Shown: positions 1 through 64,000 of the stretch, piece by piece
Position numbering within the stretch: position 1 is the first letter of the stretch
Layout of the letters: each line of letters starts with the position of its first letter
DNA from: a virus
DNA: 64,000 nt
Virus record (IMG/VR): IMGVR_UViG_3300023118_000001
Span: 23,407-87,406 of that record
Direction: 5' to 3' (one strand)
Notes under the pieces: model-generated
The model's database searches: none
What the model saw: only the letters and a program-made list of their open reading frames with translations
What the model was told of the DNA's origin: nothing
Position numbers and translations under genes: made by a program

Positions 1-720
1 GAGGCGCTGATCAAAACCTCTGGTGATGCCCAGGCGGTGATCACGGCTGAGCAGGCCAAATACGCTGAGGCTATGGGGACCATGGCCCTGATGGCTGCCA
101 TGGGCTCCGTGTCCAACGTGCTGGGGATGTTTGCCAGTGCAGCGGACGGCGCCTCCAACGCGCAGAAGCTGGCGTTCGTGGCACAGAAAGCGATCTCCGT
201 TGCACAGATCATCATGTACACCGAGGTGGCTGCGGCTCAGGCGATGATGATGTCAGGTAACCCTATGGTGTTGGGCCTGCCGATGGCGACGTTCATCCGC
301 GCCACGGGCTACGCCAACGCCGCGCTTGTAGGTGCCATGGCGATCGGTCAGCTGGCTGGTAGTGGTGGCGGATCTTCTGGCGGCAGTGGTGGCGGCACGC
401 AAATGTACGACACCGGCGGCTACATCCCGTATAACCGGACAGGTATCGTCGGCGAGTACGGTCCAGAGCTGGTATCTGGCCCGGCCCACGTCACCAGTCG
501 TGGTAACAGCGCGTCGAAGCTGGGCGGTGGCGACGGTGCCATGCAGGTTACCCTGGCACCGGTGATCCAGATCACGGTGGAAGGCGGCGGTGGCGGCTCG
601 GAAGCTGACCAGAACAAACAGGCCAAACAGATCGCAGAGGCCTCGCGCGCGTCGGTGATGTCGGTACTGACCGAGCAGATGCGCCCTAACGGCGTCGTCT
701 ACAAATTCGTCAAGGGATAG
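1..720 (+). CDS. tail tape measure protein, C-terminal part (5' truncated by window edge)
   Basis: Ala/Gly-rich frame open from base 1; C-terminal YDTGGYIP...GIVGEYGPELV motif typical of lambda-like tape measure proteins; lies directly before gpM/L/K/I/J. Confidence 0.85.
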   Translation, partial: EALIKTSGDAQAVITAEQAKYAEAMGTMALMAAMGSVSNVLGMFASAADGASNAQKLAFVAQKAISVAQIIMYTEVAAAQAMMMSGNPMVLGLPMATFIRATGYANAALVGAMAIGQLAGSGGGSSGGSGGGTQMYDTGGYIPYNRTGIVGEYGPELVSGPAHVTSRGNSASKLGGGDGAMQVTLAPVIQITVEGGGGGSEADQNKQAKQIAEASRASVMSVLTEQMRPNGVVYKFVKG

Positions 721-728
721 GTGAGTAA

Positions 729-1076
729 ATGGATGTTTTCCCAGCGATCGACAACCCTGACTACGGCCTAGAGGATACGCCTGAGGCGGATATCGACGAG
801 GTCAAGATGGGCGACGGCTATGTGTTCCGGCGCCCCAAAGGGTTGAACTACCTGAAATACACCTGGCCGCTGAAGTGGAACACGCTTGAGGTGGCAGACG
901 CCCGCGAGGTCTATGCCTGGCTGAAGGCGCGACTGAAGCTGGTCCCGTTCCACTGGACCCACCCCATCACCGGGGTGGTGTACCAGGTGACCTGCCAGGA
1001 AGTGAAGCTGACCTACAACGAGTTCAACGACGAGATCCTCACAGCCACGTTCGAGCAGGACTTCAACCCGGCGTAA
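729..1076 (+). CDS. minor tail protein (lambda gpM-like distal tail)
   Basis: MGDGYVFRRPKGLN...PFHWTHP...ATFEQDF pattern; position after tape measure. Confidence 0.85.
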   Translation: MDVFPAIDNPDYGLEDTPEADIDEVKMGDGYVFRRPKGLNYLKYTWPLKWNTLEVADAREVYAWLKARLKLVPFHWTHPITGVVYQVTCQEVKLTYNEFNDEILTATFEQDFNPA

Positions 1077-1143
1077 CAGCAGTACCGGCCGGGCAGGGGC
1101 GCTGTTACTATGGCGCCAGATAAGCAAAGTAGACAGGGATGCC

Positions 1144-1845
1144 ATGACTCTTATCGCAACGGACATTCAGGGTCTGGTTCAGGACACGATTGTGACCATG
1201 TTCCAGATCGACGCCAGCAAGGTGGGGGAGGGGCTACTGTGCTTTTCGCCCACCTCCAACAATGGCGTCCCGGTCAAGTTCGGCGGCATCACCTACCCTG
1301 CCCTACCGATCACGGCCGACGGCTTCAAGTGGGTGGGCGACGGCACCCTGCCGCGCCCAACCCTGACGCTGGCTGCCAAGGACCTGATGTTCCTGTCGAT
1401 GGTGGTCAACTCCGGCGACCTGGTGGGCTGCCCTGTCACCCGCATCCGCACCTACGCCAAGTACCTGGACGATGGTGCCTCGCCAAACCCGCAGGCGCTG
1501 TACCTCCCTGAAAACTTCGTGATCGAGCGCAAGTCTTCGCAGAAGCGCACGCTGCTGCAGTTCGAGCTGTCCGTGGCCATGGACCAGCAAGGCCTGATGA
1601 TCCCGGCCAGGCAGGTGCTCCGGGACAGCTGCACTCACCGCTTCCGCTACTGGGCCAACAACCGCTGGAACTACACCGGCGTGACCTGCCCCTACACCGG
1701 AAACGCGATGTTCGAGCCCAACGGCAACCCCACCACTGACCCGACCAAGGCCAAGTGCGGCAAGCGGTTGAGCGACTGCAAGAAACACTTCGGGGCGTAC
1801 TCCACCCTCCCTTTCTATGGCTACCCTGGCGTCGGACGGATCTGA
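1144..1845 (+). CDS. minor tail protein L
   Basis: RIRTYAKYLD; C-terminal Cys cluster (C..C..CGKRLSDC) and FYGYPG as in lambda gpL. Confidence 0.9.
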   Translation: MTLIATDIQGLVQDTIVTMFQIDASKVGEGLLCFSPTSNNGVPVKFGGITYPALPITADGFKWVGDGTLPRPTLTLAAKDLMFLSMVVNSGDLVGCPVTRIRTYAKYLDDGASPNPQALYLPENFVIERKSSQKRTLLQFELSVAMDQQGLMIPARQVLRDSCTHRFRYWANNRWNYTGVTCPYTGNAMFEPNGNPTTDPTKAKCGKRLSDCKKHFGAYSTLPFYGYPGVGRI

Positions 1846-2579
1846 TGTTTATCCAATATCTCGAGCAAATTCAGGAAGGCGCCATCGCAGCCTACCCAAA
1901 CGAAGCGGTCTGGTTCATCACCGAGGCCGGCTGCACGGAAGTGGAGAACATCCACGAGCACCCGGACAAATACTTCGCGGTGAAGGATAGCGACCACCGC
2001 CGCGCTATGGCCGAAGGGCTGCTGGCAGTTGTCCACAGCCACCCGGACAACATCGCCGCGCCGTCCTCGCTGGACATGCAGGGGCAGATCAGCACCAACG
2101 TGCCGTGGGGCATCATCGCCACTGACGGCACCGTGGCCCACGACCTGATCTGGTGGGGCAAAGGCGCGCCGAAGCACCCGCTGCTCGGCCGCCCGTTCCG
2201 GCATGGCGTGACGGATTGCTACTCTCTGATCAAGGATTACTACGAGATGGAACTGGGCATCGACCTGCCCGAGTTCCCGCGCGACTGGGAGTGGTGGAAG
2301 GAAGGCCAGCAGAACCTGTTCGAGCAAGGGTTCGAGAAGGCCGGGTTCGAGCGCATCGACGCCAGTGAAGCCAAGCCTGGCGATGTCTGGCTGGCGCGGC
2401 TCGGCGGTGAGATGGACGTGGCCAACCACGGCGGCGTGCTGCTACAGGACGAACTGATGATCCACCAGATCGGCGCCAAAGATCCGGTCGACTTCAGCCG
2501 GCTGTCCGCGCGCGAGCCGATCTACCGTTACATGCCCCACATCACACATTGGCTTCGGTACACAGGGAGTGTGAAATGA
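1845..2579 (+). CDS. tail assembly protein K (JAB/MPN + NlpC/P60)
   Basis: VHSHP..PSSLD JAB motif; DCYSL and NHGG NlpC motifs; ATG overlaps upstream TGA at 1845. Confidence 0.9.
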   Translation: MFIQYLEQIQEGAIAAYPNEAVWFITEAGCTEVENIHEHPDKYFAVKDSDHRRAMAEGLLAVVHSHPDNIAAPSSLDMQGQISTNVPWGIIATDGTVAHDLIWWGKGAPKHPLLGRPFRHGVTDCYSLIKDYYEMELGIDLPEFPRDWEWWKEGQQNLFEQGFEKAGFERIDASEAKPGDVWLARLGGEMDVANHGGVLLQDELMIHQIGAKDPVDFSRLSAREPIYRYMPHITHWLRYTGSVK

Positions 2580-3172
2580 AAACACTGATGCTCTATGGCA
2601 GCCTGAAAGAAAAATTCCCTGGCGAGTTCAAGATGGACGTCGCCACACCAGGTGAAGCGATCCGCGCGATGTGCATTCAGTTGCCAGGCTTCGAGGCTGA
2701 GATCAAGGCCGGCAACTGGCGCGTCGTGCGCGGCTCCCTGGAAGGCAACGACGAGGTCAGCGAGGAAGGCCTGCAGATGACGCTGGGTAACCAGAACGAG
2801 CTGCACCTGATCCCGGTCATCGAGGGCGCCAACAGTGGCGCGGGCATGATCATCGTCGGCATCGTGATGATCGTGGCTGCCTTCTTCACCGGTGGTACGT
2901 CGATCGCAGCGTGGGGCGCCATGTCGACCATGCTGGCCGGCGCCGGCCTGGGCATGGTGGTCGGCGGTATCATCGCCAGTACCACCAAGATCCCCGGCGC
3001 AGGAGCGAGCGCCAGCGGCAACGAGAGAGAGGCTGACAAAGCCTCGTTCCTGTTCGACGGCCCAACCAACCAATCGACCCAGGGCGTGGCTGTGCCGCGT
3101 GGCTACGGGCGCATGATGATCGGCAGCATCGTGATCAGCGCCGGTCTCTACGCGGAGCCGATGGCCGTATGA
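2576..3172 (+). CDS. tail assembly protein I
   Basis: LYGSL...EAIRA ubiquitin-like N-terminus, hydrophobic middle, QGVAVPRGYGRMMIGS C-terminus. Confidence 0.9.
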   Translation: MKTLMLYGSLKEKFPGEFKMDVATPGEAIRAMCIQLPGFEAEIKAGNWRVVRGSLEGNDEVSEEGLQMTLGNQNELHLIPVIEGANSGAGMIIVGIVMIVAAFFTGGTSIAAWGAMSTMLAGAGLGMVVGGIIASTTKIPGAGASASGNEREADKASFLFDGPTNQSTQGVAVPRGYGRMMIGSIVISAGLYAEPMAV

Positions 3173-6100
3173 CTATCGATCAGGGTAAACAGATCCGCGC
3201 CGCGGGCAATCGCCATCCGCTGACCATTGAAGGCGAGTGGAAGGTGCACCCGCTGACATCCGCCATTGAGGGTGCCAAGGGCGCCTCCAAACCGCCTGCC
3301 CAGTACATCCCGGTGGAAGCCCCGCAGTCGCTGCGAAGCAAGGCGCGCGGGCGCATCCTCGACCTGCTGGCGCACGGCCCAATCGTGGGGCTGGTCAACG
3401 GGCTGCAGTCGGTATTCCTGGACAGCACGCCGCTGCAGAACCCTGACGGCACGTTCAACTTCAACGGCATCACCGTCCAGACCCGCGAGGGTTACCCTGA
3501 CCAGGCGTACATCCCCGGCTTCACCGCCGTGGAAAACACCATCGACATCTCGGCCGAGGTGAAATTCGCCACGCCGCTGGTGCGGTCGGTGACCAACAAC
3601 GACGCCAACGCGGTGATCGTGACCCTGGCTGTACAGGGGCTGAGTGAGCAGAAAGCCAACGGCGATATGGCCGGTTACCAGGTTGGCTTTTACATCGACG
3701 TGAAAAACTCCAGCGGTGCCTGGACGGTCACGGCGGGTGACACCATCGTCGGCAAAACCACCACCGCCTACCAACGCTCGGTGCGGGTGCCGCTCAATGG
3801 CGTTGGCCCGTTCGATATCCGTGTGCGCCGCGCGCAGCCGGAGTCCAGCTCGGCCAAGATCCAGGACGATCTGTTTTGGGCCATGATGACCGAGGTCATC
3901 GACGCTCGGCTGTCCTATCCGGACAGCGCTCTGGTGGCGCTGGACGCCGACTCGGAACTGTTCGGCTCCAAGATGCCGGCCCGCTCCTACGACGTGAAGC
4001 TCAGCATCATCCGCATCCCGAGCAACTACGACCCGATCAACCGCACCTACAGCGGGTTTTGGGACGGGCAGTTCAAGATGGCGTGGTCGGACAACCCGGC
4101 CTGGTGCTTCTATGACCTGTCGACCCACCCGGTCATCGGCGCCAACAACCAGTCCGTGGACAAATGGTCGCTGTACCGCATCGCGCAGTATTGCGACGAA
4201 ATGGTGCCCAACGGCTACGGCGGCTGGGAGCCACGGTTCACCTGCAACACGCTGTTCGCCAGCCGTGAAGAAGCCATCGTTGTCCTGAACACCCTGGCCA
4301 GTGTTTTCCGTGGCATGGTCTACTGGGGTTCGGACTCGGTCATGGCCGTGGCCGACATGCCAGGCGATGCGCTGAAGCTGGTCACCCCAGCCAACGTCAC
4401 CTCGGACGGGTTCGAGTACGTCGGCACCTCACTGCGCGAGCGTCACTCCGTAGCCGTGGTGATGTGGAACGACCCGAACGATGAATACAAGCAGGTCCCG
4501 GAGCTGTACGAGGACCCTGAAAGCATCCAGTTGTTCGGTTGGAGAGAGACCCAGGTCACCGCAGCGTGCTGCACCAGCCGAGGCCAGGCACGGCGTCTGG
4601 CCAAGTGGATTCTGTACTCGGAACGGATGGAGACGGAGATCGTTTCCTACACCGCGACAGCTGACCACGCTGACCTGCGCCCAGGCGACTACATCAAGAT
4701 CTCCGACCCGGACCGGGCCGGCGCGCGGTATGGCGGCCGGACACTCGATGGCACAGCCAAGGTCATCACCCTGGACAAGGCACCGAAGCCTGGCGAAGTG
4801 GTCGGGACCTGGTATCTGAACTGCGTCATGCCAAGCGGCGTGATCCAGACCCGCGAGGTGCAGGGTTTCAACGGCGACGTGTGCACCCTGAAGCAGGCGT
4901 TCCCGGAAGTGCCGATCAAGGGCGCCGTGTGGGTCTTGTCCAGCGCCTCGCTGGTGACGCCGATGTACCGGGTGACCTCGGTGGTCGAGCAGGATGACGG
5001 GCTGACCTATCAGATCTCGGCGACCGAGCACAACCCGAACAAGTACAACTTCGTCGAGTTCGACCTGCAGCTGCCCGATACACCGGACAGCACCATCCCG
5101 TCTGGCCCGCTGGCCGGCCCTACGCACATCACCGCGTCGTCGTTCAAGTACGTTGCCGGCGGCACTGAGCACCAGGGTCTGACCGTGAGCTGGAGAGGCG
5201 TGGACGACGTCCGCTGCAACGGTTACATCCTCGAGGCGCGCGACCCGAACGACGTCACCTTCCGCACCATCTACTCCGGCGCCGGCCTGAGCGTGGACGA
5301 GAAGGACATCGTCGACGGCGAGTGGATATTCCGCATCAAGGCCACGACCTCCACCGGACGGACCTCGGAGTGGGTGCAACTGACCGTCAACATCGCAGGC
5401 CTGCTGCTGCCCGCGCCGCCCGACAGCATCCAGGTCGACGTCACCACGTTCGAGATCTCGCTGCGCCCGCGCAGCATCTACCCGGGTGCGATGTATGAGT
5501 TCTGGCGCAGTGATGTGCCGCTGACCATGAACATGGTGGAGTCGAACGCCAGGCGTATCGCCATCGGCACCGACCTGGTGGACGTGGGCCTGAAGCCGAA
5601 AACCACCTACTACTACTACGTGCGAGGCACCAACATCTACGGCGTCTCCCAGTTCGTTGGCGCGCAGGGCACCACCCTGTACAACTTCGAGGACATCCTG
5701 GCTGCGCTGGACGAGGAGATTCGCCGACCAGGTGGGCTGTTCGACGAGATGCTGCAGTCGGCCGCAGCCAACGTCGAGGGCGTGAAGAACGCGCTGGACG
5801 CGCTGAAGACCGACATCCGCATGCAGAAGATGCTGGAAACCATCCGGGATCTGTCGACCAAGGCGCAACTGGAAGGCACCGCAGCGCGCAACATGGTCGA
5901 GGAGATCACCCGCCTGACCGAAGACGAAGCGCTGGTGGCGCGGATCACCACGCTGCAGGCTCAGGTCGACGACGACATCACAGCGTCCCTCGAGGAGATG
6001 CAGTTCGCCATGGCGGCGAACAACGAAGCGATCGCTGGCCAGATCCTGACGATCAAGACGCAGATCAACGACGACATCCTGGCTGCCATGCTGGTCGAGC

Positions 6101-6630
6101 AGACTGCTCGGGTCGACGGTGACGGCGCGCTGTCGCAGCGGATTGAAACCCTGTCGGCGTCGACCGAGGACGACATCGCCACGGTCAAGCAAGAGATCAC
6201 CGCGCAGGCCAACTACACCGACGGCGCCGTCGCGCGCGCGGTCACCACCGCCACGGTCAACGGCAAGTCGGCTGTGTTCGGTATCCAGGTGGCGGACGGT
6301 GTTGCGGAGATCGGTGCGATCGCTGACCGGTTCTACGTCTACAACCCAGTCGGCGGCAGCTACACGCTGGCGTTCGCGGTAGTTGACGGGCGCACGGTAA
6401 TCCAGGACGCTCTGATCCGCGAAGCCTCCATCACCATGGCCAAGATCAGCCAGGCGCTGCAGTCCGACAACTACAAGCCGAACGAAATTGGCTGGCGTCT
6501 GACCAAGGCGGGGGTCTTCGAGATGAACGGCAACACACCAGGTGAGGGCAGCCTGGTGCAAACCAACCAGACCATCACCGTGACCGACGGCGCGGGCACA
6601 CCGCGGGTCAAGCTAGGAAGGCTGAATTGA
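3169..6630 (+). CDS. tip attachment / host specificity protein J (central tail fibre)
   Basis: 1153 aa; PSNYDP..R.Y.G.WDG.FK.AWSDNPAW, CTSRGQARRL, FN3-like segments, coiled coil, DUF1983-like C-terminus (ADRF...IQDALIREASITMAKI). Confidence 0.95.
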   Translation: MTIDQGKQIRAAGNRHPLTIEGEWKVHPLTSAIEGAKGASKPPAQYIPVEAPQSLRSKARGRILDLLAHGPIVGLVNGLQSVFLDSTPLQNPDGTFNFNGITVQTREGYPDQAYIPGFTAVENTIDISAEVKFATPLVRSVTNNDANAVIVTLAVQGLSEQKANGDMAGYQVGFYIDVKNSSGAWTVTAGDTIVGKTTTAYQRSVRVPLNGVGPFDIRVRRAQPESSSAKIQDDLFWAMMTEVIDARLSYPDSALVALDADSELFGSKMPARSYDVKLSIIRIPSNYDPINRTYSGFWDGQFKMAWSDNPAWCFYDLSTHPVIGANNQSVDKWSLYRIAQYCDEMVPNGYGGWEPRFTCNTLFASREEAIVVLNTLASVFRGMVYWGSDSVMAVADMPGDALKLVTPANVTSDGFEYVGTSLRERHSVAVVMWNDPNDEYKQVPELYEDPESIQLFGWRETQVTAACCTSRGQARRLAKWILYSERMETEIVSYTATADHADLRPGDYIKISDPDRAGARYGGRTLDGTAKVITLDKAPKPGEVVGTWYLNCVMPSGVIQTREVQGFNGDVCTLKQAFPEVPIKGAVWVLSSASLVTPMYRVTSVVEQDDGLTYQISATEHNPNKYNFVEFDLQLPDTPDSTIPSGPLAGPTHITASSFKYVAGGTEHQGLTVSWRGVDDVRCNGYILEARDPNDVTFRTIYSGAGLSVDEKDIVDGEWIFRIKATTSTGRTSEWVQLTVNIAGLLLPAPPDSIQVDVTTFEISLRPRSIYPGAMYEFWRSDVPLTMNMVESNARRIAIGTDLVDVGLKPKTTYYYYVRGTNIYGVSQFVGAQGTTLYNFEDILAALDEEIRRPGGLFDEMLQSAAANVEGVKNALDALKTDIRMQKMLETIRDLSTKAQLEGTAARNMVEEITRLTEDEALVARITTLQAQVDDDITASLEEMQFAMAANNEAIAGQILTIKTQINDDILAAMLVEQTARVDGDGALSQRIETLSASTEDDIATVKQEITAQANYTDGAVARAVTTATVNGKSAVFGIQVADGVAEIGAIADRFYVYNPVGGSYTLAFAVVDGRTVIQDALIREASITMAKISQALQSDNYKPNEIGWRLTKAGVFEMNGNTPGEGSLVQTNQTITVTDGAGTPRVKLGRLN

Positions 6631-6992
6631 GCAACTGGGGACTGGAAATCAGGAACGGGCAAGGCTTCACAAGCCTTGACCCGGACACCTTCACCGTGAA
6701 GCTGATCGAATCGGTGTGGGTGGGCTGGACCACCATCGACCAAAGTACCGTGATCGACATCCCCATCGAGACCACCTCGGTGGGTGGGGTGTTCGCTGTG
6801 ATCACGATCTACAAGATGATGACAGCGGTGCTGAACCCTGACATGCAGATTTACTTCCAGTCCAACGCGCAGCACCCCCAGTGCCTTCCCGTCGTCGAGG
6901 TTTACCCGGGCATGGTCCGAGTGCGGGGTCAGCCAGTGCCAGGCTCCCGCGCTACCGGTATGATCGTGATCAACCTAATGAAATACCTCTAA
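6627..6992 (+). CDS. putative tail tip accessory protein
   Basis: TTG start coupled to J stop; N-terminal WGLEIRN..G motif typical of small genes after J. Confidence 0.6.
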   Translation: MSNWGLEIRNGQGFTSLDPDTFTVKLIESVWVGWTTIDQSTVIDIPIETTSVGGVFAVITIYKMMTAVLNPDMQIYFQSNAQHPQCLPVVEVYPGMVRVRGQPVPGSRATGMIVINLMKYL

Positions 6993-7000
6993 GGACTACC

Positions 7001-7831
7001 ATGTCATACGGATTCTCGGTGCTGGGGAACAGCGGTCAGCTGGTGATCGACGAAGACTCGATGATCATGACCCAGGCATTCCGTGGCGACATCATCGTCA
7101 GCCCTAACGGGCTGCTCGGGCCTCAGTACGCCTACGGTTACTGCCACGTCACCTACCCTCAGGTGGTCGCCACCGAGTACCCGCCGTTTGTGTTCGCTGT
7201 GCCGACGCCTGGCGTGGTGCCGTGTGGCCTGGGCACGTTCCTGCATCGCGGCGTGGAAGGGGCATGGACCGGGTTCACGGTGCTGGTGACCAAACACATC
7301 TTCGCCCAAGACGGCTCAGCGATGTACGCAGGGTTCAACACTGGTTGGCAGTACCGGGTCGGCAGCTTCGGGCTGCCAGGTGACAACGGCTACGCCGACT
7401 ACGGCCTGCGCATCATGAATGAGTGGAGCGACATCACTTACGACAGCGCCTGGCCCATCATCAAGTTCCGCGGGCTGATGTCGGCCTGGGTCCTGCAGGA
7501 GTTCACTCGCGGGTACGCGCTGAACAACTACTGGGGCGCTGCAGACGTGTCCGGCGACGAAGACTACGTTCTGGCCAAGGGCACGCATGCCTGGGGCTAC
7601 CCTGACCTCACCCACGGGTTCATGCTCTCTGGCATGGGATCGGTGGCCACCACCGTCGACCGTGGATCTTGGGAGGCTCCGGTGAACGCGGTCGTCACCG
7701 TGGGCTTCCCCGACGGTAACCGAGGCAACCTATGGGCGGTTGCTTTCTTCGGCGCTGCACAACACCCTAGCGGTGATCTCAGCGCAATGCGAAACTGGAA
7801 CCTCCTGACGGCCGACTTCTCCGGCACGTAA
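7001..7831 (+). CDS. putative tail tip / receptor-binding protein
   Basis: AAGGA RBS before ATG 7001; repeated YGF/YGL(R)I...D motifs (MSYGFSV.., DYGLRIMNE..ITYDS). Confidence 0.6.
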   Translation: MSYGFSVLGNSGQLVIDEDSMIMTQAFRGDIIVSPNGLLGPQYAYGYCHVTYPQVVATEYPPFVFAVPTPGVVPCGLGTFLHRGVEGAWTGFTVLVTKHIFAQDGSAMYAGFNTGWQYRVGSFGLPGDNGYADYGLRIMNEWSDITYDSAWPIIKFRGLMSAWVLQEFTRGYALNNYWGAADVSGDEDYVLAKGTHAWGYPDLTHGFMLSGMGSVATTVDRGSWEAPVNAVVTVGFPDGNRGNLWAVAFFGAAQHPSGDLSAMRNWNLLTADFSGT

Positions 7832-7844
7832 GCCAACCACAAGG

Positions 7845-8561
7845 ATGCAGGTAATGGCAGCAGCAGACAATTTCCCAGCGTTTAACGCAGCGGTGGCTGA
7901 GCTTACGCTCAAGGTCCAGGCGCTGATCACCGACGTCAGCGGTGCCCAGGCATCCCTCGGCCCTGAGGTGGCAGCAGCCCTGATCAAACTGGAAGCCGCG
8001 ACCACGGCAGCCAACACCGCCGTGGCTGCCGCGACCACCGCGACCCAGGCCGCCGCCGCGCTGACCGCCCTCAAGGCTGAGTTCGACGCCGCCATCATCA
8101 CGGTCGAGGGATTGACCACCGACGTGGGCACGCTGAACGAGCAGGTCGGCGCAGCCATGGCGCTGATGACCACCACGCAGCTTGCGCTGCAGGCCGCGCT
8201 GGATGAAATCGAAGGCATCTCCGGCAACCTCGCCCAGGTGAAAAAGCTCAGCCTGGCAGCGGTCAGCCCGGCTGGCCACGCCTCGGCGGTGATCAACACC
8301 GCGCACAACGTCGGCAACGGCGGGCTGATGCTGCTCGGCGTCTACTGCACCACGTCCACCCCGCTGCAGATGTACGACGTGCTGATCAAGGTCGGCTCGA
8401 CGATCCTGTACGAGGCGGCCGGCGTGCTGGGTGAACTGAAGGATACCTTCTCGCACTTCGCCATCGCCAGCGGCGTGATGGAAGTCACCCTGACCAACCA
8501 GGGCAACGCAGCCGCCGTGCTGACCCCGACCGTCGTCTTCACGGAGCTGGCCCTCGTATGA
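7845..8561 (+). CDS. putative fibre stem/adaptor (Ala-rich coiled coil + beta-rich C-terminus)
   Basis: heptad-like Ala/Thr/Leu-rich N-terminal half; stop overlaps start of the 1037-aa gene. Confidence 0.5.
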   Translation: MQVMAAADNFPAFNAAVAELTLKVQALITDVSGAQASLGPEVAAALIKLEAATTAANTAVAAATTATQAAAALTALKAEFDAAIITVEGLTTDVGTLNEQVGAAMALMTTTQLALQAALDEIEGISGNLAQVKKLSLAAVSPAGHASAVINTAHNVGNGGLMLLGVYCTTSTPLQMYDVLIKVGSTILYEAAGVLGELKDTFSHFAIASGVMEVTLTNQGNAAAVLTPTVVFTELALV

Positions 8562-11500
8562 GCATCAACACCAACCAAAGCTCCAGCTACATCCACCTGG
8601 CCACCGACATCGCCATCGAAGGGCAGAACTTCGACGAGGTTCGCGCGGAGTGGCGAGACATCCAGAACTTCAACCTGCAGAACACCTTCAACTACGCCGG
8701 CTCCAATCAGACCGGCTCGTGGATTGTGGACGGTGGCGACGGCGCGGCACCGGCAGAGACCCGTGAGAAGCGGGCGTTCTGCACCACCGGCAAGGCCAGC
8801 ATCACGTTCACCGGCACCAGTGTCGCGGTGCGTGCATCGCTGAACCCCGGCTGGGGCGTGGCGTACATCCTGATCGATGGGCAGCTGCCCTCCACGATCC
8901 CGGGCCTGGCCAAGTTCAAGGACATCGTCAGCTCCAACGCCGATGACTTCAGCGCCTGGGGCAACGAGTTCCGCGACCAGGTGGTGGCCGACGGTCTGGC
9001 GCCTGGCACGCACACGCTGGACATCCTCTGCTACACCAACAGCCCGACGGAGTTCTTCATCTTCTCCGGGATCAAGGTCTACTCCTACGCCAACAAAGAC
9101 ATCGACATCAAGGCGTTCTCGCTCAAGACCAGCGAGCGAGTGCAGCCCACCAAACTCAAGCTGTGGACCCAAGGCGTCTCGGCTGAGAACGTGGTACTGA
9201 ATTTTGACGCCAAACTTCTGCACCCGACCACACAGACCTCGCTGGGTAACGTGCTGATCGGCGCGTTGAACGCCAACACAGCCTACGAGCTGTCGTTCGC
9301 CCCCAACCTGCTGGGCACGGAGCCATCGGGGATCATCACCCTGCCGATTGTGATGACAGCCAACGTGGGTGACCCGGACGGCACCAACGTCGGCGAGGTG
9401 GCGCTGGATCTGACCCACACCTCGGACCAGATCACCTACGTCAGCACCAACTGGTGGGAAGACCCAGCCACGCCGACCCTGGCGAGCATGCACGCGACTG
9501 CATCCAAGCAGGCCTGGCTGTCCTTCAACCACACCGGTGACCTGCTCAAGCTGCTGGGCTACGTGGACTTCGGCGCGGCCACGGTGCGCGTGCTGAAGGA
9601 CGCTGTCGAGCGCAACCTGACCTCTTGGAACGTCGGCCAGACCGTGATCAACATCGCCTCCACTGTCGGCATCACTGTCGGCATGATGGCGATCGGTCGC
9701 GGCATTCCTGACAACGTCACAGTGACCGCGGTAACGCCGACCAGTGTGACATTGTCGGCGGCGGTGACCATCAAGGTCACCAACGGCGCCATCGCCTTCG
9801 GCACCGTGCACGGCGTCCTCGACATGAACGAGAACAACGAGGCGCTGCAGGGCACCATGCAGATGCGTCAGCTGGCTGGCTTTGGCGCAACCTACAAAGG
9901 TCGCCTGGTGTTGCAGCCGACGGCGAACAAGACCTTCGGCGTGAACATGATCTACACCCGCCGGACCTACACCTACACCATCGTCACCGAGACGCTTAAC
10001 GCCAAGTTCAGCATCTCCCAGGTCAACCACCTGCCGATCTCCGGCGTCAAGCTGGACGGCGGCAAGATCGCCTACATCGACCCGAACAAGAACGTCTACA
10101 CGCCGCTGGCCAACCCGCCAATCGACAACCGCAACATCAGCGAGGTCAGCATCGAGTACCGGTTCCCGACGTTCCTGTGCTGCTACACAGCCGGCAACAA
10201 GGAGCTGTTCAAGCAGTACGACGTGGTGATCACCGACCCGATGGCGCTGAGCCGCAAGGAAGTGAAAGAGCTGCAGGACCTCGGCATCCAGGTGATCAAC
10301 TACGTGTCCTTCGGCGAAGAGGACGGCGTGCTGTCGAACATTTGGGACAACACCTCGGAACAGGGTCCGCACACTGGCGACGGCACAGGGCCTGGCGGTT
10401 ACGCCGGCTACTACCTGAAGGGTGGCTACGACATGGGCGAGTTCTCGGAGTGCACCAACGACCGCCAGCGCTACGAAGGCGTGAAGGCGTGTGCCTTGAG
10501 CAACCCGAAGTATTACCAGGGCGTGGGGCGCTGCTCGAAGGCCTGTGGCAACGATTCGCGCACCGGGTACAGCGAGTACGAGACCGGGGGCAGCTGCGCC
10601 GCGGGCTTCACCAAGGACAACAACTGGATTCGTGACGCCTCCACAGCGTGCTCGAACAACGCCTGCCCGCAGTTCTCGCCGATGCACAGCGGCTGCACCC
10701 AGTACGTCCAGGCCGAAGGCGTGTGGGGTCAGGATTTCTCAATCCTCGATCACAACGCGCCGGACGAGAACGGGATTTGGGACTCCTTCTACGTCGACGC
10801 GGTGAAGCGCGGGCCTGGCAGCTGGTTCAATAGGCTGCAGGATTACTACCTGCCGCTGGTGTTCAACGAGCCGGTTCCCTACGACGAAGTCCTGACCGTG
10901 GCTCAGCACCCGCTGACCGATGGCTCGCTGATCTACGGCATCCTGATGACCCACGCGCCGATCGATGATCATGAACCCTTCAGCGTGCAGCATGTGGCCA
11001 GCGGCAAGTTCCTGATCCCAGGCCAGCACTTCTCCTACGACCAGAAGATCGGCACCATCATCCTGGCGTTCAACAGCGGTGTGCTGGAGCCGGAAGCGCC
11101 GCCTAACCCTGCCGTCGGCGCGCAGTACCGCGTGAAGTATTCCAAGCGCGGCCTGGGCAGCGACGGGGTGTTCATGGACACCGTCGACACCGTGGACATC
11201 TACCCGCGCGAGGACTACCTGCAGGGGGCGGCTGACCTGATCAACGACCTCAAGCTGCTGTGGCCTGACCGCGCGTTCTGCTCCAACCGTGGGTTCACCA
11301 TCTACGACCGCATGATCCACAGCTGCACCTGGATCATGACCGAGTCGGTGTTCAGCCATTACCACTTCGGCGAGGACTACTACAGCGAGGTCGACGAGGC
11401 TGCGGCTGTGTGGAACGAAGAAGTGGCGGCGATGATTCAGGAGCTTCGCAAGAAGCACACCTTCGACGTGGTCTGCTTGAACTACGCGCCTAACGGCCCT

Positions 11501-11671
11501 GAGGGCGATGCGCTTCGCGCGCGCGTGTACGAGAAGTGTCTGGAGCTGGGCTGGCTGCCCTGGCTGTCGACTATCCTGCTGAACGATCCGCTGCCCAACC
11601 GCCCATTCAATACCGGCAAGGGCTACATCCGGACCAACAACTGGAGGAAGATCAATGTCCGCAATCTATGA
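8558..11671 (+). CDS. tail-module protein with N-terminal beta-sandwich modules and C-terminal PelA/GH114-GH166-like TIM-barrel glycoside hydrolase
   Basis: motifs YDVVITDP, INYVSFGE, DGVFMDTVD, NRGF, MTESVF, CLNY, GWLPW in the order found in alpha-1,4-polygalactosaminidases. Confidence 0.75.
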   Translation: MSINTNQSSSYIHLATDIAIEGQNFDEVRAEWRDIQNFNLQNTFNYAGSNQTGSWIVDGGDGAAPAETREKRAFCTTGKASITFTGTSVAVRASLNPGWGVAYILIDGQLPSTIPGLAKFKDIVSSNADDFSAWGNEFRDQVVADGLAPGTHTLDILCYTNSPTEFFIFSGIKVYSYANKDIDIKAFSLKTSERVQPTKLKLWTQGVSAENVVLNFDAKLLHPTTQTSLGNVLIGALNANTAYELSFAPNLLGTEPSGIITLPIVMTANVGDPDGTNVGEVALDLTHTSDQITYVSTNWWEDPATPTLASMHATASKQAWLSFNHTGDLLKLLGYVDFGAATVRVLKDAVERNLTSWNVGQTVINIASTVGITVGMMAIGRGIPDNVTVTAVTPTSVTLSAAVTIKVTNGAIAFGTVHGVLDMNENNEALQGTMQMRQLAGFGATYKGRLVLQPTANKTFGVNMIYTRRTYTYTIVTETLNAKFSISQVNHLPISGVKLDGGKIAYIDPNKNVYTPLANPPIDNRNISEVSIEYRFPTFLCCYTAGNKELFKQYDVVITDPMALSRKEVKELQDLGIQVINYVSFGEEDGVLSNIWDNTSEQGPHTGDGTGPGGYAGYYLKGGYDMGEFSECTNDRQRYEGVKACALSNPKYYQGVGRCSKACGNDSRTGYSEYETGGSCAAGFTKDNNWIRDASTACSNNACPQFSPMHSGCTQYVQAEGVWGQDFSILDHNAPDENGIWDSFYVDAVKRGPGSWFNRLQDYYLPLVFNEPVPYDEVLTVAQHPLTDGSLIYGILMTHAPIDDHEPFSVQHVASGKFLIPGQHFSYDQKIGTIILAFNSGVLEPEAPPNPAVGAQYRVKYSKRGLGSDGVFMDTVDTVDIYPREDYLQGAADLINDLKLLWPDRAFCSNRGFTIYDRMIHSCTWIMTESVFSHYHFGEDYYSEVDEAAAVWNEEVAAMIQELRKKHTFDVVCLNYAPNGPEGDALRARVYEKCLELGWLPWLSTILLNDPLPNRPFNTGKGYIRTNNWRKINVRNL

Positions 11672-11945
11672 TTTCAGCAACCCGTTCCTGCGGAACATGC
11701 CGATGGTGGCGATCGTGCGCGCGACCAGCAAGAAGAATGGCGAGGTGACCACCACGCCGGACACCCAGTGCCGACGGATCTTTTTCAGGGTCAGTAATAA
11801 CCGGGTGTTCCCGGCGCCGGCCGGGCAGCAGGAGATCATGCACGAGGGTAAGGCGATGGATGCGTTCTACGGCTTCGATAACCTCCGGGAGTTCAACCCG
11901 GAGGAGATCAACGCCTCACACGACGCCAACCCTAAGCCTCGGTAG
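11655..11945 (+). CDS. hypothetical protein (possible chaperone or partner of upstream gene)
   Basis: GGAGG RBS, overlaps upstream gene end, phage-like codon usage. Confidence 0.6.
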   Translation: MSAIYDFSNPFLRNMPMVAIVRATSKKNGEVTTTPDTQCRRIFFRVSNNRVFPAPAGQQEIMHEGKAMDAFYGFDNLREFNPEEINASHDANPKPR

Positions 11946-12369
11946 GCGCGGGCGGTGCGTGCTCAGCAGTGGCAGTGGCGATGTCAATGAAGCGCGCACC
12001 GTGGACCTGAGTCAGGATGCCGTCGGCGATGATATCGCCGTGCTTGATTTGTACGATTGATTTGCCTTCATTCATCAGTTCGATTGTGACTTCCCCGTCA
12101 AAGGCGCTGTCCAACAAACCGACCCGGGTGCCGTGGTGGTTCATGCTGGACAGATCCTGCGCGCGGCGAGGATAAATCTCGATGATCCAGCTGTTCGGGA
12201 CCAGGACTTTAAGTCCGGTGCGGAACAGTGCTTTGCCGCCTGGGCCAATGAATTCGCCTTCGGGGTTTTCTACCAGGGCAGAGAATTGAAAGAACGCTGC
12301 ACCGCCCGTGTTGTTGATCGGGAGAGTTGCATCGGGGTGGAGTTTCTCGGTTTGCATTGCCACAATCAT
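11932..12369 (-). CDS. dUTPase-fold protein with degenerate catalytic motifs
   Basis: KLHPDATLP, RTGLKV, GLLDSAFDGEV, IKHGDIIA recognisable; AAGGA RBS; motif V missing. Confidence 0.75.
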   Translation of the reverse strand: MIVAMQTEKLHPDATLPINNTGGAAFFQFSALVENPEGEFIGPGGKALFRTGLKVLVPNSWIIEIYPRRAQDLSSMNHHGTRVGLLDSAFDGEVTIELMNEGKSIVQIKHGDIIADGILTQVHGARFIDIATATAEHAPPAPTEA

Positions 12370-12513
12370 GCGGGGTAGTCCTTGCAGATGGAAAACGCAA
12401 TGATGGCGTGGACTGCAGCGTGACACAAGACCGACCGGCCTGTGCCGCCTTATGTTGTTATAGGGGTGGCAAACAGCTATCCTGCGTCACACGTTATAGG
12501 GAAATAGCCGCTG

Positions 12514-12909
12514 ATGATTACTGATCCAGCTTCGAATACAGGGTGGCTGACGGTCTGCTTCGTCTACGCATGGTCAGTAATGGAGCAGCTGCACCCTGGA
12601 TCGGCCATGGGAGCTTCCTTCGGCTGCGTATTTTTCGTCCTCCTGCCAGACCCCGTAGTTACCTCCTTCGTTTCAAAACTTCTTCGCAAAATCGGACTCA
12701 CAGTTGTGTCCTGGGGGTTCGGCTACGCTGTGGGGATTGCATTCTCGAACAGCAGCTCGATGCTGGCAGCGATTATTGGAGCTGCGGTCGCCTCTGGTGT
12801 TCTAGGCGCCATCAACCTGATGGTCAAGAACGACGGCGATTTGCCGCAGTGGATGTCTTCACTGATTAACGCAATCCTACGGTTAAAGCGAGGCGGCGAT
12901 GAACAATGA
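12514..12909 (+). CDS. putative holin
   Basis: several hydrophobic segments; first gene of lysis cassette. Confidence 0.7.
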   Translation: MITDPASNTGWLTVCFVYAWSVMEQLHPGSAMGASFGCVFFVLLPDPVVTSFVSKLLRKIGLTVVSWGFGYAVGIAFSNSSSMLAAIIGAAVASGVLGAINLMVKNDGDLPQWMSSLINAILRLKRGGDEQ

Positions 12910-13216
12910 TCCCACCTACGGGGAAGTGCTACTGAGCATTCGTATTGTGTTTCACATGATCACGTTCTTTTCGGTCATCTGTTACAGCAGCGAATCACGC
13001 ACACGATGGTTCTCCAGTATGTTGGCGTTCTGCCTGGCGGGTTCCTCGCTGGCACTGGCCACACAGTCCTACACCAAGTTCTCCACCATGGCGCCCAACT
13101 CAGAAGTCTGGCTGGTGATCTTCGTCGGAGTGGTCACGATCCTTGTTGTCGCTAACGGCGGCAACGTCGCAAAAGTCCTACACAACACTCGAAAGAGGCT
13201 ACCCTATGGACGCTAA
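12899..13216 (+). CDS. putative holin/antiholin (about 3 TM)
   Basis: three hydrophobic helices, GGNVAK motif and basic C-terminus; precedes endolysin. Confidence 0.75.
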   Translation: MNNDPTYGEVLLSIRIVFHMITFFSVICYSSESRTRWFSSMLAFCLAGSSLALATQSYTKFSTMAPNSEVWLVIFVGVVTILVVANGGNVAKVLHNTRKRLPYGR

Positions 13217-13748
13217 GACGCTGGCTGCAGCCGTGGGCATTTCCCTGTCCCGGGCCCAACGGTGGGAAGGACCCATCAACGAAGCGCTGAAGTTCGCTGA
13301 CATCACCCTAACCAGATCTATAGCTTCGTTTCTGGCGCAGACCGGGCACGAGAGCAATAGCTTTGAATGGCTCAAAGAGTTCGGCAACGACAAGTACCTC
13401 AGCCGGTATGACACCGGCGCGCTGGCCAAGCGCCTGGGCAACACGCCCGAAGCGGACGGCGACGGGCAGCTGTACGCCGGCCGTGGCCTGATCCAGATCA
13501 CCGGCAAGTACAACTACCAGCAGCTGAGCCAGGCACTGTTCGGAGACGACCGCCTGCTCAAGCACCCCGAGATCCTCGAGGAGTTGAAGTACGCTGCGCT
13601 GTCGGCGGCCTGGTACTGGAAGAAGAACAAGCTGAACAGCCTGTCCAACGACATCCTGGCGCAGACCAAGGCAATCAACGGTGGGCTGACCGGCATTGAG
13701 GATCGCAAGATCCGCATGAGCCGCGCGCTCAAGGCGCTGGGTGCGTGA
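13206..13748 (+). CDS. endolysin, glycoside hydrolase family 19
   Basis: FLAQTGHES, LGNTPEADGDGQLYAGRGLIQITGKYNY, SAAWYW, TKAINGG. Confidence 0.95.
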   Translation: MDAKTLAAAVGISLSRAQRWEGPINEALKFADITLTRSIASFLAQTGHESNSFEWLKEFGNDKYLSRYDTGALAKRLGNTPEADGDGQLYAGRGLIQITGKYNYQQLSQALFGDDRLLKHPEILEELKYAALSAAWYWKKNKLNSLSNDILAQTKAINGGLTGIEDRKIRMSRALKALGA

Positions 13749-14281
13749 TGTTCGACCTGAAGATCCTGATCATTGCCGTCGGCGCCGCCCTTTTGGGCGG
13801 CGCTGGCGTTGGAGGGTGGGTGGCTTGGGAGATGCGCGACACCCAGGCCAATCTGCAGCTGCTCGATCTGCGCAAGACCTACGACGACGCCACAGCGGCG
13901 GCGCAGCGGGAATCGCACCAGGTGGAGATGAAGCTGCAGGATCAAATCAACGAGCTGGGGAAGAAGACCGGTGAAGAGCAGAACCAGATTGATCACAACG
14001 TCGCTGCTGCTGGTGACAGCACTGGCGGGCTGCTGCAGGCAGCAGCCAAGCGTTTCAGTGCCACCGCCTGTGATCCCGGAGTTGCCCGCCGTGGCCAGGC
14101 AGCAACCTCGGCCGCCTATCTGTATTCCCAGTTGCTTGGAGAATCTCAGCTCCTGGCAAAAGGCCTGGCAGAAGAAGCTGACAGAGCCCGAAGTGCAGGT
14201 GCCTCTTGCGAAGTAGCCTATGATTTGGTGCGTAAGGGATTGAAGGATCTTGCGAAGGGGCCGGCCGTAACCGGTGGGTGA
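13745..14281 (+). CDS. i-spanin (Rz-like)
   Basis: N-terminal TM, coiled coil, AEEADRARSAGASCE C-terminus. Confidence 0.85.
   Translation: MMFDLKILIIAVGAALLGGAGVGGWVAWEMRDTQANLQLLDLRKTYDDATAAAQRESHQVEMKLQDQINELGKKTGEEQNQIDHNVAAAGDSTGGLLQAAAKRFSATACDPGVARRGQAATSAAYLYSQLLGESQLLAKGLAEEADRARSAGASCEVAYDLVRKGLKDLAKGPAVTGG
13971..14216 (+). CDS. o-spanin (Rz1-like lipoprotein) nested in Rz
   Basis: basic N-terminus, lipobox LAGC, Pro-rich mature part, alternate frame inside Rz. Confidence 0.85.
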   Translation: MKSRTRLITTSLLLVTALAGCCRQQPSVSVPPPVIPELPAVARQQPRPPICIPSCLENLSSWQKAWQKKLTEPEVQVPLAK

Positions 14282-14341
14282 AGGTAGATTACAGTGGTAT
14301 ATTGCGCTCATATCAAGTAGCAGGACTCACAGGGAGTGTGT

Positions 14342-14662
14342 ATGCAAATCAATCGCGGCGACTCGTTCATGCTCCCGCTGCAGGTTTTCGTCGACAATGC
14401 AGCGCAAGACTGCACCAACTGGCAGGTCTTCGCCTCCTACGGCACGGACGTCAAACGCCTGGGTGACTTCGAGATCGTCTGGCAGGATCGCACGGTCGGC
14501 TCGTTCTTCCTCAGCGCTGAGACTGATACCTGGCCCCTCGGCAACATGAGCTTTGACATCACCTACGTCACCGACGTCGGCCAGGAGATCACCACGCAGC
14601 GTGTGAAGTTCGAAGTGCTGCGCCGCCTGACTCCGGTGCCACTGCCGAGCAACGCGCCATGA
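14342..14662 (+). CDS. putative virion adaptor (BppU-like Ig fold)
   Basis: INRGDSF...TWPLG..FDI pattern; GGGAG RBS. Confidence 0.5.
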   Translation: MQINRGDSFMLPLQVFVDNAAQDCTNWQVFASYGTDVKRLGDFEIVWQDRTVGSFFLSAETDTWPLGNMSFDITYVTDVGQEITTQRVKFEVLRRLTPVPLPSNAP

Positions 14663-14955
14663 TCGTCGCGACCCACACGCCGATCGGCGTCATCACCACC
14701 GAGATCACCGTCACCGATTCTCAAATCCTGATCGTGACCACCGAAGGTGTGTCCACGGCGAGCATGCCCGCGTTCAAGGTAGAGACCCGAGAAGCGGCGC
14801 TGCGTGGGCCACGCGGTCCCAGCGCCGTGGAGGCGCAGATCAGCGCTGACCCTGACAACCGTCTGAAGCCAGGTAGTGACGGCGGGCTGTACGTCGCCGA
14901 CAACCTAGACCCCAACCCGCTTGACCACTACCTATTAGAACGAGGGATCATCTAA
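14659..14955 (+). CDS. hypothetical structural protein
   Basis: GPRGPS and ISADPDNRL..GSDGGLYV motifs seen in fibre proteins; coupled to neighbours. Confidence 0.5.
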   Translation: MIVATHTPIGVITTEITVTDSQILIVTTEGVSTASMPAFKVETREAALRGPRGPSAVEAQISADPDNRLKPGSDGGLYVADNLDPNPLDHYLLERGII

Positions 14956-15449
14956 TGTCTTTGGAAACCAAACTGGTAGCGTTTGCTGCCGCCAACGGCG
15001 CTGACATCAAGCTGCTGAACTCCCGCATCGGTGCGCTGGCCAACCTGCCAACCACCGCCAAAGACAACGTGGTCAACGCGATCGTCGAGTTGTACGGCCT
15101 GCTGGGTTCAGCGGGTGCGGTGATCGACGATGGCGCGGGCGACGGTGCGACCTCGGTCACCTGGTCGGCGAACAAGATCTACGACATGATCGAAGCGGCC
15201 AAGGCCGCCGTGAAGTCGGACATCCTCGGCGGTGCCAGCGCAGCCTTCGACACGCTGAAGGAACTGCAGGACCTGATCACCGGCGACGAGAGCATCGTCT
15301 CCGCGCTGATCACCAAGGTCGGCGAGAAGGTCAGCTTCGCTGAAGCCCAGGCGCTGACCACAGCGCAGAAGCTGCAGGCCTGCACCAACATCGGCATTGG
15401 CAACCCGGAAGTGGACCTGGTGGCTGCGTACAACGCTGCCAAGGCCTAA
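14955..15449 (+). CDS. putative head/tail fibre protein
   Basis: LPTTAKDNVVNAIVE, TWSANKI, GASAAFDTLKEL, QALT..QK.QA..NIG fibre-type motifs. Confidence 0.6.
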   Translation: MSLETKLVAFAAANGADIKLLNSRIGALANLPTTAKDNVVNAIVELYGLLGSAGAVIDDGAGDGATSVTWSANKIYDMIEAAKAAVKSDILGGASAAFDTLKELQDLITGDESIVSALITKVGEKVSFAEAQALTTAQKLQACTNIGIGNPEVDLVAAYNAAKA

Positions 15450-15452
15450 GTC

Positions 15453-15962
15453 GTGAGCCTGGCCAGCAGAGTCCTGGAGTACGTCCAGGCCGCGGGCGCT
15501 GACGTCAAATCCCTGATCAGCGGGCTGGCTGACAAAGTCGACAAAGTCGCAGGGAAGGGGCTCAGCGCCAACGACTACACCACGACCGAGAAGGACAAGC
15601 TCGCGGCCTTGATGCCGGCCGGCCGTGAGAAACTGGTGGTCATCGCGGCTGCCACAGGCACGGTGACGCTGAACCTGGCGCTGTCGAACAACTTCGAACT
15701 GACGCTGACCGGCAACACCACCATCGCGCTGTCCAACATCCCGACCATTCCAGCCGGCGAGGTGTACTGGTTCACGGTGCGGGTGATCTCGGGCGGGACC
15801 AAGTACACGCTGGCCTGGGCAACCACGCCGCTGGTGCTGACCTGGCTGAACACCACGGCCGGCGCACCAGGTGACAGTGCTTTGGCAGGCAAGGTAGTGG
15901 AGTTCCTGATGTCGACCAGCAACGGCACCACTGGCTACGCGCGTAAGGCGTCGGGCAATTGA
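15453..15962 (+). CDS. putative fibre protein
   Basis: KVDKVAGKGLSANDYT..EKDKL motif followed by beta-rich domain. Confidence 0.6.
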   Translation: MSLASRVLEYVQAAGADVKSLISGLADKVDKVAGKGLSANDYTTTEKDKLAALMPAGREKLVVIAAATGTVTLNLALSNNFELTLTGNTTIALSNIPTIPAGEVYWFTVRVISGGTKYTLAWATTPLVLTWLNTTAGAPGDSALAGKVVEFLMSTSNGTTGYARKASGN

Positions 15963-16600
15963 GTTTCGCCATGGCGCTGTTCGGGTGCGTGCCACCGTCA
16001 GGCGGACCCGCTGTGGGCGATTCCTTCGGCGGTGGCATCTTCATTGGCAAGCTCACGATCAACGGGCTGATCTACAACATCATCGCGGCGCCGAAGGCTA
16101 CAGGGCAGCCGTCCGTGGTGGGCCTCTACAAGAACACTCCGGAAGTCTTCACCGGTGCAACGTCGACCAACGACGGGCTGCTGATCCGCGACAACATGAT
16201 TGCGGCCGGCATCGAGAAGTTCCCGATGCAGCAGTGGTGCAACGCGCTGACCATCGGAGGGAAGACCGACTGGGTGCTGCCTCCAAAGGACTGGATGGAA
16301 CTGGCCTACCGCGTGGCCAAGCCAACCACAGCCACCAACGTGACCACGTCAGGGCGTAACACAAGCAGCATCCCTCCTACGACGGTCAACTACACAACGA
16401 CCAACCCTGCACAGACACCTGTGACTGCGCTGAGGTCGGGCGGGGCTCAATCTTTCAGCAGTGATTATTATGCGTGCGCAACCGCTGGCACCACTGCAGG
16501 CACATACCTGCTGAAGCGGATGACAACTGGCGCTGATTATTCCGAAGCTTACGAATACGATCACATCTACCGGGCGTTCCGGTGTGAACTCGCAGCGTAG
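15959..16600 (+). CDS. putative lectin-like (DUF1566/Lcl-type) fibre tip protein
   Basis: VGDSFGGGIF, C..L..GG.TDWVLP...ME, C-terminal YRAFR. Confidence 0.55.
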   Translation: MSFAMALFGCVPPSGGPAVGDSFGGGIFIGKLTINGLIYNIIAAPKATGQPSVVGLYKNTPEVFTGATSTNDGLLIRDNMIAAGIEKFPMQQWCNALTIGGKTDWVLPPKDWMELAYRVAKPTTATNVTTSGRNTSSIPPTTVNYTTTNPAQTPVTALRSGGAQSFSSDYYACATAGTTAGTYLLKRMTTGADYSEAYEYDHIYRAFRCELAA

Positions 16601-16608
16601 TAGGGGAA

Positions 16609-16630
16609 GAGGGCAGCGATCGCTGCCCTC
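16609..16630. terminator. perfect 22-bp palindrome between convergent late (+) and early/middle (-) genes
   Basis: GAGGGCAGCGATCGCTGCCCTC; no U-tract. Confidence 0.5.
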
Positions 16631-16637
16631 GGTGTTG

Positions 16638-17363
16638 CTAGGCGTGGGTCCAGTAGAACTGACCTTTCAGCCTCATGCCTTCCGGCGTGACGTACTCCAT
16701 GATGCCGTCGCGATCGCGCAAGTGTTGGGTACGCTGCGCCTTGACCACGATGTCTTCGTCGCAAACGGCGTCACCGGTGAAGCGGGTGCCGGCCGGGATC
16801 TTGATCAGCAGTGGGCTCTCCACCGGAGGCAGCGGGCTGCTTGGCGGGTTCCAGTGAGTCTCCTCGCCGGCGCCGTTCATCACTACCCTCACACCGACTG
16901 ACGTGGGCTCAGCAAGCTCCTCGATGAAGGCCAACTCAAGCACGCCGTCCTCAAGAATTCTGAACCGGCCTGTCGAGCAGCTCAGCGTCTTCGCAGCGTA
17001 CCCGACGGCGCCATAGCTGTTGCGGGGTATACGAGCATAGCCAAAAGGCCTGCCAGGCTCCATGTCCTTGTTGGGGATGCCGGTGAAAACGATGTCGGGA
17101 TAGACCACCCGCGCTGCGTAGTCCACGCCCTGCGAGATCAGGCGTTCAGAGCCTTCTTCGATCATCCGCAGTGCAACAACCTGAACCGCCTCGCACACCA
17201 AAGGCTCCTTGCCGAACTTCTTCAGCTGCTCCAGCACATGGGTAACGCTGCGCTGCGAGGAGAGGTGCAACAACTCCTCCCGTAGCTGTTCCAGGTTCAA
17301 CACCAGATAAGAGAGCGCTGTCAGGCGCTCCCGTTCCTGCTCCAGCGCATTGAAATCCATCAT
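16638..17363 (-). CDS. hypothetical protein
   Basis: 241-aa ORF, GGAGG RBS, coupled to upstream gene. Confidence 0.65.
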   Translation of the reverse strand: MMDFNALEQERERLTALSYLVLNLEQLREELLHLSSQRSVTHVLEQLKKFGKEPLVCEAVQVVALRMIEEGSERLISQGVDYAARVVYPDIVFTGIPNKDMEPGRPFGYARIPRNSYGAVGYAAKTLSCSTGRFRILEDGVLELAFIEELAEPTSVGVRVVMNGAGEETHWNPPSSPLPPVESPLLIKIPAGTRFTGDAVCDEDIVVKAQRTQHLRDRDGIMEYVTPEGMRLKGQFYWTHA

Positions 17364-17578
17364 GCGTCATCCTCCAGCATTGCCAACACTTCAAACTCGA
17401 CCTCGACGCCCTCGGCATGCTCCACCTTAAGCTCGCCGATGCCGCCAGGCATGGTGAAAACGTAACCGCCATCCGTGATCTTGCCCTTCACCTCGCGGCT
17501 GTGACCGCCAGGGGTGGTGAAGATGACAGTGGCACCGTCATTCCCTTTCCCGAGCTTTTCCAAGCTGATTTTCCACAT
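17360..17578 (-). CDS. hypothetical protein
   Basis: short ORF with GAGGA RBS in the operon; similar to N-terminal part of the 17581-18045 product (xFTTxxG...KG.I.......PG.G.L..EH). Confidence 0.55.
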   Translation of the reverse strand: MWKISLEKLGKGNDGATVIFTTPGGHSREVKGKITDGGYVFTMPGGIGELKVEHAEGVEVEFEVLAMLEDDA

Positions 17579-17580
17579 GT

Positions 17581-18045
17581 TCAGTCCTCGCATTTTACGT
17601 GGTAGATGGTTTCGTTGCGGTCGCGGTAGGCCTTGGCCTGTGCGGACAGCTCGGCCTGGATTTCGCTGCGCGTCTTGACCGAGCCGTCAGCGTTGGTGTT
17701 GAACGGGTTCAGCGTTTGCATGAACTCCTTCGTCCGGGTGCACTTATTGCCGCACTTTCCACACGGCGCCGTGGTCTTGTGGGTCAGCTTGACCACTTCA
17801 AAGGTGTGTCGAGTGGTACGCATAAGTCTCTCCGCATGACAGATTGAAACTGAGGACATCTGGCTGTGCTCGATGTACAGCTGCCCGTCACCAGGCACAT
17901 CGACCGCTACAGGCTCATCGGCGTAGCGCCGGATCATCCCCTTCCAGACCACCTCACCACCGTCATCGGTGGTGAACGTGATCTCGGTCGGGGCGATCAG
18001 TTGGCCACACTGAAAGTGGGCCTGGGAGATCACGAGCTTGTGCAT
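17581..18045 (-). CDS. hypothetical protein with CxxC
   Basis: ORF directly after sbcC; CGKC motif. Confidence 0.6.
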   Translation of the reverse strand: MHKLVISQAHFQCGQLIAPTEITFTTDDGGEVVWKGMIRRYADEPVAVDVPGDGQLYIEHSQMSSVSICHAERLMRTTRHTFEVVKLTHKTTAPCGKCGNKCTRTKEFMQTLNPFNTNADGSVKTRSEIQAELSAQAKAYRDRNETIYHVKCED

Positions 18046-18046
18046 A

Positions 18047-20311
18047 TCAGTCCCCCACGTTCACAATGTTTTCCGCCAGAGCCTGGTCGGTCTCGCGGTG
18101 AGTGATCAGCAGCACCTGCTTGGCACTGCCGGCGATCATCGCAGCCAGGGAGGCTGCGTTGTGCTCACGGCACGACTCAGTCGGCTCGTCGAAGCTGAGC
18201 AAGCTGTCCTTGCCGTACAGCGCCCGGGCCAGGCCCACACGCAGCGAGACGCCGATCATGGCCTTCTGCGCACCCGAAGCCGAAGCCGTGGGAGCGAGCA
18301 CGCCGTCCTCCTCGTAGAAGAAGTCGCCCTCGTCGTTGGTCACCTTGGTGATGGTGTCCTTCGACGCGGTGCGCACCAGGCGGGTGGCCACGCCCATGAT
18401 GGTGTCCCACACTTCCTTCAGGTACTGCTGGCGGCGATCGCGCAGGAACTGCACCAGGCGGGCGTACTTCTTGGCCAGCTTGGTGAACTCCAGGGCCTTG
18501 ACCGCCTTCTCTTTGTGGCTGTCGCACTTGGCTTCAGCTGCAGCGACCAACTGGGTGTGCATGCGGACTTCGGACTTGGCCTCGCTGATGGCGAAGGTCA
18601 GGGCCTGCTTGCGGGTGTTGAACGTGGTCAGCGCGTCCTGATAGTCCGCCTCAGCCTTCACCGCTGCAGCCAGTTCATCGTCGGTCGGCGGCTCAGGCAT
18701 GGCCTCCAGCTCGTCGTTGAGCAGCTGCAGAGTGACCTCGTTCTCCAGCAGCGCCTTCTCAGCCTTGGCCAGGGCTTCCTTGTCGGTGTTGAACACCGAG
18801 TTGGCTTCGTTGATACCCTTGAGCTTGGCGTTCAGGTCAGCGTAGGCCTCACGGCTGGAGGCCAGTTCTGCAGTGGCTTCGTCAAGCTCCTTCTGGATCA
18901 CTTCAGCGCTGCGCAGCGCTGCCAGGGCGGTAGTGTTGGCCTTGTGACCTTCGAGGGCCTTGTCCAGCGCGGCGGCTGCAGCGTTGTAGGCTGCGTGTTT
19001 TTCGACGCGGCTCTTCAGGTCGGCCTTCACGTTGTTTATCGAGGCCTGATAGTCAGCGGCGGACTTCTTGCAGGTCTCCCAGTAGACGCGCGCCTCCTCA
19101 GCTTCTGCAGCCAGCTTAGCAGGGTCGTGCTCCTCCTTGGCTCGGTTGCAAGTAGGGCACACAGCGCCGTCAGCCAGCTTCAGCAGGTTGTCGTAGGCGC
19201 CCTTGGCTTTGCCGACGGCTTCCTGACGGGTAGCGAGTTCCACCTCAGCTGCCGGAATATCGATGTTCATCTTGTCGATGACAAATTGGTTGCTATCTTC
19301 GTTGAACTCGACCCAGTCAGCGTTGAATTCCACCTGCCGGGTGTCCAGCACCAGATCCGACTCGTCGGTGTCCTGCTGCACAGCCCTGCGGTGCGAAGCC
19401 TCGTCCTGCAGGTTCTTTTCCTTGACCGCCAGCTCGCCGCCAGCAGTTTTGGACTGCTGCAATTTAGCCTGCAGCGCTGCAGCGTCCTGCAGTTCACGAC
19501 CTTCGAGCCGGGCCTGGGCCTCGGTGACGCGCTCCTGCATGTTTTTGACCTGAACCTCGGCCACGCCAATCTTGTTGGACAGGGTGTCGACGTCGCGGAT
19601 CGCCTGACGCATCGCTTCGGACGACGCCGGCTTGGCCAGGCTGAACTCGCCGTGTGTCACCAGGTCGGACTCAGCGACTTCAACCGCAGTGGTGGCTAGC
19701 TTCAGGGCTTCCTGGGCGCTGTCACGCTCGGCGGCTGCGGCGGCGATGTCTTCTTCCGCCACGGTGTTGGCATCGGCGTGGCTGTTGTTCAGTGTGGCCT
19801 GGCGCTGGGCCTCGGCCTGCACCTTGTCGATCAGGTCGACGCCGGCGAACTCTTCGACCTTGCGGTTCAGCGCTGCAGCGCCGAAGTCCAGGATGCCGGC
19901 CGAGGAGCCCTGCTTTGATTGCACGAACAGGTTCCAGTCCTTGGCCTTCAGGCCGAGCAGCGACTCGATCTCGGCGGTGACCGGCGTGCTGCCGTTGGCC
20001 ACGATGGTGTCTGCCTGGCCTTCCACCATGCGCAGCAGCTTGGCAGTGGTGCCGGTGCGGGTGACATGGTAGGTGCCGCAAGGCAGTTGGAAGGTCAGCT
20101 CGATGCTGAACTTGGTCTGGCCCCAGGTGGGGATGTTTTCTTTCTTGCCAGGCACGACGGTGACGCCGAACAGGGCAGCTTCGATGGCTTGCAGGGTGGT
20201 CGATTTACCGCGGGCGTTGTCGCCCGCAATCACGTTCAGGCCTTTGGTGAACAGGCAGCTGAAGTTGCCCAACTTCTTGAAGTTGGTAGTGACGAGTTTT
20301 AACAGACGCAT
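18047..20311 (-). CDS. sbcC: SbcC/Rad50-like ATPase
   Basis: Walker A GDNARGKST, coiled coil with CPTC hook, signature ASGAQ, FDEPT, ITH; GGAGG RBS before ATG 20311. Confidence 0.92.
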   Translation of the reverse strand: MRLLKLVTTNFKKLGNFSCLFTKGLNVIAGDNARGKSTTLQAIEAALFGVTVVPGKKENIPTWGQTKFSIELTFQLPCGTYHVTRTGTTAKLLRMVEGQADTIVANGSTPVTAEIESLLGLKAKDWNLFVQSKQGSSAGILDFGAAALNRKVEEFAGVDLIDKVQAEAQRQATLNNSHADANTVAEEDIAAAAAERDSAQEALKLATTAVEVAESDLVTHGEFSLAKPASSEAMRQAIRDVDTLSNKIGVAEVQVKNMQERVTEAQARLEGRELQDAAALQAKLQQSKTAGGELAVKEKNLQDEASHRRAVQQDTDESDLVLDTRQVEFNADWVEFNEDSNQFVIDKMNIDIPAAEVELATRQEAVGKAKGAYDNLLKLADGAVCPTCNRAKEEHDPAKLAAEAEEARVYWETCKKSAADYQASINNVKADLKSRVEKHAAYNAAAAALDKALEGHKANTTALAALRSAEVIQKELDEATAELASSREAYADLNAKLKGINEANSVFNTDKEALAKAEKALLENEVTLQLLNDELEAMPEPPTDDELAAAVKAEADYQDALTTFNTRKQALTFAISEAKSEVRMHTQLVAAAEAKCDSHKEKAVKALEFTKLAKKYARLVQFLRDRRQQYLKEVWDTIMGVATRLVRTASKDTITKVTNDEGDFFYEEDGVLAPTASASGAQKAMIGVSLRVGLARALYGKDSLLSFDEPTESCREHNAASLAAMIAGSAKQVLLITHRETDQALAENIVNVGD

Positions 20312-20340
20312 GGCGCCTCCTATATGGGATAAGTCGCTAG

Positions 20341-20595
20341 TTAGCGAGAGTACACGTTGCGGATGGCTACAGCCAGCGGGCTGATGTTCAGGTTGATTGG
20401 CCGGGGGTTGGGATCGCGCTGAGCCTCCAGCGCCTCCCGCAGCCAGTTCATGCTTTGCTCGCTCTTGCCGCACTGGCTGAAGTTGCGAGCGACGACGCTG
20501 TACCGGTCCGATGGCGTGCTTTCACGGATCAGCCGACCCACCGCAAAGGGCGCGGCGCGCCCTTCGATGAAAGCCTGCATGCTGTACGGGTTCAC
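20341..20595 (-). CDS. hypothetical protein
   Basis: GTGA-coupled ORF in operon. Confidence 0.45.
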   Translation of the reverse strand: MNPYSMQAFIEGRAAPFAVGRLIRESTPSDRYSVVARNFSQCGKSEQSMNWLREALEAQRDPNPRPINLNISPLAVAIRNVYSR

Positions 20596-21188
20596 AGCGC
20601 TTCCACCGCAGCCATGTACTCCCCGAAGTCTTCACTCTGGTGGTGGGAGTAGGCCAGCTTCTTGATGAAGGCCTTATGGATCGCAGCGTCGGCAGCCTGC
20701 GCCACCTCGGCGGCCACTTCCACGCCCTGAGCAAGCTCCGGCAGGTCGATGTCGACCAGCATGGCAGCTGCCTTCACGTCGAACAGCTCGCGGATCAGCG
20801 CCTCTCGGTTGGTCTCCATGCTGTGGCCATACGGGCTGCAGCTGTCGAAGCCGTGGCGCTTGATTTTCATTATCGACTGGATCACCTCAGCGCACTCCTC
20901 AGCGAGGATGTCCAGTCGCTCGGCCTGGGCCGGGGTCAGCTCGTTGAAGTGGGCGTCAGCCAGCTGACCAATCCACGGCGCCGGCTCCTCGCTTTGTGGG
21001 CGAAGGAACAGTTCCGCCTTGCCGGCCGCACGCTCAAGGCGCTCGATGTCACCCTCGGGCAGTAAACCTTTTGAGGTCAGTTCGTCCACCTCTGCCACCA
21101 GATCCTCGAGTATGTCCGCCACCGCGTTGGTGGCGCCGGGGATGCCCTGCGCGATGTTGCAGTAACCGTTGAATCGGAAATTGTTCAT
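20592..21188 (-). CDS. MazG-like nucleotide pyrophosphohydrolase domain protein
   Basis: LAEECAEVIQ...K..RHG...LIRELFDV (EExxE / ExxD). Confidence 0.65.
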   Translation of the reverse strand: MNNFRFNGYCNIAQGIPGATNAVADILEDLVAEVDELTSKGLLPEGDIERLERAAGKAELFLRPQSEEPAPWIGQLADAHFNELTPAQAERLDILAEECAEVIQSIMKIKRHGFDSCSPYGHSMETNREALIRELFDVKAAAMLVDIDLPELAQGVEVAAEVAQAADAAIHKAFIKKLAYSHHQSEDFGEYMAAVEAL

Positions 21189-21523
21189 CCGGCGTACCCC
21201 TGGTCAGCGTTGTAGATGTAGGACGGCTGCTCGAAGATGTTCAGCACGCCTTCGTGGACGGTGTGGGTTTCGGCCGGACCAAAGTTGCAGCTGTCGGTGC
21301 GGATGGCGTAGTTGATCTGGCAGCCGGCGATGGTCATGTTGCCGCACTCGACGTACCAGTTGGTGGAGTGAGCGTTGGTCTTCAGGCCCAGCGTCTCCGT
21401 GGCGTCCATGACCGAGTTGACGGTGCCGAACACAGCCTTGTACTGCCGACCGTCCGGCGCGGTGAACCAGTTGTGGGTGGTGATCAGGGCTGTCTTACCG
21501 ATTTGCAGGTTTTTAGGCGTCAT
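21185..21523 (-). CDS. hypothetical phage protein
   Basis: AAGGAAG RBS, coupled ORF. Confidence 0.65.
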   Translation of the reverse strand: MTPKNLQIGKTALITTHNWFTAPDGRQYKAVFGTVNSVMDATETLGLKTNAHSTNWYVECGNMTIAGCQINYAIRTDSCNFGPAETHTVHEGVLNIFEQPSYIYNADQGYAG

Positions 21524-21669
21524 GCGGACTTCCTTTTAAAGTAATTAGGGCATTCAGGCTGGTAGCAGCCTCGCGATAGTGACCAGAAGGTTCGGCGCCG
21601 GGTCCCGCTCCCGCAGAGTGGACACGGGCTGCCGCAGCCTGTTCCCACACGCATCAGCGGAGGCTTCAA
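21520..21669 (-). CDS. 49-aa zinc-finger microprotein (absent from ORF track)
   Basis: TTG start overlaps sbcD TGA; stop overlaps next ATG; MKPPLMRVGTGCGSPCPLCGSGTRRRTFWSLSRGCYQPECPNYFKRKSA. Confidence 0.65.
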   Translation of the reverse strand: MKPPLMRVGTGCGSPCPLCGSGTRRRTFWSLSRGCYQPECPNYFKRKSA

Positions 21670-22766
21670 GCTTCCACCTTCGCCACCAACTGGTTGAACA
21701 GCGGCAGCAGGTCACTGCCGGCCAGGTCCTTCGAGATACGCGTCTGCAGATCCTCGACGATCACGCCTTCGATGTCGGTGTCGACATCCTGCAGCGAGTC
21801 CTTGATGTCGACCTTGTTGCGCACGGCGAACAGGTCGTTACAGTTCTGCAGCTCGCCGGATGCTTGTGTATCCCCCGGTGCATCGCAGGCCTGGTAGTTG
21901 CCAGCCTTCCAGATCTCGCGGATGAACTCGCTGACCTCCACCGCGTTGGCCACGCTGTCGGTGCCGGTGACGTCAACGAACTGGACGCCTGTGAGATCCG
22001 GGATGTCGCTGCCCAGCTTGATCTCGCGGTAGCGGTCAGCCTCGGACCACACGCACTCCTTGGTCAGGGTCGCGGTCTCCAGCTCCAGGTGGTAGATGAA
22101 CTTGTCACCGATGTCGTGGAAGCTGGTCGGGTGAGTGTTGCCCAGGACCACGACCTGGCCGCCGAGGTCAGTGGAACCGTTGTGCTCGTGGCCGATGAAG
22201 ATGAAGTCGAACGCTGCGATCAGTTCCTGGGCCAGTTCACGGCGCAGGTTCAGCGTGTTGTCCTCGGTGGCCAGGTTAAAATCGTAGTTGCAGTGCAGGA
22301 ACAGGTAGCTGGCCAGGCCGTCGCGGTTCTCAGCGGCGTGCGCTGCAGCTTCCCGCATGGCCACCTCGAAGACTTCCTGCGAGGCGTGGTGCGGCACGAA
22401 GTACATCGACTCGAAGTTGTCGAAGAACGGATCGGTCAGGTTCGGCGTGGCAATGATCGGCAGACCTTGCTGCTTGAGCAGGCGCAGCGTGGACAACGTG
22501 CCCTCGCGGTTGGTCTCGTCATGGTTGCCAGCCAAAACCCATTGGCACTTCTCGGCCACGTCGAAGGCCTGGCCGATGATGACCTCGCTGTTGGTCGACT
22601 TGTCCAGCAAGTCGCCGACGCAGACCTTGGGGAAGTCACCGGTGTTGACGATGGCCATGGCCTGCCAGTAAAGCTCTTGCTGCAGCTTGGCAGATGATTC
22701 GCGAGTGGTGTGTGCTTGCCGCGCCGTCCCCAGGTGGGGGTCGGTGAAGATGGTGATGTTTTTCAT
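21666..22766 (-). CDS. sbcD: SbcD/Mre11-like metallophosphoesterase nuclease
   Basis: DPH, GDLLD, GNHD, GHEH motifs. Confidence 0.92.
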   Translation of the reverse strand: MKNITIFTDPHLGTARQAHTTRESSAKLQQELYWQAMAIVNTGDFPKVCVGDLLDKSTNSEVIIGQAFDVAEKCQWVLAGNHDETNREGTLSTLRLLKQQGLPIIATPNLTDPFFDNFESMYFVPHHASQEVFEVAMREAAAHAAENRDGLASYLFLHCNYDFNLATEDNTLNLRRELAQELIAAFDFIFIGHEHNGSTDLGGQVVVLGNTHPTSFHDIGDKFIYHLELETATLTKECVWSEADRYREIKLGSDIPDLTGVQFVDVTGTDSVANAVEVSEFIREIWKAGNYQACDAPGDTQASGELQNCNDLFAVRNKVDIKDSLQDVDTDIEGVIVEDLQTRISKDLAGSDLLPLFNQLVAKVEA

Positions 22767-22780
22767 GCGCAGTCCTCGGT

Positions 22781-22800
22781 GGGGCAGCGATCGCTGCCCC
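22781..22800. repeat. perfect 20-bp palindrome upstream of sbcD RBS
   Basis: GGGGCAGCGATCGCTGCCCC; shares an 18-bp core with the 16609 palindrome. Confidence 0.8.
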
Positions 22801-22808
22801 GGTGGAGA

Positions 22809-22931
22809 TCAGAAAAGGTTCTTGACGAATTTCATCAGCGAGTAAATCAGGGTCAGAGCCCCATACGCGCTGACGATGCCCAACACGACGCCGAATGCCA
22901 GGTTCATGCCTTTGAGGATGTCTTTCATCAC
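22809..22931 (-). CDS. small membrane peptide
   Basis: MKDILKGMNLAFGVVLGIVSAYGALTLIYSLMKFVKNLF, coupled to ligase stop. Confidence 0.5.
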   Translation of the reverse strand: MMKDILKGMNLAFGVVLGIVSAYGALTLIYSLMKFVKNLF

Positions 22932-24076
22932 AGTGGCTCGTACCAGCACTTGGCTGTGGCGATGTTGGGGATGCCGTCCGGCGTGAAGCCGAAGTGGGCG
23001 ATGGTCAGCATGCGGTCCATGTTCTCGCCGCGCACCAGGGCTTCCCACTCGGCGTGCTTCTCAGCTGCATTGCCGTGGGCGGTGGCCTTGGCAGTCTTGA
23101 TGCCAGCTGGCGTATCAACTTCGTAGATGAACTTCGGCACCTGGTAGGTGACGCCCTTCACTACCTGCTGCTCAGCCAGTTCCCAGGCCACGACCTTCAC
23201 TTCGAAGTCGGTGAAGTCCTTCACCTTGACGCAGTGCTTGGTGCGCTTGCCGTCGCGGTAGCCTGCACGGCCCCAGCGCAGGATGCTGCCCTCGTAGCCT
23301 TCAGCGACCCACTTGCGGTGCAGGACCATGGCTTCGGCCATGCTGCGAACCCGCACGGTCTCGACCAGCTGGATGCGGATGTCGAGGTTGGTGGTGTTGG
23401 CGAAGGCTTGCTCGACAGCCGCGAATCGCTCCTCGAACGGCTTGTCGCTGACCGAGTCGTAGATGCAGTAGGTCAGCTGCAGCGAGTCTTCGCGCGGCTT
23501 GGTGATCAGGCTGCCGATAGCCTGCAGGGTCATGCCGTGGACGTACAGCTCACCGTCAAGGTGCAGGTCAGCGAACGCCGCCTGCGCATCCAGGGCGTCC
23601 TGAATGTGCTGGACGTTGTGGGCCTTACCGCCGCGGCTGTAGATGAACCCCTCTTTCAGGCAGCGGTGACCGTCGAACTTACGCTGCAGGAAGGCGGTGT
23701 CCCAGTCGACCTCGTCCATGTTTACGTCTTGCATCTTCTCAGCCAGTTGCGGCTTCTTCTTTCCCAGGCCGTTGGTGACTGGCGCCGCCGCGTCGGCGAT
23801 GTCTTCGACGTATCCGCCGAGGATTTGCTTCTTCCAGCGGGACTCGGCTTCAGCGATGGCCTGCTGAAAGTCGGAGGTCTCGTTGGCCTTGCCTTTGTTC
23901 TTACCTTTGACCGAGGCGATCTTCTCAGTTACAGCCCCTCCTTCTGACTTGGCGAAGGTGATAACCAGCCGGGCACTGTCATCTTCCAAGCCTTGGGCAT
24001 CTACCTGCCACCAGCCAATGGTCTTGCCGAGGTTTTTGTACAAGCGTTTGGTGGAGAGGAGTACGTTGTTGGTCAT
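22928..24076 (-). CDS. lig: ATP-dependent DNA ligase
   Basis: KFDGHRC adenylation motif, LDGELY, YEGSILR, KVKDF. Confidence 0.92.
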   Translation of the reverse strand: MTNNVLLSTKRLYKNLGKTIGWWQVDAQGLEDDSARLVITFAKSEGGAVTEKIASVKGKNKGKANETSDFQQAIAEAESRWKKQILGGYVEDIADAAAPVTNGLGKKKPQLAEKMQDVNMDEVDWDTAFLQRKFDGHRCLKEGFIYSRGGKAHNVQHIQDALDAQAAFADLHLDGELYVHGMTLQAIGSLITKPREDSLQLTYCIYDSVSDKPFEERFAAVEQAFANTTNLDIRIQLVETVRVRSMAEAMVLHRKWVAEGYEGSILRWGRAGYRDGKRTKHCVKVKDFTDFEVKVVAWELAEQQVVKGVTYQVPKFIYEVDTPAGIKTAKATAHGNAAEKHAEWEALVRGENMDRMLTIAHFGFTPDGIPNIATAKCWYEPL

Positions 24077-24108
24077 GGATCAGTCCTTATAAAGTGAAAC
24101 CCCGCTAG

Positions 24109-24630
24109 TTAGCGGGATTTGTTCAGTGTATCCGCATAAGTTGGGATGCGGAAGTAGTCCACCAGGTAATCAACCACGCGCTGATGCTGCAGCCTGTTGA
24201 TCACCCCGACGCTGGGCCAGGTGGCGAGGAGAAACTGCTTGTCGATCCGGCTGTTGTCGTGAATTGCCATGCCGTCCCACAACTGGATAACCCCCAGCTG
24301 CGCATCCCAAAACAGGATGTAGTAGGGGATGCCCAGCAGGGCCCGGAACCGGCCGATGGCGCCGCGCTGCGATGGCCGCACGGCGTCCTTGGGCATTGAG
24401 TGATGCTTCTCGCTGGCCTTGACCTCGAGGAAGCACAGCCGCTGCCCTTCATGCAGGTTCTGGCATTGAGCCGGCAAGCCCAGCAGGTAATCGCTGGGCT
24501 GCTCGGCGACGATGGAGCCGGCGGCACCGGTGTCGGTCAGGCGGTGGTAGCTGACAAGCCGCTGCGTGAACAGCAGCTTGAACACCTGCACCATCTCCTT
24601 CTCGAACACCTTGCCGATGCTCGCCGCCAT
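24109..24630 (-). CDS. PD-(D/E)xK nuclease, RecU/Holliday junction resolvase-like
   Basis: GKVFE, PSDY, FLEVKAS, RPSQ. Confidence 0.75.
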   Translation of the reverse strand: MAASIGKVFEKEMVQVFKLLFTQRLVSYHRLTDTGAAGSIVAEQPSDYLLGLPAQCQNLHEGQRLCFLEVKASEKHHSMPKDAVRPSQRGAIGRFRALLGIPYYILFWDAQLGVIQLWDGMAIHDNSRIDKQFLLATWPSVGVINRLQHQRVVDYLVDYFRIPTYADTLNKSR

Positions 24631-25262
24631 CAGTGACCTTCCAGCTCGGACACCAGATCCATCAGCTTCATGTCGAAGTCGTACAGCGACCCGTCATTGA
24701 CGATGGTGTGGGTGACGAAGTGGCGGCTGATACCCCGCTCGCTTTCGTGGTTAACGATGCCCACATTGGCCACCGCTGCCTTCAGCTTTTCAGTCACCGT
24801 GCTGTGCTCCAGAGGTCTCACGATCTCCAGGATGACACCGCCGTGGATCTGCAGGTACTCAGCCTCGCTGTCGAAGCGGACGTCGCTGAGGACCATCCCC
24901 TTGATCAGATCCTCGCCGTTCACCTTCAGGTTAGAGAACCTGCTAGAGTCAGCCTCGAACGGGCATCCAGCTTCGACCCACTTGCGCTTCTTCTCCACCA
25001 GGTTGACCCACACCTGGGGGTTCATCAGCTCGCGACCCCACTCAGTGCCGAGGGTTTGCATCATCACCCGGTACGACTTGCAGGTTTCAGGGCAGATGCC
25101 CGAGCGATCGCCTTCGTGGAAGTGGTCGCCGAAGACCGACTTCAGCATGGTCTTCAGCGGTTCCGCGAAAGCGTATTTGTACAGGTCCATATGCCTGGCC
25201 AGATAGGCAGCTGCGTGGTCTTTACCGGACCTGGCCAGTCCGGTCACGCCGATCAGCTTCAT
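24630..25262 (-). CDS. deoxynucleoside monophosphate kinase
   Basis: GLARSGKD, FAEPLK, R..MQTLGTEWGR, DVRF..E, HESE. Confidence 0.92.
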   Translation of the reverse strand: MKLIGVTGLARSGKDHAAAYLARHMDLYKYAFAEPLKTMLKSVFGDHFHEGDRSGICPETCKSYRVMMQTLGTEWGRELMNPQVWVNLVEKKRKWVEAGCPFEADSSRFSNLKVNGEDLIKGMVLSDVRFDSEAEYLQIHGGVILEIVRPLEHSTVTEKLKAAVANVGIVNHESERGISRHFVTHTIVNDGSLYDFDMKLMDLVSELEGH

Positions 25263-26005
25263 ATCGCCTGCGCCAAGCGGAGGCACAGCGCTTCACGAAG
25301 CTCGGCCGAGAACTCCATGTCGCACTTGTCGCTAAGCAGCCATTTGCAGTAATCCTGCTTCAGGTTTTTCACCTTGCTGCCCTTCTCCTTGCCGAAGCCG
25401 ATCTTCATTTCAAGGGTGCCGTCGTCACCCTTCATCCAGACCATCAGCTCGTCGAGGCTGTCGACCTTGGCCCAGCCGAACAGCGGCTTGATGCACTTGA
25501 GGGTGGCGTCGACGTCGACCGAGGCGTCGTGAGCGCCATTCATGGGCTCGCCCATGATGTGCTCATAGAACGCGGTCAGCTTGGCGCTGGGCCACTTGTG
25601 TTCGGTCTTCAGCTTACGGGCTGCCTTCATCAGGTCAATCGACTTCGGCGCGCGGAAACCTACCCGGGCAGCGATGCGGTTGTCGAAGGTGGCGCTGTTG
25701 TAGCCGATGACCGCGTCCAGGTTCATCTCGTTGACCGTGGCCATCTGCTCGGCCAGGTACGGTTCCCACGGCTTTTCATCCAGCAGGTCATGGGCGTAGT
25801 AGCCATGGACCTTGGAGGCCTCGGGGTGAATCTCCATACCAGGGTTCAGCAGCGTGAGGTCCTGGTCGTGGATGTCGTAGCTGCCATCCTGTTGCAGGGT
25901 CACGATCCACAGGGCTGACTGCAGAACGCCGCAACTGCCAGCGTCCACCCCGGTGGTTTCATAGTCGTGAGCCAGCGCTCTGACACTTTGTCCATTGAAG
26001 CTCAT
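25259..26005 (-). CDS. DnaQ/DEDDh 3'-5' exonuclease (ExoX-like)
   Basis: DYETTG, YNSATFD, AHDASVD; C-terminal FGK.KG...Y..W. Confidence 0.88.
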   Translation of the reverse strand: MSFNGQSVRALAHDYETTGVDAGSCGVLQSALWIVTLQQDGSYDIHDQDLTLLNPGMEIHPEASKVHGYYAHDLLDEKPWEPYLAEQMATVNEMNLDAVIGYNSATFDNRIAARVGFRAPKSIDLMKAARKLKTEHKWPSAKLTAFYEHIMGEPMNGAHDASVDVDATLKCIKPLFGWAKVDSLDELMVWMKGDDGTLEMKIGFGKEKGSKVKNLKQDYCKWLLSDKCDMEFSAELREALCLRLAQAI

Positions 26006-26008
26006 GGG

Positions 26009-26362
26009 TTATTCCTTACCGGTTGAGAAAAATTGTTTGTGAATGGCCGGCCAGCGGCGCCGGAACATCTCGACGCGGCGGGCCATCAGGCTTTCGTTGT
26101 GCTTGGCGTCCCGCAGCTGTTTACGCAGTTCCTCAAGTTCGTCTTCCAACTCCTTGACGTAGCTGTCGTTGTAGCTGCGATCCTCACAGCGTAAATCCGC
26201 CGAGGTGCCGACGAAGAAAGGCTCGCCAGGCCGTTTGATCCCCATCGGGATCGCCTTGCCTGGCTCGATGGTGTTGACGGGGCCCTGGATGGGCGGATCA
26301 GGGAGGCTGCTGACAGCCTCCTTGAATTTCTCCCACCAGTCGTTAATCGGCGACGACTTCAA
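26009..26362 (-). CDS. hypothetical protein with C-terminal coiled coil
   Basis: likely TTG start with GAGGAGG RBS inside the pol 3' end; start uncertain. Confidence 0.5.
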   Translation of the reverse strand: MKSSPINDWWEKFKEAVSSLPDPPIQGPVNTIEPGKAIPMGIKRPGEPFFVGTSADLRCEDRSYNDSYVKELEDELEELRKQLRDAKHNESLMARRVEMFRRRWPAIHKQFFSTGKE

Positions 26363-29300
26363 ACTCCACCTCCTCTTCCCCGTCTTCATCCATCTCGACA
26401 TAACCCGCCTTGCGGATCGGATCGAACGGCTGCAGAAGGTCAACTTCCCAAATGCTGCGGGCTTCCTCAATGGAGCGAGCAACGAAGGCCTCGACGTTTT
26501 CACGGCTGATGTTACGACCCAGCTCGTGCACTCTACCCCAGTCCGGCCCAATGGAGAACTCCGGTACTTGGCGGACTTTGTGCCCTGGCGGGGTCGACTC
26601 TTCCATGAAGCGGCCGACCTCTTGGCAGTAGTCGTACACGTCGTCCTTGTGAACCCAGGCCACCACTTCGTCGTAGATCGGAGCAAAGAACACCATGTTC
26701 AGTCTGTCCATGATGCCGCTCTCGGCGATCCGGGTCAGCACGATGCGCAACATCTGCGCTGCAGTGCCCTGGATCGTCGCGTTGGTGCCCTGGCGGTGCT
26801 GACGGGCGACCTTGCCGCTGTCCTCGCTGAAGATGTCGTTGGTGGCGTGACGCTTGGTCCCGAAGGCTGTCAGCGTGAAGCCGTTCTTGGTCATGAATTC
26901 GCCGGTCTCGGCCTGCCACGGACGAATCCGGGTGTACAGGTCGAAGGTGCCATCGAGCAGCTTCTTGGCTTCTTCCACCGGCACGATCAGGTTGCGAGAC
27001 AGCGTGCCAGCGCCAGCGCCGTAGGCCATACCGAAGTTTACGGTCTTGGCCTTGCCGCGGATGGCGACGGTGATCTTGTTCAGCTTGTGGTCCGGGTCAT
27101 CCTTGGCCTCGACGAAGTCCTCATAGGACATTTTCGCGATGCCGGAGCCTGTCATGCTGTGCAAGTCTTTCTCGTTGGCCGGGTCGTAGACCGACATCAT
27201 CACCGGATCGTTGGCGAGGTTCGCCATCAGCCGGATCTCTTGCCCGTTGAAGTCGATCGCCACGCAGACGTGGTCCGGGGTTGGCGGAATGAAGATGGTC
27301 CGCATGACCTTGCCTTCGCCGCGCTTGGCCACCTGCAGGATGTTCATCGAGCTGCCAGTTGGCCGGGTGGTGTCGGTGCCTGCGTCGGTGATGATCGGGT
27401 GGACCTTGCCGTCGCGGTGACGCCACATCGGGTACTTGACGTGGTACAGGCTGCAGCGGGTGTTGGCCGACTTCACTCGACGAAGGATGGTCAGCGCATC
27501 ACGCTGCCAGCAGTCCTCTAGGACGTCGTTCGCCAGCGCCGTGAGGATAGCCTGCTCGTCGGTAGACGGGCCTGCTTCCTTGATGCCGACGGCCATCCGG
27601 CCCTTACCCACCTGCTTGCCGCGCAGCTTGACCGGGATACCGATCTTGCAATACAGCAGGTGCTGCATCTGCACCGGGCTGCCGACGTTCAGCGGGTCGC
27701 CAAACGCCACGATGCTCGGCTTGATGCCGGCCGTGCGCTGCACCAGGTTGCCGAACTGCTCGTACAGCATCTCGGCCATGTCCACCTTCTTCCAGTCCAG
27801 GTCGTCCTGTGAAGCCTCGGCCTTCTTGCGCAGATCGGTGATCTTCATCGCGCCGCCGGTGACCGCCGAAGACATGAGCTTGACGAATTCACGCTGTGCA
27901 TCATTGAGCGGCCATTCATCCTCGAAGCCCGCGCAGCCCGCCTCGTAGTACCACTCGCTGATCGCCTTCTGTGTCAGCTTCTCCAGAGGCGGCAGGCCCA
28001 GGGCTTCGATAGCCGGTGCCAGCTGCTTCTCGGTGAAAGCGAACGACGGCATGACCATCTCTTCTCGGTACGGGGTGTATTGGCAGGCTGCTTCCAGCTT
28101 CTTGCGCCACTCAGCGACCTTGGTGCCGGCCACTTCGGTGTCGCCGTCGGCCTTCTTCTTCGCCGAGCGGAAGATGTAATCCTTCTCGGCGTCGATCAGC
28201 GTCTTGCAGCCCGCGGTGATGTTGCCGGTGACGTTCTTCTCCAGGATGGCGCGAAGCTCCAGCATGCCCTCCTCGATGGTCTTCAGGTCCTGGGCATGAA
28301 TGCGCTTCTGCGCGGCCCAGTTCATGTCGACGCCGGCCACGTAGGCCCGCTGCAGCACCTCGGTAGGCTTCACAGCCCACCGCTGGTAGAAGTCCCACTG
28401 CCCGTCCAGCTTGAGCATCAGCTTCAGCAGGTCGTGCAGGTGACCGGTCACCAGGCTGTCGTCGGTGCCGTAGGTGAAGACTTCGTCAGCCGACAGCTCA
28501 CACATCATGCTGACGCCTTGGCCGTCGTTACCGGCTGCCAGGGTGTCCTGGAACGATGTCTGCTCATACGCCAGGTAGTTCAGGGAGATCGCCTTGAGGC
28601 CTGCCTCCATGTTCTCGTCGTAGAAGCGCTGCATCATCCGGGTGTCCTGGATGTCGGTCAGCCAGGTGTTCAGGTTGGTCTGCGTGACCACGCCTTCGAA
28701 CAAAGCGTTGTGCGCCACCCGCTGGGTGTGCTTGCCGGCGAACTCAAGGATCTCCAGCACCACTGCCTTGTCCACGTTGTGCGAGTCGCGGTGATCTACC
28801 GGGATGTAGATCACGTTTTCCAGGTGGCGGCCGAACTGGAACGAAGCGCCGGCCAGCTCCTGGCTGAGCATGTCGACGAAGGGGCCGGACTTGGCGATAC
28901 GGAAATCGCGGATCGGGTCCTTGTCGGAGGATTCATAGTCGAACGCGGTGAGGTCGCCGGCCTTGATCTCGGCGAAGATCGCCTCCTTCATGTCTTCCCA
29001 ATTGGTGGCGTCGACAATCATCGGCACCGGCATCAGGTGGCTGTACTCAGCGTCCCACATATCCTCGCAGCCGACTTCCTTCAGGCACTCGTACAGCAGC
29101 GCCGGGTTCGGTACGCGCTTGTGGACCTTGGGCTTGACCAGCTTGCGCAGCCGTGGCTTCCAGCACAGTTCAGGCTTCAGGTTGGCCAGGCGCCAGCCCA
29201 TCCGCCAGTCGCTGAACGCGTTGCGCAGCTTGATCAGATTCTTGTCGCCGGACGCTTCGATGGATTCGTCCAGCAGGTCAGTGTTACCGGTGTTGACTAT

Positions 29301-30002
29301 CGCAGCCAGCTCGTCCAGGCCGTCGATGCCGACCGCCGCTGCCAGCTTGTGGATGGCTGCCGGGCCCATGCCCTTGACGCCGGAGTAGTTGTCCGAGCTG
29401 TCGCCGATGATCGACTTGATGAAGCTGGTCAGCCGGTAGGGCAAGCCTGCCAGGTCGTGACCTTCAGGGTAGACGCCGTCTTCGCCGCGCGGGGCGTAGT
29501 GGGCCACGCCCTTGATATGGACGATGGTGTCTTCGTCCACCAGCACCAGCATGTCTTCGTCGACGGTGTGGATGTCCTTCGGACCCTTGACCATCTGGCA
29601 GATCCAGCCCATCAGGTCATCCGCTTCGACGCCGTCCACGAACATCTGTGTGGCGCCGATCGCGGAGAAAAACTTCTTCGCCCAAATCATCAGCTCTTTG
29701 TACTGAGCGATCTCGATAGGGCTTTTGTTCTTGTCGTCCTTGGACGCCTGGCCTTTGTACTCAGGGTAAATGCCCAGGCGGTAGGCCTTGCCAGCATCGT
29801 GGGCGACCAGCATTTCACGGGGAGAACCCCCACCCTCAAGGATGGGGCGAATGTAGCGGGTCAGAAAGTCCGCTGCACCGGCCTGCCAATCGGCAAACCG
29901 GCGATCGAGCTTCGCACAGTGCAGCGACTTGTCGCTGACACCGTAGTAGGCGTGCTTTACGCACGCCCTGAAGTCGATGATCTGAAGGGGTTGATCGGCC
30001 AT
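26343..30002 (-). CDS. polA: DNA polymerase I (family A) with 5'-3' and 3'-5' exonuclease domains
   Basis: YPEYK, EADD, GDSSDNYSG (5'-3' exo); FDYE, HNALFE (3'-5' exo); motif A DFNGQEIR, motif B KTVNFGMAYG, motif C IYDE. Confidence 0.95.
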   Translation of the reverse strand: MADQPLQIIDFRACVKHAYYGVSDKSLHCAKLDRRFADWQAGAADFLTRYIRPILEGGGSPREMLVAHDAGKAYRLGIYPEYKGQASKDDKNKSPIEIAQYKELMIWAKKFFSAIGATQMFVDGVEADDLMGWICQMVKGPKDIHTVDEDMLVLVDEDTIVHIKGVAHYAPRGEDGVYPEGHDLAGLPYRLTSFIKSIIGDSSDNYSGVKGMGPAAIHKLAAAVGIDGLDELAAIVNTGNTDLLDESIEASGDKNLIKLRNAFSDWRMGWRLANLKPELCWKPRLRKLVKPKVHKRVPNPALLYECLKEVGCEDMWDAEYSHLMPVPMIVDATNWEDMKEAIFAEIKAGDLTAFDYESSDKDPIRDFRIAKSGPFVDMLSQELAGASFQFGRHLENVIYIPVDHRDSHNVDKAVVLEILEFAGKHTQRVAHNALFEGVVTQTNLNTWLTDIQDTRMMQRFYDENMEAGLKAISLNYLAYEQTSFQDTLAAGNDGQGVSMMCELSADEVFTYGTDDSLVTGHLHDLLKLMLKLDGQWDFYQRWAVKPTEVLQRAYVAGVDMNWAAQKRIHAQDLKTIEEGMLELRAILEKNVTGNITAGCKTLIDAEKDYIFRSAKKKADGDTEVAGTKVAEWRKKLEAACQYTPYREEMVMPSFAFTEKQLAPAIEALGLPPLEKLTQKAISEWYYEAGCAGFEDEWPLNDAQREFVKLMSSAVTGGAMKITDLRKKAEASQDDLDWKKVDMAEMLYEQFGNLVQRTAGIKPSIVAFGDPLNVGSPVQMQHLLYCKIGIPVKLRGKQVGKGRMAVGIKEAGPSTDEQAILTALANDVLEDCWQRDALTILRRVKSANTRCSLYHVKYPMWRHRDGKVHPIITDAGTDTTRPTGSSMNILQVAKRGEGKVMRTIFIPPTPDHVCVAIDFNGQEIRLMANLANDPVMMSVYDPANEKDLHSMTGSGIAKMSYEDFVEAKDDPDHKLNKITVAIRGKAKTVNFGMAYGAGAGTLSRNLIVPVEEAKKLLDGTFDLYTRIRPWQAETGEFMTKNGFTLTAFGTKRHATNDIFSEDSGKVARQHRQGTNATIQGTAAQMLRIVLTRIAESGIMDRLNMVFFAPIYDEVVAWVHKDDVYDYCQEVGRFMEESTPPGHKVRQVPEFSIGPDWGRVHELGRNISRENVEAFVARSIEEARSIWEVDLLQPFDPIRKAGYVEMDEDGEEEVEFEVVAD

Positions 30003-30005
30003 TTA

Positions 30006-30281
30006 TTACTCCTGAATGTGGAGGGCGTGAACCACAATGCCCCCGCCGTGGAGGAGCACCGTGCCAAGGTTTTGGTAATACTTGTCAGCCTCCAGCTCCT
30101 CGCCGGTGACTGCGACGTAGATGTGCTCTTCGACCACCGCTTTGGTGTCGTCGACCTGGGTCCACAGCTGCAGGGGCTTGGCCTGTCCAGGCTGGTGTGC
30201 GACCTGGTAGTTGAATATCCCGCCAGGAACATGGATCACGTTCATGCCGACGTCCAGGCCGTACTTGAGCATTGCTTTCAT
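30006..30281 (-). CDS. hypothetical phage protein
   Basis: GGAGG RBS, compact operon spacing. Confidence 0.65.
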   Translation of the reverse strand: MKAMLKYGLDVGMNVIHVPGGIFNYQVAHQPGQAKPLQLWTQVDDTKAVVEEHIYVAVTGEELEADKYYQNLGTVLLHGGGIVVHALHIQE

Positions 30282-30283
30282 GG

Positions 30284-30892
30284 TTAAACCTCCGGGTAGC
30301 GTTCAAAGACCAGCTGCAGGCACTGGGCCTGGTAGCGGGCATCTTCCAAGGCATCGTGCAGCGTGCCCCGTTCCAACGGGAATTCGACCCCGCGTTTCTC
30401 AGCGAAGTCCACCATCGTGCGCTGATCACGGACATGATTGTAGCGGTAGGGCAGCGCGATGCCTTCGCGCTTGAACCCTTCTTCCAGCCACACGCTGTCA
30501 CGGTCACCGCGCACCCACAGTTCACCAGTGAAGTTCGAGGTGCGGCCGATTACCTTGGTGTCAGCCTGCAGCCACTGCCAGAAGGCTCGCAGCGCGTTAC
30601 CCAGGTTCAGCCCGCCACGACCTTCCAGCGCTCCCTCGCGGGCCACCTGGCCTTGTTCCAGCCACCAGTAGAAGGTGTCAGCGTCGATTGGCGCCTGGCC
30701 TTTGAGGTCGATGGTGACGTGGAACTCATGGCTGATGCTGTTGATCTTTTCATCGTTCATGATCATGCAGGAGTCGGTGGGTTTGAAACGCACCGCGCCG
30801 ATCGCGATGATCGGCGAGTTGGGTCCCATCCCGGCGGTCTCAAGGTCGACCGAGACGGGGAGTTCAGCTAGGTTTTCGAAGTACATGATCAC
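30284..30892 (-). CDS. 3'-5' exonuclease (DUF5051/RNase AS-like DEDDh)
   Basis: VDLET.G..P...IIAIGAV, T..WW..Q, RDQRT, HDALEDARYQA. Confidence 0.85.
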   Translation of the reverse strand: MIMYFENLAELPVSVDLETAGMGPNSPIIAIGAVRFKPTDSCMIMNDEKINSISHEFHVTIDLKGQAPIDADTFYWWLEQGQVAREGALEGRGGLNLGNALRAFWQWLQADTKVIGRTSNFTGELWVRGDRDSVWLEEGFKREGIALPYRYNHVRDQRTMVDFAEKRGVEFPLERGTLHDALEDARYQAQCLQLVFERYPEV

Positions 30893-31578
30893 ACCGCCGT
30901 GAGTGCTTTCCAGCTGTAAGGGAACAGGCGTTCCATGATGGGGCCGATGCCGGTGAACAGGTCATTGACCTCGCCTTGGGCATGGCTGTCGGTGCGCTTG
31001 ATCCAGGCCTGGGCGTAAGCATAGAGGCTGCCGGTCCAGTACCAGTTCACTTCGCAGCCCTGTGGGAGAACGAAGCGGGCCTGCTCTGGCGCCACGCCGT
31101 TTTCTACCATCCGCTCGTAAAAACTGATCATGCCTTCACAGGCCCGGATGTAGTCCTCTCGGATCAGATCGCTGCTAGGGTGAGGGCCGGCGCTGCCCTG
31201 CTTGACCTTGTCGCCATCCGGTGCCTGGCGGAACACATCCGGCACGAACAGCACCGGCCGGCCACTGATGTAGCGGCGGCTCTCTTCGTTCTCGACGAAG
31301 CCGACCTTGTGCTTGAAGCACTGGGTGCGGATCGGCACCGGCGCCGACATGCGCAGGGTGATCGAGGTGTGAGCGAAGGGGGTCCAGTGTTCGTGGGAGG
31401 CCAGGTACTGGATCAGTGCCTCGTGGCTGCGTACCTTCTGGCCAGTAGCCTTTTCGTGCTGCTCAGCTTCTGCCCGGGTAATGAAGTGGGAGACTTCAAC
31501 GTCGTTGGCGAAACTGACTTTGGCAGCCTTCACCACCGACAGGTCGTTGCCCATATGGTCTACGTACAGTGCGTGCAT
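30889..31578 (-). CDS. thyX: flavin-dependent thymidylate synthase
   Basis: HWTPF, KHKVG..NEESRRY, GVAPEQARFVLPQ, R...HAQ.E. Confidence 0.92.
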   Translation of the reverse strand: MHALYVDHMGNDLSVVKAAKVSFANDVEVSHFITRAEAEQHEKATGQKVRSHEALIQYLASHEHWTPFAHTSITLRMSAPVPIRTQCFKHKVGFVENEESRRYISGRPVLFVPDVFRQAPDGDKVKQGSAGPHPSSDLIREDYIRACEGMISFYERMVENGVAPEQARFVLPQGCEVNWYWTGSLYAYAQAWIKRTDSHAQGEVNDLFTGIGPIMERLFPYSWKALTAV

Positions 31579-31593
31579 CGTGTTGCTCCTTGA

Positions 31594-31618
31594 ATAAAGA
31601 ACCCCGCCTATGGCGGGG
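31594..31618 (-). terminator. Rho-independent terminator
   Basis: CCCCGCC-3nt-GGCGGGG stem followed by TTCTTTATT on - strand. Confidence 0.65.
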
Positions 31619-31636
31619 CACGGTGGCGCGGGGGTG

Positions 31637-31768
31637 TTACTCAGCAGGCCAGGCGCTGAACACCAACGTCAGAACGATGGCGACGTACATGGCCCACACC
31701 TGCTGGGTGTAGACGGAGTAGAGAAGGGATATGGACGCCAGCACTGCTGCGACCTTGATCACCTTCAT
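31637..31768 (-). CDS. 43-aa membrane peptide (absent from ORF track)
   Basis: MKVIKVAAVLASISLLYSVYTQQVWAMYVAIVLTLVFSAWPAE; ATG overlaps upstream TAA. Confidence 0.55.
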   Translation of the reverse strand: MKVIKVAAVLASISLLYSVYTQQVWAMYVAIVLTLVFSAWPAE

Positions 31769-32376
31769 TACTGGCCAGCAGGCTTGTCAGCGCGTTCCTG
31801 AGCAGCCTTGTCGCTGTAGCCGTTCTTGTAACGCTTGCCCAGCAGCTTGACCTTGTTGGCCAGCAGGGCTTCTTCCATGTGGGTTTCGATGCCGTTCAGC
31901 AGGCCCACGATGTAGAAGGTGGCATCGCCCGCTTCTTCGCGGATGTTCTCGCCGTCCAGCTGACCGCCGAGGATGTGCTTGACCACCGCTTCCAACATTT
32001 CGGCAGCTTCCCCTGCCAGGCCGATCGCCATGTGCAGCATGTGCAACTTGTCAGCATCGAGTTCGTCGAAGGCCTGGGCCAAGCCCTGGCTGCTTGGCAG
32101 CCGAGCGTAGACCACGTCCGGCACCGCCGAGGCAGGCTTGTTGTAGACGACCTGCTTCTTCAGCGCGTCCAGCTCGTTGCCCTTGTCGATGATCTTGCAG
32201 CTCAGCTGCAGGATGTGCAGGAAGCCGGAGAACTTCAGGGTTTCCTTGATGGCTTCACCCGGCTTGGCCAGGTTGGTGACCATCTGATCGAACGGGGTGT
32301 TGACGATGACCTCGCGGTGATCTGGTTCGAACTCGAGTAGCATCGGGGAATTCAGGTCGTTGTTAGGGAAGGTCAT
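31768..32376 (-). CDS. MazG-like NTP pyrophosphohydrolase
   Basis: HMAIGLAGEAAE..E..K, N.REEAGD..FY, N..KL..RY..GYS. Confidence 0.85.
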   Translation of the reverse strand: MTFPNNDLNSPMLLEFEPDHREVIVNTPFDQMVTNLAKPGEAIKETLKFSGFLHILQLSCKIIDKGNELDALKKQVVYNKPASAVPDVVYARLPSSQGLAQAFDELDADKLHMLHMAIGLAGEAAEMLEAVVKHILGGQLDGENIREEAGDATFYIVGLLNGIETHMEEALLANKVKLLGKRYKNGYSDKAAQERADKPAGQ

Positions 32377-32401
32377 GGGTAGTCCTTAGGAAATTTTGGG
32401 A

Positions 32402-32433
32402 ATAAAAAGCCCGGCAAGTTTCCCGGCCGGGCT
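32402..32433 (-). terminator. Rho-independent terminator
   Basis: AGCCCGGC/GCCGGGCT stem followed by TTTTTATT on - strand. Confidence 0.7.
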
Positions 32434-32451
32434 CACTGGCAGGCTGCGGTG

Positions 32452-33375
32452 TTACTCAGCCGCTGCCATAGCGTTTTGGTCACCGATGGCGGTGAAGTTC
32501 CAAGGGCGGAACGCCTTGTCACCAGTGCCAACTTTCTTGCCCACGGTGCAGCGGATAACCAGATCAGCCGGATCGCACTTGAACTTGCGCAGACCAACAA
32601 CCATGGCACCCGACAGACGCGCCTTCGAAGCCGGCGGAATGGACAGGGAAACAACGTGGTCGTTGTATTCGTCGTCGCGGTTCTTCAGCTGAGACATGGC
32701 TTCGATGTATTCCTTGATGTCCAGAGGTTCATCAGGAGTGCCGTAGCCATCTTCCAGCCACTTGTCCAAGGTTTCCTTGGAGCTGGTCTCGTCGGTGAAG
32801 AACGAGCCATCTTTGTGGTAGCTGTAGAACATCTCAGCCCCTTCACCAGCGTACTGGCGAACCACGTAGATGTTGCGGGTGTTCAGCACCACCAGGTCAA
32901 GGCTTTCGCCCAGCGAGATTTCTTCACTGCCCAGCTGGAACTTGGCTTCGTGCAGCTTTAGGCGGTCGAACGACATGCCGGTGACGGTCAGGCCTTCGTA
33001 GCCTTGGGCAGCCATGTCCTGGGTGAACTTCTCGGAAGCCGAGGCGTGACGCTCAGCGTTGGTCACAACGCCAGTGTTTTCAGACTTGACAGCCACTTCC
33101 TTGGCTTCTGGTTTCGCTTCAGGCTTGGCTTCGGTCTTGGCCTCGGCCTCGACTTCTGGCTCGACTTCAGGTTTGGCGTCTTCCTTCTCAGGCTTGACGT
33201 CGTTAACCAGTTCGCCCTGGGCCGGGGCATCGTCCTTGACGTCGTTGCTGGTATCCGGGGTAACTTCGGCGGCTGCCTTGGTTTCCACGTCCTTGACGGT
33301 TTCTTTTACCGCGTCGGCCGCTTTGGTTTCGGCGGTGTCTACAGGTGCTGCTGCGCGTTTAAGAGCCATGATCAT
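32452..33375 (-). CDS. hypothetical replication protein (possible ssDNA-binding protein) with low-complexity acidic N-terminus
   Basis: EAKP/EVEP repeats, beta-rich C-terminal domain, own upstream spacer and downstream terminator. Confidence 0.5.
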   Translation of the reverse strand: MIMALKRAAAPVDTAETKAADAVKETVKDVETKAAAEVTPDTSNDVKDDAPAQGELVNDVKPEKEDAKPEVEPEVEAEAKTEAKPEAKPEAKEVAVKSENTGVVTNAERHASASEKFTQDMAAQGYEGLTVTGMSFDRLKLHEAKFQLGSEEISLGESLDLVVLNTRNIYVVRQYAGEGAEMFYSYHKDGSFFTDETSSKETLDKWLEDGYGTPDEPLDIKEYIEAMSQLKNRDDEYNDHVVSLSIPPASKARLSGAMVVGLRKFKCDPADLVIRCTVGKKVGTGDKAFRPWNFTAIGDQNAMAAAE

Positions 33376-33496
33376 TATCTCTGTCAGTGTGGGGTATCAG
33401 TATGGTTTCAGTATCAGCTTCATCTTCATCTTCATCGGCAACTAGCGAGGAATCCACTAGCGCAGGCTGATTTATACAGAGCCTGCTAGCCCTCTG

Positions 33497-35230
33497 TCAA
33501 CCGAGCAGTTCGAAGAGCAGATCGTGCTTGTCCTTGATCGCTCGGTTATTGCTTTCTTCATTGGCCAACAGCGCCTTGAAGTTCTTATCCGACAGCGTGC
33601 CCCTCACTCGCATGAAGTACACGTTGACGATGTTCTGCTGCCCTTTACGGTCAGCCCTGGCGATGGCCTGCTTGGCAGCCTTCGGTGAGGTCGGGCATTC
33701 GTAAAAGATAATGTAGCCTGCCACCTGCAGGTTCAGCCCGGCGCCGCCGGACACCCATTGGATGACAATGGTGTCGCATTCATCGTCGTACAGGAACTTG
33801 TCGATCTGTGCCTGGCGATCCGGGATGCCGCCGTAGACGATCGCCACCTTGCGGTGAGCGAACTGCATGGCGAGCCCTTCAATGGCCTGGCGGTAGAACG
33901 CAAAGATGATCAGCTTGCGCTTGGGGCCCGGGTTGATGGAAGCCACCAGATCCCCGGTGGCCCTGGCCAGCTCGTCGCACTCCGTGAGGGTGGGGTCGAA
34001 CTTGCTCGGGCAGCTTATCAGCTGCAGGGCCAGGTGGCGCAGCGCTGAAGAGTTGTCCGGCGCCAGCACCAGGTCACCCAGCACGGCGAAGCGGTCGTTG
34101 ATCACCTGCCGGTACAGCTTCAGGTGGCGACCGGACAGCTTGACCGGCACCTCGCTGATGATTGGCTCCGGCATGCTGATAACGTCGCGCTTCTGCACCC
34201 GGTGGGCGTTCTTCCACAGCGACTCGTAGATCTTCTCGGTGTCGAAGTAGCCCACGATCTGCTTGATCTTCTTCGACTTCCCGTTGGGCAGCGGGATGCT
34301 GAACTCTTCCTGCTCACAGTGCTGCCGGATGAACGAGGCTTTGTTCAGGTAGGCGTCAGGGTTGATCAGCCGGATCAGGCCGTAGGCGTTGTGCAGCTTG
34401 GTGGGGATGGGGGTGCCGGTGAGGATGTACAGGGCGATGTCACCCTTCATCCGCATCGACATCTCGGCCACCGACTCCGACAGGATTGACTCCATCCCAC
34501 ACAGCGCGTCACCCTCGTCGAAGAACAGGACGTTGTAGCCCTGCTCCTTGAGCAACAGCTGCTTGGGGTTCTTCGCCTTGCCGGCCTTGTTGATCTGCCG
34601 GCCGTCGCGGGTGTAGGGCTGAGCATCCGGCCAGCGCGGGTCGCCCTTCTTGCGGCCGGGCTTATCAGGCTCGCCATTCTCACCAGGGATATCAGGCTCG
34701 TCCGCCTCCAGATGAAAGCTGGTTGCGAACTCTAATTCGTTACCTAAGTTGTTGGTATCCCTGATTTTCCAGTGATTATTCCCGATCTTTTTCATCGGGT
34801 GTTTGTCGTTGTACAGGCGGTAGATGTCGTAGGACAGGACCAAGATGTCTGGCCAGCCCTCGACGTCCCACACCTGCTCCTTTTTCTTCTTCTGCGTGGC
34901 GGTACAGTCCAGGTGGTCGATCTTCAGCCGCTTCCCGATGCCGGGGAAGAACAGTTCGAACTCGGCCATGAACTGCGGGATCAAGCCAGGCAGCGTGGTG
35001 AAGACGACACGGTTGCCCATGGCAGCCATGAAGATGGCGTGGACCTGAGCGGGGTACGTCTTGCCTGCCCCGGGCTCAGAAAAATCCCCGTAACGATCGT
35101 TCCAGGGATATTTTTTGATCATGTCGAGTTGATGATTCATCGGCCAGAACGGCAAGGGGATCTGGCTGAACCAGTCGGGGTGGTTGCCCACCCCGACTGC
35201 GACCATCAAGTCATGGAGACTTGACTGCAT
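33497..35230 (-). CDS. SNF2-like (SF2) helicase
   Basis: EPGAGKT, FDEGD, LTGTP, GGAGLNLQ, QAIARADRKGQ. Confidence 0.9.
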   Translation of the reverse strand: MQSSLHDLMVAVGVGNHPDWFSQIPLPFWPMNHQLDMIKKYPWNDRYGDFSEPGAGKTYPAQVHAIFMAAMGNRVVFTTLPGLIPQFMAEFELFFPGIGKRLKIDHLDCTATQKKKKEQVWDVEGWPDILVLSYDIYRLYNDKHPMKKIGNNHWKIRDTNNLGNELEFATSFHLEADEPDIPGENGEPDKPGRKKGDPRWPDAQPYTRDGRQINKAGKAKNPKQLLLKEQGYNVLFFDEGDALCGMESILSESVAEMSMRMKGDIALYILTGTPIPTKLHNAYGLIRLINPDAYLNKASFIRQHCEQEEFSIPLPNGKSKKIKQIVGYFDTEKIYESLWKNAHRVQKRDVISMPEPIISEVPVKLSGRHLKLYRQVINDRFAVLGDLVLAPDNSSALRHLALQLISCPSKFDPTLTECDELARATGDLVASINPGPKRKLIIFAFYRQAIEGLAMQFAHRKVAIVYGGIPDRQAQIDKFLYDDECDTIVIQWVSGGAGLNLQVAGYIIFYECPTSPKAAKQAIARADRKGQQNIVNVYFMRVRGTLSDKNFKALLANEESNNRAIKDKHDLLFELLG

Positions 35231-35457
35231 CAGGTGACCCTCTGCGCTCGGCTGCGCTGAATCTTTTCATGGTCATCCCGGCAATCCACGTCGCAGAAGC
35301 GAAGCTGATCAGCCAGGGGTTCGTGACAGTTGTGGCAGTGGCCGATGTAGGCCAGCTGCACCAGTGGTTTCTTTCGTGCCTGGCGTAGCTGCTCCTGCAG
35401 AATGATCTCCTGCTCCAGCACCGCCCGGTCGACCGGGTCTGCGATATTTTCCATCAT
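35230..35457 (-). CDS. TraR/DksA-like C4 zinc-finger protein
   Basis: N-terminal DPVDRA (DxxDxA) and CHNC...CDVDC. Confidence 0.75.
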   Translation of the reverse strand: MMENIADPVDRAVLEQEIILQEQLRQARKKPLVQLAYIGHCHNCHEPLADQLRFCDVDCRDDHEKIQRSRAQRVT

Positions 35458-38345
35458 GCCGTTGCGGCCTCCGTTTCGCGTTTGAAGTTGTTCATCGTGG
35501 TGCCCTTGTCCGTAAGCTTCTTGGCGTTGATGACGTACACCTCGACCTCCGGGTTCTCCGGGTGCTGCTCTATGCGGTCGAAGTAGACCTCACCCTCAAG
35601 CAGCTGGCTGAGTTGCTGGAACTGGCGGATGACGGGCATCTCGCCGATGCTTTTGGAGTAAGCGTGGTAGCGCGGCAGGCAGGACTGCAACACCAGGTAC
35701 AGCGAGTCGCCCTGACGCCAGTAATGCTTGCCTGGCAGCAGACGCATGCGCTCCTCGAAGGTCTCGTCGGCCAGGGTATTCATCGCCCCCAGCACGCGGT
35801 CCACTTCCGAGGCCGACTTGCCACGCTCGACTTCAGTGACGCGGCCGCCCAGGTAGGTGATCAGTTCACGCTCAAGGCGCTGCACTTCCTCCACGCCACC
35901 CACTTTGAACTCTTCCATGGTGTGGATCAGCATGTGCAGCCCGGTCAGGCAGCACTGCATGCCCCAACGTGGTCGGTCTTCCATGCCCTTGTGGATCAGG
36001 TCCGACTTGCTGTGCAGGATCTTCAGCAGCGCGGTAGGGGAGGTCCCCAGTGCCACGGTCACCAGCGCCCGGGCCATCCGGGTGTAGGCTGAGCGGTTCT
36101 GCACCGCGGTACGGTAGCTGTCGCGGTAGTGCTGGTTCAGCAGCGACTTGGCTTGCAGGCGAATTTCCACCGAACGGCTGCGCAGGGCAGGCGAGGTGGC
36201 CGACTGCTCACTGGTGTAAACGAGAGGGGCCGAGACCCGGTCCTCGCTCACGGTCAGCTCACGGTCGCTGCCGATCTTGCCACGCTGGATAGGTGCGTGG
36301 CTCCAGGCCGCCTTGAGGATGCCCAGGATCTGTCCGTAGCGGTTGTTGCCCAGCTGGATCGGGTTCACTTCTTCGATCAGCCGGGGCACCGTGGTGCTGC
36401 TGCTCACATACTTGGTCAGCGGGAACAGCGTGCCGACCTCCACGTTCTGCAGCTCGGCCTTGGTGTAGTCGATGCCGTTGATGTTCGCCATCAGCATGGC
36501 CAGGCAGGACTTGCCTGCACCAGCGTTGCCGTAGATGTTCATCAGGGGGAACTGAGGCTCTTCGAACTGGATGTGCTCACGGAAGTGGCACGAGACGAAC
36601 CAGCCCAGCATCATCGCTACCTGCACCGGCTCATTGACGTTGCACAGCGCTCGCATGGCGATCGCCAGCTGCTCGTCATCCGGTAGGGGGTTACTTGCGT
36701 TGATCAACGCAGGCGACTGCCGCGCATTGCCGTCGAAGCGGTACGGGCTGCGATTACCCAGGTTGGTAATGGCGTTGCCTGCCTCGACGTAGTGCGCAAT
36801 CGTGCCCTTGTCACCACGCTCCAGCACAATGCCGCAGACGTTTGCACGAATCATTTTGTCCAACTCCTTATCTTCGGCCTTGTCCCTTGAGAACTTCAGC
36901 AGGGCCACAAGCAATTTTTGGATCTCGCCGTCACCGGCAAAGACTGCAGCGTCCCGGCCCTTGACGGCCGAGATCAGGTCACGCTTGGAACTCCACGACC
37001 GCTCCGGCAGGGAGATTTCCACCACCTCGGAGCTGCCGTCGACGATCAATCTGCCGACCAACTCCTTGCGCTCGGTGTTACGCCAGCTGGTGTGCCCCTT
37101 GTCATTGGTATAGGGCTCCAACTCAAACACTTCCAGCTTGGGCCAGAAAGTAAAGTTGGTGAGCTGCCGGCTGCTGTCCTCCCCCACCAGGTAATAGCCG
37201 CTGGCATCCCAGCGAATACGCACTGCGGAGTTGAACTGGTCGACCGTCTCCTGGGTAGTCTCGCCGCTGGCCACGTCTGCACGGCAGATGGGGCACTGGC
37301 GGCAAGGGCTGCCGATGGTGGCGATCAGCGCGCCGGGGGCGAACTTGATGGAGCCACTGAAGGTGCGGTGCAGCTGACCCTGGACGTGCTTGAGGCGTTC
37401 GGTTTCGGAAGGACGGCTGCTCGACTCGACGTTCTTTACGAACGGGCGAACCAGCAACTCCATGTACTCCTTCTCCTCCGACTTGTCGTAGCGCGCAGCG
37501 ATGTAAGCAGCCAGCTGCATGGCAGCCTGGTTCCAGTTCGAGTTGCCCGAGTCACCGTCGGTGATCAGCTTCTCGATGCAGCCAGGGATGCCTTCCCATT
37601 CCCGCATGGCTTCGCGAGGCACCACGCAGGCTGCACTCATGGCCTTGACCTTGCGGCCGGCGGCAACTTTGGCAGCCTTGAGCAGCTGCTCAGCCTTGGC
37701 GAAGCTGATGTTCTTGCCAGGCTGCGGGGTGGCCAGCACAGGGCGAGGCGCAGCCACGATGGCGTGGTACTCCTCGCTGTCCATGTCAGCCAACTCGTTC
37801 GGCGTGGTGCCGACCTTGTAGGTGCCGCTGCCTGGGCGGGGAACGCCTTCGCAACGCCACATACGGCCACGGCCGCAGGAGTAAACCGACTCGTCCAGGC
37901 TGCACGGCGATTCCAAGCCGGCGCCCTTGAGGACGGTCAGCATGATCTCGCGGTAGATCATCGGCAGGAACTTCGTCGGCTTTTTAACGCCAAACACCTG
38001 AGCCGGGATCGTGATGTGTACACCCTTGCCGCCTGACAGCCAGCAGTGGATGAATTCAGCGGGGATGTCCAGCTTGTTCATCAGGTAATCGATCACCGCG
38101 TTGACGTCGGCCAGTACGTGGTCTATGTCGTCAGCGTCGTCGAAGTCAAAGTACATCGGCCCCATGTACAGCACGGTTTCGACGGCGTTCATGCCGTTTT
38201 CCGTGACGTCTTCGGGGTTTTGGTCAACCATCAGGACAGTCTTGAACGCAGGAGGACCCGGGAGATCAGCTTTCTGCAGCTGCTCCTCTGTATACATCCG
38301 CCATGGTTCCTTCTTGTCCGGTCTGAACTGAAGGAAATGATACAT
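35454..38345 (-). CDS. primase-helicase (AEP primase + P-loop ATPase)
   Basis: YFDFD, SGGKGVH, GRMWR (AEP motifs); CRQCPIC; Walker A GNAGAGKS. Confidence 0.85.
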   Translation of the reverse strand: MYHFLQFRPDKKEPWRMYTEEQLQKADLPGPPAFKTVLMVDQNPEDVTENGMNAVETVLYMGPMYFDFDDADDIDHVLADVNAVIDYLMNKLDIPAEFIHCWLSGGKGVHITIPAQVFGVKKPTKFLPMIYREIMLTVLKGAGLESPCSLDESVYSCGRGRMWRCEGVPRPGSGTYKVGTTPNELADMDSEEYHAIVAAPRPVLATPQPGKNISFAKAEQLLKAAKVAAGRKVKAMSAACVVPREAMREWEGIPGCIEKLITDGDSGNSNWNQAAMQLAAYIAARYDKSEEKEYMELLVRPFVKNVESSSRPSETERLKHVQGQLHRTFSGSIKFAPGALIATIGSPCRQCPICRADVASGETTQETVDQFNSAVRIRWDASGYYLVGEDSSRQLTNFTFWPKLEVFELEPYTNDKGHTSWRNTERKELVGRLIVDGSSEVVEISLPERSWSSKRDLISAVKGRDAAVFAGDGEIQKLLVALLKFSRDKAEDKELDKMIRANVCGIVLERGDKGTIAHYVEAGNAITNLGNRSPYRFDGNARQSPALINASNPLPDDEQLAIAMRALCNVNEPVQVAMMLGWFVSCHFREHIQFEEPQFPLMNIYGNAGAGKSCLAMLMANINGIDYTKAELQNVEVGTLFPLTKYVSSSTTVPRLIEEVNPIQLGNNRYGQILGILKAAWSHAPIQRGKIGSDRELTVSEDRVSAPLVYTSEQSATSPALRSRSVEIRLQAKSLLNQHYRDSYRTAVQNRSAYTRMARALVTVALGTSPTALLKILHSKSDLIHKGMEDRPRWGMQCCLTGLHMLIHTMEEFKVGGVEEVQRLERELITYLGGRVTEVERGKSASEVDRVLGAMNTLADETFEERMRLLPGKHYWRQGDSLYLVLQSCLPRYHAYSKSIGEMPVIRQFQQLSQLLEGEVYFDRIEQHPENPEVEVYVINAKKLTDKGTTMNNFKRETEAATA

Positions 38346-38348
38346 GGC

Positions 38349-38624
38349 TTAATCCTTGGTCATGGCTGCCTGAGTGAGTCGTTTGACCAGGGTACGGCCG
38401 TCCTTATTGAAGGCGCTGAAGTCCTCGAGGTTGACCAGGCCACGGCGGGCCAGGGCGTCCTTGAACAGGGTGATGTTGTAGACCGGGTCCATCTCAACGG
38501 CGCCCCCAATTTCCAGCGCGTTGTAGAGTTCAGCCAATTTTCCGTAGTCGATTGAGGTCCTCGGCGAGCGACCTTCTTCTGGAACGACTTTCATGTGCGG
38601 CTCCTGTGGCTGGGTGTAGTTCAA
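38349..38624 (-). CDS. small hypothetical (possible DNA-binding) protein
   Basis: coupled between helicase and primase; start uncertain (38594 or 38624). Confidence 0.55.
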   Translation of the reverse strand: MNYTQPQEPHMKVVPEEGRSPRTSIDYGKLAELYNALEIGGAVEMDPVYNITLFKDALARRGLVNLEDFSAFNKDGRTLVKRLTQAAMTKD

Positions 38625-39958
38625 GCCTTGAAACCCAGCTTGTTGATGATCAATTCTTCGCGTGGCCGGCTAAACGCCACGTACAAAAGCCGCTGCCGTT
38701 CACTGCGCAGAGGGTTCTCCAGCAGATCTTTGACATCGACCATGACGCGTTTGAATGTGCTGCCCTGGCTGCGATGGACCGTGATGCAGTAGCAATACTT
38801 CAGGTCGGCAAACAGGTCCTTGAACTGGTGAAGCTGCTTCCACACCCAGCTGGCGTTGCCACCCTTCTCCTTAATCCCTAGGGCTTTCTCGGTCAGCTTG
38901 TTGGTGTGTTGACGATAGCGCTCAAACTCGTCTTCGTGAAGGACGTGGGCAAAAACTTGAGCGACGTCAGCATACACAGGATGCAGGGTCAGCAGCCACG
39001 TCTTCCACTTGGTGCTGCTGTTCTCGTCGAACATGTAACTTTCCGACACCGCAGCTACGATGGACTCCTCGTCCGTCGCCAGCACGGTCTCGCCTTCCTT
39101 CTGGATCGGGCTGCCCAGCACCAGGCGCTCACCGACTTCGAAGCGTTTGGCCTCGCTGCCGTATATTTTGGCGCGAATGGCGTTGTTGATATCGTTGACC
39201 CGGTAGTTGCGCCAAGCCAGGACCCGGACGTCTTCCAGGTCTGTGGTCAGATCGAACTGCTCGACCACCGCCTTGAGGAAATCACCGGGGCGCAGCAGCG
39301 TCACGTTGTGCTCAGGCTTGAAGTCGAAGTTGTAGGTGGTGTTGTTCTTGATCGCCTCACGCAGTGGGTGGGTGATCTGCAGGATGCCGTTGGGCGTCCC
39401 GTCAGGGTTGTTCTGCTGGCGCTCGACCTGGGTCAGCTCAGCGGTGGGGAACAGGGTGAAGGCCAGCGACTGCTTCTCCTTCACCGGCGGCAGCTGCATG
39501 TTGTCGCCCATCAGGAGGCAGAACACCTTGGCGTTCTCCATCTCGGGGATCATGTAGTTGAACAGGAACACCTCACCCAGCATGGAGGCTTCGTCGCAGA
39601 CCACCATGTCGTAGTCGCCGACGACGCTTTCACGCACCTGGGCGGCGTACTTCTTCTCGTCGGTGGGCATCAGCGACAGGCCGAGGGCGCTGTGAGCGGT
39701 GCGAAAGCCCATCTTGTCCATGTTCAGGCCGTAAGCCCGGGCAGCCTTCTCCAGCTGCTTGACGGCCTTGTTGGTCGGCGCCATGAACAGAACTTTCTGC
39801 TCGTCTTCGATCATCAGTTTGGCGATCTCCATCACGGAGAACGTCTTGCCGGTGCCGCCTTCACCGATGATGGTGTAGCCTGGCGCACCCTCTTCGTAGG
39901 CGTCCAGTGCGCCGTTCACGGCAATGGTCTGGCCAGTGTTTAGTCCCATGGTTGTCAC
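38621..39958 (-). CDS. Dda/RecD-like SF1B helicase
   Basis: GEGGTGKT, APTNKA, DEASM, GD..QLPPV, TVHRSQGSTF, LYVAFSR. Confidence 0.92.
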   Translation of the reverse strand: MTTMGLNTGQTIAVNGALDAYEEGAPGYTIIGEGGTGKTFSVMEIAKLMIEDEQKVLFMAPTNKAVKQLEKAARAYGLNMDKMGFRTAHSALGLSLMPTDEKKYAAQVRESVVGDYDMVVCDEASMLGEVFLFNYMIPEMENAKVFCLLMGDNMQLPPVKEKQSLAFTLFPTAELTQVERQQNNPDGTPNGILQITHPLREAIKNNTTYNFDFKPEHNVTLLRPGDFLKAVVEQFDLTTDLEDVRVLAWRNYRVNDINNAIRAKIYGSEAKRFEVGERLVLGSPIQKEGETVLATDEESIVAAVSESYMFDENSSTKWKTWLLTLHPVYADVAQVFAHVLHEDEFERYRQHTNKLTEKALGIKEKGGNASWVWKQLHQFKDLFADLKYCYCITVHRSQGSTFKRVMVDVKDLLENPLRSERQRLLYVAFSRPREELIINKLGFKA

Positions 39959-40009
39959 CTTATATGCTTATATGCTTATAGGATGGGCACGATAAAGAAC
40001 CGTGCCCAT
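39959..40009. promoter_or_regulatory. intergenic tandem repeat plus hairpin
   Basis: (CTTATATG)x2.5 next to stem ATGGGCACG/CGTGCCCAT, directly upstream of the helicase gene. Confidence 0.5.
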
Positions 40010-40013
40010 TTGG

Positions 40014-40340
40014 TCAATGCTTGCGGGAAAAAATATCCACTACGGTAGTGCTTGACGGGGGCCGCATTGGCATGCCAAGCCGAGGGAACTCTCGAATGTG
40101 CAGGCACAGTCCAAATCGGTGCACCAGCTCCTCCTTTGGTAGCTTCTCGGCGAACAGCTTGCTGAACGCGATGTAGCCTTCACGCAACTGGTCGACGGTG
40201 AACGACTCGATGCCCTCAGGTGTGAGGTACACCTCCAGCACCGCGAGGTAGGCTTCGATCAGCGTTCGCTGAGCATTGATGTCCCCCGTGTCACCACGGT
40301 CGCGGCCTAACATCAGCAGCTGGGTTTTTAGTTTTTCCAC
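40014..40340 (-). CDS. hypothetical protein
   Basis: AAGGAG RBS, GTG start. Confidence 0.6.
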   Translation of the reverse strand: MEKLKTQLLMLGRDRGDTGDINAQRTLIEAYLAVLEVYLTPEGIESFTVDQLREGYIAFSKLFAEKLPKEELVHRFGLCLHIREFPRLGMPMRPPSSTTVVDIFSRKH

Positions 40341-40376
40341 GGTAGCTCCTTCAGGGCCTAGGGCCGGTGTTTCGGG

Positions 40377-41174
40377 TTAGTTCGGGATGCCGGTCAGCAG
40401 CATTTCTTTGGCGCGGTTCACCAGCGCTGGGTCTGCCACCTGCTTGGTGTTGCGGACCTTCTTGGTAAATTCCTGCGGCAGGAACTGCACGGCTTCAGGG
40501 AACTGGTCTTCCAGCTGCTTCAGCGTGCGCACCGAGGTGAGGATGGTGGTCAGGTCGTCGAACATATCACCGCCGGCCTTGATCACGTCCATGAAGGCGT
40601 TCATCAGGCGGCTCACGTCCTTGCTCAGGTGGAACGCTGAGTCGGAGTAGGGCAGGCGCGGGTCGTTGATGAACTTGTCCAGCACGTCAGGGTGGAAGAC
40701 ACGGTCCAGGCCCTTGACGCTTGGCAGGTCCGGGTGGCTGCACTTCCAGTAGTAGGACACGTCGTAGCTGCCGACATAGAGGACAGTGAAGTTCAGGAAC
40801 CCGCCCCACTCAGCGGACACCGCCTTGCGAACCGCGTGCCACTTTTTGGCGTCCGCTTCGCGCAGTTTGGTGGAAGTGGAGTAGGAGATGGTAACCCTGC
40901 CCAGCGGGGTATGGAGGGTTGAATTGTCCGACTCGCGCAGGGTGACCATCTGGATGTCGCCCTTCATACTGTTGAAGACGCCCTCCTGAATCAGGTCAGC
41001 CCAGCGTTCCTGCGGCACCTCGGGGATGACCTGCTGGATGTGCTTGGCGAACAGCTGGCGCCACAGCTTGTTCAGCGCCTTGGCTGCCTTGGTGGTCGAC
41101 GATGCCTGGCGCTTGGAAGCATGGCGGATCATCGAGTGGATCAGGTCGTCTTTGATTGCTTGGGTAATGTTCAT
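40377..41174 (-). CDS. Nmad5-like (nucleotide modification-associated domain 5) protein
   Basis: C-terminal L.SVRTLKQLEDQFPEAVQFLP motif; true start MNITQ at 41174 coupled to upstream stop. Confidence 0.65.
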   Translation of the reverse strand: MNITQAIKDDLIHSMIRHASKRQASSTTKAAKALNKLWRQLFAKHIQQVIPEVPQERWADLIQEGVFNSMKGDIQMVTLRESDNSTLHTPLGRVTISYSTSTKLREADAKKWHAVRKAVSAEWGGFLNFTVLYVGSYDVSYYWKCSHPDLPSVKGLDRVFHPDVLDKFINDPRLPYSDSAFHLSKDVSRLMNAFMDVIKAGGDMFDDLTTILTSVRTLKQLEDQFPEAVQFLPQEFTKKVRNTKQVADPALVNRAKEMLLTGIPN

Positions 41175-41542
41175 TCGAGTCCCTTGTAGACGGTGTTGAA
41201 GTGGTTGGTGAGGACGGTGTACAGCTTGTCCGGTTGGGTGACGCCCAGCTTGTGGCAGATCTGAGCCTTCTCTTCGTCGGTCCAGATCGCCATCAGCAGC
41301 TTCTCGCTGGGCACCTCCCACATCGCGCCGGGGGTGTACAGCATGGCGAAGTTCATCGACTTGCCCACGTTGTTGCGCTGGGGCTTGGTTACGCTGCTGT
41401 AGGGAATGCGCATCATCACCGCGGTGGTGATGGTGTGGATGTCCAGCAGCGCGCTGGTCGGCTTGAACGGAGTGTCCCCGTGCTTGGCCATGTGATCGAG
41501 GACGCGCTGCTCCAGGGATGCGTAGTCGGTGGGTTCGTTCAC
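41171..41542 (-). CDS. mini family-A polymerase fragment (motif A + fingers O-helix only)
   Basis: DYASLEQRVLDHM and DIHTITTAVMMRIPYSSVTKPQRNNVGKSMNFAMLY; GGAG RBS, GTGA-coupled. Confidence 0.7.
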   Translation of the reverse strand: MNEPTDYASLEQRVLDHMAKHGDTPFKPTSALLDIHTITTAVMMRIPYSSVTKPQRNNVGKSMNFAMLYTPGAMWEVPSEKLLMAIWTDEEKAQICHKLGVTQPDKLYTVLTNHFNTVYKGLE

Positions 41543-41973
41543 TTGTGTGCTCCAGGATCTTTGACGTGTTCGTCAAACAGTTTCTTGTGGCGGCGGGCGA
41601 ACCGCGCCGTGTGGGCGATGGCGTACAGCAGTGCTGCAGCCAGCGGGATCGGGTAGAACTTGATGGCCAGGTAGATGGCGGCCGGCGCGCAGAAGATCAG
41701 GAACACCGTCTGCATGGCCAGGTCATACTTGTCCTTGTTGTGGCCCTTGCCGTTGATGAAGCGGTACTCGCTGTCGCCATCTGGCTTGTAGCCAAGCAGC
41801 CGGGCCACGAACAAGAGCATCGGGCTGAACCCCTTGTGCTCCTTGTCATCGACCCAGGCCAGTGCCGAAGCGACCAGCTTTGACAGTGGGAACATCAGCC
41901 CATAGACCACGCCCAGCGCGAGGCCCAAAAACAGCAGGGCAAAGAACTTTTGGATGACGTCGAGTTCATTCAC
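41539..41973 (-). CDS. membrane protein
   Basis: several hydrophobic segments; AAGGAG RBS. Confidence 0.65.
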   Translation of the reverse strand: MNELDVIQKFFALLFLGLALGVVYGLMFPLSKLVASALAWVDDKEHKGFSPMLLFVARLLGYKPDGDSEYRFINGKGHNKDKYDLAMQTVFLIFCAPAAIYLAIKFYPIPLAAALLYAIAHTARFARRHKKLFDEHVKDPGAHK

Positions 41974-44900
41974 TTCAGGTACTCCTTACGAATGCGCCGC
42001 AGCGCGGTGGCATGGCTCAGGCCGGGCCAGCCGTACAGCCTGGCCTTGCCGTCGTCCATGATGTAGATGTACTCGGTCCAGGTGTACGGATCGTTCAGGC
42101 TCAGCGCTCTGTCAACGCGCCTGGCGATCCGTAACCGGGTCGTATCGTTGCTACCCGCTGACAGCAGTTCAAACATCCCGCGCTGCGCCAGCGGCGTGAA
42201 GGTCACCGACGGGAAGCGCGGGTCCTTGGCGAACTCGATCAGATCCGTGTACCGCACCGAGCGTTTCTTTTCCCAGGTAAACAGCTGCGCTTCCAAAGCC
42301 TTACGATGCTTTATTGATGTTGCTTCAAGCAGCGACTGACCCGGTCTGGCCGGCCAGGTAAGCTGCAATATCGTATTCACGTTCACGCTGCTGATCCTCG
42401 GTCCGCTTAGGGACAAACACCCACGCCTGTACAAAGGCGCCTTCGTTGATGGTCATCACCTCGGGGTTGTCGTCCAGTGCAACGACGTGACTGACCCCTT
42501 CGGCGATCCCTACCGCCCGCTCTCTGGCGTCGGCGATTTCCAGCTTGTTGCGCATCTGGCGCAGGTTCAGCTTGAACAGCTTGTTGATCGGGAACCGCTG
42601 GCCCAGGTCCTGCAGGTGCTGCAGGTCCTGGTCCGACCACTCACCTTTGGGGCGAGTGAAATCCACGAAGAACTTGCCCAGGCGGGACCGCCAGTGTTGC
42701 GGTTCCGCCTGCATCAGTTTCATCAAGGCCAGGCACTGGTCCACGGACATCTCACCGCAGCGGGTGACCGGCACGATGCGGTAGGTGCCCAGCTTTTCCG
42801 GCAGGGCGCGCACCTCGGCGTACTCGACGGCCTGTTCCTCGCTGCTGAACTTCGGCCCCGGTGCCCAGTAGCCGCGCTTGCGCCACTGCACCTGGTGGGT
42901 GAAGGGTTTGAATGCTTTCGGCATGACTACTCCCCGAACAATTCCAGCAGGTTGTCCAGCGGTGCGTTGAGGTCCACTCCCCACAGCAGTGACTTGCTGG
43001 CTCCGGTGGCGAACACATGCTGTAGGGCGAACATCAGGCTGCGCAGTGCTGCCTCATGCTCGGGGTTCATGCCGGCCGGCGTCTTCTGATCGAGCAGCTT
43101 CTGCGCCTTGTCCCGCTCGAGCCAGATGATGAAAGCCATCTTCTGCATGCGAGGGTTGCCGGTCAGTACCGAGCCGTGATCCAGGTCAACCTGCGTCACG
43201 AAGGACACGCGGTTACCTCCACCTTGCCGCTTCGACAAGGTCTGGAAGTCCGACATGCATTGGTCAAGTGCCTGGAGATCCAGGTCATGGTCGCTCATGA
43301 CCATGTTTTGAATTGATACACCCATGGGGCACCTCAGATAACAAGTACAGGTTTGGCGGTGTCACCGTCGAAGCCGGCGCCGAGGGCCAGCACCAGGTCG
43401 ATGGCACGTTCGCAGGCGTCTTCGTCGGTCAGCGGTACGGCTGACTCGATGACGACGTAGTGGTTGAAGTGGTGGTAGCCAGGTCGTACTGGCCGGGGGT
43501 TCAAGAACTTGACCACCTTGGTCACCACCACCTGCTCAAACTCCCAGCAGCGCATGTTGTGGAAGTGGCCGCCGTAGTGGTGGTTGTCGCTGTGCAGGTG
43601 GTAGTCCTCAGGATCGAACCCCGCCTCCACCATGCGCCACTCTTCCCCGGTGTCGTCGTTCGGGTGGGAAAAAGTAAGTTCACCGTCGCCCGGATCAGTG
43701 AACACCACGCGGTAGTCCACACACTTGGGTGTGCCACGGTAAACGTGCAGGCCTTCGGCGAGCAGCGTTTTGATCTGTTCAATCTGTAGCATTCTTCACC
43801 GCCTGCATGTCAACGATCAGTTGGTCGATAGGGTTGCGTGGCTCACCTTCAGCCGTTGGCAGCCCACGGGTCACCTGCATCTCACGGAGCAGGTGCGGCT
43901 GATCAGGCGATGACAAGACGTACAGCAACTTCTTCAGCGCCTCCCGGTCTACCGGGCAGATGGTCTGGAAGTAGCCTTGACGCTGCAGCGCGTGGAACAG
44001 GGCCAGCACAAGCGCGTCAGAGACGGCTTCGTTATCCCCTACGCGCTTGATCAGCTCTGCCATCAGCGTGGTGTTGGTGACCTCGTCGTTCACCTCCCAC
44101 ACGTCCTTGATCCGCCCGTTCTTCAGCATCTCGATCAGGCTTTCTCGGGTCCGCTCGCTGACCTTACTGCCTTCGCAGAGCCGTTCCAGCAGCCGGTCAC
44201 CCAGCAGCGCGGTCGGTGCGTTCTCGCTGTTCTTGCGCCGCTCCTGCAGCTCGTCGCACAGGAGGATGACGTCGCCGAAGCCATACGTTTGATCGTTGTC
44301 TTCGGCCGCCGCGCGGATGGCGGCGATGTGTTTGTCACTGAGTCTTGGCATTGTCCTCTCCCGGTACAATTCCACAGGTGCAGCGCGCCGTGTACTTCTT
44401 GACGGCGACGTTGGCCGACACACTGGCCGACTGCTTGCGGATCTTTCCGTTGGCGATGCACACGCAGACCGTCTCGAAGACGTCGCGCATGATTTCGTTT
44501 TTGGTCTTGGGGATGGCGAACGCTCGGCGCTCACCCTCGTAGGTGGCTTCCATCCCGAAGCGCTCACCCTTGGACGGGTCGATCATCCGCCAGCCGGTGA
44601 AGTCCTCGTCGCGGTAGGCGTGGATGAACACCAGGCTGCCTTCAGGCACCGGCCGACCAGACTCGATGATCCGCCAGCCTGGTGGTGGTGGTGGCACATC
44701 CAGCACTGGGCCGGCTCGCATGGTGCGGTAGCGAGCGTAGGCCTTGTTGCGATCACGTTCGCTACCGTGCTCCACCCACTCCCACACCGGGCGGCCATTG
44801 CTGACCATGCTGCGGCCAAAACTGCGCATCTGCTGGCGCACCATCAGCACGCCCTTGACGTACTTCTCGTCGCCTTCCTTCAGCTTGCGAGGCGGTGAGC

Positions 44901-46765
44901 CCCGGCGCGCGGTGTAGGTGATGCTGTCAATTCGTGGTTCTATCATGCAGCGCGCTCCCGCAGAGGCTTCAAGCCTCTGGTGCAGAACCCCAGTCGTCTG
45001 AGGTTTTTGGCGATCTTGTTGGCTTTTTTCCACAGCAGGTCCTTTGCTTCGCGCAACGCTGCCGGCTGGAACTCCGGGTGGTACGTGCCGCAGACCTGCA
45101 CCGTGAAGTGCCCAGGCTCCTGGATCTTGGCGTACAGGTCATAGACCTTGAAATACTGGTTCAGCAGTTCGCCAATCAACTTATGCTGTCTTAACGTCAC
45201 CATCGACGGCCTCCTTGACCAGCACACGGATGTCCCGGCCAGTGATGGTGACGTCACGGCCACGCAGCTTGGAGGTCACGCGGTACTTGTCGGCGCGCTC
45301 GTCGTAGCTGATGACCCGGCCCTTGTCCTGCACGCCGCGGATGTCCCAGGTGACTACCTGGCCCACCTCGATGTCCGGCACCGGGTGGCCGGCACTCTTC
45401 AGGGCGATGTCGATCGCCTTGCGGAAGTTGCGGGCCGACAGGTTGAACATCTCTGTCGACTGTTTCTCCAGCGTGGCGACCTGCTCAGCGCTGAGCACCA
45501 CACCTTTATGGATCAGTTGGAGCATGGCGTACCCTCCAGGTCTGCAATTTTCTGAGTGAGGTCGTCGATCTCTTCGCAGATCTCGTCGTACTCGCCTTCG
45601 CCTGTGTCACCGGTCATGGTGCCGTGCTGGTCGGCACGCTCCTGCAGATGGCTGCGGCGTTCACGCAGCTGCTCAGCCATCATCTCGCCGACCTTGGTTT
45701 CAGGCAGTTCGATAGCCTTCGGTGCGCACTCGGTGCACGCCACTTCAATCGGCTGCCCTTCGTGGTCCTTGTCGGTGGTGGTCAGGACCTTGGTGCCTTC
45801 ACAGGCCGCGCAGACGCCGAACATCTGGTCCAACAAAGCGACCTGCTCCGGCGTTGCCGTGGCGCTGAAGGTCGCCGTGCCTGGCGTACCCATGCCGCGC
45901 AGCTTGTCCAGCGCCTCGGTGTTGCGGTAGGTCTCGGTCATCGTGCCGCTCACCTCGTACTTGCCCAGGTCGATCTTGCTGATCTGCATCTGCGCGCCAA
46001 GCATGGCGCTCAGGAAATTGCCGACGCCGACCTTGCGGTGCACCAGGTGATACAGCGCGGCGTGGGCAATCTTCTTCACCACACCGCTCTGCAGGGTCAC
46101 CACGTTGCTGGTGGTCAGGCGGTTACCGGCGTGGCGGATGTTCGCCTTGGTGTCGAAGCCGGTGCTCAGTTCGCTGATCGCCAGCGGAGCGTTGAAGCCC
46201 TTGGCGTGGCCAGCTTCGATGTGCAGGGCGAACTCCAGGTCCATGCCACCGATGTTCTGCTTCCATTGGTGGTAGCAGGGTGCGTCTACCAGGCCTGCCA
46301 GAGTGCGGACCTGAACTACTGATTGCGCTTTCATACCCATTCCTTACTGTCCATCCAGCGGTTGATGTCGTACTTCATGGAGGGGGAGACCTTGTGGTCA
46401 TCGAGGGCGGCTGCCATCCAGTCACCGACCAGCGCGTCTTCCTTGGTGGCGGTCGCGGTCTTGGCCGGCACGCCGAGGATCTCGACCTTGGTGATACGGC
46501 TGCGGTTGGTCTTGCGGTTGTTGATTACAGCCTGCCAACTGGCACGAACCTGCATGGCGAACTCAAGGTTCGGCGCAGTTTCAAAGGTCGTTTCGCCGTT
46601 GGCCTGGGTCAGCTGAACCCCGAGGGGCTCAGTGATCTCGACGTTGCACAGCGCTGACTGGCTGTGCCACCACTCGGCATGCGTCTTGGCCCGCTTGATG
46701 TCGGTGAACCACTCGACGTGGCCCGGCAGGTTGCCGTTGGTATTGTTTGCGGTGACCTTGATCAT
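41970..46765 (-). other. run of coupled hypothetical genes (about 41970-42296, 42325-42924, 42927-43325, 43334-43792, 43779-44351, 44335-44946, 44943-45203, 45181-45525, 45513-46340, 46331-46765)
   Basis: overlapping start/stop codons and RBSs on - strand; no recognisable motifs except a CxxC..CxxC in 45513-46340. Confidence 0.6.
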
Positions 46766-48870
46766 TAGGCGCTCTCTGCCATGTCACGCTGGAGGGCCCA
46801 GCGTGGGATGTTTGCTGATACCAGTGCGCGGGCCAGGCCCGGCGGCACCGAGTTGCCCACCATGCGAACCTGTGCATGCTTGGGTAATTTCTTTCCGGTG
46901 GACGGCACGATGAACTCGTGGATGTAGTCGGCCGGGAAACCCTGGCAGCGGTACAGTTCGTGCGGCTCCAGCATTCGCATGCCGATGTCGACGATCTGAT
47001 AGTCCTGCCCCTTGATAGTGACCAGACCGAAGCGCGCCTTGGCGGTGATGGTGTCCAGCGGCTCGTCGCAGCTAACCGCGCCTCCGGTGCCGTAGAACTT
47101 GATCATGAAGGCCTGCACCGCGGCGTAGTGGTTGCCCTGGGCACCGATGGTGTCCAGTGGGCGGTCCAATGCCTGTCCGTGCTGGCAGGTGCCTTTGAGT
47201 TTGATCAGGCTGCTGGCCACGACGGCGGACTTGCCGCCACCACCTGCAGTGATCACACCCAGCGGTTCATCCGCCGCATGCCCGACGCTGTTGCCGAAGT
47301 CGCGCTGGATGTGGGCCACTTCAATGGCTTCGTCCAGGTCGTGCTCGGCCAGCGTGCATTCCAGCACCGCGTTGTGGTCAGTAGCTGTGATGGTAGGCAG
47401 CGGCTTGTCCAGTGTCTGGCCTACGACCCCGGTGTAATGCTTGAGCAGTGCGGCGACCTGAATGTGCCGCGCCTTGCTGGTCACCACCGACAATGGCTCG
47501 TCCAAAGAGCGCGAGGTATCCCCGGTGCTCTGGTGGTCGATGGTGGCGATGCAACCTGCCTGCATAAGCGGCTGCAGTGTGGTTTCCAGCACGCCGAGGG
47601 CGTGAGGTGCACCAGCGGGGCGGGCTGCACCGCCGCCGGCTGTGATGCAGGGCAGCGGGGTGTTCATGCTACTGCCACCCGACTCGCCGCGGAACTTCAT
47701 CACCGCTGCAGCGGACAGCTGCGCTTCCACCACACCGAAGCGGGTGGCGCCGGCCATGACGGTGTCGATCGGTGCATCCGCTGCCTGGCCTACGCTGTTC
47801 TGGTTGAACTTGGTCAGCGATACCGCCGCGAGCCCCGTGCCCAGCTTGCTGGTGATGGTCTGGATCGGCTCGTCCAGCGACTGCCCACGGAACTGGTCGT
47901 AGGCGTGGTTGGTTTTCACCAGGAACGCATCGTCGCCTGCGCCGATAACAAATTTCTGGATGCCTTTGAAGATGCGGGCCAGGGTCTTCTCGGCCAGCGG
48001 CTTCTTGCGGTCGAAGATCGACGGGCAGGGAAGGCTGAAGTCGAGGTTGTCACCGGCCGTCTTCCACGGCTGCAGCTTGCCCGGGTGGGCTCGCATGAAC
48101 TTCTTGTCAGCGTGGGTAGGCTCAGGCCAGATGATTGGCAGCCCGTCCTTGCGGGCCATCAGGAAGAAGCGGTTGCGGGTGGTGGGGTCGCCGTAGTCGC
48201 AGGCGTTCAGCCCCTTGTCGCGCCACTCCACCTGATAACCTGCTTCACGCAGCTGGCGAACGAACTGCCTGAAGGTTTTGCCGGCGCGCTTCTTGTCCGG
48301 CACCAGCGCCTGGTCCCAGTAGCGGACCTGCTCACCCGGTTCGCTGACCACCTCGTTCATCACGGGGTCACCGTTCTTGTCCTTCTTGACCGGGTCAGCC
48401 ACCAGTTTGATCACCCGCTTGGTGACCTTGCAGCGCTTGGCGATCAGCGGGCCCCAGCCGGTGAATTCCTTCACGTTCTCCATGAAGACCATGGCCATGT
48501 CGGACTGACCGACCCACTTCTTCACGATCCAGGCCAGGCCACGGATGACCTTCTTCACCGGCTTGCCGCCCTTGGCGACAGAGAAGTGAGTGCAGTCGGG
48601 GCTGAACCAGCCCATCAAAGCCGGCTGGCGATTCGTTGCTTGGCGGATGTTGATTTCCCACACCGACTCGTTGAAGTGCTGAGTGGTCGGGTGGTTTTTC
48701 TCGTGCATCATCAGCGCTTCGGCGTTGTGATTCACTGCGATGTCGGGGGAGAAGCCATTGGCTTGGGCGATGCCGGTGGATGCACCACCGCCGCCTGCAA
48801 AGTTGTCGACGACCAGGCCGCCGAGCCAGCGATACCCGGCGGGCACCGGGTACATGTTGATGTCTTGCAT
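46765..48870 (-). CDS. dcm: C5 DNA cytosine methyltransferase with long repetitive variable region
   Basis: DNFAGGGG (motif I), SPDC (IV), ENV (VI), RNR (VIII), RML.P.E....QGFP (IX), GNSV (X). Confidence 0.92.
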   Translation of the reverse strand: MQDINMYPVPAGYRWLGGLVVDNFAGGGGASTGIAQANGFSPDIAVNHNAEALMMHEKNHPTTQHFNESVWEINIRQATNRQPALMGWFSPDCTHFSVAKGGKPVKKVIRGLAWIVKKWVGQSDMAMVFMENVKEFTGWGPLIAKRCKVTKRVIKLVADPVKKDKNGDPVMNEVVSEPGEQVRYWDQALVPDKKRAGKTFRQFVRQLREAGYQVEWRDKGLNACDYGDPTTRNRFFLMARKDGLPIIWPEPTHADKKFMRAHPGKLQPWKTAGDNLDFSLPCPSIFDRKKPLAEKTLARIFKGIQKFVIGAGDDAFLVKTNHAYDQFRGQSLDEPIQTITSKLGTGLAAVSLTKFNQNSVGQAADAPIDTVMAGATRFGVVEAQLSAAAVMKFRGESGGSSMNTPLPCITAGGGAARPAGAPHALGVLETTLQPLMQAGCIATIDHQSTGDTSRSLDEPLSVVTSKARHIQVAALLKHYTGVVGQTLDKPLPTITATDHNAVLECTLAEHDLDEAIEVAHIQRDFGNSVGHAADEPLGVITAGGGGKSAVVASSLIKLKGTCQHGQALDRPLDTIGAQGNHYAAVQAFMIKFYGTGGAVSCDEPLDTITAKARFGLVTIKGQDYQIVDIGMRMLEPHELYRCQGFPADYIHEFIVPSTGKKLPKHAQVRMVGNSVPPGLARALVSANIPRWALQRDMAESA

Positions 48871-48910
48871 CAAAAATCCTTAGGCGCCACGGGGCGTCCT
48901 TGTCGTGTGG

Positions 48911-51900
48911 TTAAATTCCGATTTCTTTCAGCCAGACCACCACGATCTGTCTGATGTCCTCAGCTTTAAGATCCCAGGTTGTCAGGTGTTCCACCAGTCG
49001 GTCAGCCAGGCTGTCTTTATCAGCCAGTGAAAGCAGTTCGTACCAGACCAAGCCGTCCCAGTCGTCCGGGCTTTCACGGTGCATGGTGACGATGTACTCC
49101 AGCGCCAGTTCCGCGGCCAGACCGAAGTCACCCAGTTCCGGCACCGGCACCCGCATCACGTCGCCTTCCGGCACCAAGTCAGGCTTCTCGTTGCACACCA
49201 CCATGGCTGCCGTCAGGCAGACCAAGTCAGCCTTGTCGACCTCGCGTTCGTTCAGGATCATAGTGCACCTCGTTGAATCGTGCACGCAGATACCTCGCCA
49301 AGTGGCGAAGTATCCTATGCAATTGGGTTGGATGGCTAGGGGTATTTACAGCCAGCTTCGGATGATGTCGATGACGCTGCGGCCCTTCTTGGTACTGGGC
49401 GGTGCGCTGTGGGAAGTGCTGATCTGTACACGGCAGCCGGTTGGGCTCCACTGCCACGCCTCGCGAAGCATCAGTGCAGTGACGATGTTCTTGGGCATGA
49501 CCATCGGCCCGCTGGTGGCCTCGTCGTAGCGCAGCAGTGATGGGCCGTGCTCTTTCAGCATGGCGTCCAGCGTCTCGATCTGCTTGAGCGCCGACGCCTG
49601 GATGCACTCGACAGCGTCCCTTCGGATTTCCTGCAAGCGTTCCTCGTTCATTTATAAAACCTCGCCTTTGGAAAGCGCTCCAGCACTTTCAGCTTCGCGT
49701 CACGGCGGGTGACGCCCCGGACAAACATCTCGATGTGCACCAGGTCGTCGCCGACCTCGCCGTAGTACCAGGCCCGGTACATCCAGCCGGTGCGCGGCGT
49801 TGCGCAGCCCCAGTAGGTGCCACTCTTGTCGCAGTAGGCGCCGCACGGCGACATCTTCAGCAGTGACAGGTGCAGCGTGCCGCTGAAGTCGTCAGGTGCC
49901 TCGTGGGTGCTACTCATGCCCATCGGCGCGCCGCGACTCATGTTGCGCATCGTCAGCGCTTCAGGCTGCTTGGACTTGGGGTAGGTCTGTGTTTGCATTT
50001 CAGCTCCGAGGAACGGGGGTTGGGTCTTTCTCTGGCAGTGCGATCACTGCGTGGTTGTAGGACTTGAAGCCGCACTGCTGAGCAGCGGCCTCAAGGGATT
50101 TGAAGTGGTTCAGGGGCTCACCCTTGGCCCGCGCCTCGCGGCGCAGGTTGCGGGCAATCTGTAGAACCCTGGCCACCGAACGGGCGGGCTCAGACATCGT
50201 CACCTCCTAGCGCCTTGAAGGCTTCCTCGTAGCTGCTGTAACCAGCCAGCTGTGCGGTTTGTTCCAGTGCTTGGCGGTGGGTCATGTCGACGCCGGCCAG
50301 GCGCGCTGCCTTCTTGGCCTTGTTCGCCACCCGCTTGATGCCCCGCAGGGTCAAGGCCAGACCGTTCGATTTCATTCGGGCCTCCCTTTCGTTTGAAGAA
50401 GTGAAAAAAATTTTTGTGAATTTTCGGAATTGGTCATAGTCAGCCTCTATAACCTCCGTCCATTGTTCTGGTGGCTCTCTATCACCCGGATCAATAGTGC
50501 GGGTCATCCGGGTGTTGGGGTTAACGAAGAACCGCATCGTTGGTCACCGACCAGTCGCCGTAGTAGTTACCGTCGAAGAACACCATGTCGCCGTCCATCT
50601 GGATCAGCTGCTCGGTGTAGGTGTCGCCGGTGTAGGTGACCACCACGATGCCGTCCTTCTTGAGGATGATCGCGTCACCGCTGGGATGGACGTGGCCATC
50701 CACACTGTCGGCCGCGAAGCCGTGGTCTTCCATCTCCTCGTCCTTGTCGACCCGGCCGTGGAACAACTTCAACTGCAGCTGGTGACCGTCGAACTCCGGC
50801 CGGATCAGCACGCTGTCGGGCTGGACACGCAGGGAGCAGAAGGGGTCATGCCCCTCGCTGCCCAGGCGCAGGCTGCTGCAGTAGGTCACTGCCACGTAGT
50901 TGCCGCGTTTCAGTTCCACTTCCATCATGGGCTGGAGCGCGTTAAACAGTTTACATTTGGCTGCTAAGTTCATGCTTTTCCACCGTTTGCCAGGAATTTA
51001 CCGATTCTAACTTTGGCGCCGTGCACGGTCGGAACCGGCCGGGCCTTGTCACCTTCATACCGCTGCACGCTGACTTCCTCGCACCGTTTGGTGCGATTCC
51101 AGCAGGTGTGGATGAACCCACCGCGGTAGCCGAAGGTATGGAACGTGTCTTTATCGTCCATGGTCAGTCCTCGAGGAGCAGCGTGACGCCGTGGCGCGAC
51201 CCGCCCAGGCCACTGCGGCACAGTTCACATTCCTGCCAGCTGAACTCGTCGTAGCCAGAGCCTTCCGGGTCATCCTCGGTCGGCGCTACGCCGTGGACGA
51301 AGTGACCTTTGCGGCCGCCCAGCTCCCGTTCTACGCCGTCTTCACAGGCGTCGTAGTCCGCAAGATCAGCGTCTCCGATGTACAGCGAGCAGTCCTCGCA
51401 GACGCTGTACTCAATGGTGTCGACGACGCTCACGAGAACACCTGCCCGACCACCACCGTCTCCATGTCCTTGCTGATGCTGATGACCACGCCGTGGAAGG
51501 CCGACTGCCCTGCCACGCCGCCCCAGCCACCCTTGTCCAGCGCGCCGTCGTGCTGGACCCTGGTGAACTCGTCGAAGTCCCACACGTTACCCTTGAAGCG
51601 GAAGCCGTTGAAGTCGGCCTGCTGGTCCTCGGTTTCGATATGGTCGAGTTCTTTCTGCTCGGCCTCCGTCAAATCGCTCCAGCCGACCACCGGCCGTGGC
51701 TGCAGGTTGGTCTTGACGACCGTCCCGTCTAACAATTTCTTCTGTGGCATGAGAGGAACTCCTAGGGGTGTTTGCTCTGCGCCATGATGATGCTGACGCA
51801 GGTGTCAGTGAACAGGCATGCCTGGCCGATGGGAGCCGTCAGCTTCCAGATCTCGGCCGGCGTGTAACGCAGGTTGGTGTAGGGGTTTTTGCCTACGAGG

Positions 51901-52117
51901 TCATCGTCGCTGAGGAGGATGGCTCCCGGCACCCATGCGGTGAAATCTGTTCTAACCATTCTTGAACGCTCCGGCGCGTCACGATCGGGCATTGCTGCTT
52001 GCGGTCGGCCATGCGCATGGCTTTGATGAAGGTGTGGCACTCGCCTTGGGTGCCTTGGTAGGCCTGTGCCCAACCTGTGGATAACTTGACCATGACGCGG
52101 TGTTGCTTGTGCTTCAT
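48911..52117 (-). other. small early hypothetical genes (48911-49261, 49346-49651, 49648-49998, 50000-50197, 50190-50537, 50521-50973, 50970-51161, 51164-51433, 51430-51750, 51893-52117)
   Basis: tightly coupled ORFs with RBSs; 50000 and 50190 share a H.. (S/A)LE..AQ..G(F/Y).SY motif. Confidence 0.6.
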
Positions 52118-52788
52118 ACCCGGTCACCTTCCTCAGTGAACTCGACCTCGTTGGCTACCAGGCTTTCTTCCACAGCCTCGTCGCTGGTCAGGTAGTCGTA
52201 GGACTTCTCCAGCTGGCTGTAAATCCAGTCCATGAAGTCGCGGAGCAGCTGGCTGACGTCTTCTTCGGCGTCACCGATGTCGCGATAGGTGTGTTCACAG
52301 TCGGTCACCTCGATGCCGGTGCAGCCGCTGTGCTGGTAATGGCCGTATTGTTTGACCGTCGCCTCCAGCCGGTAGAAGTGTCGACGCTGGACGTCCTGCA
52401 GGCCCTTGCAGATGCGCTGCAGTTCGGCGTTGCCTTCCTGAATCACCCACACACCGTCCTGCTGGAAGTCCTGATGTTTGGCCGGCGCCGCTGCCTTCAG
52501 TGCCTTCAGCGCGCCTTTCTTGTAGCTGTAGGTGCCTTCAAAACAGGCGCCGTCACCCTGGCTGCTGAAGCCACTGAAAAAGATGGCTGGCCGGCCACTG
52601 CCTCGGCGATCGCCAATCTCGATGCCCATGATGCCGGCCATCATGACCGCGTCGTCGTAGACGGCGTCCCACCATTCGTGGTCGGTGTTCCAGTCGTAGT
52701 TCTTTTCTATGGCGCGCTTCTTCGCCTCGTCGCTCAGCTGATCGAACTTGAAAACCGGTGTCTCGATAGTGCGGTGTGAAGTACCCAT
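52114..52788 (-). CDS. conserved hypothetical phage/MGE protein
   Basis: F.FDQLSDEAK.RA, FSGFSSQGDGACFEG, WIY.QLE..YDYLTSDE..E....N..EF motifs. Confidence 0.7.
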   Translation of the reverse strand: MGTSHRTIETPVFKFDQLSDEAKKRAIEKNYDWNTDHEWWDAVYDDAVMMAGIMGIEIGDRRGSGRPAIFFSGFSSQGDGACFEGTYSYKKGALKALKAAAPAKHQDFQQDGVWVIQEGNAELQRICKGLQDVQRRHFYRLEATVKQYGHYQHSGCTGIEVTDCEHTYRDIGDAEEDVSQLLRDFMDWIYSQLEKSYDYLTSDEAVEESLVANEVEFTEEGDRV

Positions 52789-52826
52789 AGTTGTCTCCGT
52801 TTTGCTATTTCAGATGGCTCAAGTGA

Positions 52827-52849
52827 CAGGGCACTCAGCGAGTGCCCTG
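52827..52849. terminator. GC hairpin in intergenic region
   Basis: CAGGGCACTC-AGC-GAGTGCCCTG. Confidence 0.5.
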
Positions 52850-52856
52850 CCTTGAA

Positions 52857-54353
52857 TCAGCTGTCCATCGGCACATCGCCCATGCACACCGAAACAATCG
52901 GCTCGCCGTTGCCGTTGTAGACGCCGAGCAAGGCCGTCTTCCACTCGCTGGTCTCGGGGATGCTGGTGCCGTCTTCGTCGGTGAGCAGCATGTACTTGCC
53001 GTGTGGCAGCTGTTTCATCAGCGCCATGTTGCCGCCTCCTGTGGTGTACTCGACGAAGCCGTACTCCTTGGGGCTGACCTCGAACCGGCCGCAGTCGGAC
53101 AAGAACGGGTTGCGAATCTGCATGCCCCCTTCTTCGAAGGTCAGGGCGTCCGGGACGTAGGGCACCTTTACCGTGGTGCCACTGGGCAGGTAAAGGGTAA
53201 CAACGCGCTTAAAGTAGGACATCGGCTGCCTCCTTCCGGCTGCTGATCCAGTTGAAAATCCGCCGCAACACATAGCTGCGGATCATGCTGACGATGGTGA
53301 AGATGGCGACGATCGCCATGTTGCTGTGCAGCGGCAGGTCATACCCGAACAGCGGGAAGACCACGGCCTGTACCAGCACCGAGAGCCAGAAGCCCACCAG
53401 CATGTTGATCGTCGTTTCCACCAGGCTGCCGAGACGGCTCTGGCTCATTGCTCCTCCAGTTTGGTGGCAGCCACGATCTCGGCGATCAGGGCTGGGTGGG
53501 CGAAGTAGTTGCCGTTGACGCGGATCACCTGGCGGCTCGGCACCTGGGTGGTGACGTACTTAACTTTCTTCATCGGCCGCCATGGTCGGCTGAACAGCCG
53601 CTCCGACCAGGTGCGCGGCACCTCTTCGGTGCTGGCCTCGGTCATCAGGGGGTTTTCGATGAATCGTTCACCTTTGATAAAGATGTGAGGTTCGTGGGCT
53701 GCCATCAGGCCTCCTTGTACTTAGATTGCAGGCGGTAGGGGATCGGGACGCCTGGGTAGCGCCATATCTTCTTGGGTGGTCGGCTCGATCCGTACATGCC
53801 GTAGTAGCTGGCCATTAGGATCGCTCCTTGAATTCACGGATCAGCTGGCGCAGCGTGACCACCGAGGACACACCGTCCATGTCGGGGATCATGTCGCCGG
53901 CCATGCCGTCCAGCTCGCTGATGGCGCGCTCAGCTGCCTCGACCATGTCCCGCTCGAACGACGGCTGGATGGACAGATCGACTTTGATGCCGCCCACGTC
54001 GAAGACGCAGGCGCTGTCCGGCTCGCCGTCGGCGATACGCGGCTGGAAGTAGCCCTCGGCCACCGACTGCGCGATGAAGCGCGGCAGTGTGCCCAGCTTC
54101 ACCTCCACGTCGGTGGTCCAGGTGACCCGGACGGTTTCGGTTTGGTAACTCATGGCGTGTCCTCGAACTCGGCGCCGTGCACCTCGCTCAGATGCCGCTT
54201 GGCCTCAGCTAGCGTTGCGAAGGCGTTGCAGGCGGTGCCGTTGTGGAAGGTCGCCCACGGCTTGGATGGCGACCAGTCGGGGTCGTAAGTGGCGCGGTGC
54301 GCACCGCACTTGCTGCGCACCGTGTCACCGGGTTTAAGTTTTGACAGGGTCAT
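52857..54353 (-). other. small early genes (52857-53222, 53209-53448 two-TM membrane protein, 53445-53705, 53815-54153, 54150-54353)
   Basis: coupled ORFs; 53209-53448 begins MSQSRLGSLVE..N..VGF, a common phage 2-TM family. Confidence 0.6.
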
Positions 54354-55296
54354 CGACAGGCTCCCAGGTGAAGCATCCGGTGGATTCGATGGCCGCCTTG
54401 AACTCGGCCACCATGGCGGGCAGTCGCGCCTCCAGCAGTGCTGTCAGCTCGTCCTTGGGCAGCGACAGCTGCTCGTCGGTGGCGTCTGGCCAGATGCCGC
54501 AGCTGCGGGCGGCGGCGAAGTCGCGCTCCTTGCCCTCGCTGCGGCCGGTGACGATCTTGATCACCTTGATGTTGCTCTCGTACTTAATGAGGGCAGCGGC
54601 GAACTCTTCGGCCTCGGCGCGGCTATCGAACGGCGCCTTGTACCAATCGCCAGTCCAGTCATCGAAGCTGTACTTGGGCGAGAACTTGTAGTCGGAGCTG
54701 CCTGGCCTGGCCACGTAAGGCACCTCGACCACGTCGAAGTTCTTGCGCTGTGGGTTGGACTTCGGCGTGTCTGCGCGGTGATCCAGCGCCGCTATCAGCC
54801 ATGACAAAAAGCCTCGCTCCTTGATGCTGAAGGTGATCGGGAAGTCGCCGAACTGCAGACGCTCGGTCCAGCTGTTCGGCTCGCCTTTGAGGCGGCCGTT
54901 GTGATCCCGGTTCGAGGCGTGGAACACCGTGTTGGCCACGTAGTGCATCGGGCTGTCGCTCGACATGAGATGCCACTTGATCAGGTGCTTCAGCTCCGGG
55001 AAGACTGCGGCGATTTCGTCGTGGACACAGCCGCAGAAGTCCCAGTCACGGGCCTTCCACTTGTCGTACCAGCCGTGGCCGATCACCGCGAAGCTGTTGT
55101 GCCCGTTCTTGCAGTTGTCGTCGAAGCGGACCTCGGCGTGCATCAGGATCTTTTCGCCCTTGACCGTCTTGGTGCGGCGCTCGCTGACCCACTTCTGGTG
55201 CATGAACAAGCCGGGCTTGCCGTCGCGGCCACCCTTGCCCCATGGGATGACGGTGAGCGTGCCAGGCACGCCGCACAAAGTTGCTTTGGTTTCCAT
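54334..55296 (-). CDS. hypothetical protein, paralog of 55313-55849
   Basis: shares TLCG.PG.L, HL.KWHL....PM.Y..NT, L..RLP motifs with neighbour. Confidence 0.7.
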   Translation of the reverse strand: METKATLCGVPGTLTVIPWGKGGRDGKPGLFMHQKWVSERRTKTVKGEKILMHAEVRFDDNCKNGHNSFAVIGHGWYDKWKARDWDFCGCVHDEIAAVFPELKHLIKWHLMSSDSPMHYVANTVFHASNRDHNGRLKGEPNSWTERLQFGDFPITFSIKERGFLSWLIAALDHRADTPKSNPQRKNFDVVEVPYVARPGSSDYKFSPKYSFDDWTGDWYKAPFDSRAEAEEFAAALIKYESNIKVIKIVTGRSEGKERDFAAARSCGIWPDATDEQLSLPKDELTALLEARLPAMVAEFKAAIESTGCFTWEPVDDPVKT

Positions 55297-55312
55297 TGCT
55301 GAGTCCTTTTGG

Positions 55313-55849
55313 TTACGGGTGAAGTTTCAGGCCGGTAGCGGCCAGATCGTCACGGAATTTCTGTTGAAGGGCTGGGAGGCGCTCACGCAAGGCCACCTCC
55401 AGATAGACCGGTGCACCGAGCATTAAATGCTCCGGCGCGTCCAGCCATAGCGCTGTTTTTCGAGCCAGCTCCAGATCCCCCACCGCCGCTCGGTAAAGGG
55501 TGTTCTCGATGTAGTACATCGGCACGCCGTCTGCACAGAGGTGCCACTTCACCAGGTGTGCGATCTCGGGCCAGAATTTGACGGCCTCCTCAATGCCCAG
55601 TGGGCCGCTGACCCCGTCGAAGTTGTAGCGCATGCTGAAGTGGTTGGCCTTGTTGCTGGGGTGACCTCGCTCATAAGCGATGCAGATGTCAAAACGGCCG
55701 CCTTCCTTCTTGAACTCGCGGCTGGCGAAGAACTCCTGACGCTCCCACAGGCCGTCGGCGCCGGCCACTTGAATCAGGTGGCCCGGGATGCCGCACAGGG
55801 TGTGCGGCTTGGCCTTGCTGATGTCGCTGCTTTTCATCCAGTAGTTCAT
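55313..55849 (-). CDS. hypothetical protein, paralog of 54334-55296
   Basis: same shared motifs; GGAG RBS. Confidence 0.7.
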   Translation of the reverse strand: MNYWMKSSDISKAKPHTLCGIPGHLIQVAGADGLWERQEFFASREFKKEGGRFDICIAYERGHPSNKANHFSMRYNFDGVSGPLGIEEAVKFWPEIAHLVKWHLCADGVPMYYIENTLYRAAVGDLELARKTALWLDAPEHLMLGAPVYLEVALRERLPALQQKFRDDLAATGLKLHP

Positions 55850-55852
55850 CCC

Positions 55853-56209
55853 CTACTCCTCCATGAACAGGAAATAGGCGTAGACGCTCTCTTGGCCGTC
55901 CTCGCTGTCTTCCTCGAGGTCCATGAACATTGGCGTCTGGTCGTCGCCACCTTCAGCGGTCAAGGCCAGCTCGCTCACCGCCAGCCGCGCCGCAGCGAAC
56001 CAGACCTCGTCGTCTTCCTGAGGTGTGTCGCTGCCCATCACCGGGCCGTTGTTCAGCTCGCTGATCAGTTCGGCCTTGAGTTCACCGAAGGTCATGCCGC
56101 GGTGCACGGTGACTTGGATGTGCGGCGTTGGATGGCCGCCCCAAAAGCTTGGCAGACAGGTGTCGATGTGGTGCGCAGCCAGCCGCACACCCTGTTTCAT
56201 TCGTTCCAT
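55853..56209 (-). CDS. acidic hypothetical protein
   Basis: GAGGA RBS; Asp/Glu-rich. Confidence 0.6.
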   Translation of the reverse strand: MERMKQGVRLAAHHIDTCLPSFWGGHPTPHIQVTVHRGMTFGELKAELISELNNGPVMGSDTPQEDDEVWFAAARLAVSELALTAEGGDDQTPMFMDLEEDSEDGQESVYAYFLFMEE

Positions 56210-56241
56210 TACTCAGTCCTCATGTGGTTCAGTCGATTCGA

Positions 56242-56270
56242 AAATATGCCCCGGCATCCGGGGCATATTT
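56242..56270 (-). terminator. terminator downstream of YadA-like gene
   Basis: 13-bp stem AAATATGCCCCGG/CCGGGGCATATTT, 3-nt loop. Confidence 0.7.
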
Positions 56271-56281
56271 GCAAAGCGCTG

Positions 56282-57160
56282 TTACTTGAAGCGATAGGTG
56301 CCGCTGACCACGCCGCCAGTCACACTGGAGGAGGAAGTCAGGGCGGCGTTCAGGAAGACATTTTCAGAGACCGCGCCGCCGACACCAATGGCCAGGGCCT
56401 GAGCCCCGCCGATGGTTGCCGCCGATACCGCCGCTTGGAAGCCACATTCCTGGCCAGTGCAGAACTGTTGACCGGCGACCGCCAGTGCAGCGGCTGCCAT
56501 GTTCTTGGCTTCTTTGATGTCACGGCTGTTCTTGTTGATCTGCGATTGCTGGCTGTCAAGCCGGCCGCCCAGGCGCTGGTCCATGTCGGTGGCGTAGTTC
56601 TGCAGGTCTTGGATCTGCCCGTCCTGACGAATATTGGTCGTGGTCGAGGTGTTGATCTGCGTCTGCTGCGCCGCGTTGACGTCGTTGATGGTTGCGATAT
56701 CGCCGCGCACCGCCTTCACCGCACCGTTGGTTTCACGGATACCGGCTTCGGCGCCGTCGAGGCGCACCGCGTTGTTGATGGAGCGGTTATCGGTCACCGT
56801 GGCGCGCTGCTCAATGCCATCGGCTCGCACCGCACCGGCATCGGCCTTCTCGTTGGCGATTTGCGCCGCCTGCTGGGCCCCGGTAGCGGTTTGCTGCGCG
56901 GTGTTGGCTTTCTGGTCCACGGCCTTGATCTGGCCCTGCACCTGATTGTTCACACCGTTCTGCGTGTTGACGTTTTTGGTGATCTGCCCCTGCAGGTTCT
57001 TGTCGGCGTCGGCGCGGATACCGGCTTCGGCTTTCAGTTCGCCCTTGGTGGCGTGGTTTTTACCGTTGTCATCGTGATGACCCCAGCCCGTGGCCGAAGC
57101 CCCGCAGGAGACGAAGGCAGCGGCCATGGCCAAGGCCAGGAAGACGTTTTTCGATTGCAT
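56282..57160 (-). CDS. YadA-like trimeric autotransporter
   Basis: Sec signal (MQSKNVFLALAMAAAFVSCGASA), N/Q/A-rich coiled-coil stalk, AAAALA linker, four beta-strand anchor (QALAIGVG..VSENVFLNA..YRF). Confidence 0.85.
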   Translation of the reverse strand: MQSKNVFLALAMAAAFVSCGASATGWGHHDDNGKNHATKGELKAEAGIRADADKNLQGQITKNVNTQNGVNNQVQGQIKAVDQKANTAQQTATGAQQAAQIANEKADAGAVRADGIEQRATVTDNRSINNAVRLDGAEAGIRETNGAVKAVRGDIATINDVNAAQQTQINTSTTTNIRQDGQIQDLQNYATDMDQRLGGRLDSQQSQINKNSRDIKEAKNMAAAALAVAGQQFCTGQECGFQAAVSAATIGGAQALAIGVGGAVSENVFLNAALTSSSSVTGGVVSGTYRFK

Positions 57161-57192
57161 GTGTTGCTCCATAATGGTCAGGTTTTTGTTGA

Positions 57193-57224
57193 TACAGCGG
57201 GTGGTACAGCGGGTGGTACAGCGG
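57193..57224. repeat. 12-bp tandem repeat upstream of YadA-like gene
   Basis: TACAGCGGGTGG x2 + TACAGCGG. Confidence 0.8.
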
Positions 57225-58716
57225 TTATTCGGACTCACCGTCATGGGTGAGGCATTTGAGTTTGCTGATCTGATCGAGCAGCGTGTTCTGGCGGACCTGC
57301 GACTCGGCGCGGTCAGTCTGCAACGCCTCCTCGAGGACCTTGATCTTGACCGCGGTGATGTCGATGGTGTCGGGCACCTCGACCTCGACTTCGACTTCCT
57401 GTACCAGCGCTTCGCTGCGGTACTTGATGTCACCGGTGTCCGGGTTCCAGCGGCTCAGGGCATACTGCGGCTTGCCGTCGTGGGTCCGGGTGATGCCGAC
57501 GCACAGGTACATCTTGAATTTCTGTTTCATAGTCCGAAGTCCTTATTACAGGTGGGGTTTTTCCTCACCGAGTTCGCTGGCGACCCCGGTGTGGATGCTG
57601 ATGGCGTGCCATTTTCCGGCTTGGTAGCGCCACATGGCCATGCTGCGCTGCACGGTGGGCGGCGACATGCCTGGCAGGTTGGGTGATTCGTGGAACAGGG
57701 TTACCCGGCCTTCACCGGCGGCTTCCACCGCGTCGATGCAGACCTGCACCGTGTCCTCGACCGTTTGGTAGCGGCCTTCTTGGTAGAAGGCCGCCTCGAA
57801 AATGCGTCCCATGGTTCGCTCCTACAGGGTGCCGGCCAGTACCAGGCCGGCGTAGACGACTGGCTCGTTTTCCATGCCGTCTGCGATGGTTTTGAGTGCC
57901 TTGCCCAGGTGTTCGGCCAGCAGGAATTGCTGCCGGTACAGGGCATATTGCGGCGTCGGCCACATGGTCGACTGGCCTGTGCATTCGTGGCAGTTGTAGG
58001 TCAGCTGCTTGATGCCACTGCTGCTTGATGCACCTCCGGCGCCGCAGATAATGCAGCGGTACTGCTGGCCCTGATTGGGCCCGGCATAGTGCGACTGCCA
58101 CGTCACGTTGTCGTGACTGAACATCCCCTTCCACTCCGGCATTTCACCCTGCCGGGTTCGCTCCCACCGCTTGAGCAGGACCTCGGCGGCGGTTTCCGGC
58201 GAGGTGCCGAGGGCGTCGGCCAGTCCACCCAGGCTTGTGCGGATCTCGTCTGCGAGCCGCTTGACCTGAGCCTTGCGTTCTTCGTCGTTCATCGAACCAT
58301 CCTCCCGTGACTGATCACCTGCCACGTTTGATCGAACGGCGCCGTGGCCACCACTTCGTGGCTGACCGGGCCGCAGATATTTTCAATCAGGTCGCTGATG
58401 GTCTTGGTGAGCGCAGAGGCCTGGTCCTTGTCGAGCACGGCCTTGATCTCCACCGAGACGGTGGTGCGCACTTCATTGCTCATGCGCCCTCCTTAATCTC
58501 GCCAACCAGCGTGGAATCGACGAAGTTCAAGCGGTCGTCGATACCGCACTCAGGTGTTTCGTAGCCCGCCTCGGCGATCGCAAATTTTTCTGCGGCGCCG
58601 TGGTCCCAGGCCCGCACCGGCCACATCGTGGGGCAGGAATGCAGGGCGCCATCGACGACCACCACGAACAGCTGTGGGCCTTCGCCGAGGGTCGGTACAA
58701 GTTTGATTTTGGTCAT
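57225..58716 (-). other. small early genes (57225-57530, 57546-57812, 57822-58292 zinc ribbon, 58289-58483, 58480-58716)
   Basis: coupled ORFs with RBSs. Confidence 0.6.
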
Positions 58717-59108
58717 GCGACCTCCTTGAGCAGCGCCTTTACCTTGCGTGTTAGGCGGCGGCTCACCGGGATTTTATGGGCGAGCAGGCCCATCCGATCG
58801 CCGTAGCGGACGTTGGTCAGGATCTCGATGACCCACGTCGATCCCTCTCGCCAGTGGCTCAGGCCAGGCAGCAAGTCGTTGGGCACCAGATAGCTGCGGT
58901 GCACCATGGTCACCTTGCCGGCCAGCGTGGCCTCGATTTCATGCAGCGGGACATTGAGGACGAACGAGCCGGAGGTTTTGGTATAGGCCACCACCGCCTT
59001 GTGCTCGGCTTGAAAGAACGCGATGTTCTCGATCGGCGTTCGGATGAACACGCCGAGGCGGTAGGCCTCGACGTGCTCGGTGGTTACTGCGTCGGGGTTG
59101 CGCTTCAT
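58713..59108 (-). CDS. stand-alone LytTR DNA-binding domain protein
   Basis: IENIAFFQAEHKAV..., L..PL.E.E..L, VHRSYLV, IPVSRR. Confidence 0.85.
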   Translation of the reverse strand: MKRNPDAVTTEHVEAYRLGVFIRTPIENIAFFQAEHKAVVAYTKTSGSFVLNVPLHEIEATLAGKVTMVHRSYLVPNDLLPGLSHWREGSTWVIEILTNVRYGDRMGLLAHKIPVSRRLTRKVKALLKEVA

Positions 59109-60703
59109 TGGTCAGCCCATCCTGTCAGTGTGTAGGTGTCGGTCCAGTCCTTTTCGCACCCGTTGCAGCCGACTTTCTGGAAGGCCTTGCCTTGGTCGAT
59201 GATGACGGGGCCACCTTCGATGTCCGTGTCACCGCAGAAGGGGCAGACGTTGCCACCCTTGGCGACATATTCCTCGCTGGTTAGCAGGTTACCTTGACTC
59301 ATTGCTTACTCCTTGAGCAGTGCGTCTAGGCACTGCATCAGCTGCTTGTGGTACTTCTGTGTGGGCGGCACGCAGTGGTCGTCCAGCAACTCCGGTGCCC
59401 GCTGGTCCTCGCACATCCACCACAGTGGCTTGGGGTTGGTCCAGAGGTGATGCACCAGGTCGCCGTGCAGCCTGCCCACCCAATCCTCCAGCACCGGGCT
59501 GGCCCAAACGATCACACCGTTCAAGGTGTACCAGTGGGAGGCTTGAGGCGGACCTTGCTTGCCCTTGCGCCAGTAGACTTGGTAGTGGGCCATGGCTACA
59601 CCTTGGCGTTGTAGGCTTCGACGATGGCGTCTGCTGCCCAGCGGTGTTTGTCGTACTCGGCCTGCACCTCGCCGATGAACACTGGCGCCACCTCACCCAG
59701 GCACAGGTCGAATTCAGAGTCTTCGCTGCCCTCCAACTTGAAGGTGAACCCGTACTCGATGCAGCCGCTGGCACGGGAAGACGCGTAAGTTTCGTGGTGC
59801 ATCCTCAGGAGGTCCATTAGATGAACCCCTTGAAATCCACGTCGATACGCAGTGGCCGGGACTCGTAGAAGAACGTGCCGTTGCAGTAAGGGCACGTCGC
59901 CAGGCTGTCCCACATCTCACCGCTGCCCTTGGCCGGGCGGGCAATCTTCAGCTGGTGATCACAGTCCTCGTTGGGGCAGTCGATCTCGTGGTGGGCCTTG
60001 GTGTTGCAGCGCTGCCAGTAAGCCTCGTAGCGCTTGATGGATTCGGCCTTGTCGGCCGGTTTGCGCAGGTCGTTGTTCATTCGACCTCCTCGGCGTAGTC
60101 CGCCTCGACCTGGGTTACGGTGTCCCCGTCCACTTCCCAATAGCTGGCCGCGCTTGGGGCGTTCTTCACCGCCAGTTCCATGGCCTCGTCTTCGTCAGCC
60201 GCCTCGACCTCGAGGCTGTAACGCAGATCGATCCGTGCGTTCATTTCTACCTTGTATTTAGGCATGTCAGCGATACCCGTCCAGACCATCGTTGTGAGGG
60301 CAGGTCCCGACCGGGACCTGAGCGTTTGCCGGAGGCTCTTGGCGGGCCGGGCGGTTATAGGGGTTGTTCACGATGCCTCCTTGACGATCTTGCGAAGCGC
60401 GGCGTGGAAGTGAGCCAAGTCCAGCATATCCTCGGCGTGATCGTTGCCACCCATCCAGTTCCACTTGCCGCTGTAGATGTTCAGGCGATCACCCAGGCCC
60501 AGCTTGCGGGCTTCGACATGATCGAAGAAGCGGGTGCAGATGCAGCAGTCGTCACCGATGCTGATCCACAGGGCTCGGCCCTTGGTGTTGATGGTGTGGC
60601 TGTAACTGGTGACGTTGTTTTCCAGCGGCACCGCGCCGAGGTCAGTGATGATCTTCAGCGCGGCGGCCTGGTAGGCGGCGATTTCCTTTTTAGTTCGGTT
60701 CAT
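59105..60703 (-). other. small early genes (59105-59302 zinc ribbon, 59306-59593, 59596-59817, 59817-60080 zinc ribbon, 60077-60265, 60368-60703)
   Basis: coupled ORFs; CPFC..CNGC and C....C..CPYC motifs. Confidence 0.6.
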
Positions 60704-61637
60704 CAGGCTTGCCCTTGTTGTTCCCCTTCCACACCTTGAAGTCGACCTTGTCGGTGCGGGTCGTGGTGAATGTGTAGGTGGTCTCGCCAACGTCGCTGAG
60801 CAGCTCAAGCCACACGTATTCGTCACGGTAGGCGAGGACTTGGCACAGGTGGGGCGCTGTGCTGTGGAAGCCCCATATGGTGTTGTGCGGCGTGACCCAG
60901 CAAGTGGTGCCTACCGGTGGGTTGCCGGTGCCGTCCCACACTTTGGTGAGGATCTCGATCTTCTCCTCAGGCTTGAGCAGCCCGCCCACGAACTGGGCGG
61001 TCACCTTCTCAGGCTCGGCGTAGGCCAGGCAGACGCTGGTCAGCGTCTGCTCACTGATACCTTTGTCCAGTGCGTGCTTCCAGGCCGACTTGACGGCCGT
61101 CTCCAGCGACCCGGTGCCCTTCACACCCTCAGTCATGCAGCGCCAGCCCACGGCGGCTGTAAAAGCGAACGTGTAACCGGCGCTTTCCAGCGTGTTTTTC
61201 ATCGCGTCGATGGGTAAAGGCTCGACACTTAACGAGACATACGTCTCCTGCATCTTGCGCACGTCGATGGTCAGGCCGGCGCTGATCATCTTGCTGATCA
61301 TCTGCTCCAGCTGTGACTGCGCCGCTCGATACTCGCGGCCCTCAAGCCCCTTGAGGATGTTCTGCTCGCTGGGATTGAGTTTGCGCTGCTGGCGCTGCGC
61401 CTCGTCCAGCTGCACCCGCTTCAGCGTCCCATCCCACTCGCGGATCGCATCACGCCAGGCAGCCTCCTGAGAAGGCTGCAAGGCACTCACCCGGTTGCCA
61501 CGCATGTAACGCCAGTAGCAGATCCCGTAGGACTTGCCCGAGCTGTTCATGCCGTTGATACCAGTGCCCACCACCTCGAAGCCGATCTGTTGCAGCTCCT
61601 CGACGCGGGCCTGTTCTTGTTCGGTTAGTTTGGCCAT
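60690..61637 (-). CDS. hypothetical protein
   Basis: AAGGA RBS; C-terminal WDG.G.PPVGT.C motif seen in phage proteins. Confidence 0.65.
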   Translation of the reverse strand: MAKLTEQEQARVEELQQIGFEVVGTGINGMNSSGKSYGICYWRYMRGNRVSALQPSQEAAWRDAIREWDGTLKRVQLDEAQRQQRKLNPSEQNILKGLEGREYRAAQSQLEQMISKMISAGLTIDVRKMQETYVSLSVEPLPIDAMKNTLESAGYTFAFTAAVGWRCMTEGVKGTGSLETAVKSAWKHALDKGISEQTLTSVCLAYAEPEKVTAQFVGGLLKPEEKIEILTKVWDGTGNPPVGTTCWVTPHNTIWGFHSTAPHLCQVLAYRDEYVWLELLSDVGETTYTFTTTRTDKVDFKVWKGNNKGKPDEPN

Positions 61638-61640
61638 TTC

Positions 61641-62141
61641 TTAGTCCTTTTCTGGTTGTAACTCGTTGTTCTTCTGTGAGATTTGAGGGAAAACCTTTCT
61701 CACAGGCTCCTTTAAAGCCTTCACTTTGTCGGTGTGCCCGTCCATCTTCAGAACCTGCCAGCGAATCCATCTGTAGGCCTCGACATGGTCAGCGAACCGC
61801 TTGTAAATGATGCTCACCGCCGTGTGCCCAGGCTCCCATCGGCCGCGCAACGTCTTCATCTCCAGCCCCAGGAACGCGGCGATTGCCGCCTCCCCCACAT
61901 ACACCTCGCCGTCTGCGGCGGTGAACTGCATGTAGCCGCGCTGGTGGTTCCAGATGAACCCGTAAGCATTGAACCGGGCGTCATAACAGGCCACGTCCCG
62001 AAAGAGTGAATACAGCAGATCACGACCGTGCAGTGCGCCTTTGCGGTCATGAACTTCGCCCATCAGGCAGTCGATCATCTCCCAGTGGGGGCGGATCAGC
62101 GGTTGGTTTTTCATGATAACGACCTTGGGAACCTCACCCAT
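61641..62141 (-). CDS. hypothetical protein
   Basis: ORF in operon; start 62141 or 62114. Confidence 0.6.
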   Translation of the reverse strand: MGEVPKVVIMKNQPLIRPHWEMIDCLMGEVHDRKGALHGRDLLYSLFRDVACYDARFNAYGFIWNHQRGYMQFTAADGEVYVGEAAIAAFLGLEMKTLRGRWEPGHTAVSIIYKRFADHVEAYRWIRWQVLKMDGHTDKVKALKEPVRKVFPQISQKNNELQPEKD

Positions 62142-62170
62142 TTGTGAGGATAGAGTGTCGGACCTAAGCC

Positions 62171-63463
62171 TTATTTGTCGCTACTTAGCGAGAGAGGCTT
62201 GTACTTGTAGACGGGGAGTCCGTCCCCGGTTGTGCGCAGGACATACAGCTGACTCTTGCTGAGCGTGGTGCTCCAGAGAGGCCAGGCAGTCGACTTCAGG
62301 CGCCTTGCCCGACGGGTGTCCCGCTCCTTAATACGCAGGGATAAAGCATCACCGCGCAGCTCAGACTCACATTTGAACTGAGCCTGCATCTCGATCATGT
62401 CGATCGCCCGGTCAACCTCGTCTGCCTTAATGAACGTCTCACCGCGCCGCTCGGCGTCCTGCACTGCAAAGCTAGTCCAGTTTGCGATGGATATCCCGGT
62501 TAGTAGCGAGATTCCGACCAGCGCTTCAGCGCTCATTTTGTCGTTGTAGGAGATGCGCTGGATGATCTTTCGAGCCATCAGGACCTCACCGTCAGCCACC
62601 GCGTCATCCGGCCGGCCACTAATGTCCAGCTTTTCCCACTCCTGCTCGAACACTTTACGAACCGCACGCCAGTAGTTGACGTCGTTCAGGTTGATCGGGT
62701 GGCGTCCAACCGCAGCGAGTTCGGTCATCTCGCCACCTTGCGGGTCCATCAGCAGCTCGGCTTCAGCGATCACCTTGTCCTTCCACGACAGCAGCAGGCG
62801 GTGCAGCGAGTCGCCGTAAGCGCCGTCCTTGATTAGGAGTTTGGCGTAGCTGCCCCCGCGCGGCAGGTTCAGCAGGAAGTCCTGACGCTGGCTGAGGTGG
62901 TTGAACTTGCGAGTGGTCCTGAGCAGAGTCGGGTCCTCGTGGCGAATGCCAGGCCCGAAGCCCACGTTTGACAGCGCCTTCTGCAGGGTCAGCGCCTTGG
63001 GCGGATCGGGGAAGAACTCCATGACCTCGAGCGCCCTGTAGCACAACTCCTCCACCGCCTTGGTGGTGACGCCGCCCAACAGGTAAGGGACCAGGCAGGG
63101 GCTGACCGGGCCATAGGTGGCCAGATCCTGCCGAGGGCCCAGCGCGCCCTTTATCAGCTGCTCGCAGTAGATGCCCAGCACCCTGTCGCTGTAGCGCACC
63201 GGGCCAATAAGACTGCGGTAGACCTCAGGCGAGTTCTGCGTGGTGGCTTGGAGCAGGCCGTTGGCGAAGTAGTTGGCGGCGGTGATCATCTCGGCGCTGT
63301 CGCTGTCTAGGCGAGTGCCGGTGATTCGAAGGCTGGCTTGAACGTCGCCCAGCGGGGTATAGCAGGCCAGTCCGTTGGTGCGCTTACGCTTGACGGAGCG
63401 GTCTACGCCGCGGGGTTTGGTCAGTTCGGCCACCTGATAGGGGGTCAGCTTTTTAAACTGCAC
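62171..63463 (-). CDS. large hypothetical protein, first gene of the leftward unit
   Basis: AAGGAG RBS before GTG at 63463; about 430 aa; no recognisable motif. Confidence 0.65.
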   Translation of the reverse strand: MQFKKLTPYQVAELTKPRGVDRSVKRKRTNGLACYTPLGDVQASLRITGTRLDSDSAEMITAANYFANGLLQATTQNSPEVYRSLIGPVRYSDRVLGIYCEQLIKGALGPRQDLATYGPVSPCLVPYLLGGVTTKAVEELCYRALEVMEFFPDPPKALTLQKALSNVGFGPGIRHEDPTLLRTTRKFNHLSQRQDFLLNLPRGGSYAKLLIKDGAYGDSLHRLLLSWKDKVIAEAELLMDPQGGEMTELAAVGRHPINLNDVNYWRAVRKVFEQEWEKLDISGRPDDAVADGEVLMARKIIQRISYNDKMSAEALVGISLLTGISIANWTSFAVQDAERRGETFIKADEVDRAIDMIEMQAQFKCESELRGDALSLRIKERDTRRARRLKSTAWPLWSTTLSKSQLYVLRTTGDGLPVYKYKPLSLSSDK

Positions 63464-63479
63464 TGTATGTACTCCTTTT

Positions 63480-64000
63480 ACGAGTTTTTCGGCGTTTTTG
63501 AGGCCCGCCGGAGGGCGAATATATAACAAAACGCAGAAAAAGGGTACGGGGACTTAGACGAAAAAATCGAAAAATTATAATCCCCAAAAAGTTTCGAGGG
63601 TATCTGTGTGCGCAAATAGGTGGGAGTGAATCTCGTCCACTGTTTGCGCGGCGCTGACGTTTTCGGCCAACTATAATTCTTGGATAACTTTTACCCTTTA
63701 TTTGTAGGGTAGGCTGAGGGGAAGGGTATATGGGAAAATGAGGGGGTAGGTGTCTGCGACGGGGTTGGTGAGCACGGCGCCGTGGGTTTTGTATAAGCTG
63801 AGGAGCTTAACCACAGTATGAAAATGTGCTGAAACCCTAGAACAATTTACGAGAACACCTACCAGTATTAGGTTTGTTGAAAGTGGCTGAAACTGGCGAT
63901 TTATATCAGGGTCTCAGCAGCAATCCATACTCCCCTCACAGCGATCCCTTATATCTCCCCCATACCCCCTCTATACCCCCTCTTCTTGTTAACTCTGTAA
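63480..64000. promoter_or_regulatory. AT-richer non-coding control region
   Basis: no ORF; A-tracts; TATAAT at 63576 and 63672; G-tracts on + strand and C-tracts near the end. Confidence 0.55.

Follow-up and report, generated by a model that had tools for sequence, protein, structure and literature searches.

A candidate Pel-directed hydrolase of the PelA/GH114/GH191 clan in a three-gene tail cassette of a Pseudomonas-type siphovirus

What is the role of a 1037-residue protein that is encoded among the tail genes of a complete 87-kb Pseudomonas-type siphovirus, and whose phrog match (phrog_37372, E 1.1e-218) carries the label 'unknown function'? We analyzed 64,000 nucleotides of this genome (the window), in which the gene lies downstream of TMP, M, L, K, I and J (Table 1). 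We read the protein as a tail-borne hydrolase of the PelA/GH114/GH191 clan that binds and cuts Pel, a reading to which we assign a probability of roughly 0.55; if true, it makes the enzyme a candidate phage tool against the biofilm sugar Pel.

Table 1. Features of the enzyme locus, in window coordinates (aa, residues of the protein)
Feature	Position	Strand	Details
Central tail fibre J	3169..6630	+	phrog_31, E 1.9e-290; last conserved gene of lambda-like tail-tip module
Fibre-stem protein, cassette gene 1	7845..8561	+	238 aa; helical N-terminal ~126 aa, ~110-aa C-terminal beta-sandwich knob
Enzyme ORF (P0001)	8558..11671	+	ATG start, 1037 aa; from ORF list and translation
Jelly roll, CE2 esterase N-terminal-like	8591..9097	+	aa 12-180; 6hfz Z 13.2, rmsd 2.8, 131 aligned
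Second beta-sandwich, CBM36/XynJ-CBM-like	9395..9967	+	aa 280-470; 2dcj Z 13.4, 1w0n Z 12.7
Barrel strands beta1-beta3 (YDVVITDP, INYVSFGE)	10142..10324	+	aa 529-589; PelA chain positions 39-86
Insertion 1, eight invariant Cys	10325..10777	+	aa 590-740, about 151 aa; gap in PelA alignments
Barrel strand and helix (FYVDAV...SWFNRLQDYYLPLVF)	10778..10867	+	aa 741-770; strand 743-746 and helix 756-769 in model
Insertion 2, beta-rich	10868..11152	+	aa 771-865, about 95 aa; strands 773-863 in model
Second barrel half with predicted catalytic residues	11153..11602	+	aa 866-1015; profile 861-1002 = PelA chain 130-267
D874 codon, predicted nucleophile	11177..11179	+	first D in FMDTVD; aligned to first D in PelA FLDTLD
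E929 codon, predicted acid/base	11342..11344	+	MTES; aligned to Glu of 5tcb and Ala of 5tsy (E218A)
Motifs, N-terminal to C-terminal			YDVVITDP aa 554-561; INYVSFGE 580-587; DGVFMDTVD 869-877; NRGF 910-913
Motifs, continued			MTESVF aa 927-932; CLNY 973-976; GWLPW 998-1002
Small partner ORF, cassette gene 3	11655..11945	+	96 aa; overlaps enzyme end by 17 nt

The original prediction assigned the protein to this clan from seven short motifs at about 10150-11600; all seven are present in the translation, in the order given, at nucleotides ~10217-11563, as are the strings quoted for its N-terminal part (ITFTGTSV, aa 81-88; IDG, 106-108; GLAPGTHTL, 146-154). Twelve motif residues (D555, Y582, E587, E588, D874, D877, D880, N910, R911, E929, N975 and Y976) are identical in 54/54 aligned homologs with identities of 31-87%, and the motifs are therefore not due to chance.

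Foldseek and VIA-align both identify the C-terminal half as a PelA/GH114-type (beta/alpha)8 barrel; the computational checks proposed along with the prediction were positive, every one. For the AlphaFold model (mean pLDDT 89.6), the best Foldseek match is PelA (5tcb; E 7.6e-11, TM-target 0.79), and ranks 1-11 are held by PelA, GH191 or TM1410 and by no others. VIA-align superposes the model on 5tcb with Z 26.2 (rmsd 2.5 Å over 248/253 residues, 21% identity), followed by GH191 (Z 25.4-25.5), PelA 9cgy (Z 24.6), Env-GH191 (Z 23.5) and Ega3 (Z 19.6), with 14-19% identity to GH191 and Ega3; the next unrelated family is GH168, at Z about 18. Sequence searches lead to the same enzyme: PelA is the sole phmmer match in the PDB (5tcb, E 7e-4), and a profile built from the 54 homologs retrieves the PelA hydrolase as the only related enzyme there (E 5.6e-9, both barrel halves covered), the GH191 (2AAM, 9EUX, 9EP5) and GH114 (6OJ1) chains not being matched by sequence at E <= 1. 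Against 1.84 billion representatives, phmmer reached PF03537 proteins directly; 10/10 distant matches tested pass the Pfam cut-off for this family, and three of them have a PelA-like length (917-960 aa) and an N-terminal domain. The barrel of the enzyme does not reach that cut-off (11.7 bits versus 27, E 0.006; match confined to aa 529-589), and because of this and the identity of only 21%, the specificity of PelA cannot safely be transferred to it. On our reading of the model, aa 741-770 may pair with a specific strand and helix of PelA, within the PelA-aligned range 536..1017.

The acidic residues of 'FMDTVD' and 'TES', proposed as catalytic from the outset, align with D160 and E218 of PelA (D160 being numbered by offset from the E218A entry, 5tsy), and D874 is Asp and E929 Glu in every homolog. 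Hydrolysis by PaPelA is reported to be abolished by D160A/E218A (PMC12022489). From the alignment we predict a retaining mechanism with D874 as nucleophile and E929 as acid/base, and we infer that the enzyme is catalytically active. Its catalytic half has a net charge of -25 (family median -19, range -43 to -7; -13 within aa 866-1015), an acidity that fits the electronegative cleft described for the PelA/GH114/GH191 clan.

The predicted N-terminal beta-sandwich modules are real: VIA-align identifies a CE2-like jelly roll, a candidate carbohydrate-binding module whose Pfam CE2_N match is weak (15.7 bits versus a cut-off of 27.9), and a CBM36-like domain (alignments of about 110 residues, rmsd 2.4-2.5). 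Two insertions interrupt the barrel. The first (C632, 645, 659, 663, 680, 698, 703 and 713; family medians 151 aa and 8 Cys) is modelled at pLDDT about 85-93 with scarce regular secondary structure, and occupies the topological site of the clan's beta3 ligand-binding insertion, described for GH114/166/191 in PMC12054363. The second (family median 93 aa) is without counterpart in PelA. On the sole basis of an N-terminus that reads as polar (MSINTNQSSSYIHLATD...), the enzyme appears to lack a signal peptide; eight invariant cysteines are unusual for cytoplasmic assembly, and they count against our main reading.

The gene was described as translationally coupled after J. The coupling holds, the stop of the stem gene overlapping the ATG of the enzyme (ATGA); direct succession to J does not, three ORFs (6627-6992, 6881-7831 and 7845-8561) lying between. 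The stem, the enzyme and the small ORF, whose ATG has a GGAGG 6 nt upstream, are a portable three-gene cassette placed after J. SCYZ1, phiRSL1, Andreprevotia prophages and IMG/VR contigs carry it too, preceded by either J or collagen-like tail-fibre genes. The stem has a model of pLDDT only 65 (helices 6-126, eight strands 130-236; fold matches generic), in which the N-terminal ~126 aa are probably a coiled coil. Its C-terminal domain is found again in the ORF immediately preceding the enzyme gene in SCYZ1 (orf53, 'particle protein'), phiRSL1 (ORF188) and loci L007, L020, L023 and L026-L028, and the N-termini vary among loci between coiled coil and collagen-like repeats. The N-terminal ~40 aa of the small ORF, which matches only phrog_30416 (weakly) among phrogs, share 45-49% identity with the ORF that comes next after the enzyme gene in SCYZ1 (orf51), in phiRSL1 (ORF190) and at three Andreprevotia loci. 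Pseudomonas phage PMBT3, whose 'tail fiber protein' is 65% identical to J, keeps J and the next ORF and has the cassette swapped exactly for another ORF and a 1018-aa protein with a C-terminal GH18 barrel.

Gene context in the window and in relatives supports the proposed association with the tail. Five of the eight long homologs tested are fused at the C-terminus to PF09931 ('baseplate hub, N-terminal attachment domain'; E about 1e-51) and PF09356; at locus L005, the enzyme gene lies between TMP/DUF2460 genes and K-/J-like genes, and overall it is found in the tail modules of three phage morphotypes. The N-terminal beta-sandwiches (about 500 aa) show weak similarity to BFVD entries for minor tail and virion structural proteins of phages. 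We infer that the protein is a virion component: the coupled cassette would most likely put the enzyme on the tail tip, either as a side fibre or attached to one. In relatives infecting Selenomonas and Lachnospiraceae, the same enzyme is joined straight to the baseplate hub. As a point against the main reading, receptor binding could lie with the stem knob, the enzyme being merely co-inherited.

The evidence for Pel as the substrate is circumstantial, and comes from host genomes and the acidic catalytic domain. pelG (PF16933, 204-535 bits) is found in all four bacterial genomes that harbour the full-length enzyme in a prophage, compared with 10-39% of genomes in their taxonomic groups and 1/14 control genomes, and in three of the four a PF03537 PelA-like gene lies about 3-10 kb from pelG. 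The four genomes represent three lineages; two of the genomes are from Selenomonas, in which pelG is common (about 39%); with base rates of 60/151 (family), 6/39 (family) and 16/151 (order), the rough product is 0.002-0.005, relatedness ignored. The enzyme itself occurs in 1/151 genomes of the surveyed Selenomonas family, namely the seed genome. PelA homologs are reported in Ralstonia, and P. protegens (fluorescens lineage) is reported to form Pel biofilms. Env-GH191, tied with PelA as the nearest structural neighbour, is described as preferring Pel (PMC12054363); FsGH114, of the same clan, is reported to have no activity on isolated Pel, which counts against Pel here.

In the mechanism that we propose, two carbohydrate-binding-like beta-sandwiches and linker sandwiches carry a C-terminal (beta/alpha)8 barrel that would act as an endo-alpha-1,4-(N-acetyl)galactosaminidase of the PelA/GH114/GH191 clan, with a substrate-binding face widened by the two insertions, the eight-cysteine one at the usual beta3 ligand site. 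On contact with a cell or biofilm, the enzyme would bind and cut cationic Pel (partly deacetylated alpha-1,4-GalNAc), and this cutting would open the way to the cell surface, and/or Pel would be the first receptor.

The same active, tail-borne barrel might instead act on another surface glycan (O-antigen, capsule or another exopolysaccharide, possibly with GalNAc or GalN), which we regard as unlikely but deserving serious weight, given the low identity to characterized enzymes, two large insertions on the substrate face that could reset specificity, and the reported variation within the clan (FsGH114 as above; Sph3 uses acetylated GAG). The GH18 barrel in the same slot of PMBT3 shows that this slot serves varied glycan targets. 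A receptor-specific depolymerase usually changes along with the serotype of its host; here, phages of Pseudomonas, Ralstonia, Andreprevotia, Selenomonas and Lachnospiraceae share a single conserved full-length protein (31-46% identity), in which all catalytic and many acidic positions are invariant, which argues for a polymer common to several phyla, as Pel is, and pelG is present in every prophage host. Peptidoglycan is a target that we consider the least probable of all: the annotation of the PMBT3 protein in this slot reads 'peptidoglycan hydrolase YvbX' and the peptidoglycan hydrolase Cwp19 is among the more distant barrel matches, which would suit a virion-associated hydrolase that pierces the cell wall, but Cwp19 scores Z 14.8 against 23.5-26.2 for the nearest structures, all alpha-galactosaminidases, and the window has its own separate lysis genes downstream (the syntenic region of PMBT3 includes a lysozyme).

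Rather than a virion part, the protein might be a soluble 'auxiliary' enzyme, released at lysis and loosening the matrix for progeny escape, or directed at polymers outside the host. Virion proteomics gives no support for its presence in particles (in the RsoM2USA study, which identified only 10 abundant bands, the homolog is absent among the ORFs named), a rumen virome preprint calls viral GH114 genes auxiliary metabolic genes (30 vOTUs), and the Atlas lists a 58% viral cluster of GH114 proteins of short length (252 aa; score 0.77), which we treat as a lead only. We nevertheless judge this account improbable in view of the hub fusions, the constant adjacency and translational coupling to a stem protein with a conserved knob, the placement in tail modules of three morphotypes and the weak resemblance of the beta-sandwiches to virion proteins. 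Phages are known to have binding modules derived from enzymes, and the original prediction left room for a protein that 'digests or binds'; a lectin-like receptor-binding protein, its barrel kept for holding polysaccharide without cutting, is nonetheless very improbable, because pure binders usually lose such residues, and here none of the 54 homologs, at identities down to 31%, departs from the catalytic pair, NRGF or the acidic residues beside them.

The reading as a tail-borne, Pel-cutting hydrolase can be set beside several known systems. A TIM-barrel depolymerase of this family had been called unusual; in DepoScope, TIM-barrel depolymerases are rare but recognized, at 10/984 depolymerase-like phage proteins. 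Our literature search, which included work on phages against Pseudomonas biofilm polysaccharides as far as these sources were accessible, found no Pel-directed phage enzyme. The Psl-dependent phages Clew-1, PaStL1 and PaStL2 and an alginate-degrading phage enzyme are described as following the same concept, binding or degrading a matrix exopolysaccharide to reach the cell, with other polymers and unrelated enzymes. Pseudomonas PelAh (CAZy GH166; PDB 5TCB, 9CGY) shares the barrel, the positions of the Asp/Glu pair and the acidic catalytic domain; it differs in being periplasmic, signal-peptide-bearing, biosynthetic and fused to deacetylase domains, whereas the phage enzyme is made in the cytoplasm, has its barrel preceded by beta-sandwiches totalling about 530 aa, and carries two conserved insertions in that barrel. 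GH191 (TM1410 of Thermotoga maritima and Env-GH191; 2AAM, 9EUX, 9EP5), whose fold scores within 1 Z unit of PelA, and GH114 (Ega3, 6OJ1) are described with the same predicted Asp nucleophile, Glu acid/base and post-beta3 insertion, but are small (about 250-470 aa), secreted and without phage context. The PMBT3 protein (AUM59625) resembles the enzyme in its slot two ORFs after J of a related 87-kb siphovirus, in size and in its C-terminal TIM-barrel hydrolase; that barrel is GH18 (PF00704, 31.1 bits), not PelA-like, and BLASTP between the two detects no similarity (best E 0.13). Hubs of the phiJL001 gp84 type (PF09931 and PF09356) form a single polypeptide with the enzyme in the five fused homologs, whereas the enzyme in the window lacks a hub domain and comes after an M-L-K-I-J tip of lambda type and a stem protein of its own gene.

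The gene for the 1037-aa enzyme lies in a virus record that is complete at 87,406 bp and bounded by direct terminal repeats; the window is the right-hand 64 kb of this record. Across the region from the tape measure to J (the central tail fibre gene), the window shares about 79% DNA identity with the Pseudomonas phage PMBT3, an 87-kb siphovirus whose hosts are P. grimontii and strains of the P. fluorescens group. On the 5' side of the enzyme gene, the end of the tape measure gene is followed by genes for lambda M-, L-, K- and I-like proteins and by J; the gene itself is the middle member of a cassette, between a stem ORF and a small partner ORF (see the table), and an antisense ORF lies directly past the cassette. 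All of the motifs quoted in the original prediction were found, in the order given there, in the translation of the enzyme ORF. The same prediction had the gene coupled within the tail operon after J; coupling is borne out by an ATGA overlap that joins the end of the stem ORF to the enzyme start, but three ORFs lie between J and the enzyme.

Coordinates of the cassette and of related features (window positions unless a related locus, L, or bacterial genome, G, is named)
Feature	Source	Coordinates	Strand	Details
J	window	3169-6630		phrog_31, E 1.9e-290
Stem ORF	window	7845-8561		238 aa
Enzyme ORF	window	8558-11671	+	ATG start, open frame, 1037 aa
Insertion 1 of the enzyme	window	10325-10777		aa 590-740
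Small partner ORF	window	11655-11945		96 aa; GGAGG site, overlaps the enzyme's end
Antisense ORF	window	11932-12426	-	164 aa
GH18 protein of PMBT3	L034	9771-12827		1018 aa; record 24770-27826
DUF2460 ORF	L005	9369-9980		203 aa; equivalents in L003, L029-L033
Partial enzyme copy	L008, Andreprevotia chitinilytica scaffold 16	9737-10768		residues ~787-1030, 41% identity
Small partner ORF adjoining the partial copy	L008	10770-11000		
Host pelG	G001:C16 (Andreprevotia)	75619-76977		C16 taken as scaffold 16
Host PelA-like gene	apparently the same contig as pelG	64653-65285		C16 taken as scaffold 16

Searches of Pfam and NCBIfam with the enzyme gave no match at threshold, and PHROGs placed it in phrog_37372 ('unknown function'). 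With the single sequence as query against all PDB sequences the sole match was PelA (5tcb, E 7e-4), and a profile built from 54 homologs (31-87% identity) improved this match to E 5.6e-9; the matching profile positions, 545-592 and 861-1002, cover both halves of the PelA barrel, with a long gap between them. A phmmer search of 1.84 billion representatives returned 279 proteins at E <= 1e-3, 96 at <= 1e-10 and 43 at <= 1e-30, and these last 43 representative clusters, together with a confidently predicted fold, rule out a chance ORF. The weaker matches span only enzyme residues ~866-1010, and PF03537 (Glyco_hydro_114) scored above its cut-off in all 10 of those tested, three of which are proteins of 917-960 aa with the domain N-terminal, as in PelA. 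PF03537 did not match the enzyme itself at E <= 1 (hmmscan) and scored 11.7 bits in a six-frame search (cut-off 27), and the homologs P0041 and P0049 scored 25.6 and 23.3 bits; we attribute the low score to insertions that split the barrel. Recent capture of the host's own pelA was also considered, and an identity of only about 21% rules it out. Two observations concern other arrangements of the domain: a metagenomic homolog of 1296 aa (P0080) carries a second barrel that clears the PF03537 cut-off (48.4 bits, residues 1005-1239) and no hub domain, making it a tandem two-barrel form, and an Atlas look-alike cluster of PF03537 proteins that are only about 252 aa long, 58% of them viral (Uroviricota), offers a lead, with a weak score to the enzyme of 0.77, that stand-alone GH114-type genes also occur in phages.

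The fold was evaluated on an AlphaFold2 model built from the 54-sequence alignment (mean pLDDT 89.6, with no segment below 50). Foldseek ranks 1-11 in the PDB were taken by PelA hydrolase, full-length PelA, GH191 enzymes and TM1410, with Ega3 at rank 30. The (beta/alpha)8 barrel of PelA/GH114 type that had been proposed from motifs is thus confirmed in the model, both by Foldseek (5tcb, E 7.6e-11, TM-target 0.79) and by VIA-align superposition on the PelA hydrolase 5tcb (Z 26.2, rmsd 2.5 Å over 248 of 253 residues, 21% identity). Further VIA-align scores were 25.5 and 25.4 for the GH191 structures 9eux and 2aam, 24.6 for PelA 9cgy, 23.5 for Env-GH191 9ep5, 19.6 for Ega3 6oj1 and about 18 for the unrelated GH168 fucanases; superpositions on the PelA hydrolase domain, TM1410 and Ega3 (Z 26.2, 25.5 and 19.6) had rmsd values of 2.2-2.9 Å over 225-248 residues. 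PelA is the sole clan member matched by sequence, at 21% identity, but PelA (GH166) and GH191 differ by less than 1 in Z, which leaves the two families, GH166 and GH191, level as the nearest structural neighbours.

The barrel is formed by residues 529-589, 741-770 and 866-1015, separated by two insertions. Insertion 1 (590-740; family median 151 aa, with eight invariant cysteines) begins directly past the third strand (578-584, YVSFGE), where the ligand-binding beta3 insertion sits in GH114, GH166 and GH191 (PMC12054363), and we infer that it is equivalent to this functional insertion of the clan. The segment holding the cysteines (C632, 645, 659, 663, 680, 698, 703 and 713) is confidently modelled and almost structure-less; disulfides and metal sites would both be unusual for a phage protein assembled in the cytoplasm. 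Insertion 2 (771-865) is beta-rich, with a family median of 93 aa. The predicted N-terminal beta-sandwich modules are likewise present, residues 12-180 resembling the N-terminal jelly roll of CE2 enzymes (Z 13.2, VIA-align) and residues 280-470 resembling CBM36-type modules (Z 12.7-13.4). A classical trimeric right-handed beta-helix tailspike was not matched by the enzyme model, which consists of beta-sandwiches and a TIM barrel.

Catalytic residues were assigned from HMMER alignments, in which the glutamate of the MTES motif (E929) pairs with a residue that 5tcb has as Glu and 5tsy (E218A) has as Ala; this position fixes the numbering offset, and therefore D874, the first Asp of FMDTVD, corresponds to PelA D160. 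The acidic catalytic residues, described as intact in the original prediction, are so not only in the window but in 54 of 54 homologs, which also keep D555, Y582, E587, E588, D877, D880, N910, R911, N975 and Y976. The double mutant D160A/E218A of PaPelA is hydrolase-dead, and the equivalent P. thermotolerans PelA mutants, D149A and E207A, do not disperse Pel biofilms (PMC12022489); the clan mechanism is described as retaining, with an Asp nucleophile and a Glu acid/base (PMC12054363). D874 and E929 take the positions of this pair, at the C-terminal ends of barrel strands. The catalytic half (aa 529-1037) has a net charge of -25 (family median -19, range -43 to -7), a value counted from sequence, and its acidity would fit the electronegative clefts reported for enzymes that cleave Pel and GAG (PMC12054363). 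The enzyme is very probably an active retaining glycosidase of the PelA/GH114/GH191 clan, to judge from its predicted fold and conserved residues.

Association with the tail was assessed from gene order across related loci. The enzyme gene lies 3' of J in the window, in the Andreprevotia prophage L007 and in L028, and 3' of collagen-like tail-fibre genes in L020 and L027; TMP, M, L, K, I and J precede it in the window, and it is likewise placed in a tail module in L007, L028 and L005. In the window, the Pseudomonas phage SCYZ1 (orf53, annotated 'particle protein'), the Ralstonia phage phiRSL1 (ORF188), L007, L020, L023 and L026-L028, the ORF directly 5' of the enzyme always ends in a related beta-rich domain of ~110 aa behind a variable N-terminus. 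This N-terminus is probably a coiled coil in the window, consists of collagen-like repeats in L007, L020 and L027, and in phiRSL1 belongs to a protein of 1091 aa. The stem protein was modelled with a low pLDDT of 65, its helices packed as a bundle in the monomer, probably a modelling artefact for the coiled coil; its C-terminal sandwich matched only generic jelly rolls (GOLD domain Z 10.5, XepA 9.9, satellite virus coat 9.8). The small downstream ORF is kept in SCYZ1 (orf51), phiRSL1 (ORF190) and three Andreprevotia loci. The 'ORF189' of PMC5468394 is an ABC transporter of a different phage and was set aside.

Homologs in Selenomonas and Lachnospiraceae prophages are about 1300 aa long, with an extra C-terminus that matches PF09931 ('baseplate hub protein, N-terminal attachment domain', E about 1e-51) and PF09356. 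This hub fusion was found in 5 of the 8 long homologs tested (present in L005, L003, L031, L033 and P0071; absent from P0044, P0057 and P0080), and in L005 the fused gene has tape measure/DUF2460 on one side and K-like/J-like genes on the other. The ORF preceding the hub-fused enzyme matches DUF2460 (E 4.4e-68) and belongs to phrog_2913, which PHROGs names 'glycoside hydrolase'; its place between the tape measure and the hub suggests a distal tail protein, as in RcGTA-type tails, so that the PHROGs label may mislead.

A different tenant occupies the same position in PMBT3, which retains J (65% identity) and the next ORF (46%) and in which a 272-aa ORF and a 1018-aa protein replace the stem, the enzyme and the small ORF. 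The 1018-aa protein, whose annotation reads 'peptidoglycan hydrolase YvbX', ends in a GH18 domain (PF00704, 31.1 bits), and no sequence similarity was found between it and the enzyme; in this phage group the slot behind J seems to be one where large glycoside-hydrolase proteins are exchanged. Position, cassette, hub fusion and modular replacement together make it likely that the enzyme is tail-borne, and the window enzyme's own link to the tail structure would run through the co-inherited stem protein. In the RsoM2USA virion study, the enzyme homolog is absent from the proteins named among ten abundant gel bands.

The substrate was approached through the hosts. Members of the enzyme family, conserved over their whole length, occur in phages and prophages of Pseudomonas, Ralstonia, Comamonas, Andreprevotia, Selenomonas and Lachnospiraceae, which argues for a polymer shared across phyla and not for a serotype-specific antigen; Pel loci are likewise spread across phyla, and full-length PelA homologs are reported from Ralstonia among other taxa (PMC12022489). 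All four genomes with a full-length prophage copy (Andreprevotia, two Selenomonas MAGs and a Lachnospiraceae MAG) carry pelG (PF16933), as do 1 of 14 control genomes; the one genome with only a distant, partial match (that of L009) has none. In three of the four a host PF03537 gene is found no more than about 3-10 kb from pelG, indicating that these are real pel loci, and the fourth pelG is on a 2-kb contig. Including the seed genomes, the base rates of pelG are 60/151 in the family of G002, 6/39 in the family of G003 and 16/151 in the order of G001 (Andreprevotia). The product of the rates without seeds (59/150, 5/38 and 15/150) is about 0.005 for the three lineages, or about 0.002 counting the second Selenomonas, both being rough figures that ignore relatedness and rest on very few genomes. 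A profile search for the enzyme in the family of G002 found only the seed genome (1/151), too few for a two-by-two test of enzyme against pelG.

Two observations adjoin these counts. In Andreprevotia chitinilytica the host pelG is followed, about 16 kb downstream, by a third, partial copy of the enzyme together with the small partner ORF, and a host PelA-like gene apparently shares the contig. The sole PelG-positive control, Thermotoga maritima, is also PF03537-positive (TM1410, now GH191), a hint that this organism has a Pel-like system.

Specificity is not simply transferable from characterized relatives, because identity to them is low, insertions occupy the substrate face, and FsGH114, a clan member, is reported to be inactive on Pel. 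The host distribution and the pelG counts nevertheless tip the balance slightly towards Pel, or a Pel-like alpha-1,4-galactosamine polymer, as the substrate. The original prediction, of a virion appendage that digests or binds Pel-type cationic polysaccharide, is supported as the best explanation, with a probability of about 0.55; this value is set by the weakest link, the substrate, and is not multiplied out. That the enzyme is an active clan glycosidase, is tail-borne and acts on Pel or a Pel-like substrate, all three jointly, falls somewhat short of even odds.

A bolder reading, at the same somewhat less than even odds, is that the enzyme is the founding example of phylum-spanning, Pel-tropic phage tail enzymes. 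A portable stem-enzyme-partner cassette would then move among siphoviruses, jumbo Ralstonia myoviruses and a Pseudomonas phage of 47 kb, would occur in hub-fused form in Firmicute and Negativicute prophages, and would let phages recognize and cut Pel, a widely conserved cationic matrix polysaccharide. Pel would be a phage receptor, and the proteins would be natural Pel-dispersing enzymes that make up a new GH family within the GH114/166/191 clan. If the family is indeed a tail-borne Pel hydrolase, it would comprise the first Pel-directed phage enzymes and a ready supply of stable anti-biofilm enzymes that bring their own carbohydrate-binding modules; to a poorly characterized clan it would contribute a branch set apart structurally by two insertions and an 8-Cys module, and it would explain why 'GH114' genes are the most common glycoside hydrolase genes in one rumen virome.

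In the literature searched, outside which most subscription journals lie, we found neither a PelA-like phage tail enzyme nor a Pel-directed phage enzyme; for Psl and alginate, phages that use or break down the polymer are known. In a rumen virome preprint, GH114 is reported to be the viral glycoside-hydrolase 'auxiliary metabolic gene' met with most often (30 vOTUs) and is interpreted as serving feed digestion; these genes may be the hub-fused form that we found in rumen-type Selenomonas. TIM barrels make up 10 of the 984 phage depolymerase-like folds reported by DepoScope, recognized but rare, in agreement with the expectation that such a depolymerase would be unusual. The fold, the clan and the concept of a tail-borne depolymerase are known already, and the enzyme family is a distinct, well-conserved, tail-associated branch of PelA/GH114/GH191 with an architecture of its own.
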